From the NCBI RefSeq assembly GCF_009914755.1, contig NC_060932.1: DNA of 64,000 nt, one strand, 5' to 3'. The notes below the pieces were generated by a model. It saw nothing but the letters and a program-made list of their open reading frames with translations, did not search any database and had not been told where the DNA came from. This DNA is from the human T2T-CHM13v2.0 reference genome, Homo sapiens. The position numbers and the translations under genes are program-made. This document shows, piece by piece, positions 1-64,000 of the stretch. The first letter of the stretch is position 1; each line of letters starts with the position of its first letter.

Positions 1-160
1 GCTTGCTGGCCTGTCCTGGACCCTGGTTTCTGGTGTCCACCACCAGCTCACAAGGCTGACCCCCAACACCCTTTCTGCAGGGTTGGGCTGAGAACAGCTG
101 CTGAGCCCTGCCCCTGGCACTTCCTCTGAATGATTCTCTCACCAGTTCTGTGGCCAATGA

Positions 161-553
<393 letters not shown>

Positions 554-1244
554 TAAAGGGCAGAGCTAAGGGAGTCCCTCTTAAGTGGAGCCTTCTGTGG
601 CCTCTTGCATGGGGCTCAGGTGCTGGCCATGGCCCCGGCTCTGTGCAGTCAGGCCCAGCTTGCCCCTTGTGCCAGCCTGGCCACAGATGCCCTTGCCCTG
701 TGTCCACCCTCACTGCCGCTCCCCAGGCCTCCCTTTGGCCTCCCACCAGGCCCAGCCCTGGGGCCTTATTGTTCTGATGACCACGGGGCCACACAGTGCG
801 TGATTGCCAGTGAATGAGTCCCTGAGGGCAGCCTGGGCCGCTGCTGTCCCCAGTGTGCTCTGGAGGCTGCTTGTTATGACAGTGGGGGCTTGACCTTCCC
901 TCTGGCGGGATGCAGAGAGACAGCTGCTGACGGTGGCCAAGGTTGACCCCTCAGTGAACACACCAGGCACCTGGCACATCCCTGGTGTGTGCAGGGGCAG
1001 GAGTCACGGTGAGCAGTGACATGGTGCCCACCTCCACAGGTGACAACAGCCCCCCACAGGTGACAACAGGCCCCTGCAGGTGCAGCCCCAGGCCATGAGG
1101 AGGGCCCAGGGCTATGGGCACTTGGTGGCACTGGTAAGGGTCACCCTGGCATCTCGTAGGCCCCTGAATGACAATGCCATTGCAGAGGGGGACTGGGGTA
1201 GGGACGCAGGGTGAGTGTGTCTCGGGGACACGGGTGCCACTCAC

Positions 1245-4200
1245 CAGCAGGGAGATGAGCTGGGCCTGGGGGTTGGGGCTGATGAGCTCCTGGGGGGGCC
1301 GCAGTTTCAGCTTCATGTAGAGCAGGGTGATCACCTTGCGGGCCAGCTGGAGGTTGGCAGCCAGGGCCTTCCACAGGGGAAGGGTCCATCTGGGGAGACA
1401 GGGGTGGGTGGCCCCAATGCCTCACGGGTCATGAGAGGGACCTGCGGGGGCAAGGCCTTCAGTGCACTCTGAGTGGTGGCTCCCAAACAGGCCTCGGGGT
1501 GGCCGTGTGTGAGAGCAGAGACGGCTGGGTCTCTGCACGCAACATAGGACACACATGCACAACAAACATCCCCCTCCCACACAGGAGCCTTACCACCCAC
1601 GCCTCACGCTGTGCACCCCGCACCCCTCCCCAGGCGCCCAGGCAGCTGCAGCGGCCGTGCTCTTGGTGTTTCCCATGCAGTGTTTGGATGTGGGAGCGCT
1701 TGACTTGTTGCCTTTTAAAGCAAAGGGCACGCCCACCTCCCTAGGCCCAGGGCTGTGCGGAGAGGGGGCCCCACCACCCTCTGCCTTCTGCCCTGGCCTT
1801 GTTAGGCCTCACCCCAGCCCCAACAGCCAGGGCGGCCGGACCCAGAGCGGCAGGTGATGCTGGGGTGACCTGGGGCTCGGGGAGCAGCACGTGGGGTGGG
1901 CTCCGCCTGGTCTCATCCCCCACCTGAGCCCTGCATCCCCTTGTAAGCGCTGCCTCGGGAGTCAGTGCTGGATTGGGTGAGGTGACTGCAAGGGGCCTGT
2001 CTCCTAAGCTGCTCCCTGAGTGTGCGGCCCCCGGCCTCCGCTGCCTTTCTCTGCCTTTCGGTCCCTGCTGTGCGGGGGACTCACGTGGGGGCTGGATGAG
2101 AAGTAGTACACCATCCTGGAGGCAACGTTGTCCACCCAGGGCAGGATCTTCTCCTTGGCATGCAGGGCCATCTGTCCATAGCACAGCAGGGTGGTGCTGC
2201 TGACCCATCTCCTGTGCAGATCAAGGCCTGGCTGTGGGGGACGGGCAGTGGGAGCTGGGCCTTCGGGGGACTCTGCTCTCGGCTCGCCCCTGACACCAAC
2301 ACAGCTCCCACCCCTTCCACGGTGGAGAAAGCTTCAAGCCCTGCGCACAGGGTCAGGACAAATGCCAGCCGTGTCCACACCCTGCGTCGGACCATGTTCC
2401 CGGGACTCGTGCCAGTCCCCTCCTCCAGGAAGCCCCTCTATTTGTGGGCCCTCGGGGAACCCCGTGCATGCCCGGGCAGCACCTCCTCCTTCCAGTGTCT
2501 CTTGTTCTCTCCCAGCGAGGCCCCAGGGTAGGGACGGCCAAGACAATGAAGTTGCTCCACATGTCCTCCCGGCTCAGGTGCGCAGCTGAGGACACTGAGG
2601 CCCAGCCACACACACCACCTGGGGCCAGGGCAGGCCCCATGGCCCTGGTCCTCAGCCCAAGTGCAGCTCCAGACCGAACTTTGGGGTCCCAAGACTCGCC
2701 TCTGTGGCCAAGGCAAGTACAGAGATGCTTTCGCCATGATCCAGCCTGGGTCCCCCACACCAGCCCTTCAGGGAGGACAGCGGGGCCAGAAATCCCTTGT
2801 GTCATCAATGAGCAGACCGAGGCTCAGAGACACAGGTGACGTTCCCCAGGCCCAGGGGCCAAGGCCTGCGCCCTCCCTGCCACGTCGCCCTGTTTGGCAT
2901 CAGCCTCATGCTCAGGGCCTCTCTACCTGGCTGTCTGAGGACGGGAGGGCCAACCTCCAGCAGGGCCCACACCTCCTCCAGATGCGAGGTGGACGTCCAT
3001 CCCACAGCAATCGCAATGCCCTGCGGACTGGGGACCCGGGGGTGCTTTGGGCTGGTCCTCAAGAGACAGTGAAGACACTCCCAGCCCTCCCTGGGGGCCG
3101 CAGCTTGCACTGGGCAGGGGGTCCCATTCCCCCCAGCAGGGACCCCTCTGCCAAGGTGGGCCCAGGACACACGCAGCCTGGCAGGTCTCGGTTCCTGCCC
3201 ATCAGCACCTGACAAGACACTCCAGTGCCTCGAGGATCACACAGGATCGTGAAGTGAGGGACAGGGGCCTGGGATCAGCAGGGGCCCGGGATCAGCAGGG
3301 GCCCATCTGAGGCAGGGCCAGAGCTGTGCTGACCAGAGGGTCCCCAGGGTGCTAACACCCACCTCCCTTTGGTTGGAGGACTGGTGGGGCATCTCCAGGA
3401 GGCAGCCCATGTGCTTCCGCACCAGCTCCACGCCAGCGCAGTCTCGAAGGACCAGCCTGTACAAGTGGAAGGGGAAGTTCTGGGCGGGACGCCAAGGGAA
3501 AGGGGATGCTGCTGCTGGGTCCAGCCTGCCTCTCTGAGCGGCACTCACAGGTCCGTCTGCAGAGCCACCCAGGCTGGAGGGAAGCAGGTGCTGGGCCCCT
3601 ACCCCCGCCCCATGGCTGCCTGCTGCTCCGTGGGGGCTGCTCCAGGACTTCAAGCCTGGTGACTCCTGCAGGAGGTGTCTACACTGGCGCCTGAGTCTGG
3701 GGCCGGGGGAGCTGCCTTAGAACACAGAGCCCAGGACTGGGTGGGCCTTGCTCCTTGTGGGTCCCAAGCACATACCCCAGCCCGCTGAGTGCTGCCGTAC
3801 ACCCTGCCTGCCACGCGGGCCATGCTGTGCACAGGGCCCTGGCCATGCTGGACTCCCAGCCTGGGGACCTCAGACGCCCTGGGCAGAACTCTCACTGCAG
3901 GGACGCTGCCTGCTCCCCTCCCCTCTGCACCCCCAGAGCCTGCCCGTGGGTGCAGGAGCCACAGAGCGGCAGGTCTCATGTCCATCCACCACCTTCCAGA
4001 TCCAGAGGGCTTGGAGTCCCTGCAGTCACTTTGGGAGGGGAGGGAACTGACAGCCCTTCCACACCTGGGCACCAGCCTTCTCTGAAGCCTGCTGGGAGTC
4101 TAGGCTCAAGAGCTGCAGAAGCTCCTGGATGCCACTGTCCTCGGTGTCTGAGGCCTGCTCCTTCCCGGCCAGCTATGGCAGAACAAGGTGCCCAGGGCAT

Positions 4201-5503
4201 GGACTCCCTGCCCCCAGCCCTCCTGCCAGGGACAGGAGGACAGGGCCCAGAGTGGACAGAACAGAGATGGTCCCACCAGGACCCATGGGCAGGTGGAGAA
4301 CACAGTCTACTCTCAAAGGGTGGAAGGAAAGGGTCGGGTTGAGGCCCCACCCACAGCTGGGGGCTCAGGCTCAAGTGTGATTCTGGCCACAGGCTCCTCT
4401 GCTTAAGACCCCACCACCCCAAAGACCTTACCCTTAGGACAGAGGCCAAACCCTTAACAGGGCAGCCTGCAAGCCTGGATGCCCTGGCCCTGCCCCCGTG
4501 CCTGGGAGTGCCCCCGCCCTTCTGTGATGCCTCATGCTGGCCCCAGGGCCTTTGCACAGCCTGTCCCCGCCACCTGGGCAACTTTCTCTCCCACCTCTTG
4601 TACCTTCATTGGCAGTCGGCCCCAATGCCCTACTGTGTGTCCCCCTTTGTAAGCACTCAGGCCCTGCTGGGGTGTCTCCACCTGCCTGTCTACCAGGCCC
4701 TGGCCCCCAAATAACCCGTCTCTCAGAGTGAAGGAGGCTGACAGCAGCCCTGAGAGGTGAGGGGCATGCGGAGGCTGCACGTGAATCAGGCCGCAGCAGG
4801 AATGCAGAGGCAAGAGGCCAGGACGGCCCCTGAACCCCGGGACCCTCAACAAGCCCTGGCAGTGGTCCAGGCCCTTAGCAAGTCTAGAGGATGGCCCCCC
4901 AAAGAGGGCTGGGGCACACAGAACAAGGGGGTCCTGCTGCCCCCACTCCCAGGCCTGGTGTGAGAACAAGCCTAGGAGGCTGAGCTGGTGCCCTGGGGAC
5001 GCCTCAGGCCCTCCCCGTCCTGCAGGTCAAGAGCAGACAGACCAGGGCTGGGCTCAGAGTGGCTGCAGCCTGGGCCGCCCCCTGCCCTTTTCCTCGCAGG
5101 GAGCAGCAGTGTCGGTCCTGACTTCCTCACCACTTCTGCACCTTCCAGCGGGAAAGTCAGGGGCTTTAGGGATGGCCGGGGCTTGTGGGAGCCGAGGTGA
5201 CAAGGGAGTGATGGCAGCTGAGCTTGGGAGGCGTGGGCTCCGGGCTTGACAAGGCCACCAGCTGCCCAGTGAGTCCTGCAGAGGCCCCCCGGAGCCCCAT
5301 GGCTCTGTACATGTCAGGGCCACAGAGGGTGCAGAGCGTGGCTGGGGATCCTACCTGGCTGTGTTCCACCAGCTGGTTTAGGATGGTCTCCAGCACCTGG
5401 CTCTGCTCCATGACCTCCATGGCCCTGATCCTGCTGGTGAGCTCTTCCTCCCTGGGGAGGCACTCACCCAAGGACACTCCCACGAGCCCTGGGTCTGGGC
5501 GAT
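1245..5503 (-). pseudogene. MROH4P: Decayed maestro heat-like repeat family gene (at least 5 recognisable exons)
   Basis: AG/GT-bounded segments translate to MROH-like helical peptides: 5355-5503 (..EEELTSRIRAMEVMEQSQVLETILNQLVEHSQ), 3363-3479 (NFPFHLYRLVLRDCAGVELVRKHMGCLLEMPHQSSNQRE), 2927-3020 (GIAIAVGWTSTSHLEEVWALLE..), 2085-2231 (PGLDLHRRWVSSTTLLCYGQMALHAKEKILPWVDNVASRMVYYFSSSPH), 1245-1389 (WTLPLWKALAANLQLARKVITLLYMKLKLRPPQELISPNPQAQLISLL). Exon phases are inconsistent. Symbol from recalled gene order next to ARC. Confidence 0.7.
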
Positions 5504-6587
5504 CTGCGGGGACCAGGAGGCAGAGAGGCACCCCTTGCCCTGCCTGCCAGCCTGTGGCCTCCTGCCCCCTGCAAGCCTGGGACCCTTGTGGGTGCTGGGA
5601 GCTCACAGGAAAGTCTGGGCTGCTCTAGAGGCTCCAGACAGCCCATAACTGCTGTCTTTAAAATGCACATGGAGGAAAAGGGTGTGAAAGTAGCTAAGAA
5701 GCTGGAAGCACCAAATGCAGAGGCCCAATCACCCCTGCAGGGCCGGGACACACCGCAGAGTTCCAGTGGTGGCTCAGGGCCTGGACCAGGTGCAGACCCA
5801 CACCCAGAGCCTGAAACGAACACCTGATGTGCAGGACGACGGACAGGGCCAAAGTAACCGCTGAGCATCTGGAACCAAACTTTACCTGCATCCTGCCCTA
5901 TTCCCACCAGACTACATTCCAAACGAAAACTGAACACAGAGGAGATGTGGGTTTCATCACCCCAGTTTCAGGGTAGACGGGGGTTTCTAAACATGAAACG
6001 GAGGCAGCCCTAAAGGACACACCTTCACAGTTAGCAACGTAGACCACAATTCACCCAAAAAGCCCACCTCACAGACAGCTGAGGAAACCGTCACCACACC
6101 CGGAACAAGGGGTGAGGGCCGGAGGGGACAGGCCTCGCACCCCAACCCGCACCAGGCTATGGCCATGGTCAGAGGCTTCCAGAAGAGGAAGCCCGACTGG
6201 CCAAGAATTAAATTAAAAGATGGTCCACCCCACCAGTAATGAAAGAAATGCAGGTTAAGGCAACAAGGAAGTGTGATTTCTCCACTGTCAGCAAGACAAA
6301 GACAAGGAGTGAGAGGAAGCCATCCTCACGCCCCAGGGCTGGCCACTCCTCCTCTTTGCAAAATCAGTGAGTGACAAACAGGACTCCATGTGGAAATTGA
6401 AGAGTCTATTTGACGCTGCACAGATGATATGATTCCTGTTTCATGAACAGAACGAGGCCGGAAGCTTGGCTGTGAAGGCAAGTGTGAATTGTCAATTTGA
6501 CAAACGCTTTTGCAAAGATGACCAATGCTTCTGTAATCAGAAAAGAAATGGTAAAGCTGCCTGCCAGGGTCCTGCTGGAAATAGGGA

Positions 6588-6595
6588 TGACGTCA
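6588..6595. promoter_or_regulatory. Full palindromic CRE (TGACGTCA)
   Basis: Exact motif beside a CpG-enriched stretch at about 6600-6950; function not shown. Confidence 0.3.
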
Positions 6596-8943
6596 GAGAG
6601 AGCCTCAAACCGTCAGCGTTGGCCACCGCCTTGCACTGCGCCCATGCTTGGAGCCCCGAGCCCCAGGCCAGGCCCTGCCCGCCCGCTCAGCCCTGCTCGC
6701 CATGCTCCCGCCCTTGCTGCTGGGGCGGCCGGCAGGGAGCCCACCTGAGGCGCAGAGGGAGGCCATTGCCGGGCGCTGCCACCATGAGGAGTCCCGAGTC
6801 CTGGGGAGACAGGTCCTGTGCAGGGAACAGAGGGACGTGTCACTCACGCCTGCCGGGGCCAGAGCTCGACTCCGAGGGACCCCCAGTCACCCCAGTCCTC
6901 ACCCGGTCTCCTCGCCACGGTAGGTCGCCCCCACCTGTACCAGGGCCCTAAACACCGCTGGTCACTGCAGCATGGGAGGGCTCTCTGTGGGACCTGGGAA
7001 GGAGGGAGGAGGAGGCTGCCACACTGGGCCTAGCCTTTGAGCCCCACTTGCTGGGACTCCTCAGAGGCCCCTGGGGATCCCCTGGGTCCCATGCCTGTCC
7101 ACCCAGCCTCCCACCCAGCTCAGGGTCTCAGTCCGCACAGCAGGGGCAGTGCTGCATTGGTACGTAGTCCTGCCTCCTTCCCAGTACTGGGAGCTCAGCT
7201 GCAGCTCAGGCAGCCTTGGGACAGCAGAGCCAGGCCAGAGCCTCCCGGGCTGGGCGGACGGCCGCACGTCTGAGAAGCCAGCCGGGCTGCACCTGCCTCT
7301 GAGGGCCTCTCTACCACCCCCCCAATCTGCCCTCTCCCTTGGAGGTCTGCAGGGCCTGGCACCTTCCTCTCCTCGACCCTGAGCCCCTCCCTGGACTGCC
7401 ACCCTTAGACCCAGCTTGGAGACATTAGGGGGTCATCTGGGGATCTTGTTAAAATGCACCCTGGGGTTCAGCATGTCTGATCTGGGCCAGAACCTGCGTT
7501 TCATGCAAGCTTCCAGGTGGCCCCTGAGCCCAGATGGAGGAGGCCTGGTGCCCACCCTGGCCCCCTAGCCCCAGGCTGATGAGCCAAGGGGCTCCACCCC
7601 AGAGGGCCCTCTACCCGAGACCCTCCAAGACCCCCGTTCCTTGCTGCCCAGCCACACAGTGGCCCAGAGACTCAGCCCCAGCACCTACCCTGCCCCACTG
7701 CTGTCGAGGGAAGGTCCCCCAGACCCTACAGCCCCGTCTACTGCCGACTCCCCTTGCCCTGTGGCCAGCCCAGCCCACTCCCACCACTGCCAGGCCATAA
7801 GGCCATCTTTTCAGTTCTTTAAAAGAAGGCACCTAGGACACCCGCCCCCACCACCCCCACGCCATGGAACCTCGGCACAAACTTCCCGTCCTCTTGCCTG
7901 GGATCATGCAGCCCTCCCCCCTCATGGTTAAACATGCTCGCTTCTGCCCTGCCCTCCTGACACACAGGCTAACCGAAGAAGCACCTGCGAAGAAAGGTCT
8001 GTTAGCTACATGTAAGGTTTAAAGGTTAGGAAGGATTGCAGCCAGCTCCCAGGCGCAAGCGCAGGACACGTCACACCTGCCCAGGGAGGACTCCCAAGGG
8101 TGGCCAGGCACCCTCAGGCCCTCTGACCATGGCATGTAGGGTTTGGCTGTGAATCCCACCTCCAGGGAGTGAATCTATAGGAAAAATTAGAAATGCCTAA
8201 AAAATTCACTACTTAAGGCTTCTTTCCAGGTTTAAAATAGCCACACATGTTCAAAAATAGAGCAAGAATGGGCACGTTTCTGAAGACTATTTAATGACTG
8301 GGACGGCTCAGGATCCAAGTGGAACGAAAAAGTCTCATGATTCTCATTGAAAATTGAATTATCTCTGGGTGCCGGGATTCCGGGTGATTTTTTTTTTTTC
8401 TGAATCCTTTTCAAAATTGTCCAACGAGTCTGCAATGAGCATGGATTTACCCTTCTCAGAGAAGAAAATACTTATTTAAAGCCAAAACTGATGTTTTTTT
8501 TTTTAAGGCAAGGAAAGGACAAACCAGCAAATACTCCCTTTGGGTTAGGGAGGGCCAGCCGGAGAAGAAGCCGAGGGGCAGCCAGCACAGGTTCCGCCCT
8601 GCCCTGGGGTCAGAGGTCTGAGACCCTGGTGGCCCTGGAGTCTGAGGAGAAGATGGGAGGGGTCAGGTCTTCCAGGAGAGGGTGGGAGAGGGTGGGGGCG
8701 CTGCCCAGCCAAGGAGGGGCCTCATGAGTGCGGGGAGAGGCGGCTGCTGGGAGCAGGACACCAGGCCCTCTCCTCTCTCAGCCTGGGGCAAACTTGCTGA
8801 GTTTTCTGGGAGGAAGCTCCAGAGCGTGGCTGTCCCAACCGAGGGGAATTTAAACTAGGCTGGGCCCAGCCATGGGATGGAGCTGGAGGTGCCAAGAGGC
8901 TGGCCCCTGAGCTCACAGTCATCCTGGGTCTCCCCGCTTGTCC

Positions 8944-9216
8944 CAGAAGCTTTGCTAGGGAGACTGATCAGCCCCGGCCGTGAGTGACTGCCCCGTCTGC
9001 CCGTCCACCCGCAAACAGCAGAAGCTTTGCTAGGGAGACTGATCAGCCCCAGCCGTGGGTGACCGCCCCGTCTGCCCGTCCGTGAGTGACCGCCCCGTCT
9101 GCCCGTCCGTGGGTGACCGCCCCGTCTGCCCGTCCGTGGGTGACCGCCCCGTCTGCCCACCCGTGGGTGACCGCCCCGTCTGCCCATCCACCCCAAAACA
9201 GAAATTGCTTGCTAGG
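8944..9216. repeat. Nested tandem repeat: 75-bp duplication containing 5 copies of a 27-bp unit
   Basis: CAGAAGCTTTGCTAGGGAGACTGATCAGCCCC at 8944 and 9019; CCGTGGGTGACCGCCCCGTCTGCCCGT x5 at 9053-9187. Confidence 0.9.
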
Positions 9217-12200
9217 CTCCTAGACGTCATCCGACCAAGGAGAAGGGACCAGGCGGCAGGCAGGGGAGCGCCTCGACCGCGTTACTCTCCCTTGATGGCA
9301 GCAGAAAGGGAGGCATTCTCAGGGTGCGTGTGTACCACTGAGCCCCCAGAGGCCTCTTCTGCACAGCGGCTGCTGCGGAGGTGTTGGGAAGGGATTCCCG
9401 AGGTGAGGTTTGGTTCTCAGCTGCAGGGGACAGACTTCCAGGTGCCCTGAGGGATCTTAGAACTGGACCAGGCTACCCAGCAGCCCCCACAGGTGAGCCC
9501 AGCAACTGCCACCGTGCAGGGTTGGGGGTGATACCTTCCCACAGGTATCCACCCCAGACCCAGCGAGCCACTGTCTGCAGAGTCAGCAAGATTGCTTCCC
9601 GAGAAAGCCTGTCCAGCAGCCAAGGGCTTACAAGGGACCAGTTCTCAACAGTCTGGAGGTTGAGGGGAACTTCACCCAAAGGATTCTGGCCTCAACTGAC
9701 TCTGCAGGCAGCTGAGGGAATTCCTGAGCACACGTGGCCCTGAGGCTGAGAAGGAGGAAGCTCTGGAAACAGGAAGCCGCAGTACCCTGACCCAGGCAGG
9801 GGCCCTGAGACAGTGGAGCCCACAGTTGGCCTGAGGAAGGGTCCCCTAGGAGGGGCCACTGACCAGGGCTCTGGGGAGGGGCTTCCCTTCCTAGAAACCC
9901 TCACCAGCCCCTAACCATCCCCAGGAAGAGGCTGGAGGGCTCCAAGAACACCACGGATGGGGTGGTCGCCTTAGCTCATGCTATGGGTTTGGGCTCACTG
10001 TCATTTGGGATCGTGCGTGTCCTCCCTCGAGTCCATGAGTCAGCCCCACTGCCTGAGATTGCGGTCCAGGATTGACCTGAAGAATGGAACCAGTCCAGAG
10101 GCGGGGGATGCGGCTGCCCTCGGGCTCATGACTGACGGCCCAGGCATCTTCAGAGGGGCTTTCCTGGGATTACAAGCCCCCAGCAGAGACAGCTAGGGCG
10201 TGGCTAAACCCACTGCCATGTCAGGAAACTTAGCAGTAAAGCCTTCTCCCACTCCCCACAATGGGACACGCTGGTGACAGCAGCCTCGGTCCTGGGCAGG
10301 CTGGAGAAGGACGTGGCCCCTCAGTCCTGCTGGAGGCCTCGGGAATGACCCCCGCCTAGGACACAGCCAGCTCCACTATGGGGTCACCCTGAGTCTTCTT
10401 TAGGAGACTCTTAAGAGATAACATCCCTGAGGAAACTCTGTCCAGTAATAGAGTTTTGTTTTGTTTTGTTTTTAATTTTTTAAAGAGCTGTCCTCTGAGA
10501 GACGCTTGTCATCACCACCAACCCTGGGGAGCTGGGAAAGTTCCTAAGAGAATATCCCAGCTTCATAACTGCTGCAGTGGGGAGCTCCCTGAGCCACAGC
10601 CATAGCCTTTCTCAGGGGCGTGTGTGAGGCTGGGGGACAGAAGGGAGTGGAGACGCGGCTCCAGGCTCCAGGTGGCTGTGGAGGGGTGTGTAGAGGGTGT
10701 GGTCCCCAGGGTTTCTCCCCCCATGCCAACAGCTGCCCCTGGAGAGATAGGCCCAGGGCTCTGAAGAGAACTGGGGGCCTGGGACCTGGGCCACTGGGCT
10801 GAGGCCTTGGTCTGGGACCCCGTCTCCAGCCGTGGAAAGTGGTTTTGGCACAGAGCTGGAGGGGTGGTGGCCAGGCCTAGAGACAAGGCTCCTGTGTGTG
10901 GCTCGCTGGGCGGCCAGGGGGGATGACCACAGGTGGCCTCCTTCAGCAACTTGGGCCCCAAGCACCCTCCCTGCTGGACAGCCTGGCTTTGGGGACTGTA
11001 GGGAGACCCAGGAGCAGGCCTGCTGCCCCCTGCTCCCTGACAGGACCCCTGGGCTCACTCCTTCCCCAGACCTCCGGAGGGAATTTGGGGTGAGGGTGGG
11101 ATGAGGCAGAAGTGGGGGAGGGACAGAGACCCTGACCCAGGCCCCCGGGCTCCCTAGGGAAACATGAGTTTCCTAGTCCCCACAAACCCTGCAGACAGCA
11201 GGGGACCCTCTAGAAGAGAGGCTGGAATTGGCCCAGGGGGACCCAGGGACAGAGGTGACAGGGCCAGGCTTAGGCGGGCAGCCATTGGTCTAACCAGGGT
11301 TTACAGGGCCATTCTTAGAGAAGCAGAGCTCAGCGGCACACAGCTTCTCAGGGACCTGGGTGCAGCCGGCCAGGCACAGGGACCAAGGGGTCTGCCAGAG
11401 GTGGGGCAGAGCATGGGTGAGAGTCAGGTTCTCTCCGGGAAATACTTCGAGAGGGGCAGGGAGGAGTAGCTGGGGGTGCCATGGGCGTGGAGTGGGGGTG
11501 GCGTCATTGACAGGAGCCACGGCCAAGGCCTAGGGGAGGTTTTGTGGAGAAACGGGAGCTGGGAGCAGCAAAGTCAGGACTCTGGGGCGGTGGGCGGGAG
11601 GAGCTGCTGCCCTGGGGACCCCGAGGCCTTACGGGGTGAGCACCTCAGGAAAAGCAGGCTGGGGGTCGGGGGCAAGCTCCGCTTTGGCCGGGCTGAGGTC
11701 AAGGCACCTGTGAGTGAGTTGGAGTGAGGGGAGGAGCGGCAGGGCCCTGGAGTAGAGTCCAGGGGAGGTCCCAAGCCCAGGGATAAGCTCTGTCATGGGG
11801 TGAGAGACAGGGCAGAGACAGACTGGAGGCTGGGAGGCCAGGAGAAGGGCTGGAGTCAGGGACAGGGGTCTATACCCACCCTCCCCCCGCCACCCCACTG
11901 GTGTCTGAGAAAGGACTCCCACAGGGTCCCCAGAACTTGGTCTGAGTTCCTCAGTGTGCACTGGTCACTACTAGCATGGACTGGAAAGCCGGGCGTGGAG
12001 TACGTGGAGATCCAGACTCCACAAGACGAGGCTGAGCACAGCCACGCCTCCCCTGGGGCGCCCCTCGGCGAGGGACAGGGCCCTGACTGGTGACAGCTTA
12101 CTTCACAAAGGGGACACCGAGCCTGGAGAGTGGCTGCTCTGCGGAGCCCGTGCAGGACCTGCGGTGGCTGGTCTGTGCCTTTCACCCATGGACGGTGCCC

Positions 12201-13494
12201 CCCACCATGCCGCCTGAAGTCCACAGAGGGGATGGGGGACCGTGGACCTGGGGCACGGGGTGGCAGAGGCAGCGTGGCGCTTGTGGGTGGGGAAGGGCCC
12301 CATCTGGGTGGGACACAGGGTGGGCATGCACAGTCTCCTCCCCCATCTCGGCTGAGCCCTGCTGCAGCCCACGGCTCCCAGAGCAGGCCTGTCACCCGCC
12401 GACTCATGCATCCTGCATAGAATAATTGAGTGCCCAGAATGTTCTGTCCTACATTGGCTTGGGAAAGGGAGAAAAAGATGTAACCAAGGTCATCTTCACC
12501 CCTGAGGGCTCGAAGCCCAGGAGAGGAGACAGGCTTGTAAAGGGAGAGCCATCCAAAAAGGTCAGTGGAGAAAATCTGGGCAGGCCTCCCAGAGGAAGGG
12601 GCTCTGGGTTGGAGCTGAAGGCACAGACAGGAGTTTGCTAAGTGGTGAGGAAGGAAAAGTCTTGCAGCAGAGAGAACGACATTCAAAGGCCCGGAGTGGG
12701 ACGAGTGCAGCCATTCCGGGGGCAGGAGCGCTGGGCGCGGTGGCCCGGCCTGGGGGACCCACGTGGCTTCTGCAGTGGAGCAGCGAGTCGGTGCCGGTTT
12801 GCAGAGCCCTTTAGAAACGCAGGGCTCAGGAGCTAAGGTTTTGTCTTAGGACTGAATGGAGGCTTCACAGCAGTGCAGTCAGGAGAGGAGGCTGACAGGG
12901 CCGAGGGGCTGTGCAGGTGGGAGCCTCCCTTCCTTCCGCTGGACTCCACAGGACGCCCTTCCCCTCAGCAGTCACGGTGGCCTCTGCGTGGCCCCCGCTG
13001 GGAGACAGCGTGAGGGGTCGCAGCGGCGCCATCAAACTCCAGGTCCTTCCCTTGCATTTCTCAGGTTTCTGCAAGGGGCACGTGGGGGCACGTCCTAAAA
13101 ACCCACTGCGCCTCCCGTCCCTGCCCACCCAGGCCGCGGCTGCTCCTGTGTCTATCTCTGACTCCCTGGAAGTTCTCCTCCAACCCCACCCCACACACCA
13201 CCTGCTGTCTCCCTCCCACCTCCTTTCTTCCTGGTTCTGGGTCCCCAAATGCCCCGGAGCTGCGTGGGATAGGAGCCTCGCTGGGGGGAGGCGGGGGCTG
13301 GGTGGTGAGGATCGGGGAAGCTGAGCTCTCAGGACTGGGGGCCCCTCCTGCACCCGTCTCCACAGCAGCACCTTCCCGAGCCCGAGGTGGCCAAGCCTTG
13401 CGTGTGACTGTGAACCAGTGCCTGCCGCAGGCCCCGCCCTCAACCTCGTCCTCCATCGCGTGCTGTGGGGCCTGGGGAGATGACTGAATGGCTA

Positions 13495-13590
13495 GGTGCC
13501 TCAGTTTCCCCACCTGTAAACCAGTGTCGGCTGCACGTGGTTGTGATGAAGACTGAGTGTCGATATGAAAAGCACTTGGACAAGTCCGGT
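13495..13590. mobile_element. MIR fragment
   Basis: MIR core-like GCCTCAGTTTCCCCACCTGTAAA; similar cores near 26590, 36280, 38060, 47820, 50675. Confidence 0.5.
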
Positions 13591-14956
13591 CACAGGAAAA
13601 TGCGGTGCTGCGGGAGGGGCCACACTTGGAGGAGCTGGAGTGCTGGGGTGAGGCAGGGAGGGAACGGGCTGGAGGTGGTCATGGGGCCCTGCCCTTAGAT
13701 GAGCTAACTGGGGAAATGGCTTCTGAGAGGGGGACGTCCGTGTGGAAATGGGAAGAAGCTGGCCGGGTGCAGGTTGCGGGGCAGGCATGAGGGGAGGCAA
13801 TTCAGGCAGCAAAAGCAGCAGGGTCAAAGGTCAGAGGACGTGGGCCCGTAGCCTCGGAGGAACCGGAGGAGCAGAGCAGAGGCCAGAGGGCCAGAGTGGG
13901 TGGCAGGGAGGCTGGCAAGGGAGGTTGTGGCCATTGTCCCAGGACCAGGGGAGCCATCGTGAGCTCTGAACAGGGGAGTGGCACAGCCCGATCTGTCCTT
14001 TACTCAATGGTCTCCATTGCCCACATCCCTCCTGCCTTCCTTTGACAAATAGAAAACAACCCCCACCACAGCCAGGCGTGGGGTTGGGTGCCCAGAGGAC
14101 AGTGGGAGTGGGGGTCGGGGCACAGCAGCCTCAAGGGCTCGCGACCTGGCTGCCCAGATGGGCCTGTTCCCCAGCCCCGAGCTCCTAGGCTATGACAGCT
14201 TACCAAGGTTCCGGCCACTTGTCAGATAGCAGAGTCGGCCACGGGGCTCAAGGCTGACTTGTACTTCCCTCTGGCTGCTCGTAGGACGCCCACCCTGAGA
14301 ATGGACCGCAGTACCAGCCTGCTGTCACCCCACCAACTGGAACCTCACAGAAAAAGCGCATGTCCTGGCCAAGGGTGAGGAGGAGCAAAGGGCTGGGGAC
14401 CAGGTAGGGAGGAGGAGTCCCCAGGAGTACTGGCCCAGCTACTGGGTGCAGGAAGTCCTGGCAGGCTAGCCAGGACCTACCAACCAAAAGCCCCACCGGG
14501 AAGGACCCCACTGGGGCTCAGGAGCTGGATGCCAGGTCACCCGGCAGGCCCCAAGCTCACCAGCCCTCTGAACTCAGGCATCTTGGTCAGGTGGGGACTG
14601 TAGCAGTGGAGACGACTGAGTGAGGTGTCCTGTGGGGCACCTGTGTGGCTACACACAGCAGGTGCTGGGCAGGCCTTAGCAGCTCTCACTAGGGCAGGAC
14701 TACTCCTGGGGTCAGCCAAGGAGGAGCAGCGTGTAGAAGGCCTCCAGGACCCCTTCCAGCTCTGGACAACCTCCCTAAGGGGCAGAAAGGAGCCACAGAA
14801 AGGGAAGGAAGGGGATGGAATGCCCCCGGGGGAGGAAAGCCTGGCGGGAAGAGCGGTAAGTTCAGGAGTCTGGGAAGAGAGGCAGAAGGTTCCACCCAGC
14901 CCTGCCCTTGGGGCTGCTGAGCCTGGACAACCCTGCCACGTGAGTGGCCTCCTCAC

Positions 14957-15260
14957 CTGCAGAGCGGGATGGAGTGGGGGGCTGCAGAGCGGGAGGGAGT
15001 TGGGGGGCTGCAGAGTGGGATGGAGTTGGGGGGCTGTGGAGCGGGAGGGAGTGGGGGGCTGTGGAGCGGGAGGGAGTGGGGGGCTGCAGAACGGGAGGGA
15101 GTTGGGGGCTATAGAGCGGGAGGGAGTCGGGAGGCTGTGGAGTGGGAGGGAGTGGGGACTGCAGGGTGGGAGGGAGTGGGGGGCTGTGGAGTGGGAGGGA
15201 GTGGGGACTGCAGGGTGGGAGGGAGTGGGGGTCTGCGGAGCGGGAAGGAGTTGGGGGCTA
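14957..15260. repeat. G-rich minisatellite, 24-25-bp unit
   Basis: Repeated GGGAGGGAGTGGGGGGCTGCAGAGC variants, about 12 copies. Confidence 0.9.
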
Positions 15261-16112
15261 CTCAGGCCCTCCTCTCCGAACCTGTCTCCACCCCTGCTGT
15301 CTTCTTCAGGGCGCCTCAGACCCCTTCTGCTGAGCCAGCACCCCCCACCCTCGCCCACAGGCAGGAAAAGATGGGACTCCTGTGTTCCCGCTGCAGCAGA
15401 GCTGACTGGGGTCTGGGTGCTGGCTCAGCCAATGTCTGTCCAATGATGGTTGCTGTGTGTGGGGTGCACCCGACAGGCTAGGCCGTGGGGTTTCCAGAAC
15501 AAGGGATGACACAGGACCAAAAGGAGGAAACTGGGCTCAAGAGCTCCACCTCTTTGACGTCTTCCCCAGCTCAGGGCAGCAGTTCCCTGGGGTTGCTTCT
15601 TTGCCCAGAGCCCGGGCTCATACCCCACTATCAGTATCTCACCCGGGAGGTTTCTAGAACCTTGGAATAAAATGCTCCTCATCTTACTCTTCAGCACATT
15701 GTCGCACTGACCGTTGATCACTGAGTGAGTGAGTGGATGGGCGATGAGCCAAGGGAGGCCTGGAAGCCGGATTTTGCATCAGGGCTGTGGGCCAGGCCGG
15801 ATCCCCCGATGAGGAGGGTTTGGAGTATGTTTGCCTCAGGGCGGAGGCAGGAGGTGCCCAGGCCCTGCTCAGGTCAGGTCAGAGCCCTGTGCCAACAGCC
15901 AGAGAGGCCTGGCCTCCTGGAGGTAAGACCTGCATCCCTGGACGGCCCCGGCTGCCTTCGTTGTCTCCTGGCCACAGGGATGACCGGCACTCAGGGATCA
16001 GGAAGGGGCCGAAGAAGCACCTTCCTGCCAGGCCCTGCCACGTGTCCTCACCAGCCCTTGCCTCCCGCCCCACTCAGGGAGTTGGACCATCTGCATCAGG
16101 CCTTCCAGGGCG

Positions 16113-16521
16113 AAATGGCTTGACGTGTGTCCCCTCCAAATCTCATGTTGAGACGTGATTCCCAGGGTTGGAGCTGGGGCCTTCTGGGAGGTATTGGGTC
16201 ATGGGGGCTGATCCCTTGTGAAGGGCTTAGCCACCCCCTTGGTGACCCGTGAGTTTTCGCTCCGTTAGTTCACTAGCGATCTGGTTGTTTGAAAAGCCTG
16301 AGACCTCCCCTGCCCCTTCCTTGTTCCATGTGACACGTGGTTCCCTTTCGCCGTCCCCATGGTTAGAAGCCTCCTGAGGCCTCCCCAGAAATCAGGCAGA
16401 TGCCAGCACCATGGTTCCCATAAAACCTGAAGAACCATGAGCCAAAATAAACCTTTTTTAAAAAAATAAATTACCCAGCGTCAGGTATTTCTTTATAGCA
16501 ACACAAGAGCAGACTAATGCA
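16113..16521 (+). mobile_element. MaLR solo LTR (MST-like)
   Basis: CCCCTCCAAATCTCATGTTG start, AATAAACC, and end TTACCCAG..TCAGGTATTTCTTTATAGCAACAC..AGACTAA typical of MST/THE1. Confidence 0.8.
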
Positions 16522-16937
16522 TGGGGCTTCCAGGGCTGGCAGGAGGTGCCGTGTGACCACACAGGCCCCTGCCCTCTCTGTGCACAGCACAATGGGTCCA
16601 GTGTGCAAAGGAGACCCCTACTCGGGTGATGACCACAGTGGGCAGGGGCCTGAGGCAGGTCCACACAAAAATGCCATAAGCGCGCGGAAGTGTTCCTCCA
16701 GGGAACTGAGGTGCAGGCGGGGACCTCCCTCATACCCCCAAGGCAAGCCAGGAGCAGCTACATCTGCGTGTCACATCCCGGCAAAGGGGCCACCAGACCA
16801 CTCCTCACTGCCTCGATGGAGAGACCCCCCGGGCAGTGCTGGCCAGGTGCCGCTGGACAGGAGGACAGACACCCTGCTCCCAGGAGGGAAAGGGGAGGGT
16901 GGCCCAGCTCGGCTCCCAGATGCATCTGTAGAGTGGG

Positions 16938-17393
16938 GTGTGTGTGTGTGTGTGTGTGTGTGTTTGTGTCTGTGTCAGGGTCTCTGGAGTGTGTGTGTGT
17001 CAGGGTCTCTGGAGTGTGTGCGTGTTTGTGTGTGTGTCAGGCTCTCTGGAGTGTGTGTGTGTGTATCAGGGTCTCTGGAGTGTGTGTGTGTGTGTCAGGC
17101 TCTCTGGAGTGTGTGTGTATCAGGGTCTCTGGAGTGTGTGTGTGTCAGGGTCTCTGGAGTGTGTGTGTGTGTGTGTCAGGCTCTCTGGAGTGTGTGTGTA
17201 TCAGGGTCTCTGGAGTGTGTGTGTGTCAGGGTCTCTGGAGTGTGTGTGTGTGTCAGGGTCTCTGGAGTGTGTGTGTGTGTGTCAGGCTCTCTGGAGTGTG
17301 TGTGTATCAGGGTCTCTGGAGTGTGTGTGTATCAGGGTCTCTGGAGTGTGTGTGTGTCAGGCTCTCTGGAGTGTGTGTGTGTCAGGGTCTCTG

Positions 17394-17436
<43 letters not shown>
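16938..17436. repeat. Compound repeat: (GT)n interrupted by CAGG(G/C)TCTCTGGA, about 15 units
   Basis: Directly visible; source of the Cys/Val pseudo-ORFs at 16517-17529. Confidence 0.95.
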
Positions 17437-17437
<1 letters not shown>

Positions 17438-17671
17438 TGAGTCCGTGCCGTGTGTGGCACGTGGCTTGCGTGGTTTGTGTACATGCTCCAGGTCGCTTCT
17501 ATCCTGAGGGTCACAGCTCCTTCTGGTGATGCCCCTCGCCTGGTGCCCTCTTCAAGGGGATGTCCTGGCCATAGGCCTGTGTCTCCAGGAGGGGAGCAGG
17601 ACACAGGCCCGCTGAGCCCCTCTGCGGTGGGCAAGTCCTCCGAGGCTAAGCCCCTCCAGGGTGAGTCTGTC

Positions 17672-17775
17672 CTGTCTCCCAAGTCTGAGCCCCTCGGCGG
17701 TGGGCCCGTCCTCTGAGTCTGAGCCCCTCTGTGGTGGGCCTGTCCTCTGAGTCTGAGCCCCTCCATGGTGGGTCT
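17672..17775. repeat. Short tandem repeat, about 34-bp unit x3
   Basis: GTCTGAGCCCCTC..GGTGGG repeated. Confidence 0.7.
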
Positions 17776-19984
17776 ATCCTGTCCTCCTAGTCTTCTTGTT
17801 TCCAGACTGGGGCGTTCTCCTGGGCTCAGAGTTGCACGGCACACAGCTTGGCCGCGTCGGAAGGGACCACGGGTGGACTTGCCCTGGGAGCTGCTCTCCC
17901 AGCAGCCTGACGGCCCTCCTAGGGCAGACCAACCAAGACTGCTCCTCTCCTCCCTCAGGGAGAGTCGCTGCCAGCCCCACAGAGCCGAGACGTGTCCGGT
18001 GGCTCTGGCAGTCTTGCCAATCTGGCCCATCTCCCTCCCCATGCCCATTGCCCCAGTTACGCCATGTCGCCCATGGTTCCTGGTTCTGGGCAGGGGTTGG
18101 GGGCTAGGCCTGGGTTTCCATCGCCACCCTTCCAGGATGTCTGTTTGGCCAGAAGACGTGGAATCCTTCAGCTGGTTCCCAATCAGGTAAGGACAAAGAG
18201 CCAGACAGGGTCCCTTGTTGAGCTGGTCACTTCTGGGGGCAGCTGGGGCCCTCAGAGGGATGTGTTGCCTTGGAGACAAGGATGCTGATCTATTTACCTG
18301 CTCACTTCTGCCCCCCATGAGCTGAGGGACCTCTAGGGACACTCATTCCTCTGCACTGCACACCTGTACCTGCTGGTCCGGCCCCATTCTTTGGAGGTGA
18401 CCCTGAAGCAAGGAAGAGAGAAGAGGGAGCTTGGGTGGAAAGCCATGAGCAGGCACAGGAGCTGGCGGCCACGGCTGCAGGAGTCAGAGGGGAGCCCAGA
18501 CGGTGTAGCAAGGGACACCAATGGTGTCTGCTCCCATTAGAAGTCCAATCAGCCAAAGTTGACCTCAAACTGACTGTCCTGGCTTAAGTAAGTGGGTATT
18601 TTCTCATGTAACCAGAAAGAATGGGCATTTTAGGGGCTCCATGCCCCACCAAAGACCCTGCCTCTTTCGGTCTTAACAAGATTTTTTTCTTCTTCTTCTT
18701 CTTGCCTCCAAGATGGGTGCTTCACCTCCAACCATCACATCTCCACTCCAGGAAGCAGAGAAGGTGAAGGGTCTTTGTCAGCTGAAACCAACTGCTTTCC
18801 TGTAAGTTCTGCCCGTGGCTTCCCATTTCTCACCAGCAAGAAAAGCGCCACATGGCAAGAGGCTGTGAGGTGCTCTGGGAGAGGTGCGCAGTCACCTCAG
18901 ACAAAACCTGTTCTCTGCGATGAGGAAGAAGGGGCGTGGGAGTTGGGAAGGCGGCTGGCAGGCTCTTTCAGAGGCAGATGTTATTAATTTAATGATTTTC
19001 CTTTTTCTTTGACACACGGAGCCAAGGCCGCCTTGGCACAAGCTGCAAGGTGCCAGCTGCAGGAAGGAGCATGACGGGAGCTGTGGTGGGGAGAAAGGAG
19101 GTATTTCCTCTCACAGTGGCCTCTGCATGCCCTCGGCCTCCCTAGACAATTCCTTCATCTCTTCCCTTAGCTGCCTCTCTGTGGCTGGGATTGTACCCGC
19201 CTATCAGCCAGGCACCTGTGAAAGGACCAGCTCACTTAGAGAGAAGCTGCCTGGTCTTACCCAAACCTCTGGCCAATCCCCTATTCCCAGGATAAGAGTG
19301 TCTTCCACAGCATCTGTGGCCCAGGGCCATCTGGCCTCTTGGTTACCACCAAGGCTGGGGAGCTCACTACCTCTATAGCATGTGTGTAGGCAGGGGAAGG
19401 AGGCAAGAGATGTGGGTAACATAAAATCCCCAGATTCCCCCTTGATGGTAGTGATCATGAAAAACATCTCCCCAAAGCCACAGAGGTTTTCAGGAAACTC
19501 CTTTCCAAGCCCTTCCTTGAGTGGAGATGGGATAGGCATGGGCAGCCCCCCAGAGTCCCCAGGGCTAAAGTGACCCTTTTGCACAGAGGAGACAGTAGAA
19601 AGGAGACAGGAGACAGTGTGTTTCAGAGAGGGGCAACCATTGCCCAAGTTCACCAGTGGAGGAATTGGAATGTGGGTCTGAGCACATCCAAAGGAAGAAA
19701 GGCAGGAAGAACAAACCACAGTCCCGCCCGAGTCAGCAACTGCCAGGACCAGGGCCCATCGAGGCTGTGCTGGCAAAGCTCCCTGGCTCCTGGTCCACCC
19801 TGTTTTCCCAGAGAATCCAGCCAGGTGTGGGGACGCCCAGGAGGGGCTGCCCGCACAGTGCGGTGTAGTGGGATTCAAGGGGGCCCCAGGGGAGAGGAGG
19901 GAGAGGTTTGGTCTGTAGTTGTGTTTGCCACTCCCCATTTTGCCCCCTTCCTGGGCAGGCAGGACTGGACTGGGCTGTGCAGTA

Positions 19985-21700
19985 TGAGTCATTTCTGGGT
20001 TTTCCATACTATTCCATTTCTGTGTCCTTCCTTCCACCAATACCATACAGTCATCATGGCTGCAGCTATTTAATAAGTCTTTAAATTGGGTAGACGTGTT
20101 CCTTCCACTTTATTCCGCTTTTCCAAAATTGTTTTAGCTACTCTAGTTCTTTTGCCTTTCCATACAAATTTTAGAATCACCTTGTCTGTACCTACAAAAA
20201 AAGAAAGAAAGAAAATCTTGCTAGGATTCTGAGAGGAATTTCTTCAAACCTGAATATCACTTTGGGAAGCATTGACCTCTATGGTGTGTTAAGTCCCCCA
20301 ATCCATGAATCTGGTATTTGTCTGCATTCACCTCATCTTCTGGGATTTCCTCCACAAGGCTTTCGTCGTGGCCATGCTTTACTAGCTTTGCAGCCAAGCA
20401 TTTCATTTTTGTTTCAGCAATCATAACTTGTATTGTATTTTCGTTTCTGTTTTTCCCTTCTAGCATTTAGCAGTACAATTTATTTGTAGATGTTGATTTT
20501 TGTATCCAGCAACCTTGCTGAAACTGCCTGTCAGCTCTAGGAGTTTTATGTAGATTCTTTATTATTTTCTGCACAGATAATTGTGTCATCTGCAGACACA
20601 GACAGTTTTTTGGGTTGTTTGTGTGTTTGTTTGTTTGTTTGTTTGTTTTTGAGATGAAGTCTCACTCTGTTGCCCAAGCTGGAGTGCAGTGGTGCGATCT
20701 CGGCTCACTGCAACCTCCATCTTCAGGTTCAAGTGATTCTCCTGCTTCAGCCTCCCAAGTAGCTGGGATTACAGGCACGTGCCACCATGCCTGATTAATT
20801 TTTTTTTTTTTTTGTATTTTTAGCAGAGACGGGGTTTCACCATGTTGGCCAGGCTGGTCTTGAACCCCTGACCTCAGGTGGTCCGCCTGTCTCAGCCTCC
20901 AAAGGTGCTGGGATTACAGGCATAAGCCACTGCGCCCAGCTGACACAGACAGTTTTACATCTTCCTTCTCAATCTGTATGCCTATGATTTATTATTCTTG
21001 CCTCATTTTAGTGGCTAGAACTTCCATTACTATGATAAATAAGAGTTTCTGATCTCCGAAGGAAAATACCCAGTCTTTCACCAATGGCATGATGTTTGCT
21101 GTAAGTTTTTTTTGTTTGTTTGTTTTTGTTTTTGTTTTTTTGTTTGTAGATGCCCTTTGTCAACTTGAGAATTTCTCCTCTATTCCTATTTTTTTCTAAG
21201 AATTTTTATCAAAAAATGTTGGGGCATCAATTGCTTTAACGTTATTATATAGCCTGTTAATATGGTGGGTTTCATTGCCTGAATTTCAAATCGAGCCAGC
21301 CTTGCATCCTGAGTGAGCCCCGCTTGGTCACAGCATTTGATTACTTTTACCTGCCATTGCATTCTATTTGCTAGCATTGTGTTAGGGATTTTTGCTTCTA
21401 TACTCATGAGGGTTATCAGTCTGCAGCTTTCTTTCATTTTCTTTCTTTTCTTTTGTACCATCTTTGGTTTTGACATTGGGGTGATATTAGCATCATAAAA
21501 TGAAATGGGGTGCGTTTCCTTCCTTTTCTTTTTCCTGGAACAGATTGTGTAGAATTGGCATTCACTCTTTAAACATTGGGTAGAATTATCCAGTGAAAAC
21601 ATATGGGCCTACAGATTTTTTTTTTTTTTTTTTGGTGAGTTTTAAAATTATGAGCTGGTTTTAATTCCCTACTGGCTACTTCATGAATTAATGGGTTAAA
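19985..21700 (-). mobile_element. Old LINE-1 (L1M) ORF2 fragment, interrupted by an Alu
   Basis: AT-rich block; ORF 21186-21602 gives SFYDANIT..CRLITLMSIEAKIPNTMLANRMQ..DQAG, a degenerate L1 RT motif ([31 protein letters not shown]..DQVG). Confidence 0.88.
20611..20941 (-). mobile_element. Full-length Alu (AluS-like) inserted in L1
   Basis: Antisense Alu with (TTTG)n tail; TSD GACACAGACAGTTTT on both sides. Confidence 0.95.
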
Positions 21701-24700
21701 GAACCTCCTTGACAAGCGTCCACTTCATATTTGAATGGATCAGGATTTTTACTTTTTAGAAAAGTTTTTCCTCTCACATCTCTTCCCTGGGCAATGGGGC
21801 ATGAGGCAAGCTGACTTCTCACCACCTGAAGGGTGGGCAGGAGGGCAGGGGTGCCTGGCCTGGCTCTGAGGAGGTAAGTGGGCTGGGAGGGGCTAGAGCA
21901 GGGCTTCCCACTAGGCTTTGGGCCGGCAAGTGGCTTCAACCAGAGGCTGCTGCCCCTTCCCCTGGCTGGGGGACTCCTCAGCCAGGACCATCCACCAGCT
22001 TTCTTCTGCTCTTGGCTACCCCTGCACCTTTGTGCAGGTAAATTCACCCTTCTTCTCAGTCACAGACATCACCAAGGCAGGCCCAGGCCACAGCCTCACC
22101 ACACCATCCTATCTCGGCAGATGGGAGGCAGAGGTCTAAAAAAGGTTGGTTGTCCACCCGGGGTCACCGATGGTGTGTGGAGGGCTACAGTGGAAGCCTG
22201 GGTCTTTCCCCCAAGTGGCTCCTGGGGCTTTGTAGGTGTGTGGAGGGGCCTGCGGTTGTGTAACGGGCCGCCACCTGGGAGGCCCTCTCTGAGGCTGGCC
22301 TCCCTGTCCTGCAGTGGGCACCCAGCCCAGGAGAGCCCCCACCCATCTTGCCGCCCTGCCAGGAGGAGGTGGCTCCCACCGGGCACCCACCAGGGGACAG
22401 GCATGACTGTGTATTTCTCCCTGAGTCCGTCTTTGTGAAGCTGGATCTGGCATCCAGCAGATGACCATTTCTCCATTTGTAAACAAGACAGGCCCCCCGC
22501 CGCCACTGCCCAGATTTGAGGCATCCGCACAGGTGCCTGTCCTGGAAGGCGGGCCCCTGAGTTAAATGCACCTCCCCTGTCCATTTCTGTCAATCCCTTC
22601 CTGGGCAGGTGCTTAGAGAAGATGGTGGGGATGAAAAGGAGCCCACTCAGAGGCTCCCGGGGGTGGCTTCCTGGCCTTTTCCCCAACACCAGCCCTGGGA
22701 TCGACACCCACCCCTGTGGGTCTGTCCACCAGGTTTGGCCCAGACCCTGTTGGGTGAGGGCAGGGAAGTGGTGGCCCCAGTGCCTGTCTAGTGGAGGCGA
22801 GACCAGGTGTATCCACGGCAGAGTCTGAGCCCAAAGGTCAGACCACAAGCTCCAGGGCAGGGGTGGCTGGGACAGAGCCTGCACAGGAAACCAACAGGCA
22901 GTCTGGTCCTCTGCCCTTTTCTGGTCTCAGATTCCTCTCTGCTTTCCTTCATTTCCCACACAGGCAAAGGTGGAGGGAGAGTGGAGCAGGGCAGGGCAGG
23001 AAAGACCTCTCTTCCAGGAGAAGGACCTAGGTGACCCTGCTTAGCCACGCCCGCCAGCCCCAGTGCTGGGGATGGGAGGGGAGCTCCTGCCTGAAGGTCC
23101 GGGCCCCATCCCCTGCATCCCACTCCCTCTGGTCCTCAGCTCCCTGGTCAAAGGCTGCAGCCTGCTCATCTTCCCCTGGCCTCCTGCACCCCCACCCCAG
23201 GCGCCCTTGGCCAGCCAAGCGGCCCTCCTCTCAACACACTGCAGGGCAGGTGCCCTCAGCCCTGTGCATCCCCAACCTCCCTTAAGAAGGTAGCACCAAT
23301 GCCGGGGGGTGCCAGGCTCGTGCTCGGGCCATGGACTCGCCTGGCCAGCCCTCGGTTCTCTGCAGAGCCTGCATGGGCCCTCCAGGGACCCCAGCACCCA
23401 GACGCCACTGACAAGGGGCTTCCATGGGGGCTGCTGGCACCAGGACCGGGTTGCACTCACCAGCTGGGACGTGAGGGTGAAGGTGGCCTTAAGGGTGGGG
23501 GCATTCAATGGGTGATCACCCAGGACCCCTCAGCTCATCCTAAGTAAGCACTGTGGGTTTTTCCTGTTATCATTACTGGCCCTGTTCTTCTGGCTGACCC
23601 ACAAGTTCCCAAGGGCAGGGACCCCTCCTGACCCCTCCTGGGGAATGTAAAGGTGGAAGATAGGTGAAGGCATGGCCGAAGGCTACCCTGGGAGAGAAGC
23701 AAGTGACCTCAAGGCGCCTGGAAATGGAATTGCAGACTGGAGTACTAGATGGAGGAGAAATTCCAGGGTGGGGACTCCAGGACGGGGGCTGTCTAGGACA
23801 GGGATGGGAGCGTGCAGGGTGCTGGGGTGATGACCCTGACCCCAGCATTGAAGGAGAGCAAAGGCAGGGCAAGGAGCAGGGCCGCCTCTGGTACCCAAGG
23901 CCCCTCCGTGCCCAGAGGAGCGACACCAGGGCGCTATGAGGGCATAGCTAATGGGGCCGAGGCAGGCGCTGCAGGTCCATGAGAGGGGAGGGCAGGGCAG
24001 GCTGAGGGCCCCAGCCTGGTAGCCCCTGCCCTAGGGGAGCCCGAGGCAGCAGGAGGACTGTGAGCCTAGGTGGGGAGAAGGCTGCTAGGGTGGAAGGTGA
24101 GAAGGCACTCTGGGGTCTCTGGTCCAAGCGTGCACATTTCATACCTACAAATATAAAACACACACGTGTTCAAAATGTTACCTCACTGATGAGGGAACCA
24201 GTAAAATGTTACAACTGGAAATCTCAAAGCACCCCACATATGTAGGGACGAAGAAAGCCGAAATGAATTCCCAGGTGGGATGCAGAAGGGAGCTGCCACC
24301 GGGCCATAGCCAAACGCACACCCCGGGCTCTTGCACGGGCACTCCATGGGCAGGTGCAGTCACCGGATAATGGATTTTCTACCACGGTGGACGAGGAGAG
24401 ATCTCCCAGTCAATGGAAGACAGGGGCCCCTTGACAGTGGGTGGCCAGGACGCTAATGCCCTCTCTGGTCTGCCCAAGCTCTTTGGCCCTTCAACTCTGC
24501 CCGGCATGGAGACCGGCCTTGGCCACTGGGATGCCTGGGACATGGCGGGCATGGCAGCCCCTGGTGGGGTGCTCTGAACAATGCACCTGGGGACAGAAGC
24601 AGGCTTGGGGACTGTGCACTGTCACTGGGCAGGCCCCGAGGCATCTGAGGCAGGAAGTCCCCTATGGACCCCTGGGCACCAGCATCCAACAGAGCCAGTG

Positions 24701-27700
24701 TCCGGTGTCCAGGACCCAGGCACCACTGGACACCCTGAACGAAGGTCCTCTAATGAGGCCTGACCCAGAGAGCCCCTGAGGGCCTGAGCCCCTCGTTGCC
24801 CTCTCATGCTCAGGTGCAGGGGGGTGCTCTCTGAGCTGAAGGGTCATCCTCCAGGGTAGGGGGCTGCAAGCAGCTGGGGCCAAGCCCCTCCTGGTCCTTT
24901 GGCCTAACCCTGAGAAAGAGCGGGGTTCAGTGGAACAAAAAGGGCCCAGCCACCGTGGGGAGAGGACCCCAGGACCATTTTCCCTGACAGCCAGCTCTGG
25001 ACTGTCCATCAGGGTGCCCAGGCCAACAGAGGCCCAAAGTGTGGGGCTGCGTGGACTCCTGCGTGCAGAGGATGCCTGAGGCACAGGGCAGGCCCCCAGG
25101 GTTTGGCGAGAGTTGGGCCTGACTGATCAGCTCCAGGCGGCGTTTGGCTGGATAGATAGGAATGCAGATTTTGCCTTCCTCCTGGAAGGACTCAGGCCGA
25201 GCAGCCTCCGCATCTTTAATTCAAGCTTCGGGGGGAGGGCAGCCGCCTGCCAGGACTGCTGGGGAGACGGACCCAGGAGAGAGCCATGGCCGGAGCAGGA
25301 GGAGCCACCCCCAGGAGGTGGTTCAGGCTGCAGGCAGGAGGACTTGGCTGTCGCGGGACAGCCAAGGGAAGGACAGGCTGTCTCAGGACAGGCCTGCAGC
25401 AGGATCTGGGAGCTGGGGTGCCTACTATGGGGGAATGGAGACCAGGGGTACGGGGCAGCCGCAGAGGCAGCTCGTCACTCAGCTCCTTGCCAGCCCCGAG
25501 GCTCAGTCACTATTTTTGATAGGATAAGCATGGAGTTGGCCCTGGGCTCCGGAAGCCCAGTTGCCGGAAGAGGGGGTGGCCGACGCTGCCGCTGGCTCCC
25601 CGAAGTGACCTAGATGGAAGAGCGCCTCCTCTGCCTTTCTGCCACAGGCTGCCTCGGGCCTCACAGGCCTCCCAGCTGACCCTGCTCCAGAGTGAAGGGC
25701 CTCTGGGTCACCCCGCCACCTGCTCAAGAGGGGAGGAAGCTGGCTGGGGATGCCCGGGCTCCTCAGTGCACCAGGGGCACCCTGTACTTGGCCCTCCCCA
25801 GCAAGATCAAGATCAGCAAATGCAGCCCCCGCCCTCCTCCTCTGGGGTTCACCTGGACCCTAACCCAGCCCTGCACCCAGGAAGAAAGCTCAGCCCGGCT
25901 GGCTGGCATCCCTGCCCCTCCCTCCTGCAGACTCGGACAGCACCGCTGCCAGCCTGAGGTGGCCATGATAAAAAATGAAGAGAAAGAGGTGAAACTAATT
26001 TGAATCATATATTTTATTTAACACAATATATCCACCCAATATATCCCAATATTTAACCCAACATTTCCCCACGCAGGAAGCATTCCAGCCTCTGGCTGGG
26101 CGCCATCAGTATCCTGTCAGGGCTGGAGTGGGGTCTGAGAGGGAAGCACGTCTCTGGAGCCCGCCTGATGGGGTGAGGACCCTCTTTAGAGCCCCTCTCT
26201 GCAGACCATGCCTCTGGCCCTCAGAGCCCTCCCACCCCCAGCCTGCCCTGCCTGCCCCTTAGCCGCATTCCTAAGCTCCGCACCCCTGGCCAGGCGACGG
26301 GCGGTGTGGGGGCTGAGGAGGGAGGAGTGCTGCAGCCTCGGAAGCCCAGCCAGAGACTCTCCTCGCCACCCACACGGCTCACTGGGACTCCGGGCATGGA
26401 GCTCCCGGGTAGGGGTGGACAGGAGGCCGGTGGCAGGCGGGGGCTGCTGTCAGTGCGAGGATGCACTGCTCCAGGCTGCCGCTGTGGCTTAGTGCCAACT
26501 CCACTCGGCCCCTGCCCCCATCCTCTCTCCCCTTTGCTTACCTGCAGGTGGCTTTGGTGACTTGACAATGGCCCAAGTGCTGCCATTGCAGAGATGGGGA
26601 AACTGAGGTAAGAGGAGGCGAAGCCGAGGGCCCTGCAGGGACCTGCATCCAGCATCTGTGGGGAGCCAGTCCCCGGTGTCACCGTGTGAATCTGACCACG
26701 TCATGGGCAGTAGCTCCGACCACCCCGTTTCACTGTGGGGAGGCGGAGGCCTGGCATGGGGAGGCTGTGTGGCCAGCTCCCTCCCGCAGAGGTCAAAGGG
26801 GAGGTCAAAGGGGAGGCAGCGGGGACACAGCCCAGGCCATCGTGATGGAGGCAACCCAGCCAAAGATAACAGGAGCTGAGGCCCACAGCAGTGACAGCAG
26901 AGGGTGGTAGTGACAGGGCTGTGCCCTGAGTGGGGACGCTGGATGCAGGGCAGGGATGGGTGTCTGACAGCTCTCCCTCCTCTGGACCCTGTGATTCCAA
27001 CTGCAAGACCGCAAGGACCCTTCCCAAGCACCCCCCTCTCCCGGCCAACAAACCTGCGCCCCTGCCCAGGCCTGAAACCCGTAGATCAAGGTTGCTGCAA
27101 GGACCTCAGCCCAGTTCCCATAGCAACGCCTGGATGGTGGGGGAGGGGAGAAGAATGGAAATGGAGAGACACCAAATAAAAAACAACAACCTCACAAAAT
27201 GAGCAGTCAGGGAAAGAGCTGTGGAGGGATGGCCCCGGCCCAGGCTGAGGAGGCCCCAGCAGGCACAGCCCCCATCACCACTCACGTAAACAGCACTGGC
27301 AGGCGCCAGCCACTGCACAGGGCGGGAGACACAGAGGCCAAGGAGGCAGCCCCCAAGGCCGGCACACAAGGGGCCTAGGCAGGGCTGCCAGACTCCAACA
27401 GGGAGTCCCTGGCTAGTCCCGTGGGTCTCAGCTCTAGAGAGGGGAGCAGATAGGCAGCTCTGCCCACCTAGCACTCACCTGCCCCTCTCCACGGCCGTCC
27501 CACGGGAGGAGCTGATCACGTGGGACCTTATCTGACCCATGTGTCAGCCCCACATCAGCCCCAGGGGGAGACACCCTCACCTTCCTGTTCCACCAGTGAG
27601 GAGGTGAGGCTCAGAGGGGCCACACACTCAGGTGAAGGGGAAGGGCCACAGCCAGGCGGGCCTGGGAATCTACACCATGCAGGGACGCTGGGGAGTCCGG

Positions 27701-27721
27701 CACAGAGCAGGCAGCGTGAGG

Positions 27722-28130
27722 TTGTGCTGGTCCCCTGCTGCCACCGAGCAAGCAACCACAAATGCAGTGGCTCAGACAGCACGCCTTTCTCGTCTCACGG
27801 TTCTGTGGGTCAGGAGCCCAGCCCTGGGGCTCACTAGGCTGAAATCGAGGTGTCCACAGCCTGCGTTTCCCTGGGAGGTTTGAGGGGAGCGTCTTCTTGC
27901 AGCTGCGGCAGGTCCAGCGGCGGTCGCCTGGCAGCACCTGCCCTGCTTCACGTCCACACCCTCTCTGACGCACCTCCCTCTCCACGAATCCTGCGGTCAC
28001 CCTGGGCCACACAGATGATCCAGGACAACCTCCGCATGTCAAGGTCCGCTGAGGAGTAGCTCGAGTTCCCCGTGCCTGGGAGCCTAATGTGAGGATGCTG
28101 ACATTTTGGAGGGGCATACTGCCTACCACA
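27722..28130 (-). mobile_element. MaLR LTR (MLT1-like)
   Basis: CCACAAA..AGTGGCT..TCTCACGGTTCTG..GGCTGAAATCGAGGTGTC and terminal CTGCCTACCACA resemble antisense MLT1. Confidence 0.7.
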
Positions 28131-29321
28131 GGGCAGATGAGGGAGCTTCGCCAGGTGGAGGGCGAAGGGCTCTGCCACAGAGGAGACAGGCACAGCAGGA
28201 GACCGAGTCTGTCCTGGGGTGGCTGGGGGTGGGTGTGGGCATGTCGGGGTGGGGCCTCAGCCTCCTCCTGTGTCTGCAGTCTCGGGGAGACCGAGGATAC
28301 ACGCCCAGCTGTGAAGCAAGTGACGTGTCCAGGGCTGACTTCCTTGGGGCTCACCTGGATGGGAGCAAGCATCAGTGGGGCTTCCTGGAGGAAGCAGCTC
28401 AGGCTCTACCTGCAGAGGGTGGAGGATTGGGCTGTAGGGGGAGACACTGGTCAGAGGAAGCTGTGCTGAGAAAAGCCGCTGGGGAGCCTGTCAGGGTCCC
28501 TTCTTGGGGCCTCAGGTGCTGGAGGAAGAGTGATTCCAGGCTGCCACGGTGGAGGGAGGGGCCGTTGGTGATGGACCTTGAAGGCCAAGCCAAGGGGAGC
28601 CAAAGGAGGCCTGGAAGAAGGGGGGTCCCCAGGTACCGGACGGCTCCCCAGGCAGACTTGAGCGGAGAAGCAGGGGAGTCCCTGGGTACCAGACAGCATC
28701 CCAGGCAGACTTCAGGGGGGCATATGGTTTGGCGGCCCCAGAATCCTGAGCAGGTCCCGGCCTCTGCTCTGCCAGCTGCCGCTGCTGGGCAACCTCAGGC
28801 AGACCCTTCTTCCTGCCTCTGGCTGCAAAGCCTGCCTCACCCCAGGGCCCCTTCCCACAGGTGCCTCCCTCCACATCAGAAACGGCTTAGAATCCGCCAC
28901 CCACGCCCCGTCTGTCCTTGATAGGGAAGCCCTGGACAGCAGCGGATTTCCCTGCAGGTGCTGAAAGGGGCAAACCCCACTTAGGGGCTCCTTGCAGGCT
29001 CCAGGCTTCAAGGAGAGGCCGGGGTGCCCAGGCTTCCTTCCTACCATGGACAGGGCCCCAGGAGATGGAGGGGTCTGAGTGGACCACAAGCCTCTCGCTT
29101 CATCCGGGAATGAGGAGGAGGCCGGGCCCCATGTCCAGGGAGAGCATGTGAACCGAGGAGGCTCCCGGACCACCACCCTCGTCCACCACGCCCACTCCCA
29201 GGGCGTAGGTCCCATCATCCCCAGGTCCCCTGAGTGTGGAGAGACATACTGACATTTTCCAGCAGGACTGCACCATACACCACGGCAAAACAGGCAAGAT
29301 AATTATGGGGGATAAGAGAAG

Positions 29322-29331
29322 CTAAAAATAG
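29322..29331. promoter_or_regulatory. Perfect MEF2 site CTAAAAATAG
   Basis: Exact match to CTA(A/T)4TAG; function not shown. Confidence 0.3.
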
Positions 29332-29876
29332 CCTCCTTCACAGCCCAGACTCTTGGCAGGGAAGACACCAGACGAACTAGCAGGAGCCCGGGACCTGGGC
29401 CCCCAGGGAGGGGCAGCCTGCTGCGGCACCCCTCAACAGCTGTGCACGAGAGGGACGCTGCCAGGGAGGGACAGGTGTGGGGCCGACACAGGGCCTCTGT
29501 CCTCAGGGAGCGTCAGGCAGCGTCAAGACAGATGGGAAGAGTCAGGGATGCCCAAGGCACAGCAGTGACACCAGGGGTGGGGTGCAGGGAGGAGAGATAA
29601 GGGCAAGGCTTCAGAGGGTGAACAGGAGCTCACGGACAATGGCCATTCCCGGAAGAGGGGTGGAGCAGCTTCATGGGTTCCAGGGGGCCATCCAGAGGCA
29701 GGCAAGGTGGTGCCAGAGATCGCCTTGAGGGCCACCTTGCCCTCCCTTCAAGCTGGAGGAATAGCTGGGAACCATCCGCAGGGCTTCCCCACCCCTGGTG
29801 GACACCCTGGGCTGAGTAATTGCTGTCTCTGAGGGCAGCCTTGGAGCAAGACGCTGCCCGTGGAGCATCCCGCAGC

Positions 29877-30020
29877 ACCCTATAACTGGCCCCAGGTCAA
29901 GGCTGTGTACCAGGTGGTGGCTCAGAGAAAGGACAGCAGCCAGATGGACCCCTATAACTGGCCGCAGGCCAAGGCTGCGTACAGGGTTGCAGCTCAGAGA
30001 AAGGACAGCGGCCGGACGGA
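29877..30020. repeat. 72-bp diverged tandem duplication
   Basis: TATAACTGGCC..GCTCAGAGAAAGGACAGC at 29881 and 29953. Confidence 0.85.
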
Positions 30021-30881
30021 CACTGCTCTTTCTGGCTGAGCCCCAGCTCCCAATGTGGCTCCTCCCGGCCCAACACTTTCCCTCAGGGTCAGAGCCAGGT
30101 GTCAGTGGGACCCAGCCATGGACATGGGAAGGGACTCAGGACCAGACGCTGGAGAAGGGGATACCCGCCAGCCCCGGTTCTGTCCAGGGCTGAGCTGAGG
30201 AGGAGGCTGAGCTCAGAGGTCACGGAGGCAGGGCCTGTGCCTGAGGCCCAGGGCTCGGGGAAGAAGGTGGTCAGAGGGAGGACAGAGGTGGCAGTGGGAA
30301 ACAGCAGTCAAGGCCAGGCCAGGGTGGGTGCCAGGCTGGCTAGGCTGGGGGCAAGGGATGAGGGTGGGGGACCAGGGGAACCCACCCAATCCTCCCTGGG
30401 AGCTTTGCTTTTAAGGGATTCTGGAGGGACCAGAGGGGGCTAGGGAGAGTGGGAAGGGGGCAGAGGGAGAGGCAGGGCTGGGAGGAAAGGGGAGACAGCA
30501 GCAGCCCAGGAGGGAGCTCCTCGCCCCAGCGGTGGGGCAGGGGAGGGCAGAGCCGGGAGGCCTGACAGCTGGAAATGTGGGCTTTACCCAGAGGTGGTGG
30601 CCGGCCGCAGAGGGGCGCGGGCCCAGGAGCTCCTCAGTCATCAGTTTTAGCTTTTAAAGATGTTTTTATTCCAGGAGGGAGGTTTCCAGGAAACAAGCAA
30701 ACAGAAAACAAACACAAAGGTGCCCCCAGTGGAATGTTGCGTGGGATGGAGCCCTGCACAGAGGACGGTGAGGAGGGTGAGAGAAAGGGACGACCTGAAA
30801 TTCCAGGAGAATCGAGGTGCTCTGTCGGAAAGGAGCACGATCAGAGTCCCCTGCCATGGAAAGTATTTCACCCTGGTGTAA

Positions 30882-31347
30882 TTTCTTTCTTTTTTTTTTT
30901 TTTTAATTTGAGACAGGGTCTCATTCCTGTTGCTCAGGCTGGAGTGCAGTGGTGAGAACAGGGCTTACTACAGCCTCAACTTCCCAGGCTCAGGTGATTC
31001 TCCTGCCTCAGCCTCCCAAGTAGTGTAGCTGGGACTACAGGTGCACGCCACCATACCTGGCTAATTTTATTTTGTATTTTTGTAGAGATGGGGTCTCACC
31101 ATGTTGCCTAGGCTGGTCTCAAACTCCTGGGCTCAAGCAATCCTCCGGCATCAGCCTCAGCCTCCAACAGTGCTGGGATGGCAGGCGTGAGCCACCACAC
31201 CCGACCTTTTTATATATATTTACTTTTTGTAGAGACAGGGTCTCCCTATGTTGCCCAGGCTGGTCTCGAATTCCTGGCTTCAAGCCATCCTTCCACCTCA
31301 GCTTCCCTAAGTGCTGGGATTGCAGGCGTGAGCCACTGTGCCCAGCT
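30882..31347 (-). mobile_element. AluJ-like dimer followed by an extra left-arm monomer
   Basis: Antisense Alu 30882-31206, then a second TTTTTGTAGAGACAGGG..GAGCCACTGTGCCCAGC monomer to 31347. Confidence 0.88.
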
Positions 31348-32978
31348 GGTGGCAATAAGTGAGCACTGAATATTAACTTAGCCCCATGGTGGCCTTGGGA
31401 AGAGGCAGGGTGGGGAGGAAGTGCAGTCAGGGTAGGGGACAGTGTGAGGCTGGCACACCCCAGCTGCTCCCATGGCAATTACAGAAATAGAGGAGCTTGG
31501 CCCAGTGGCCTTGTGGGGTGGCCAGACCCTTAGGAGATGGGGACGGGCAGGACCAGGACCCCCAGGACAGCTGCTTTGGACTTTCTCAGTTGAAGTGCCC
31601 AGGATGTCAGAGTCGGCGTACAGTAGAGGATGGGCCGTGGCCCGGAGATAAGAGCAAGGCTGGAGGGTGGGGGCACAAGGTCCTGGGGAGAGCCAACCCT
31701 GGTGTTCCAACGCAGGTTCCCAGCACAGCTTCTGGGAAGGGCACTCGGCAGCACCCGTGGTCTGGCTTCTGCCCCACCCTCGGACCAAGTTGCTCTCACC
31801 AGGGTCCCCATGAGGCGGCCAGGGTCAGTACTGGGTCATCTGTGGTCATCTGGGCCAGTATTGGAGTGGGTAAAGACAGACTGCCAACCTGGGCGGGCAG
31901 AGCGATGCCCACTTAGGGCTACACAGAAGGGAGAGGACCCTCGAGGATGGGGCTGAGAAAGGACACCTTACTGCCCGCTGCCCACCAAGGGCCCACAGCA
32001 CAGCCCAGGCATGCACAGACAGGCCGAGGAGGCAATCTTGTTCACGCTGGTAATTTTCTGCCTCTCCTGGGCCTCAGTTTCCCCACTCATACCAGGAGTG
32101 CCACTGCAGCCCCAAGGCCCATCCCAGAGAGAGGTGGTGGTCGAGGGAGGGCCGGGGAACCTGTCCCGTGACTGCTACATCTGGGCACCCCATAGCCGGA
32201 GCTGGGTGGGATGCTGGCCTCATTCCTGGAAGAAATGGACTATATCGTATGTCACCTGCTACCTACAAAAGTAGGGTGCCAGCTGGGATCCCTGCAAATG
32301 TGTGTATGGGGAGTCCCCAGGAGTGCTGGGAGGAAGCTACACCATCCTGCCCGTGTCTGTAATTAGGGGTGAGGGTCACTGCGTTGCCAGGGCCAGGAGA
32401 CAGTGACTGATTGGAAGCAGGGGCCATGCGTGGCCAATGGGAGGCTCCATGGGTGGCCGGGGCTAGGCATCCATGAGACTGGGAAGCAGATTGCTTCTGG
32501 ATAGGATAGGAAGCAGATTGCTTCTGGATAGGAGCCCTACCTTCACCCCAGGTCAGGCAAAGGAACAAAGGAACCACCTTCTCTCTGACCCTCAACAGAA
32601 CAGAGCCGTGGCAAATTCAGTGGCCCCCTTCCCATCGCCCAAAACCAGGAAGAAACCTTTAGACAAGGAACCTTGTCTAAAAGGAGGTGGCCCAGAAGTA
32701 GAATAAACACAGGGCTTGGAGTCGGACACAGGAGGGTTCGACAATACCCATTCAAAGTCATCATCGTAAGCCTCTCCTGGGCACCAGGCATGGGGAGAGG
32801 GAGTCTGGCTGGTTCCATGGCAATTGTGGGCAGGTCCCTTGCACCATTCAAGCCTGTTTTCATATCTGAAACGTGGGGCTGTGGGCGGGGGCCACAGCAT
32901 AAGGGAGCATTGTTGTAAGGGGTGCCCTGTCATAGGGGAGCCTCTTCATATGGGGAACCCCAGCAGGTTCATATACGT

Positions 32979-33475
32979 GTGTCTTAGTCTGTTCTCTGCT
33001 GCTATAACAATACCACACACCAGATAATTTATAAAGAAAAGTTTCTTCGGCTCATGGTTCTGGAGGCTGCAAAGTCCAGCAGCATGGCGCCAGCATCTGG
33101 TGTGGCCCTGCTTGCTGTGTTCTTCCATGGCAGAAAGCGGGAGGGCAAGAGAGTGCACACAAGACAGCTCACTTTTATAACAAAGCCACTCCCACGATAA
33201 CTCACACACTCCTGAGATAGCAACATTAATCCATCCATGAGAGCAGAGCCCTCATGACCTAGTCACCTCTCACAGGTCCCACCTCTCAACACTGCCACAA
33301 GGCAATTATTAAATTCCAAAATGAGTTTTGGTGGGGACATTTAAACCATAGCATTCCACCTAGGGCCCCCAAAACTCCCATTCTTCTCACATACAAAATG
33401 CTCTCATTCCATCCCAATAGCCCCAAAGTCCTAACACATTCCCACATCAACTCAAAAGTCCAAAGTCCAGTCTTT
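32979..33475 (-). mobile_element. MaLR LTR (MST-like) with adjoining internal-sequence fragment
   Basis: TGTCTTAGTCTG..GCTATAACA start, AAACCATAGCA LTR end at about 33353, then CTCACATACAAAAT..CCCCAAAGTC..TCAACTCAAAAGTCCAAAGTCC as in MST/THE1 internal sequence. Confidence 0.8.
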
Positions 33476-34429
33476 GGACGGGATTCTTCTGGGAAGGGAG
33501 TGTGTAGGCACAGGTGCTCAGCACTCCAACAGCACTGAAATAGCAGAGTCAGCACCTGCCCTCCCTGTCACCTCCCCCTCCCAACCCCACCACCTGGGGG
33601 TGTCTCTATGGGGAGGGGCTGTGAACACCCAGCCTGCATCCCCACAAAGAACCACCCTCAGCCACCCCTCCACTGAGAGATGGCCACCCCAAGACTCAGG
33701 TGCCCTTGTGGGAGGGACCTGGACTGGGAGCAGGGCCACTGGGGCAGGCCCTGGAGTGTGTCTGTCCTCTGGAGGAGAGCATGGGCCCTCTGGACCTCAC
33801 AGACTTTATGGGGAAGGGCAAGATGGGAGCAGGGCTGGGGTGGGGAGCCCAGGACCAGGCTGCACTGAGCCCCAACATGCCCTCTAATGTCACCTGGCAT
33901 GAGCCTCCTGATTCCCACCTCGACCCTGGGACCTCAGCCCCACGGGAACCAAGGCAGAAAGGGAAGGGTTCCTTGGCCCCTGGATGCCTGGCGTTTCTCT
34001 TTGTTGAACTTCCTCTTCCTCCTTATGAAGGGCCTTTCACCCCTTGTCCACCCTCTTCACCCCTTCCTCACCCAACAGCCACAGGAGTCACGCAGCTTTG
34101 ACCTGTCTCACCTGCCCCCTCCTGTTGTTCCTCCCCCAGCTCCGCCCAGAGAGATGGAGACAGAGGGCCAAAGAGCAGGAGATCGCTGGACACTCGCCGA
34201 AGAGCGGGAGATCGCTGGACACTCGCCGTTGGCATCATGTGGGGTGCTCCATGGCTTCCAATTGGCCAAATTCTTTTCAGTGTTAAAATGCTGTAAAATA
34301 TAAAACGTATGTAATTTCTTGACAAAAATAATACTATTTCAGGTTTGACTCTTTATGAAGTTTCTGTACTAACCTGAACTCTCCCTGGAGTTGAAAGACC
34401 CTTGGCAACTAGAAAAGAGCCCTGACACC

Positions 34430-35530
34430 TGGGAGGCTGGGAACAGCCCACAGGACTGCGCCACCCTCACTTCCGACACCAACTATAGAAGCCCAGGCTC
34501 CTGGCGGCCACCTCAGATGTGATTCTCTAGGAGGGCCCCAGTGCCCCTGGAAGCCATTATACCCGTGACTGTGGATTCCTACGGGGAAAAGATGTAGATT
34601 AAAATCAGCCTGGCGGGAGGATCCCTTGAGCCCAAGAGTTCAAGACTAGCCTGGGAAACATGGCAAGACACCATCTCAGAAAGAAAAGAAAAGGGAAGGG
34701 GAGGGGAGGGGAGGAGAGGGGAGGGGAAGGGAGGGGAGGGAAGGGTGGGGAAGTGAAGGGAGGGGAGGGAAGGGTGGGGAAGTGAAGGGAAGGGAGGGGA
34801 AGAGAGGGGAGGGGAGTGGAGGGTGGCGGGGAGGGGAGTGGAGGGTGGCGGGGAGGGGAGTGGAGGGTGGCGGGGAGGGGAGTGGAGGGTGGCAGGGAGG
34901 GGAGTGGAGGGTGGGGAGGGAGGGGAGTGGAGGGCAGGGGGGAGGGGAGGGGAGGGGAGGGGAGGGAGAAGTTAGCCGGTTGTGGTGGTGCATGCCTGTG
35001 GTCCCAGCTACTTGCAAGGCTGATGTGGGTGGATGGCATGAACTGGGAGGTCGAGGCTGCAGTGAGCTGTGACTGTAGCCCTGTACTGCAGCCTGAGTGA
35101 CAGAGAGAGACCCTGTCTCAAAAAATATAAAAAATAAAACCAGAATGGAAAGAGGTGCCTGGGACAGAGCCCAGGAGGGTCCAGACACAGAGCTCCGGGT
35201 TGTCCTCCCCTGGGGTCATGGACAGAGCTAGGCCCCGTCCCTCCCTTAGTGATGTGGGTCAAGGCACATGGAACATCAACAACCAAGGTAGCTCCTGCCT
35301 TGGGGTTTGTCTCGTGGTCCTGGTTGGCGCCCACATGGCTGAGCCGTCTCCAGCCCTTCTGGAGGCAGAGCTGATGCCACATAGCCCAAAGCCTCCACTG
35401 AAGTCACATAGGACCATAGGTGTGGCCTGAGGCCGCAGGTGGACTAGGACATTCTCACCAGGTCGGACGTTCAGGGCCTAGTGGTGACCTCCCAGGAGCC
35501 CAGGGGAGAGGCCAGGCCATCTTTGGCCGA
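34430..35530 (-). mobile_element. Degenerate ERV LTR (MER21-like), split by an Alu
   Basis: AGATTAAAATCAG..(Alu)..AGAGCCCAGGAGGGTCCAGACAC..GTTGTCCTCCCC resembles antisense MER21; boundaries approximate. Confidence 0.5.
34611..35139 (+). mobile_element. 5'-truncated AluJ-like element with the central linker expanded into a G-rich repeat
   Basis: Left arm 34611-34680, purine/G tract 34681-34970, right arm and A tail 34972-35139. Confidence 0.85.
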
Positions 35531-37042
35531 GGTCACACTCTGCACACACACCACCCTAAACAATTTCCAGTGTGGCTTCTGTCCACTGGTTGCCCATCTA
35601 GATCCTTCCTTCCTCCTTCCCAAATGCATTGCGGCTTCTGTCCACTGGTTGCCCACGTAGATCCTTCCTCCCTCCTTCCCATATGCGTCCAGGCTTTTGG
35701 CACTGGGCAGGGGCAGAGGCAACATGGGGCCGTGGTGTTCCTGGGCTCAGCTTTACAATCGTGGCATGCCCCTGGCCGTCTCTTGCCCCTTCTGGGTAGC
35801 AGCCTGGAGTGTCAAGAAATCCAGAAGGTCTGGAATGAACAGGTGCACCCAGCCGCCAGCTGCATGCTTCCCTGACAGGAGACTGCCCCCCACATTTGCA
35901 GGGCCTCTGTTATATCAACCTTGCTTTATAGTGACTCATACACTCTCCCAAGCCCATCACTTTCCCTGCAACCCCCAGTGGCACCACCAGCCCTCAACAG
36001 TGACCCTGCTGGGACTGAGAGACTTAAACTCGGTTGAGCCTTGAAGGCAACAGAGGGGCCCAGGTGTCTGCCCTCTCCCCCATACACCAGCTCCGTGAGA
36101 CCGGCGGGATTTTATGGAAAGGCGCTTGCCCCTATGGGGATCTGACCCGGGCTCCCTGGCTCAGAGGCCTCCCACCAAACTGGGTCTGCGGGAAGAACCT
36201 CTAGGGGCTTCCTGGGTGTTCCTACCCCCAGACTCAATTCTTTTCCCCAAACTGAGGCAAGCAAGGACCGTCTCTGTGCCTCAGTTTCTCCACGCTACAG
36301 TGAAGGGGTGAGACTGAGTGGTCTGTGATAACTAGATGGGCAGGAGCAGTGAGGGGTGGAGAGGGGCCGATGGCAGGGAACACCCTGTTCTGGGACCTGT
36401 TCTTCAGGCTGAGAGACAGCTGCACAGGGTCTGGGCCCCTCTGCCCCCGACCACCCACCCCTCCAGCCTCCGGCCTCTTTCCTTGGGAACAGAGTGACAC
36501 AGCTGCACCTCCAGTTAACTGAAGAGTTCTGATGGCCTGTTCCACAATTACAGGGAGTAACTTTTTACTAAAAGGGAAAAGCATCAACAGCTTCCAGCTT
36601 TTCATGTGAGAAGTAGTACTCCAAGACAAATGACTGCTTTCAGGCAGCACCGTGGTGCCCAGCTTCCTGTTCCTGCCAATTTCCTCTCCGGTTCTTCCAG
36701 CGGCTTTGTTATTTAAAAGAAATGCAAGGGAAGAGTGGGGCGGAGGCGGCCCTTTCACCGTGAAGAGCCCTGCTCAGCGCCCTGCGCCATGGGTGACGAC
36801 ATTTCCTGGCAGCAGGTGGCTCTCTCTGCTTAGTCTCCTCTTGTTTCCTGCTCTCCCAGGGCCCCTCGCTGCTGCAGGAGCAGTGAGCTCAGTGCCAGAA
36901 CCCTGCAGGTGCAATGCACCCGGCCTCCCAGCAGGGCTCAGCTGACACCACCCACCAGCTGACCCCGCAGCTTGGCCCGGGATCCCCAGGAGCAGGGCAA
37001 CCCCACCAGAGGGGTGGGAAACTTCCGGCAGCAAATGACCAT

Positions 37043-37388
37043 GATGGTTGTGAGGGTCAACCTTGCCGGGGTACTGCTCTCAGTCACTCAATCAAATCTT
37101 AACAGAGGTGTTGTGCCGAAGGTCTGTCGTAGGTGCTTTCAGGAAGAGCATCCTTGGGAACCTGGGTGGCCTGGTTGAGTCCCTTGAAAGGCCATAAAAG
37201 CAGAGCTAAGGCTTCCCAGATGCAGACGAAATAACACCCTCACGTGCCTGTTTCAGCCCCTTCCCCAAGGTTCTGGCCTGCCCTGTAGATTTTGGACTGG
37301 CTCAGCAGCCCCTACGTTGAGTAAAACAATTCCTTGCAATGAATTTCCTGTCTCCTGTCAGTCCTGTTTCTCATTGAACACTGATGGG
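37043..37388 (+). mobile_element. ERVL LTR (MLT2-like)
   Basis: GTCAACCTTG..AATCAAA..CTTGAAAGGCC..GCCCTGTAGATTTTGGACT..CAATTCCTT..CTGTTTCTC pattern. Confidence 0.6.
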
Positions 37389-37424
37389 TAGGGGCTGATC
37401 CCTAACCCAGGCCATCTCTTTTTT

Positions 37425-37994
37425 CCCCTCAGAATCCAGTGCCCCCCCAAAGGCAGAGGAGGCTGACGTCCCGCAGCCCCTCAGAATCCAGTGTCCCCAC
37501 AAAGGCAGGGGAGGCTGACCTCTCACAGCCCCTCGAAATCCAGAGTCCCCCCAAAGTCAGGGGAGGCTGACCTCCCGCAGCCCCTCGGAATCCAGTGTCC
37601 CCACAAAGTCAGGGGAGGCTGACGTCCTGCAGCCCCTCGGAATCCAGTGTCCCCACAAAGGCAGGGGAGGCTGACGTCCCGCAGCCCCTCGGAATCCAGT
37701 GTCCCCACAAAGGCAGGGGAGGCTGACCTCCCGCAGCCCCTCGGAATCCAGTGTCCTCACAAAGGTGGGGGAGGCTGATGTCCCACAACCCCTAGGAATC
37801 GTGTCTCCACAAAGGCAGGGGAGCCTGACCTCCCACAGCCCCTCGGAATCCAGTGCCCCCATAAAGGCAGGGGAGGCTGACCTCCCACAGCCTCTTGGAA
37901 TCCAGTGTCCCCAAAAAGGCAGTGGAGGCTGACCTCCCGCAGCCCCTCGGAATCCAGTGTCCCCACAAAGGCGGGGGAGGCTGATGTCCCGCAG
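37425..37994. repeat. 52-bp VNTR, about 11 copies
   Basis: CCCCTCGGAATCCAGTGTCCCCACAAAGGCAGGGGAGGCTGACCTCCCGCAG with starts at 37425, 37477, 37529, 37581, 37633, 37685, 37737 and onward. Confidence 0.95.
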
Positions 37995-38584
37995 GGCATC
38001 AAGTTACCCTTGTTTCCAAGATCTTCAGCACAGATGCTCTGAGGATAGATGCCCTGCTTTGCAGATGAGGAAACTGAGGCTCAGAGAGACCAAGTTCATG
38101 ATCTGGCAACCAGGAATGGCCAGGGTCCCCTCCCAGCTGGGGTCTGCACTGACTAGGTCCACAGGGCTCCGGAGCCTGAGATGGCTGTGTGGGCCAAGCC
38201 CTAGTTGTAATCCCCCCATGCACCCAGCTGTACACCCCACGTGCCAGTAGGACTTACAGAGGGGCAGGCCTGAGCTCAGCATGAACAGGGCTGCCCCAGT
38301 CAGCAGTCACCCTCACTGATGGCCACCTCGGGCCTGGAGGCAGGGCTGAGCTAGGCCTAGTGGGCTGCAGTGGGGCTGTAGTGGGGCTGCAGTGTGGATC
38401 CCTGAGGGTGCTTCCCCCTGAGGATCCAGGACCCTGATGGAGGCTGCCCTGTTGGTGCTCCCCCGAGCCCCCGGAGACCTCTCACTACACCCATGGGGTC
38501 TCCAGGGTCACCCTCTGGGCCGGGGGACCTGTGTCTGCAGCTCCACCCCTGCCCAGCCCAAGCACACAGAAGAAACAACATGAA

Positions 38585-39401
38585 CACTCCAGGAAGTTTC
38601 AGTGTTTTATTAACAAAATCTTACAAAAAGAGTCTGTCTCTGGGGTAAGGTGCACAGGGCCTGGACCGACATTTAAGGCCTGGTCTGTGTGGGGCAAGGG
38701 GCAGGGGTTGGCCACAGCCTCATGAGGTTTCCAGGGTCTTCACAGGCTCCAGGGCTTCCCCAAAGCCTGTGCCAGCCTTGAGGATTGGTTATGGCTTATG
38801 TGCAAAAATAAAATCTGTGGGGCTGGCAGGGTGTGGGCTGAAGACTTGTCAGAGTGGTCTGCAGGGCTGGTCCCCCAGTGGACAAGGCAGAACGATGAAC
38901 CCTGAGCCAGCACCTGCTTAGGCTGCAGACGCTAGTGGCCCACCAGCACCAGGGTTCTGGTGTCGGGGCAGGGCAGAATGCCTGGAAGCGCCCCAGGAGC
39001 CATGGCTTCTGGGATGTCCTTCCTGCAGCTGAGCTCAGGGCTGCTGGGCAGGGGTAGGAGCTGTGGCCCCAGCCTTGGGGCTCATGAAAGCCTCTGGCAG
39101 AGAGGATGGCCTGGCAGCGGGCGGGGTTTCCCTGCTGGGAGGGAGGCAGGGCCCGACTCCTGCTGCAGTGGCTCTGGGGACGGGCAGCTGGCGGCCAGCG
39201 GGGCGGGCTTAGTGGCAGGCCCTGGTCCTCGCGCTGGCGCTCAGGGCTAAGCTGGGGCTCCTGCCCTCTGCTGCAGCCGACTCCTCTCTGTAGCCCCCCT
39301 CTGGGCTGTCCTGGGACTTCGCCTCCCACGCAGGCAGCCTGCAAGGTGAGGGGTGGGTGGTGCCCAGCACAGCAGCAAAGACTTTGTGGGAACCTTGAGA
39401 C
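38585..39401 (-). other. ARC: ARC exon 3 (3'UTR)
   Basis: Acceptor CTCTCCTGTTCTTTCAG|G at 39402/39401 through to the polyA site. Confidence 0.8.
38606..38611 (-). terminator. ARC: ARC polyadenylation signal AATAAA
   Basis: TTTATT on plus strand, U-rich upstream and GU-rich downstream (TGTTGTTTCTTCTGTGTG) on the minus strand; cleavage estimated near 38585. Confidence 0.88.
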
Positions 39402-39651
39402 CTGAAAGAACAGGAGAGTGGGCAGTGAAGGACCACGCAGGACAGTAGCCAGGGCTCCATGGGGAGGGGCTGGGGCCGGTGGATGGCGCTGGTCTTCCAA
39501 GGCAGAGGCCCCCCGACCCCGTCAGAGCCTCCCAGCGAGCCCGAACACTGGGGAGTGGCCTGGGCCGCAGGGTGTCTGGGGTCTGGGGAGGAGTTCATTT
39601 GGCCGGGACAGCTGATGGTGGGGTCTGGGTGGAAGGGTGGTGCTCCGTTAC
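39402..39651 (-). other. ARC: ARC 3'UTR intron 2 (250 bp)
   Basis: Donor CAG|GTAACG, acceptor TTTCAG|. Confidence 0.8.
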
Positions 39652-39796
39652 CTGTTGTCACTCTCCTGGCTCTGATGGTGCCAGCTGCTGCCTCAGCCGG
39701 ATTTGAGGACTCAGCCCCTCTGGGACCCTCCGCCTGCCATGGGTGAGTCATGAGCTGAGCTCTGATTCTTCTCCAGGCGGGCGTGAATCACTGGAG
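39652..39796 (-). other. ARC: ARC exon 2 (3'UTR, 145 bp)
   Basis: Bounded by TTTCTCTCCCCCAG| and |GTAACG. Confidence 0.78.
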
Positions 39797-40027
39797 CTGG
39801 GGGAGAGAAAGCGCGGGTCCATGTGAGAGCTGGCTCAGCAAACTGCCCCTGCCTCCCACCCGGCCCACTCTCCCCAATGCCCCCTTCCATGATGCCAGCC
39901 CCACCCCATCCCTTTGGCTAACTTGCTGGGGGCCCAAGCCTCAGTGGGCTCTCCTAGAAAACAGCCTCCGGATCCCGCCAGCTCTCAGATGCCCCACAGC
40001 CGGTACTGCCTTGGGGCAGGGGCTCAC
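39797..40027 (-). other. ARC: ARC 3'UTR intron 1 (231 bp)
   Basis: Donor CAG|GTGAGC, polypyrimidine acceptor. Confidence 0.8.
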
Positions 40028-40624
40028 CTGAGGGGCCAGGAAGCACCGGGACATCAGGTCTGCTCTGCTGCGTGTGCGACTTCTACTCTCCCCTGGGAGG
40101 AGGGGGCCGCGCTGCCCGAGGCTGGCCAGCTGCCCTGGGAGGCAGGGAGGGCGTCAGCTGGCTCTGCGGATGCCGGGAGAGGGCGGCGGCGCCGGAAGTC
40201 GAGGCTCCCTCAGCATTGGCTCTGCCCTAGCTTCTGCTCTGGGTGTCCCATGAGCTTGGTGGCCGCTGGCCCCTGCCATCCGGACACTTGGTTTTCTGGA
40301 TGTCCAGAGGGCCTGGGTGTTGTAGCAGAATGAGGAAGCTGGGGTGTTCTGTGATGGCCTGAGAGTGTGGAGGGTGGGGTCCAGGCCGGAAAGACAGACG
40401 GAGGGAGGGTGATGGGTGGAGCCCTGCAGGGGGGAGGGCTCTTTGCCGCTGGGTGCGGTGCTCACATCTGGATGACACGAGTGTGTGCGAGTCCGCCCGG
40501 AGCTCGAGGGGGCACCCAGCTGGACCAGGGCTTCCCCTGCAGGAGTCAGCCCCAGCTCAAAAGTCCTGGTGGGCAAAGCCACAGGCTGGATGTAGTGGGC
40601 AGGCTGGGGGCTCCGGGATGCCCT

Positions 40625-41815
40625 CTACTCGGGCTGGGTCCGGTCACTGGCCACGGACTCGCTGTTGGGGGCGGGCGTGAGGGTCTCCGCCTCATCCTCC
40701 ACCGGGAGGTGGGGGCCGGCCGGCTCGGCCGCCTGCTCCAGGTCATCCTGCACCTCCATGCCCCTCTGGATGAGCTGCTCCAGGGTCTTGGGCAGGGGGT
40801 GGCGCAGGAAACGCTTGAGCTTGGGCTGCAGGGTGCCCACCACGTACTGGATGATCTCCTCCTCGTCCGCGTCCACGTAGAGCGTCTGGTACAGGTCCCG
40901 CTTGCGCCACAGGAACTGGTCCAGCGGCTCGCCCTGCTTCTGCGGCAGGTCCAGCTCCCGCTGGATGGCCTCTCGGGACAGCGTGCCCTCGCTGTACTGC
41001 AGGAACTCCTTCTTGAACTCCACCCAGTTCTTCACGGAGCCCTGCTTGAACTCCCACCACTTCTTGGCCGGCCCGTTCATGTGATTCTGGATCTGGGACA
41101 GCCAGTACTCCTCAGAGCCGCCCACCTGCCGCAAGTACTCCTCTAGGTGGCTCAGGAACTCTCGAGGGTCCTCGAAGATCTGCGTGTCCACGCCGGGGCT
41201 GGGCTGCCCGTCCTCGCCGGGGACCCACGGCTGGTACTGCTGGGCCTCGGCGGGCTCCTGCCCGGGCAGCTCGCCAGCGGCTGGGGGCGGGGTGATGGCG
41301 TAGGGGCTGACGGTGTAGTCGTAGCCGTCTGCCTCGTGGCAGTAGCTCTCGGGACCCCCCACGCCCACGGAAACGGTGTGGCGGGCTGACTCGCTGCCCA
41401 CCGGGTACTTGCCGCCCGTGGACTCCAGGCGGTCGGCCCAGCGCTCCAGGCGGTAGAACACCTCGCGCCACACGTGCATCTCGCGCTTGACCCAGCGCTC
41501 CAGGTTGGCGATGGTCTCCTGGCAGCGGCACAGGCAGGCCTTGATGGACTTCTTCCAGCGCTGCGAGTCGCTCGTGGGCACGTAGCCGTCCAGGTTGCTC
41601 TCCAGCTTCCCGACCGACCGGTGCAGCCCCTTCAGCTCGCGCTCCACCTGCTTGGACACCTCGGCCAGCAGGTGCCGGTGCGTCCGCCGCACGTGCTCCA
41701 GCATCTCGGCCCGGCACTTCCCGATCTGCAGGATCACGTTGGGCTTGGCCACCTGCCCGCCCCGCGGCCCGGGGTAGGCGTGGAGCCCGCCGCTGGTCCG
41801 GTGGTCCAGCTCCAT
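40625..41815 (-). CDS. ARC: Activity-regulated cytoskeleton-associated protein (Arc/Arg3.1), Ty3/gypsy Gag-derived capsid protein, 396 aa, uninterrupted CDS
   Basis: MELDHRTSGG..CLCRC..TQIFEDPREFLSHLEEYL..WWEFKQGSVKNWVEFKKEFLQYSEG..LPQKQGEPLDQFLWRKRDLY..SDRTQPE; ATG at 41815-41813, TAG at 40627-40625; very high GC3. Confidence 0.99.
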   Translation of the reverse strand: MELDHRTSGGLHAYPGPRGGQVAKPNVILQIGKCRAEMLEHVRRTHRHLLAEVSKQVERELKGLHRSVGKLESNLDGYVPTSDSQRWKKSIKACLCRCQETIANLERWVKREMHVWREVFYRLERWADRLESTGGKYPVGSESARHTVSVGVGGPESYCHEADGYDYTVSPYAITPPPAAGELPGQEPAEAQQYQPWVPGEDGQPSPGVDTQIFEDPREFLSHLEEYLRQVGGSEEYWLSQIQNHMNGPAKKWWEFKQGSVKNWVEFKKEFLQYSEGTLSREAIQRELDLPQKQGEPLDQFLWRKRDLYQTLYVDADEEEIIQYVVGTLQPKLKRFLRHPLPKTLEQLIQRGMEVQDDLEQAAEPAGPHLPVEDEAETLTPAPNSESVASDRTQPE

Positions 41816-42019
41816 CTGTGCGCAGGTGCTCCGGCAGGCGGCAAACTCCTCGGGGCGGACAGAGGGTGGTCCGGCGCTGGGGTCCGGCGGCCTGGGTCCC
41901 GTGCGGAGCTGCGGGGAGCGCCTGTCTGTCGCTGCGGGCCGGCGGCGGGGCCGGCGGAGCACGCCCGGGGAGGCAGGTCCGGCTCGGCTGCTGCGGAGGG
42001 AGGACGCCGCGCCCGAGCT

Positions 42020-42235
42020 CTGCGCTGAGTCCTGGCCGCCGGCTCTTTATGCAGCCAGCGAGGCCCGTGGGCGGCCGGCTCGCCGAGCCCGGTTTCTCAT
42101 TGGCCCAGCCGCAGGCTCCCCGCCAGCGCCCCGCCCGCGCCCCTGCAGGCCCCGCCCTGCGCCCACTCGGCTCCCGGGCGGCAAGGGACGGGAGGTCCCA
42201 CCCCCTGCACACATGGCGGGGCCAGGATGACTAAT
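42020..42235 (-). promoter_or_regulatory. ARC: ARC core promoter
   Basis: TATA-like CATAAAG near 42045-42052, CCAAT at 42099-42103, several GC boxes; TSS inferred near 42020. Confidence 0.8.
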
Positions 42236-42939
42236 CCCTCCGCTCCGTACCTCCCACCCCGGACGGCGGGGCTCATTCAGCCTGCGGGGACCGAGGGACT
42301 GAGCCGGGCACTGGGCGCCCCTCCCACGCCCCCTCCCGGGCGCTGGGCGGGCTGTCATCTGCTGCCTCCCAGGGTCCCAAGGTGGCCTTCCTCCTCTCCA
42401 CTCGCCTCTCTCTTTGCGGGGCTGGAGGGGGCTGGCGCTGGCCACTGCTCTCCTGGGTCCTCACTGCCCCTGACCCCGCCCACCCAGCTCTGCAGGATGT
42501 GCAGCTGAGCCCGGGAAGGACCCTCACCATCAGCCTCTGTGCCCAGGGGCTCAGCAAGTCTCCATGTGAGCTCCCAGATGTGGCTTTGAGCTCCCACTCA
42601 CTCCTGCCCGGGTCCTGAGTCCAGGTCTTGGGCTCTGTGTGAGGGACGCACAGCCAGGCAGAGGCTCGCTCTGCCTGGCCCTGGCGTTGGTGTGCATGGG
42701 TGACAGGGGCCCACGTGGCAGTGACTGGACAGGGCTGCCCCATGCCCCCATACGCAGGTCTCTGGTGAGGCCCAATACTTTTCTGTGTTTCCAGGGAAAT
42801 CTGGCAGCTGCTACCTGGGGGGCTGGGGTTTGGAGGACATGGAGGGGACATTTAGCCCCCAGTGAAGGGAATTGGGCCCTGAAGACCCTGGCTATATCAA
42901 GAACCTGGCCAGAGGCTCCAAGACTTCTAAGAGGATGGA

Positions 42940-43030
42940 AGAGGGGAGGAGAGAGGGAGACAGGGAGGGAGGTGGAAGGAGGGAAAGGAGAAGGGGAGGG
43001 AGGAGAGGCGAGGAGGGAGAGGGAGGGGGG
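42940..43030. repeat. Polypurine/polypyrimidine tract
   Basis: Nearly pure G/A run. Confidence 0.8.
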
Positions 43031-43080
43031 CCGGTGCTGGCAGCACAGTGCCATCAGGAGAGGCAGAGGGAAGCCAAGCA

Positions 43081-43090
43081 CCATATAAGG
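43081..43090. promoter_or_regulatory. ARC: Proximal serum response element (CArG box)
   Basis: CCATATAAGG = CC(A/T)6GG about 1.06 kb upstream of the TSS, with Ets-like CCGGAAG at 43100-43106. Confidence 0.8.
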
Positions 43091-43342
43091 AGCGGGGCTC
43101 CGGAAGCCGAGACTCCCTCGGGAGGGAGGTCCCTTCTGCCTCCCTGGCAACCTGGCGGGGGTAGGGACGCCCTTCCTGAGTTACTCCAGTGCTGGCTGGA
43201 TAGGCATGGGTCTCAGGTCCTCTGATGTTACCCAGGCAGGGGTGACACACACCATTCCCCACAGCCAGAGGGCCATGAGGACATCATCGCTGACAATCAA
43301 GACATCTTGTTCCTGCTGCCAGCTGCCCTTTCCCTCTCTCAG

Positions 43343-43535
43343 ACACACACATGCTGCACACTCACACCCCCACATACACACTCATAGCCCCCACTCTAAC
43401 CCCACCCCACACACTCATGCCCTCACTCACAGCCCCCACACACACTCATACCCCCCACTCATAGCTCCCACATACACACTCATACCCCCCACTCATAGCT
43501 CCCACATACACACTCATACCCCCCACTCACAGCCC
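43343..43535. repeat. CA-rich low-complexity tract with a 34-bp unit
   Basis: CACACTCATACCCCCCACTCA at 43441, 43475, 43509. Confidence 0.8.
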
Positions 43536-45480
43536 TCAGCTCCCCCCAGCATCCCCTGTCTTATTCAGGCACTCAAGGGCACACAGGTGCCCACTTGCTG
43601 GAATCCCCCCTCCCTGCCAACCCTCTGAGCCCCCCCCCAACCGGCTCTCCCGGGGAGCCCTCTCCCAGCCTCAGAGCCAGTCTGTCTCCTCCTTCCTTCC
43701 GCCCCTGGGGGGGAATGTCTTTCTGGCAAAAAAACTCCCCAAAAATGGCTCTCCTGGCATTTCTAATTAAAGGTAAGTGGGCGGACAGAGAAGGGAGGGC
43801 GGAGGGGCACCGCGGAGCTGGGAGGGGGAGCCAGGCAGAGAAGTCTCCAGCACAGGGACCTTCCCGCTTCTCCACTGCGGAATCCCAGGGAGAGGAGCTG
43901 GGTGGGCACATGCGGGACGGGCAGACGCCAGCAGCCTTGGGTGAGTGCAGCCAGCGGTCACCGAGGGCCACATGTCCGGGTTGGGGCCAGCCTGAGCCTG
44001 TAGGTGTTGTCTGGGTGCTGGGCACTGACCGTGCATGTGTGTCCATTGTGAGAGCCAGCACTTCAATGACCAGGGGCCAGCCCCACCAGGGTTTACAAGC
44101 CCGTGTGGCCTCTGACGTCCCCGCCAGGGCACAGCTCTTAGGCCTCTGGCCAGCAGTGGCCTCCAGCTGCCACCCCCACCCAAGGCATCAGCAAGCTGAC
44201 AAGGAGGCAGGACTGGGGACACGTGAGCCAAGGTCATAGGTGGTGCCGCTGCCTCAGTTCCCTCACCTGTGTGGAGGGAGCCAGGCCTGGAGAAGGGTGA
44301 GTGCCCAAGGTGGCCCGGTGAGCAAGGCAGGGCTGGGCAGGAGCCAGGCCCTTGGTGAGGAATCCTGGCGTCCTCTGCTCAATGCCCCGTGGCCCATCAC
44401 CACCCCTGTCACCTGCTAAACAGCAAGCCAGAAGTGGCCAAGCCGAGACCGGTGGGAGAGCACAGTGCCTGCCCTGGATGGCACGAGGGCAGGCAGCGTC
44501 GGGGGTGCCACGCGGAGCCCCGTCTTCCCCTCCCCAACCCCCTCCAGCAGGGTCTGCAGAGGCTGTGAATGCAGGCCTGAGCTGACCGGTGACAGGCAAC
44601 AGCCGCAGCTGCCAGGAACGCTTAATCGCTGCCCAATTATCGCCCCAGAAGCCCTCACCAAACCCCCGCACTGCAGCCTCGGGAAAGGAGGCCAGGCTGA
44701 CTCCCATCCACCTGGGGCGGGGGCCTCTCCTGACAGGGGCCTGCCCTGCTCCTCTCTCCAGCCCACCCCCACCCCGTGCCCGTCCCTGACAGCCACTGGA
44801 GCAGCATGGCTTGGGGATGCAGGTGGGGGAAGGAACAGGGGAAGGGGGTGGGGGCTAGACCTGCACAAGGAGATTGGGAGCACCTGGGGGATCCCCACTC
44901 TCAAAGCCAACCTGGTCTGCTGCTGCGCAGGTCTGACCACTCTGAGGCCCCACCTGCCTGAGAGGAGGGGTCCTGCAGGGGAGGGTGGGGTAGCCCATGA
45001 CCCCCAGGTTCTGTTCACGGTTGAGATCTCCACCAGGCTCACGACAGCCTCGAAGGACCTCTTAGTGCTGGTTCCTGAGCCCCCACCACCTAGGTTCCCA
45101 GAGGCGTGCGGGTACCTGCTCTGAAAGGCAGGGGCCACCCTGTGCCTTGGGCCTCCCTTCTCCTTCTGGGGTGCCCAGCCGCCTCTGCTCCTGCCTGATC
45201 AGAGCAAAGGGAGTCAGCTCTCTCCCCGCAGCCCCAGACTGTCTCAGCCCTGGCTGACCCACTCCGGCAGGGCCTTTCTGGGTTGCCAGGAGCGTTCACA
45301 GGGCAGCTGCTGACCTGGGGCATCCTGCTGCTCCCCCAGGCTGGCCCTGCTGATCTCGGGTGCCGGCAGTTAGCGCTGCTCAGCAGGGAGAGGCAACCAC
45401 AGGCCCCTTCAGGCCAGAGCTCACACCCACCCCCACTCACACACATGCGCAAACACATGGGCACACGCAGAGGCACACAC

Positions 45481-45607
45481 CTCCCCCATCTCCCCTGCCT
45501 CCAGGCTCTGTCCTCTTTGGAAACAACCCAGAGGGCCCCCAACTCTGCCTTGGCCCCCCACATCACTGTCTTCATAAAGGCCCTTCCTCACCTGCCCACT
45601 GCTGGCC
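45481..45607 (+). repeat. Inverted duplication, arm A
   Basis: Reverse complement of 48955-49081; 112/127 identical by manual ungapped alignment. Confidence 0.92.
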
Positions 45608-48600
45608 ACACACACCTGCCCACCCCACCCTTTGCACACATTCCGGGGCTCCTGCTGCCCTTCTGTGTGGGCTGCGTGGAGTGAGGAGCCGGCAGCAGAG
45701 AAGGAATGAGGCAGTCCCAGGGGTTGGTTCGGGCACCCGCCCCCCACATGTGACCACTCCCCAGCCTTGTGGCCTCATCTGTCACCATCTACTGCCCGGT
45801 GGGGCTGGAAGAGAAGAACCAGGCTGCCCTATGCCCTCAGGGTGCCCATTGCTTGCCCAGGCTGCATGGCCAGACCTGGAGGCCAGCCTCTCAGCCACCT
45901 GCTCCCACCGGGTGTCCCTTGCTGTCCAGCCCAGGGCTCCACAGGCTGCAGGAGCTGCTGACCTCTGACCTCTCTGGGCTCCCAGGCTGGACTCCCACCC
46001 CAGGTATCCTCTTTTCCTGTTGCCTCTTCCTCGCAGGCACAGGGCAAGGCTGTCCCAGCTGCCTGGCCTGGCTGAGTCCCTGCACCACCCTACAGGTGGT
46101 GCCCATAGGTGAACACCTGAGTGTAAGCAGGGCCTGGTCCAGAGCAGACACTGGCGAGGGGTCTGAGGGCTGGAATGGTTCCTGTTCCATTCCTTTCTAG
46201 TCAGGAAACATTGGACAGTTGCTCACCTGAGCCTCAGCTTTCCATCCGTAAAGTGGGTGGCAATGCCAAGGCCTCGAGGGGTGGCCGGGAGCTCCGGGGC
46301 TCCAGGAGCCTCATCCCTGGCCTCGTGCCACCTGGTCTGGCGAGGTTTCTCCCAGCCGTTCCTGCCGGAGCCTCTCGTCAGTGCCAGTCTGGAGCCTGAG
46401 AAGTGGCCGGGGCCCCGCCCTCAGCTCCTCAGGAGAGGTTCTGGGGGCTTCTTCGCCCTGCCCACCTCCTCTGTTCTCTGAGGCCTGGCCAGCGTCCGCC
46501 CCCAGTGTCGCTCCTGCAGTGGTGGCACAGACCTGGTGGCGAGTTGCAGGGGCAGTTGGCGGATATGGGTCCAGGCAGCTGGAGGACACCAGGGCCCTGC
46601 TGTCTCCGTCCTGAGGGCCACCTGCAGTGGGGACGGGCCAGGGTAGGCAGAGAGCAGAGCTGAGGATGAGGGTCCCAGTCCACCTCCAGAGCATGGGGGG
46701 GTGCACAGCAGGCCAGGACTGAGCCTGGGGAAAAGACCAAGGAGGCACAAAGGACTGAGGTGGGAAAGTAGAGGGGCAGAGGAGAGGCCGGGGCGCAGCT
46801 GCTCCTGCTTGGCCACCCAGGTAGATGCTCTCGCCTCAGGTTCCACAGGGGTCCTTAGGGGTGGGAGGACCTGCCCCAGGCTGCTGAGCGGGCAAGTGAC
46901 AGAGTTGAGGCCGTCGTCCATCAACCCAGCTGCCCGACCTCCAGCCTCATAGCTGCTGCAGCCCGACAGCCTCTGTGAGAGCCCTGGAGGGGACCAGGGT
47001 GGAATGGGGCAGGGTTCTTAGGAGACCCCCATCGGTGATGGGCACAGTGCTTGGTGTTCCCAAGGTGGCAACAAGGGCTGGGAAAGACCCTGAGGGATGA
47101 GAGGGGCCCCAAGGAGTGGGCTGGCTCTGGCACTGGTGCAGAAGATGGAAGCTGATGGCCTGGGGGCCAGTGGGAGATGGGTGCAGGGCGGGTGGGCCTA
47201 GGGGCCTCCGACACCCCCTCCCTCTGCAGCCTCTGCAGCCTCCCCAGCCCCTGGGGCTGCGGGAACATTCTTTCTGCCCCCCACCCCCACCATCCCCCCC
47301 CCCCCACAACTGCTCCTTCCTTCCTCTTCTCCTGTTGGCAGGCTCTGTGCTGCTGCGTCCCTGTCCCTGGAACAAGCAGCCTGTTCGTTCCGGGCCCCCA
47401 CACACCAGACCCTCCTCCTTCCTCCTTCCTCCTTCCTGCCTCCTGCCTCAGCGCCTCCCAGTCCAGCCTCCAAGGAAAGTTCTGTATTTTTCCAGCCAGT
47501 CTGGCCTAGCTGCACAGGCGTCCCTTCAGGGCCGGTGGGGTCACGAGAGCCCAGGCCTCCACCGACCATGGGCAGACAAGGGACATGCGCTCCTCACCAC
47601 CGCCACCCCAGCCATGCACGGAAGGGGAAATCGAGGTCCAGAGAGGGCCAGGGATTAGCCTGAGCCACACAGCAAGGAAGGCCAGAGCCACGGCAGGAAG
47701 TGTGTCTGGGGTCTCTGGGGTCTTGGGGAGACCTCCAACCTCCCAGAGGTGTCCCATGGACACTTCCATTTCCTGTGTGACTGTAGGTGAGTTCCCTAAG
47801 CCTCCACGCCCTCTCTGGCCTCAGTTTCCTCACTGAGGCAGTGCTCCCAGGAAGCTCCAGCTCCGCCCTGCCCCGTCGGTGCGGTGATCAGTCATTCCGT
47901 CAACAAAAGTGCCCGAGACAGGCTTGGCAGGTACTAAGCCAGATGGAGGCATGACCCTGGGAGGGGGTGGAGTGCAAAGAGGTGCAGAGCACCCCATAAA
48001 ATAAGGGGTTGGGCATCACCATGCCCCCTGCAGGCTTTGCCACCCATCAGCACCAGCAAGTCGCCCCACCCAGAGCTCTGCAAAGAACACCGCCAGCTCT
48101 TTCCTTCCGGGTGCTCTTGCTGGGGGGTCAGGCTGGTCCCCTCTGACTGGCACTGCCCACGCTGGGACATGGGAGGAGGGCCATCTGGGCACTGCAGGAG
48201 CAGATCCTGGGTGCACATGGGGAGACAGGTGTGCTGGCAGGAACAGCAGGCGGGGCTGAGCTCAGGAGGCGCCTCACAGCGGGTGCCTCCAGCCTGGTCT
48301 GAGCACGGGATGAAGAACCAGGCACCGCTCATCGTGCATCTCCACAAGGCACTGTGTGACTTCATGCAAGCCGCTCAACCTCTCTGGCCCCACGTCCTTG
48401 TCCACAGGGGCAGAGTGGACTGAATGGAGGCTGAGGTCCCTCTCAGCTTGGGTGGTGTGGCAGAGGGTGAGGAGGAGCCCATGGGCCCTGGATCACCAGC
48501 CTCCCTCCACCCAGAATGCCCCGTCCACTCCACTGCCCACCACCCTCTGTGCAATTGACAAACGTCCTGGTGTTAACGCCTAAGCATAAAGAGTCGGCTT

Positions 48601-48762
48601 TGCTGTAAGTGTTGTCTGAACCTGGGCCCAACGTCACCGCCTCCAGGAAGCCTTCCTGACCTCCTCGTTCCATGTTGATTGAGTCTTCTGCGTGCCTTGG
48701 CCTCCCCTGTGTGTGCTACCAGAGGAGCCCCTGAGCACAAATGCAGTCTTCCTGCATGTCTC

Positions 48763-48840
48763 TGTGTGTGTGTGTGCATGTGTGTGAGTGTACGAGTGTG
48801 TGTGTGACTGTGTGTGTATGTGAGTGTGTGTGTGAGTGGG
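48763..48840. repeat. Imperfect (TG)n microsatellite
   Basis: Directly visible. Confidence 0.85.
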
Positions 48841-48954
48841 TGGGCCAGGGTACCCGTCTCTTGCACACCTACTGGGGTGTGCCCTGAGCTTGCCCTGGGC
48901 ACACGGAACCTGGTTCTGGCTCCATTGGAGATGCTCTGACCCCCGAGGTGTGGA

Positions 48955-49081
48955 GGCCAGCAGTGGGCAGGTGAGGAAGGGCATCTGTGAAGAGGGTGGT
49001 GTGGGGGGCCAAGGAGGAGCAGGGGGGCATCTGGGTTCTTTCCAAAGAGGGCAGAGCCTGGAGGCAGGGGAGATAGGGGAG
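48955..49081 (-). repeat. Inverted duplication, arm B
   Basis: Reverse complement of 45481-45607. Confidence 0.92.
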
Positions 49082-49649
49082 GGATAGGTCTGGGGCCTGC
49101 CTCACCTTGGCCAGGATGCCAGCCTGGAGCTGGTGGGGAGGATGGAAAAGGGAGGACAGTGGGGGCAGAGAGGGACAGGCAGATGGGGAGTGGCTTTGCT
49201 GGGTTTAAGAGCTGTTTAGGGGGCCAGGGCTGAGGGGGAGCTGGGGGTCCCCAGTGTCAGGTTGCCATCACGGACCTGGGGACGAGCATGAGGGGGACTT
49301 GTAAGGAGCCACTGGAGTCCGGCCTGGGGGGGCTGGAGCCTGGCGCTCCCCCACACTGGGTCCCCAGCCAGGCCGTGTGCCCACCCCACACCTCCCTGGA
49401 CGCCCACCTGGCCCAGATTGTGCTGCAGGAACCCTGAGGGTGGCTGCCCCAAAATCAGGACGAAGGATTCACTGCCAGCTGGCCAGGCCAGACGCCCCCA
49501 GAGCTGGGGGTTCAGGATGCCCGTGCCAGGGAGGGGGTGGCGTCCAGGACTGTACGCTGCCCCCACCCTGATGGCTGCGCTTTCCTGCTGTTCTCTGCAT
49601 CTCCATTTCAATCTCTCCCCAGTGCCAGCCAGGCTGCCAGCAACCCCAG

Positions 49650-49705
49650 CTCACTTCCGGAGCCATAAAAGGAGAGACGCTGAGAATAGCGCGGCTGTGA
49701 CGCGC
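49650..49705 (-). promoter_or_regulatory. ARC: SARE (synaptic activity-responsive element) enhancer
   Basis: Minus strand reads CGTCA (CRE half, 49698-49702), CTATTCTCAG (MEF2, 49680-49689), CCTTTTATGG (SRF, 49663-49672), CCGGAAGT (TCF/Ets, 49653-49660): the motif order of the rodent SARE. Confidence 0.93.
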
Positions 49706-52700
49706 CCAGGAGCTCCTCACGCATGCAGACTCTGCACCACCCGCCCGCCCGCCTGCTCTCTGAGGTGCTGGCCTGAAGGGCCCCCCGCCCAGCCCCAGCC
49801 CTACCAGGATTGGACAACCTGGGACCCCGGCTGGGAGGTCAGGAGCCAGGGGTCATGCAGCCCTGCCTTGGCTCCCGTATGACACCGCAGGCTGCTGTGC
49901 TCCTGGGATTTGGCATCACCATCCCCTGCTCCCAGGCCCTGGGCCTCACGAGGGCACAGCACCACGGGAGGGGCAGGCAGCAGAGGGCGGCGGGAGGCAC
50001 CCCTGTCCCAAGAGGTCCCGGCCCTGCCTAGTGGCCCTTTAGGCTCCCACAAATTCCCAGGGACCCTTCCTGAGGCAGAGGGAGTTGGCTCTGCACTGGA
50101 CATGGCTCGGGGCTCACAGATGGGGACAGTCATTGCCTACTGAGCGCCAGCAGGTGCTGGGAGTTGGGTCAGCTTCTCTCCAAGGTCTTGCCTTCCCTAG
50201 GAGATGAGGGAGATGCTGAGACCCAGAGGGCAGAGCCTCCTCCTCGCCAGGTCCCAGCACCACATCCCCAGACACCATGGGTGCCCGCATCTGCCCTGAG
50301 CACCCCCAGCTCACTCATGAGGCTCAGCAGTGGGGAGTGTGATGGGACACAGGGCTGGCGGCTTGGGTGGTCACGCTGGTCCCTGAGCTCAGAGGAGCCG
50401 TGCCGGGTTTAGCACTGTGCGATTTTGATTCATTTTTGGACAAAGGGCCTCTGTTTTCATTTTGTGCTGGGCCCCAGCCATTATGCCACTGGTCCCTCCT
50501 ACCAGGGTCTCCTTCCTGGTCCTAGGGTGGGGGTGGGGAGCCCACTGTGCTGTGTGTTTCTGGAAAAGCAGGTGGCAGCAGAGGTCCTGTGGTGAGACAA
50601 GGAGGGCCCTGCTGTGTGCCGGGCACCTTGCTGAGTCTCAGAACAGCCGGGAGGGTGATCAGTGTCACCCCACTTTACAGATGAGGAAACTGAGGCACAG
50701 AGAAGGCAAGGGGTATGCCGGGGAACCCGGGCCATAGTGAATGACCGAGCTGCGATTTGTACTCAGGCTCTCCTGGCCCTGAGGCCGCCAGTCCTCAGCC
50801 TGCTGCCATCTGCTGCTCCCAAGAGCCGGGCCGGTGTCCTCAGGAAACCCTCTGAGCTGACCGTGGGGCAGCCAGTTGGGGAGGCTCAACTGGTGAGAAG
50901 CCTGGGTGGTCTGCATGGGCAGGACCAGGGCCATGTGAGCCCATGTCCCTCTGTTGCATCTTGGTCCTAAGGTGCATCCGGTGGCAGATCTGGGGCTTGG
51001 GAGGGCATGGCAGGCTGAGGGGGCTGCAGAGCCCTGGGCAGGCCGGGGGAGCCCAGGGGTGGAGAGGCAGCTGGCAGAAGCGCATCCATCTCTCTGACAC
51101 CGCCTGGTCACTGCACGCTGGCGCTGAGCCTCTGAGCAGCCTGGGTGGTGGGTGGGTCAGGGAAGGTCAGGGTGGGGTCAGCACCCGCCCTAGCCACTGG
51201 ACTTCTCTCACTGTCCCTGGAAAGGGTACCAGGAGGGGCCTTCTCCTCTCCCTTTTTCCCTCTCCCAGGCCAGTGACCTCTGAGGCCCCAAAGGGTCAGG
51301 AATTGCTGAGATCACAGAGGAGGGGGTGCACCAAGCCTGCCCTCTGCTCCCCACTCCAGGGACTATGAAACTCAAATGTCACAGAGTCCTCTAAAAATGC
51401 ATTTGTTCCTTCCTGGGCCAAGTCAGACTGGGGATCAGATCCCCAGTGGAGAGGCAGCACCTGAGGGTGGGGCCCGCCCAAGAGAAGAGCAGGGTGCCTC
51501 AGGGGCAGCAGAGGAAACTGGGCTGCGAGTTCAGGCTGGGTCAGGGCACCGAGCCGGGCAGGGGCTGCTCTGCTCACAGCTGGCAAGCCTGGATCCACGT
51601 GCAGGTGTCTGAAGGAAGGGCTCTGGGACCCCCAGGCCGTCCTCAGGCTCCCCGGCCTTTGGCAGCTTGGGCTGTTCTCCTGGGCCTGGTCCTGCCAGCC
51701 CTCCCTCCGTACTGGGTCCAGGGCTTAGCGGACGCCTTGAGGCCTGCACGCCACCTGCTGGCCGCGCCCCGCCTCGCGCGGTCTCCAGCCGTCCCTGTCT
51801 CCCTCTTTCAGTGGTCCCTGTCTCTCCATCTCTCTACCTCTCCCCCCGCCCTGTCTCTCCCTGCCCCTGCCTCGTCTTTGTCCTGCCTCTCTGTCCCGCT
51901 CTGTCCCCCTCTGTCGGTCTCTAACCCTTTCTGTCCCTCTGTGGCTCCAGCCCTCGGCCCTCCCTAAGGACAGTGGCCGTTCTCCTCACCCCAGAAAGAG
52001 GAGGAGTGGAGAGGGGAGGCCAGGCCCTTTCAGGGCATCCAGACGGAGGCTGGGCCCACAGACTGTGGATCCCAAGAGGAGAGGGGGAGCAGGTGAGGGC
52101 CAATATGGGGGCAGTTGTCTCACCGCCACAGACACCCTGTCCCCAGAGCTGGCGGTCAGGGAGAAGGCACAGGGCGGGAGGGGTGCATACCCCTCCAGCT
52201 TCACCCTTGGATCCGCACCCCACCCCACAAGCATGCCCCACTGAGCTCCAGAAATGTGGGCCTCTCCACACCCCTCAGCAGCCTCTGCAGGCCCCAGACC
52301 CACTCCTGGAGACTGAACCCCACCTGAATGTGCCCCTTTCCTTTCCAAAACCTCCAGGACTAAAGCCTCAGCCCTCCTCCTGCCCTCCCTGCCTGAGGGA
52401 GCTGAGAACAAGCACCTGAGTGGCTTGGCTTCCACCCAGGCCTCCCCTGCCCTGACAGCCCCGCCCCTCATCCCAGGGAGCTCCTCCTTCCTAGAGCCCT
52501 CAGTCTCTCCCCAGGGCCTGCCTGGCACCCACGGTCTCCCTCAGATCTGAGATGCCCCATTCCAGGGTCTGCACAGGCCTGGGAGATCTGGGGATCCTCA
52601 GGGTGGAGGTCAGGCTCCCCCAGACACTGAGCTCGGCCCTGGGAAGTCAGGTTTTCCATATGCGGGACAGAGACCCAGAGACTGACAGAGAGAAGGAGGT

Positions 52701-53109
52701 GAGATGGGCAACCGGGGGCAGCCAAGCGGCTTCTCAGTGCCCAGGCGTTGCCTGTCCCCCAAAACACAGGATGGAGACACGGAGACCCCAGGGCCCCCAG
52801 TTCAGCCTCAGGAGCCCTAGGAGCCCACCCTTGCCAGAGGCGGAAGGCTAAGGTATGCACATAGCCACTGGTGAGTGCACTGTTGCCCAATTTTCATAAG
52901 CAGGAGCTGCTCCAGGAGCCATGAATCTCCCAGGAACCCTGCTACTGGCCGTGGGAGGGGTGGGCCAGATTCTAGATGCCATTCTCACCCAGAGGCGTGC
53001 TCACCAAGGTCTACTGCTCTCCCACAAGGGGCTCAGGCTCTGACCTGAATGCTGAATGTTCCCACATGAATTGCCATAATTATTGTCACAACCACTTCCT
53101 CCAACCCCA

Positions 53110-54255
53110 CTGTCAGTCATCACCTCCATCACCACCATCAAAACCACCAACTCTCCCACCACCACAACTATCACCACTACCACCACCATCACCCCCTCAA
53201 CTGCCATCAACAGCATGGCCTCCTCGCACTATCACCACCATTGTGATCACCACCACCGCCACCATTATCATCTTAATTGCCATCAGCACCATCACCACCC
53301 ATCTACCATCATCACCATGGCCTCCCATCACCACCACCCCACCGCAGCCCCTTCCACCACAGCATCATAACCACACTCTCCACACTACACCAAACCACGA
53401 GCAGCACCCCACGTTCATTCTTCACCAACATTTCCATCCAGGAACTCCGTTACATCCCCACCACACCCACCATCTTACTGGTAAACTTCCTATCATCATC
53501 TCCACCTCTACCAACCTCATTTTCTCCCCCACTACCCCAGGCAGTCCTACCACCACCAGCAAAACCACCACTTCAACTATTAATCAATGCAACTGTCATA
53601 GCCAGCACCACCAAAGATTTCCATCATCACTGTGTCCACTGCCATCAACCCATAATCGTGACCTCCCACTGTCACCACACCACAAACGTGACCTCCCACA
53701 GTCACCACCCCACAGCCATAGCCATGACCTCCCACTGTCACCTCCCCATAACCATGACCTCCCACTGTCACCACCTTCAAAACCATGACCTCCCACTGTC
53801 ACCACCTTCATAACCATGACCTCCCACTGTCACCACCCCATAACCATGACCTCCCACTGTCACCACCTTCAAAACCATGACCTCCCACTGTCACCACCTT
53901 CATAACCATGACCTCCCACTGTCACCACCCCATAACCATGACCTCCCACTGTCAACACCCCATAACCATGACCTCCCACAGTCACCACCCCTATAACTGT
54001 GACCTCCCATTATCACCACACCATAACCATGACCTCCCACTGTCACCACCTTCATAACCATGACCTCCCACTGTCACCACCCCCATAACCATGACCTCCC
54101 ACTGTCACCACCTTCATAACTGTGACCTTCCACTGTCAGCGCTTCATAACCATGACCTCCCACTGTTACCACTACTCATTGTTATTCCCATCATCAACAT
54201 CTCAGTCACCATCACCACACCACAGTGCTTGCCACTTCCCCCTCACTACCACCAC
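53110..54255. repeat. CAC-rich low complexity with an internal 30-31-bp minisatellite (about 53650-54175, about 17 copies)
   Basis: ATAACCATGACCTCCCACTGTCACCACCCC repeated. Confidence 0.93.
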
Positions 54256-56689
54256 CTTCATTATGTGAGCACCCCAACTCCAGGTTGCTTTCTGGCTGAC
54301 AATGGATTTTACTGATGAGGGTAAGGCTTTGAGTGTAAGGTATTGGGTTCAGATTCCGGTCATAGTCATTATTGGCTAAGTGTCTGTGGGCAAGTTTTTC
54401 AATCCACTTTCCTAAGGCACAGAAAGGACAGGATATCCCAATTCAGACCTTGTTTCCTGTAATAGGGAATCCCTGAAAATCATATTGGCTGCCTAGCTTT
54501 CCAGAGGCAATGGATTAGGCTGTGAGTCCCTGCAGCCCCATCTCCTCACCCAGCCATGTGGAGGGTCTCCCAGAGTGCATGGCTCATGGGATGGCTTAGT
54601 TGAGCCAGCAATCAGAATGATGATGCTCTGTCACCAAGCCTCTGGAAGATTCCACTTCGTTTCAAAGATCAGATGAAACCCCAGCTGGTGAGCAGCTCCT
54701 GCACCCAGAGCTGGGTGTGGAAGACCCCGCCACACTGAAGGCTTTTCAAGCTTGGCCTTGGAGGAGACTTGCTTCTAGCCCATTTCTTCAAACAAGCTGT
54801 CACTAAAGAGAGAAGTTTCTCTTTCTGGGGCTACCAGTGCTGAGGGGTCTGATGAATTTCGAAGTGTTTGCTGAAATAGCCATTTTGTGTTCTGACTTCT
54901 GACTCTCAATCTTCTCGGTGTGAAGTTGCTGAGCAACAATCAAGAACCTGCCTGTGCTGCAGTAATCATCGCAGTGGTGACAGCGCCCACCTGGCAGTCG
55001 GACAGCAAGGATTAGGTCAGGCAGAGCCTGGCACACAAAGCGCTTGTTCCACGTCACTCTTCGGCTGTTATTACAATGATTATCATTGGGTATGGGTTTG
55101 CACTGGCCCTGGGCTGGGTCTCCTATTGAGAAAACTCCACAGCCCTCAAGCCTCTCCCAGCCCAAGCAGGCATATGGCACAGGCAGACTGGCAGGAGGTT
55201 ATGGGGGCGATGAGGAACACTTCAAGGGTGCTGCAGACCATGTCTGTTCCTGAGGCTCCTCCTGTGTCCGCCAAGGGCCAGCTCCAAGTTCCTGCATGGA
55301 GGATGCCCTCTGACTCAGACACATTTCCTGCCCTGGGCTCCCACAGACCTGGGGCACCCCTGAATGCTCATTGTGCCACCAGCCCGGGAGCACCTTGAGG
55401 GCATAGACCATGCCCTGCTCATGCCTGAATGACCAGCACCTGGCCCAGCCCCCACCGGGGATACTCAGTGAGCCTGCTGGGGGGCAGGTGCAGGTGTCAT
55501 ACCCATCTACCTCACCAGGGGCGAGAACAGCAGCTGCCCCACTCCCAGGCTGCTTTGCTGAGCCTCTTGCCAAGTTAGGGGGACCCAGAACCACCCAGCC
55601 TGAATCTGAGACTTAGCCCTGGCTGAGCTCTACTTCCAGGATGGTGAGGGAACCCAAGAGTCCAGGAGCAGTGGTGGGCAGCAGCAGCTCAGCCTCTGAA
55701 ACCCACGCTTGTCAAGCTTCCCAAGGACAACACTTTTTTGCCCTTCTTGTTTCTAATTAAAAAGAATTAGTCAGCAGAGTGGCATGCTTATGGACAGTGC
55801 CGAGTGACATTACTGCATGGCTTTATTCATCAATGGGAGGGGCAGATGCCGTCCTACTGGAGACTGGCACAGAATCTTGTTCTCTGCGACTATCTGCTTG
55901 GAAGCCCAAGCCACCTACCAGCTGAACCAATGACTCATTATACTTTTTTCTGACTCCTTCTCCCTCTCTCTCCTTCTCTCCCACCCTCCTTTCTTCAGGT
56001 TTGGCTGGACCCGCCAAGAAAAGGCATCGTGCAGAAGCACTGTACAGGTATTGGACCCCCTCCCCCTTACAGGTGAGCCTGCTGAGGCAGGGAGGGGCCC
56101 CCAGAGAGGAGGGGGCAGAAGTGGGCACAGAATCCAGGAGTGTGACTCCTCAATTAGGGAAGAGCCTGCCACACAAGGTGGGCTTGCCCCAGACAGAGAG
56201 GTCCCTGGGAAAGGGAGGTCTCAGGAGCAGGGACTCAGCTTTGAGCTCAACCTGGTCACTTTCCCTCTCTGGCCTCAGATTTCTTCAATGGACACTGGGA
56301 ACATTAAGCCATGTCACCTGCCCAGGGTACAATCTGAGGACAAGTGGAACATCCAGGAATGGGGTTGTCATCTCCACTCCATCCTGACTCTGGAGAAAAC
56401 AACACTCTCTCTCCCACAAATGCCTACAAGAGGCCGGAGAGACGAAAACTGCCTTGGCAATGGGTCATACCGGCCCTCAGCCCTGGTCTCTCTTTCTGGG
56501 CTGATAGGGAGGGGCCTGAGTCCATTCCACAGCCTCCATGGAAGGCAGCCTTTCAGAAACTAAAGGGAATGTCCCCTGCCAGCCCACAACAGCCCCGAAG
56601 AAGGCATGGTCTAAATCTGTAGACAGTCAGCTAAGCCAGTTTTAGGAAGAGCTGTCAGTCCACTTGTGGCCTCAGAGCCTGACAGTCAA

Positions 56690-57780
56690 TAGTCACTACC
56701 ATCATTACCACCCATGACACCCACCTGGCCAACGCCCTCATTGCCTCCACCAAAACCAAATGTCACCACCACCACCAATTCCAACACTGACACAAATGCC
56801 CTCAATTACCACCCCCAACCTATCACCTTTGACATCACCATGATGGTTATTACTGTCATTACTCTCACCATCATCATCACTATCCCAGATAATGATATCA
56901 TCATTGTCTTCACCATCATAACTATTACCATCATATGAGCATCGGCATCGCCATTATCATAATCATTACTATCATTATTATTGATAGTGATATCACCATC
57001 ACCACCATCACCATCATCGTCATCACCATGACCATCATTATCTTCACCATCATCACTATCACCATCATCATCATCACCATCACCACCATCACCATTATCA
57101 TCACCATTGCCATCATCACCATCACCATCATTATCTTCATCATCACTATCACCATCATCATCACCACCATCACCATCATCATCACCATCACCATCATCAT
57201 CACCACCATCATCATCACCATGATGGATAATAATATAATCATTGTCTTCACCATCACAACCATCATCATCATCACCACCACCATCATTAACACTATGATG
57301 GATAATATCATCTTCACCATCATAACCATCACCATTACTATCATCACCATCACCATCAACACCACCACCACTATCATCATGATTGCCATCATCACCATCA
57401 TCATCACTATCACTGTCATCATCACAGTCATTACTATCACTATAATTGATAGTGATATCAACACCATTATTATTAGCAGCAGCAGCATCACCATCACAAC
57501 CATCATCACCATCATCCTCATGAGTTCAACAACACTATCATGATTATCACCATTTTTACCACTGTCATTCTCATGACCTTCATTACAACACCGTCACCAT
57601 CATTGCTACCATTAATATCACCTCCACCTCAACACGATCATCATCATTATCATCGTCAGCGCTAGCATGGTCATCTTTCCCATCATCATCTTCATTAACA
57701 TAATCCTCATTGCCCTCACTTTTATCTTTATCATCACCCCATTACAATGAAACTACAACCCCCATCACTTTCAACACCAA
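56690..57780. repeat. (CAT/CAC)n-derived trinucleotide low-complexity tract
   Basis: ACCATCATC runs; explains the Ile/Thr and Met/Val pseudo-ORFs. Confidence 0.93.
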
Positions 57781-59409
57781 TACGCTCCAGGCCCAACTTC
57801 CCATTGTGGCCATACTCATCATCTGTGTAACTGTTAATACCATGATCAGTGTAATCATTCTCCCATCTACCCATCTTACCTACCCCTAACCTTCCACTCT
57901 CCCATCTAGAAATTCATCCCCCACCCAGCTTCTGCCCCACCCACCCATCCACCCTCCTAAGGCCCAAGAATGGATAAGCCCAAACTGCAGTCCTCCTAGA
58001 ATCTGACATGAGCAGATCTTTAGGGCACAGCCCTCCAGGGGCTCTAGAAGTGTGCACCAGAGACTCTGGAGCCCAGAACGAGAGGTCACTGGTGCTGCTG
58101 GGGTCTCAGGACAAAACCTGAGCGACTCCTGAGGAGTGGATGGGGAGGTGATGGGCCAGTGGGCAGCTGTGCAAGCCCGGAAGACTCTGTTCCTTTCCTC
58201 TCTGTCCAGGCAAGGGTCAAGAGGCTCTGAAAGGAATACATCCCTGGGATCAGAGATGGGATGACTCTAAGGTGTGAGGTCCCAGGGAGTCAAGCTCCTC
58301 TGCCAGACCCTCAGCTAGTGAGTCGGATTCCTTGCTCACTCTTAGTTTGCTTAGCAAGGAGCCCTCATGTTGATTTATCTTTTTTTGCTCAACAATGCTT
58401 TATTGGAGACTTCCTTTGGTGACAGGGGGCATTGGGGAAGTCCATAGGTGACTCATCACACCTTGATGTTGAGGAGTTCCTGGTTTGTTTGCAGGTGAAC
58501 TTTGCCGGATATAGGAAGTGCTGAGAGCTGCAGGGGTCCAGGGATGGCTCAGCCTCAGGGAGGGGCAAACACCCTGAGAACTGGGACACCAGGGAGTGGG
58601 GAGCTGGGCAGGGACCTTCCAGCCACCTCACAGAGAAGAAGACTGGGGTCTAGGTGGGTGCCCCGAAGGAGCCCCATCAACAGTAGCCTCCTTCCAGTGT
58701 CTCTAGCACCCAGGACTCCCACCCTCTGCTGGCATTGGTGCTCCCAGCCTGGTGAGAGCAGGGACCCAGGTCCCTTGATTCCAGCTGTGATACAAGTTGG
58801 GAAGCAAGTCCCCTTCTCCACCTGTCCCCACACTCGCTCTCTCAGCCTCCTCCCAAGGAAAGCCCACCTCTTGCTCTGGCAGAACAAGGGTGGAGGGCCT
58901 GGGTCTTCAACCACGTTGACCATGTTTATTCTGCTCAGGGCCTGGCTCGATGGCTCGATGCTACTCGCCCCCCACCCCTACCCCACTTCCATTTCTGCGA
59001 GGGGAGTGCTGGGTCCAGCCCTGAGCAGAACAAACTTGGCCATGTGCAGAAACATGAGACACCCACGAGGAACCATCTCTCAGCACCATTTCAGAGGCAG
59101 ACCCCAGAGGGAGACCACTCTCATCATCCAGGATCCTGCAGAGCGATGGTCAACCCTGCCAAGAACAGCCACTGTCTCAGGTCAGACTCCCTGGAAGGAG
59201 AGCATACAATGGGGCCTTTTGTTCAAGAGCTTTACTAAGGGAGTCTCTCAGGAGAAGCAGAACCGGGAGGGGGGAAGAGCTCGGCAAGGCTTTGTTCTTA
59301 GCCAGAAGCCAGCTTCAGTTGGTCTCACAGGGGGCTCTGGGGCATGAAACCACTGAGTGAATGCCCCTGGAGGTGGAGGGTGGCCTACCCGATCCCATGC
59401 CAGTCAGTG

Positions 59410-59638
59410 CAACAAATTTCCCAGAACCAAGGAGTGCCAGACAGCAGGAACTGTTTGTACCCTCACTTGGTCTCTGTGATCAGGAACTCAGAAGGGGCTC
59501 AGCTCAGGGTGGCTCTGAGCTACAGTAGAGGTGCCAGCTGGGCTGGGTCATCTGAGGGTTCCACTGAGGAGGCGTCTGCTTCTAAGCTTATTCACACAGC
59601 GTCTGGCAGAGGCCTCAGTTCCTCACTGGTTGTCGACT

Positions 59639-59640
<2 letters not shown>
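59410..59640 (-). mobile_element. Old MLT1-like LTR fragment
   Basis: TCAGGAA..GGCTCAGCT..GTCATCTGAGGG..CTGCTTCTAAG..GCCTCAGTTCCTC pattern. Confidence 0.45.

Positions 59641-59641
<1 letters not shown>

Positions 59642-59671
<30 letters not shown>
59642..59671. repeat. (CA)n microsatellite
   Basis: Directly visible. Confidence 0.95.
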
Positions 59672-59672
<1 letters not shown>

Positions 59673-60086
59673 AGCTCCCCAGGGGGGCCCAGGGGCACTC
59701 TCAGACCCAAGTCGTTCCTGACCCTCCCTGGCCCTTGCGGGGGCATCAGTGAGCAGCAAAACAGCCGAGGGATCAGCGCCTCTCCTTCAGCACCTGGGAC
59801 AGGGCTCGCCCAGGGCCGCCGGGGCGCTGGAGCTGCCAGGGGCGCAGGCGACAGCCCTGCCCCGTGTGGGCAAGGGGCAGGTGGCAGGGGCCCACCCCAC
59901 CAGGCGTTTCTGGACAGTCTGAGGGCCAGACCCCTCTCCCCTGGTGGCCCCAGGACAAATGCCCCTGAGAACCACGAGCGAAAGGGGAGTGCAGGGAGGG
60001 CGGGGAGACGCAGCCACCTCGCTCTGGGGTAAGGGTCGCCTCCGCCCCTTGCTCACTCAGGCTCCTCACGGAAAATGGGGAGGATG

Positions 60087-60144
60087 GGGGGGCCTCCCCT
60101 CAGAGGCTTGTCGGGGGGCCTCCCCTCAGAGGCTTGTCGGGGGG
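60087..60144. repeat. Perfect 26-bp tandem duplication
   Basis: GGGGGGCCTCCCCTCAGAGGCTTGTC x2. Confidence 0.9.
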
Positions 60145-62394
60145 CACTGCAGGGATGTGGTACAGTGGGGGCCACCTCTCTCTGGTGGTCAACCCACCCC
60201 CACCCCTTGCCAGGTTCATCCGGTGAAGCCCAGGATCCCTCTTCTCTGAGTGTGATGAAGGAGGCCCCACCCACACTCATAGCCAGTGAGGCAGTGGCCA
60301 CTCTCTGGGGCCATGGCCCTGCAGGCGAGGCTGTGGTACTGGTGAGGCAGAATTGTGATGCCAGAGGAGGTAGCACCATGGTGCCGGAGTCAGGGGACAG
60401 CATCGTAGAGGGCACTGGAAGGAGAAGGCTGCTGCTGTGGTTGCGGGGAGAGGGGCCACCCCATCCAGCACCATGGCCCCGCCTCATCCAGCATCATGGC
60501 CCCGCCCCCTCCAACACCAGGACTCTGCCCCATCCAGGACCATGGCCCAGCTCCAGTAACCCCGGAGAGGGAAGATCTATGCCTCTTCTCTGCAAGGTCC
60601 CAGTCCCTGGGCTCAGCCAGTGTCTCCACAGGGCCCCTTGATGCAGGGGCTGTCTGAATGGGTACAGGGCAAGGCAGAAATTTGCTTCCCCTGAGGGCCA
60701 CCGCCAGCAGGGCGTTCTGGGGCCATCCCACCCTGGGACCTCTCAACACCCTGCCAGTCCTTCTTGCCATGTCTCAGGACAGCCTCCTGACCCCTGCAGT
60801 AGAGGCCACTGGCACTAGCTGGTGACTGAGAAAGACCAAAGTCCAGGAACCCATGGCCTCTGAGGGTGGAGCCTGGAGTAAAGGGGTCTTTGTTCTGGTG
60901 CCCAGGGGACCTCCCCACTGCTGGGAAGTTGTAGCCCTGGGTGCTCTCCCAGGAGCTACCTGGACAGGCTGGGGGTCCAAACTCCGGGGACTTCAGCTGT
61001 GACACCTCTCCTCCCACTACAATGAGTCAGCTCCCCGGTCCACCCCCAGGACTGCTGCCTGTCACCCAGAGGACCTGCACCCTCAGTCAGTGTGGAGCTG
61101 TGGTGGGGGCGAGAGGAGAGGAGTGTGACCAGGGACTGCACTGAGTCACCGTGGGGGAGGAGGCAAGAAGACAGCTCTTGACTTCTCTGGGTTAGGAGCA
61201 AAGCTCACACCTGCAGACACCCATCCCATGGTCTCACCCTCCATACGGTCCACAGGGGACGGGGCCAGGGCTCAGTGCGTGCCTGGGGTTGGAGTAGGTT
61301 TGGGGCCAGGACCGGGTCTGGTCCTCCTGTCCAAGCTGCCAGAAAGAAGCATCCGTTATTAGGCTGGAGTTCTGGTCTTTGGGCCTCTGTTGGCCCATAC
61401 ATGTCCACATTCCACACTTGCTGCCGGCACTCAGGTGTGCCCTCCCAGCATCCGTCCCTGCAGCCATGGCCTCCATTCATCCTGCCCATCATGTAGGAAA
61501 CACACTGCCTGCCCTGTGCCTGGCACTCTGGCACCCCAGAGGAATTAGCCTGGCGTGAGCCCAGGAAGGAACAACTTTCCTGTTGACACCGAGGGGTCCG
61601 TGCTTGGGCACTGAGGTCTCCCTGGGGGCGGCGAGGAGCCAGAGGGAGAAGGGAAGATTTGAAGGTGGAGTGTTCTGGGAGATGACAGGGACCTGGGGTG
61701 GCCATGGGAGGGGACAGCAGAAGGTATGGGAGGGGGGCCATCGGAGGTATGGAAGGAGAGGCGAGCTTTTCTGAGCTGTCCCTGGGAACAAGGACAGAAA
61801 GGCGAAGAGGAAGAAAGCAGGCTGCACAGGCCCTCCTCCCTGTCCCCCGTGAGGCCTCAGTGAGCCCCTGCCCAGCGCCGGGCCCCTGTCCACCCAGCCC
61901 GTCCTGTGGCGCAACCTCTAATGCCTGCCCTTCCCTGCATATCCTGGGCTCTCCCCAAGAACCCACCTCCCCAGGATTTGGACCCAGGCCCCTGCTCCAG
62001 TGAGACTGGGGCCTTTGGGAGCCCCAAGGAAATGCGGCTCCCCCAGCCCTGCTGGCCCCTTGCTGCCCCAGGCCCCACCCTAGCCCCTGCCACAGAGGCC
62101 CCAGGCCCCACCCCAGCCCCTGCCAGGGGCTTCCTTGCTTCCTCCACTCCCCTCCTTTCCTCCGAAATTTGCATCTCACCTTCCTGCAGGGCCACTGCAC
62201 CCAGCCTTCCAGAGGCCCTCTTGGATCCTCTGGCCCTGGCCCCGCTGCCATCCCACAGGTCACACAGTGCCTGTGGCTCACACACACCTTCACTGCCCAG
62301 ATCCACGCCTGCCCGGCCCCTGGCTGCCCTGCTTCTGGGCTGATCCCGGAGGAACCTGCTTTCTGGGTCGGGGCACCTGCAATCCCTAAAGAGT

Positions 62395-62408
62395 CCAGCA
62401 GAGGGCAC
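62395..62408 (+). promoter_or_regulatory. Candidate CTCF site
   Basis: CCAGCAGAGGGCAC matches the core consensus CCASYAGRKGGCRS. Confidence 0.4.
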
Positions 62409-63366
62409 TGTTTGCTCCCCGAGAGAAAACACAGGAAGCCCAGGTCTGTGTGGAAGGGGGTCTGTGCCACCCACCCATCGGCACGGTCCACACCCGGCAG
62501 CACAGCCCCTGCCTCCAGCTGAGAGGCTATCCTGGAAGGGGCTGTGACCAAGGAGGCGACAGCCCCACCTGGCCATCTGGCCTCTGCCTAAGGGGCAGCC
62601 AGTGATCTCGGACACCGGGAGCCGCCATGGCCTCCCACCCTCTGGCCTCTGCCTCCCACCGGCCCACTGGCTGCCCGGGGCTGGTCCACAGCTAGAAGGT
62701 CAACTCCTGCCCACGGGCACATCCCCTACCCAGCTCCCGCCCAGCCCTGGGCAGTCTGGGCCACAGCTGCTCCCCCAGGGTGAATCCCTGGCTCTGCATC
62801 TGACACAGGGGGTCGAGGTGCGGAGCAGTGTGCCCAGGGCAGTAGGGCCAGAAGGGGACAGCCAGGCTGCCAGAGAGGGAGTGTGTGCAGAGGCTAGCAT
62901 CCCCAGGCCCAGTTCCTGGCATCCCCTGGCAGTCCCAGGAGACACTGACGTGATGGGCATTTGCACCCACTGATGCTGTCAGAGACCTGTGGCAGCCCCA
63001 GGCTGGCTCCTCCCAGGGTCCGGAGCTCCAGTCTGCTCTTTGGCCGGGAAGAGCAGTCCAGGCTGAGGCCACTCCACAAGGGCATCCGGAGTTGGAGGCC
63101 TGTGGCGATCCCTGAGCTCCAACCTACTGTGCCAGGTGTGGACTTTGGGGGCATGAAATTTCTCAGGCAGGGTAGGCACCAGCCAGATTCAAGGGCTAGG
63201 GCACTGCCCAGCAACCCCTCTGCCAAAGGGCCAGAGAGTGGGACACACCAGCACAGCATCACCCAGAGTGAAGCCAGGGGTCCCTGGAGTGTCCCGAGTC
63301 CCCTGCGAAAGGGGCTGTTGTGGGGACACCCCACAGCCCACCACCTGGCCTTGCCCTCTCCACATC

Positions 63367-63670
63367 TGCTATGGTGCAAATGTGGCCCCTCCAAAACCCA
63401 GGTGTTACCACCATGACAGGATTGAGAGGTGATGAGTCCGTGAGGCCGCTCTCCTGCGGGACCAAGGCCCTTATGAGGCTCTACGCAGTGCCCTCACCCT
63501 GCCCTCTGCCTTCTGCCATGGGAGGGCGCAGCAGGAAGTCCCTCCCCAGACCAGACCTGGTGCCTAGACCTTGGACTTCCTGCCTCCAGAGCTTTGAGAA
63601 ATATATCTCTGCTGTTTAGTAATTGCCCAGCCGCAGGAATTTGTCATCAGGGCACAAACGGACCAAGACA
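63367..63670 (+). mobile_element. MaLR LTR (MST/MLT1A-like)
   Basis: TGCTATGGT..AATGT..CCCCTCCAAAA start; CCTTGGACTTCC..GCCTCCAGA..TGAGAAAT..GGACCAAGACA end. Confidence 0.7.
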
Positions 63671-63866
63671 CCCTCCCAACATCCCTGGCACCCCGCAGGC
63701 CGGAGGAGAGTGGGCAGGGAGGCAGCTCTGCCCTAGGCTTCGGCGGGTGTAGGAACCATGTGTTGGGAGGCCAGGACCGACCACAAGCGTCAGCCTTGGT
63801 CCCCCCACCTAGGCAGTGGGGGACAGGACAGGACTCTGCTCCTCCATTTCAGGCAGGAGAGTCTGA

Positions 63867-64000
63867 CTTTTTTTTTTTTTTTGAGATGGAGTCTCACTCT
63901 GTTGCCCAGGCTGGAGTGCACTGGTGTGATCTTGGTTCACTGCAACCTCTGCCTCCCGGATTCAAGCAATTCTCCTGCCTCAGCCTCCTAAGTAGCTGGG
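63867..64000 (-). mobile_element. Alu (cut by window end)
   Basis: Poly-T then GAGATGGAGTCTCACTCTGTTGCCCAGGCTGGAGTGCA. Confidence 0.95.

What the first reader, a model, noticed from the sequence alone, without database searches (positions are those of the whole stretch)
40625..41815. Domesticated retrotransposon Gag forming a neuronal virus-like RNA transfer system (Arc)
Seen: an intronless ORF with an N-terminal coiled-coil region, CLCRC, a Pro/Gly linker and a bilobed capsid-like region (FEDPREFL..WWE..W.EFKKEFL..QKQGEPLDQF, resembling the Gag major homology region). I see no CCHC knuckle, pol or flanking LTRs. Established: Arc derives from Ty3/gypsy Gag, assembles capsids, packages RNA and moves between cells in extracellular vesicles. 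This is the most remarkable system in the window, but it is already described.
Basis: partly seen in the sequence, partly recalled or inferred. Interest (0 to 1): 0.8.

Follow-up and report, generated by a model that had tools for sequence, protein, structure and literature searches.

The report
Human ARC, a domesticated Gag gene

Summary
The ORF at 40625-41815 (-) is real and encodes the 396-aa human ARC protein. It matches Pfam Arc_MA, Arc_capsid_dom and Arc_C at E 1e-44 to 1e-59, and solved human/rat Arc structures. All five quoted motifs are present. There is no CCHC knuckle, no pol relic in 136 flanking frames and no LTR-like repeat.

The CA region reaches the Retrotrans_gag cutoff (24.3 vs 24.1 bits). 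Its 265 relatives include Gag-Pol polyproteins. In an unbiased fold search of 48,161 chains, the first 30 ranks are all Arc, retrotransposon or retroviral capsids, or domesticated Gags. Two GT-AG introns in the 3'UTR explain ARC's published NMD control.

I tested one published open question, the origin of the N-terminal coiled-coil domain. A weak match to fish Ty3/gypsy Gag N-termini failed a reversed-sequence control, so the origin stays unresolved. ARC's nearest CA relatives carry zinc knuckles, which hints that ARC lost NC (moderate tree support).

Verdict: observation confirmed, interpretation supported, already known.

The parts
38593..42023 (-). ARC gene (3 exons; the whole coding sequence is in exon 1)
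   Evidence: Hub annotation. Splice sites, poly(A) signal and TATA-like box were read.
40625..41815 (-). ARC coding sequence, 396 codons plus TAG
   Evidence: translation; 100% identical over residues 205-361 to human Arc chains 7r1z/7r23; a 100%-identity, 100%-coverage cluster named ARC.
41354..41680 (-). N-terminal coiled-coil domain (Pfam Arc_MA, residues 46-154); origin unknown
   Evidence: PF19284 E 1.3e-59; no retroelement homologue found.
41522..41536 (-). Cys cluster CLCRC (residues 94-98), the published palmitoylation site
   Evidence: position. review passage on palmitoylation of N-terminal-domain cysteines and membrane insertion.
41459..41479 (-). Coil-2 oligomerisation motif MHVWREV (residues 113-119)
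   Evidence: chain 7r24_A carries seven Ala exactly here; the review says a 7-residue substitution in Coil-2 disrupts self-association and capsid formation.
41201..41413 (-). Pro/Gly-rich flexible linker (residues 135-205)
   Evidence: 30% P+G; no secondary structure predicted for 134-216 (low-confidence model).
40991..41176 (-). CA N-lobe (Arc_capsid_dom, residues 214-275), four helices; peptide-binding lobe
   Evidence: PF21395 E 1.6e-44. model; solved N-lobe complexes with stargazin, CaMK2A and GKAP peptides.
40739..40984 (-). CA C-lobe (Arc_C, residues 278-359)
   Evidence: PF18162 E 8e-47. Z 10.7 to the PEG10 CA C-terminal domain, 8.6 to MLV, 8.1-8.5 to HIV and RSV CA C-terminal domains at rmsd 2.3-2.9.
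40913..40942 (-). QKQGEPLDQF (residues 292-301), most conserved C-lobe block; MHR-like in position
   Evidence: Gln 94%, E296 71%, F301 89% in 111 distant relatives.
40628..40738 (-). Acidic, probably disordered C-terminal tail (residues 360-396), standing where the nearest Gag relatives carry a CCHC knuckle
   Evidence: no knuckle in ARC; 41 of 150 relatives have one after CA; no secondary structure predicted after residue 362 (low-confidence model).
39797..40027 (-). 3'UTR intron 1 (GT..AG); its exon junction lies about 597 nt after the stop codon
   Evidence: sequence. abstract: two conserved 3'UTR introns target Arc mRNA to NMD.
39402..39651 (-). 3'UTR intron 2 (GT..AG)
38606..38611 (-). 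AATAAA poly(A) signal, about 13 nt before the annotated 3' end
42045..42051 (-). TATA-like CATAAAG about 25 nt upstream of the annotated start site; a CCAAT box lies near 42105
49653..49702 (-). Candidate SARE enhancer: CRE half-site CGTCA, MEF2-like CTATTCTCAG, CArG CCTTTTATGG, Ets core CCGGAAGT; 7.6 kb upstream of the start site
   Evidence: sequence; the published Arc SARE has a half CRE and a MEF2 site with 2 mismatches. SARE is about 100 bp and about 7 kb upstream in rodents.

Best explanation
This is the human immediate-early gene ARC (Arc/Arg3.1). SHOWN HERE: its C-terminal half (residues ~205-365) is a two-lobed, all-helical capsid (CA) domain that descends from the Gag of a Ty3/gypsy (Metaviridae) LTR retrotransposon. 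The gene has kept neither the nucleocapsid zinc knuckle, nor pol, nor LTRs. It has gained a host-type promoter with upstream SRF-type sites, and two 3'UTR introns. FROM THE LITERATURE (not tested here): neuronal activity drives a burst of transcription through the distal SARE and proximal SREs. The spliced 3'UTR makes the mRNA an NMD target, so the burst is short. The protein works in two modes. As a monomer or small oligomer it is a postsynaptic hub whose N-lobe pocket binds peptides of stargazin, CaMKII, GKAP and NMDA-receptor subunits. As a high-order oligomer, nucleated by the Coil-2 motif at residues 113-119 and by RNA, it forms virus-like capsids that enclose RNA, including its own mRNA, and leave the cell in extracellular vesicles. 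INFERRED: with NC gone, RNA binding and multimerisation have passed to the basic, palmitoylated N-terminal coiled coil, whose evolutionary origin is unknown.
For: Identity: Arc_MA 1.3e-59, Arc_capsid_dom 1.6e-44 and Arc_C 8e-47, all far above their cutoffs. phmmer against PDB chains gives E 1.6e-246 to full-length rat Arc, and 100% identity to human Arc CTD chains over 205-361. 45 proteins at E <= 1e-20 are named ARC in mammals, marsupials, birds, turtles, squamates, tuatara, frogs and caecilians. Gag descent: the CA region alone scores 24.3 bits on Retrotrans_gag, cutoff 24.1. 265 proteins match at E <= 1e-3 among 1.84 billion, most of them matching only residues ~205-365. Of the 125 aligned sequences, 80 match Retrotrans_gag, 45 Ty3_capsid, 16 zf-CCHC, 8 gag-asp_proteas, 3 rve and 2 RVT_1. 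P0052, P0105 and P0122 are Gag-Pol proteins with protease and integrase; P0052 and P0105 also have RT. Fold: CA model pLDDT 92.1. In the Foldseek-independent search of 48,161 chains, all 17 chains with Z >= 8 and all of ranks 1-30 are Arc, dArc, Copia, PEG10, RSV, MLV, HERV-K, MOAP1, Ty1-derived Drt2, PNMA2, EIAV, HTLV, HIV, Ty3 or FIV capsids; the first unrelated chain is rank 31 at Z 6.4 with 65 residues aligned. Ty3 capsid 6r24_B: Z 8.6, 147 aligned. Loss of retroelement parts. Gene anatomy. Function from print: capsids and EV release (listing; review passages), RNA binding and chaperone activity (abstract), NMD via 3'UTR introns (abstract), SARE and SREs.
Against: On the whole protein, Retrotrans_gag (21.2 bits) and Ty3_capsid (13.3 bits) fall below their curated cutoffs, and the pass with CA alone is marginal. 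BFVD gave no match at E <= 1e-3 (best 0.025). Whole-domain superpositions on non-Arc capsids have high rmsd (8-12 A) because the lobes hinge differently; the tight fits (rmsd 2.1-3.0) are per lobe. No solved structure of an assembled mammalian ARC capsid appeared among the PDB hits, only domains and fly dArc capsids. The primary 2018 paper could not be read.
Confidence: 0.93

Rival explanations
1. ARC's physiological work is done mainly by non-capsid forms: a monomer or small-oligomer hub that binds postsynaptic proteins through the N-lobe pocket and drives AMPA-receptor endocytosis. On this view capsid formation and RNA transfer are a retained but minor property, or one seen mainly in vitro.
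For: Many solved N-lobe complexes with stargazin, CaMK2A and GKAP peptides. The review says this pocket is absent from dArc and Ty3, so it is a host-side innovation, and frames function as depending on oligomeric state. Henriques et al. [quoted passage not shown] No assembled mammalian capsid structure among the PDB hits.
Against: Papers reporting ARC capsid secretion and EV-mediated effects (listing and starts of abstracts, including PNAS 2024 and a 2026 preprint). Conservation of both CA lobes across tetrapods and of the Gag core residues is more than a peptide-binding pocket alone would need.
Confidence: 0.3
2. The ORF is a decaying retrotransposon relic, or part of a still-mobile element, rather than a host gene.
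For: Gag-derived CA.
Against: No pol, protease, integrase or LTRs within about 7 kb on either side. An intact ORF kept across named tetrapod orthologues at 42-100% identity. Host gene features: TATA-like box, spliced 3'UTR, poly(A) signal.
Confidence: 0.01
3. The N-terminal domain also descends from the ancestral Gag (a metaviral pre-CA domain), so the whole protein is Gag.
For: Fish Ty3/gypsy Gag proteins (P0065, P0035, P0140, P0109) have a two-helix N-terminal domain with a similar C-x-E...ER...W-R-E pattern. The ARC N-terminal HMM ranks them first (P0140 E 1.4e-4, P0065 6e-3 in a database of 130), and the reciprocal HMM hits 9 of 44 ARC N-termini at 12 bits or more. Pfam names the domain Arc_MA.
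Against: Reversed ARC N-termini score higher against the fish HMM than true ones (max 17.9 vs 15.4 bits, median 11.2 vs 6.0). hhalign probability is 4.2%. By my reading of the coordinates, the register differs by about 21 residues between the P0140 and P0065 alignments. Pfam Arc_MA does not hit P0035 or P0065 at E <= 1e-3. ARC 1-204 against the closest CA relative P0006 gives a best E of 3.3. Atlas best score 0.77, within the range of shuffled or reversed proteins. Henriques et al. 2024 also found no match in Repbase or in animal genomes.
Confidence: 0.12

Closest known systems
ARC / Arg3.1 of tetrapods (human, rat, bird, reptile and amphibian orthologues)
   Same: It is this gene: 100% identity to human Arc CTD chains over residues 205-361 and to a full-length cluster named ARC. 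Same three Pfam domains and same 3'UTR intron arrangement as published.
   Different: Nothing.
Drosophila dArc1 / dArc2
   Same: A bilobed Gag CA domesticated for neuronal use. phmmer E 2.4e-6 to 1.2e-5. Z 11.2-11.8 with about 24-27% identity. Their capsid structures are solved (6tap, 6taq).
   Different: An independent domestication from another Ty3/gypsy lineage. dArc lacks the large N-terminal domain and the N-lobe peptide pocket; dArc1 keeps a zinc knuckle (review passages).
Ty3/gypsy (Metaviridae) Gag, e.g. the yeast Ty3 capsid 6r24 and vertebrate elements
   Same: Same CA fold (Z 8.6 over 147 residues; Foldseek probability 1.00). Retrotrans_gag profile. Relatives include Gag-Pol proteins. 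The closest relatives, P0006 and P0008, are 39-40% identical over 146-190 residues with no gaps.
   Different: ARC has no NC knuckle, protease, RT, RNase H, integrase or LTRs, and carries an unrelated N-terminal coiled coil.
Other mammalian domesticated Gag genes: PEG10, PNMA2, MOAP1, RTL family
   Same: CA C-terminal-domain fold (PEG10 Z 10.7 / 9.9, MOAP1 8.3, PNMA2 capsid 8.1). Some also form capsids (passage).
   Different: Separate domestication events with different N-terminal domains. PEG10 keeps NC, protease and a frameshift.
Retroviral CA (HIV-1, RSV, MLV, HERV-K, HTLV-1)
   Same: Two-domain helical CA. C-terminal-domain superpositions at Z 8.1-8.8, rmsd 2.3-2.9. A conserved polar/aromatic block at the start of the C-terminal domain.
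   Different: 7-20% identity. No sequence-level match. No MA, NC or p6, no Env, no proteolytic maturation. Equivalence with the MHR is unproven.

Membership tests
ARC (Arc/Arg3.1) orthologue group | Arc_MA N-terminal domain | tested here: met
   PF19284 E 1.3e-59, 199.4 bits vs cutoff 28.5, residues 46-154.
ARC (Arc/Arg3.1) orthologue group | Arc N-lobe and C-lobe | tested here: met
   PF21395 at 150.2 bits and PF18162 at 157.5 bits. Model against 7r24_A: Z 16.8, rmsd 2.4, 147 aligned.
ARC (Arc/Arg3.1) orthologue group | Sequence identity to experimentally studied human ARC | tested here: met
   100% over residues 205-361 to 7r1z/7r23 human chains. A full-length 100% cluster.
ARC (Arc/Arg3.1) orthologue group | Single coding exon followed by two conserved 3'UTR introns | tested here: met
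   GT..AG at 40027/39797 and 39651/39402. Published arrangement in the abstract.
Ty3/gypsy (Metaviridae) Gag capsid domain | Retrotransposon Gag profile match at the curated cutoff | tested here: inconclusive
   Whole protein 21.2 bits, below 24.1. CA region alone 24.3 bits, at or above 24.1. Ty3_capsid 13.3 bits, below 29.1. 80 of the 125 aligned sequences match Retrotrans_gag and 45 match Ty3_capsid at E <= 1e-3.
Ty3/gypsy (Metaviridae) Gag capsid domain | Two-lobed all-helical CA fold shared with solved retroelement capsids | tested here: met
   Ranks 1-30 of 48,161 chains are all Arc or Gag capsids. Ty3 6r24_B Z 8.6 with 147 aligned. Ty3 N-terminal domain 6r22 Z 7.2, rmsd 3.4.
Ty3/gypsy (Metaviridae) Gag capsid domain | Homologues that are parts of Gag-Pol polyproteins | tested here: met
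   P0052, P0105 and P0122 carry protease and integrase next to the matching CA; P0052 and P0105 also carry RT.
Autonomous LTR retrotransposon or endogenous retrovirus | pol (protease, RT, RNase H, integrase) next to gag | tested here: not met
   0 of the 135 non-ARC frames in 33263-48715 match any such family.
Autonomous LTR retrotransposon or endogenous retrovirus | Flanking long terminal repeats | tested here: not met
   No direct repeat pair longer than 43 nt brackets the gene in 30000-52000.
Autonomous LTR retrotransposon or endogenous retrovirus | Nucleocapsid CCHC zinc knuckle after CA | tested here: not met
   No knuckle pattern and no Cys after residue 159. No zf-CCHC hit.
Retroviral major homology region (MHR) | Conserved motif at the start of the CA C-terminal domain, structurally equivalent to the retroviral MHR | tested here: inconclusive
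   The block is conserved (Gln 94%, E296 71%, F301 89%) and lies where HIV and RSV C-terminal-domain chain ranges begin to align. No residue-level superposition was available. The Ty3 'MHR' was shown not to be equivalent.

The most novel reading that the evidence does not exclude
ARC's direct metaviral ancestor had a CA-NC Gag with a CCHC knuckle; the nearest CA relatives, P0006 and P0008, have one. At domestication ARC lost NC, pol and the LTRs. It gained, from a non-Gag or still unsampled source, the N-terminal coiled coil that now supplies RNA binding, membrane binding and the oligomerisation switch. This differs from the published picture, in which the ARC-like ancestral proxy lacked NC. 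It also points to elements like P0006, which its source assigns to a sturgeon assembly (flagged as possible contamination), as better proxies for the ancestor.
Probability: 0.35. Interest if true: 0.35.

Novelty: already known. Interest (0 to 1): 0.15.

Why it matters
ARC is the textbook case of a retrotransposon capsid gene turned into a host gene for synaptic plasticity, memory and possibly cell-to-cell RNA transfer. Confirming it here adds nothing new to biology. The parts still open in print are the origin of the N-terminal domain, whether the ancestor had a nucleocapsid, and how much ARC's function in vivo depends on capsids.

Tried and rejected
1. Folding the whole protein from a single sequence gave mean pLDDT 44.8.

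2. N-terminal domain homology to fish Ty3/gypsy Gag N-termini. It looked promising: reciprocal HMM hits at E 1e-4 and a shared C-x-E..ER..W-R-E pattern. It was rejected by the reversed-sequence control and by hhalign at 4.2% probability. Residue shuffling (0 of 880 at 12 bits or more) would have passed it wrongly, because shuffling destroys the heptad periodicity.

3. ESM Atlas search with residues 20-140, leaving out Arc_MA clusters: best score 0.77, no named family.

4. ARC 1-204 against the closest CA relative P0006: nothing (best E 3.3).

5. BFVD viral fold library: no match at E <= 1e-3. The top rows were a metavirus ORF1, an endogenous-retrovirus Gag, caulimovirid coat proteins and HIV Gag at E 0.025-0.3.

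6. CArG-box count: 3 found against 1.75 expected, and 24 of 100 shuffles gave at least 3, so the count is not significant. Only the positions and the neighbouring sites are informative.

8. Complex prediction was not used, because ARC self-association is already documented experimentally.

9. The whole genome was not searched for paralogues.
Full report
OBSERVATION. Window 40625-41815 on the minus strand translates without interruption into 396 residues, ending in TAG. There is no CCHC knuckle, and the only cysteines are 34, 94, 96, 98 and 159. The 135-205 linker is 30% Pro+Gly against 15% overall. An open frame of this length proves little here. The locus is 67-74% G+C, and 17 ORFs of 100 aa or more overlap 38000-43000, including a 366-aa ORF in another frame of the same strand that matches no family. 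What makes the frame real are its matches.

IDENTITY. Pfam gives Arc_MA (residues 46-154, E 1.3e-59), Arc_capsid_dom (214-275, 1.6e-44) and Arc_C (278-359, 8e-47), each more than 100 bits above its cutoff. Against PDB chains, the protein matches full-length rat Arc at E 1.6e-246 and is 100% identical over residues 205-361 to human Arc CTD chains. N-lobe complexes with stargazin, CaMK2A and GKAP peptides, and a coil fragment covering 99-132, are also found. The full-length chain 7r24_A carries seven alanines exactly at 113-119, where the window encodes MHVWREV. A review describes this substitution as abolishing self-association and capsid formation. Forty-five proteins at E <= 1e-20 are named ARC in mammals, marsupials, birds, turtles, squamates, tuatara, frogs and caecilians. 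No fish protein is among them, within the 217-693 aa that were searched. This agrees with the hub's annotation of the window.

GENE ANATOMY. The coding sequence sits in one exon. Two introns follow in the 3'UTR (39797-40027 and 39402-39651), both with canonical CAG|GT donors and pyrimidine-tract AG acceptors. The first junction lies about 597 nt after the stop codon, far beyond the distance that triggers nonsense-mediated decay. Paolantoni et al. 2018 (abstract read) state that two conserved 3'UTR introns target Arc mRNA to NMD. An AATAAA lies at 38606-38611, a TATA-like CATAAAG about 25 nt upstream of the annotated start site, and a CCAAT box near 42105.

(1) Profiles. On the whole protein the generic Retrotrans_gag model scores 21.2 bits (cutoff 24.1) and Ty3_capsid 13.3 (cutoff 29.1). 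On residues 205-365 alone, Retrotrans_gag reaches 24.3 bits, just over the cutoff.

(2) Relatives. phmmer against 1.84 billion representatives finds 265 proteins at E <= 1e-3, 31 at <= 1e-10 and 6 at <= 1e-30. Most of the distant ones match only residues ~205-365. Of the 150 listed, 41 carry a C-x2-C-x4-H-x4-C knuckle. I aligned the CA region with the first 124 of the 150. Among those 125 sequences, 80 match Retrotrans_gag, 62 Arc_capsid_dom, 47 Arc_C, 45 Ty3_capsid, 16 zf-CCHC, 8 gag-asp_proteas, 3 rve, 3 Integrase_H2C2, 2 RVT_1 and 2 RT_RNaseH. P0052, P0105 and P0122 are Gag-Pol proteins with protease and integrase, and P0052 and P0105 also have RT.

(3) Fold. With that alignment the CA region folds at mean pLDDT 92.1 into eight helices. 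After Arc's own entries, Foldseek ranks dARC1 (E 2e-4), the Ty3 capsid (1.2e-2, probability 1.00), the PNMA2 capsid (2.9e-2) and HIV-1 CA (0.056 and weaker). In the Foldseek-independent search of 48,161 representative chains, all 17 chains with Z >= 8 and all of ranks 1-30 are Arc, dArc, Copia, PEG10, RSV, MLV, HERV-K, MOAP1, Ty1-derived Drt2, PNMA2, EIAV, HTLV, HIV, Ty3 or FIV capsid proteins. The first unrelated chain is rank 31, at Z 6.4 with 65 residues aligned. Whole-domain rmsd to non-Arc capsids is high (8-12 A) because the lobes hinge differently. Per-lobe fits are tight: PEG10 CA C-terminal domain Z 10.7, rmsd 2.8, 84 aligned; MLV Z 8.6; RSV Z 8.5; HIV Z 8.1. BFVD gave nothing at E <= 1e-3. 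So the refuting outcome, no profile or structural similarity to Gag CA, did not occur.

WHAT WAS LOST. Of 136 stop-to-stop frames of 70 aa or more in 33263-48715, only the ARC frame matches Pfam, apart from one sub-cutoff CYSTM hit. No direct repeat longer than 43 nt brackets the gene. So NC, pol and the LTRs are all gone.

THE QUOTED MOTIFS ARE FAMILY SIGNATURES. In 111 distant rows of the alignment (under 45% identity and at least 100 aligned residues; 13 of the 124 other rows dropped), conservation is: W253 97%, a Gln at the 292-294 position 94%, F267 93%, F301 89%, P217 87%, W264 86%, F220 81%, L308 80%, A250 79%, E296 71%. The Gln...E296...F301...K305...L308 block sits at the loop and first helix of the C-lobe (model helix 298-312). 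That is where chain ranges of retroviral CA C-terminal domains begin to align, so 'MHR-like' is fair as a statement of position. I could not superpose residues. Dodonova et al. 2019 (passages read) found that the motif formerly called MHR in Ty3 is not structurally equivalent to the retroviral one, so equivalence stays unproven.

AN OPEN QUESTION TESTED: THE N-TERMINAL DOMAIN. Henriques et al. 2024 (passages read) report that the CA is 'unambiguously of metaviral origin'. They also report that an ARC N-terminal HMM matches no Repbase metavirus and no animal gene other than ARC, and they call the domain's origin 'mysterious'.

I noticed that two Retrotrans_gag proteins, P0065 and P0035, align into ARC's second N-terminal helix. 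Their sources name both as ARC-like proteins of a catfish. Their family of 51 proteins at E <= 1e-5 includes members named Ty3 Gag-Pol and members with protease, RT or integrase domains. Twenty-two members share one two-helix N-terminal domain.

An HMM built from 44 ARC N-termini ranks this family first among 130 Gag N-termini (P0140 E 1.4e-4, P0065 6e-3). The reciprocal HMM scores 9 of 44 ARC N-termini at 12 bits or more, best 15.4. The control rejects the lead. Reversed ARC N-termini score higher (max 17.9, median 11.2 bits) than true ones (max 15.4, median 6.0), and hhalign gives 4.2% probability. By my reading of the coordinates, the P0140 and P0065 alignments also differ in register by about three heptads. 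Residue shuffling (0 of 880 at 12 bits or more) would have been misleading, because it destroys the heptad periodicity. The Atlas search (best 0.77) and ARC 1-204 against the closest CA relative (best E 3.3) also gave nothing. The published negative result stands.

A HINT ABOUT THE ANCESTOR. I built a CA tree of 158 rows and 151 columns with IQ-TREE (quick search, LG+G4, SH-aLRT). Thirteen ARC orthologues were kept as representatives, and the other ARC orthologues and fragments were left out; rows with under 125 matched CA positions were dropped. The ARC clade, which also takes in the 138-aa fragment P0012, has support 98. Its nearest neighbours are P0006 and P0008 (support 75), then P0009 (support 89). 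P0006 and P0008 are 39-40% identical to ARC CA over 190 and 146 residues without a single gap, and both carry a CCHC knuckle. P0009 ends 21 residues after its CA match, so it cannot be judged. P0006 is labelled 'UNVERIFIED_CONTAM' from a sturgeon assembly, so its host is uncertain. Henriques et al. state that their ARC-like ancestral proxy lacks NC. These data suggest instead that ARC lost a knuckle, but support is moderate and the tree is unrooted.

MECHANISM. Shown here: the domain architecture, the Gag descent of the CA half, the loss of NC, pol and LTRs, the NMD-prone transcript structure, and upstream SRF-type sites. Taken from print: activity-driven transcription through the SARE and SREs; NMD-limited expression; N-lobe hub binding; Coil-2 and RNA-facilitated oligomerisation into capsids released in extracellular vesicles; and RNA recognition through basic regions of the N-terminal and CA domains, with chaperone activity (abstract). 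Inferred: the N-terminal coiled coil took over the roles of MA and NC. How much of ARC's function in vivo needs capsids remains debated.

VERDICT. The system is already known.

Noticed in passing
window 49653-49702 (-), 7.6 kb upstream of the ARC start site: A tight cluster on the gene strand: CRE half-site CGTCA (49698-49702), MEF2-like CTATTCTCAG (49680-49689, two mismatches to consensus), CArG CCTTTTATGG (49663-49672) and Ets/TCF core CCGGAAGT (49653-49660). It fits the published make-up and position of the Arc SARE enhancer. It is not in the RefSeq functional-element list supplied with the finding.
   Followed up: partly
window 43081-43090 and 43739-43748: The other two CArG boxes of the 64-kb window lie 1.06 and 1.72 kb upstream of the ARC start site, close to the ~0.9 and ~1.5 kb SREs described in rodents. 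The count of 3 in the window is not itself above chance (24 of 100 shuffles gave at least 3).
   Followed up: partly
window 37425-37994: A minisatellite of 11 copies of a 52-nt unit, 88% matching, about 600 bp beyond the ARC poly(A) site.
   Followed up: no
protein P0101: A 1089-aa Maestro HEAT-repeat protein whose first 36 residues are 81% identical to ARC 1-36. It is probably a chimeric gene model joining the start of ARC to a downstream MROH-type gene. In this window MROH4P lies downstream of ARC on the same strand.
   Followed up: no
alignment A1 (124 of the 150 hits listed, plus the CA region): Eight of the 125 aligned sequences also carry a SAP domain and seven a PHD finger, so other Gag-CA fusions exist. 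Which proteins and organisms they come from was not examined.
   Followed up: no
window 41115-42230 (-): A 372-codon stop-free frame overlaps the 5' half of the ARC coding sequence in another frame of the same strand. It has no family match and is taken as a by-product of the ~70% G+C content.
   Followed up: partly
window 38052-38094 and 50668-50710: A 43-nt direct repeat pair at 84% identity. I recall the shared ACAGATGAGGAAACTGAGGC motif as the core of MIR SINEs. They are not LTRs.
   Followed up: no
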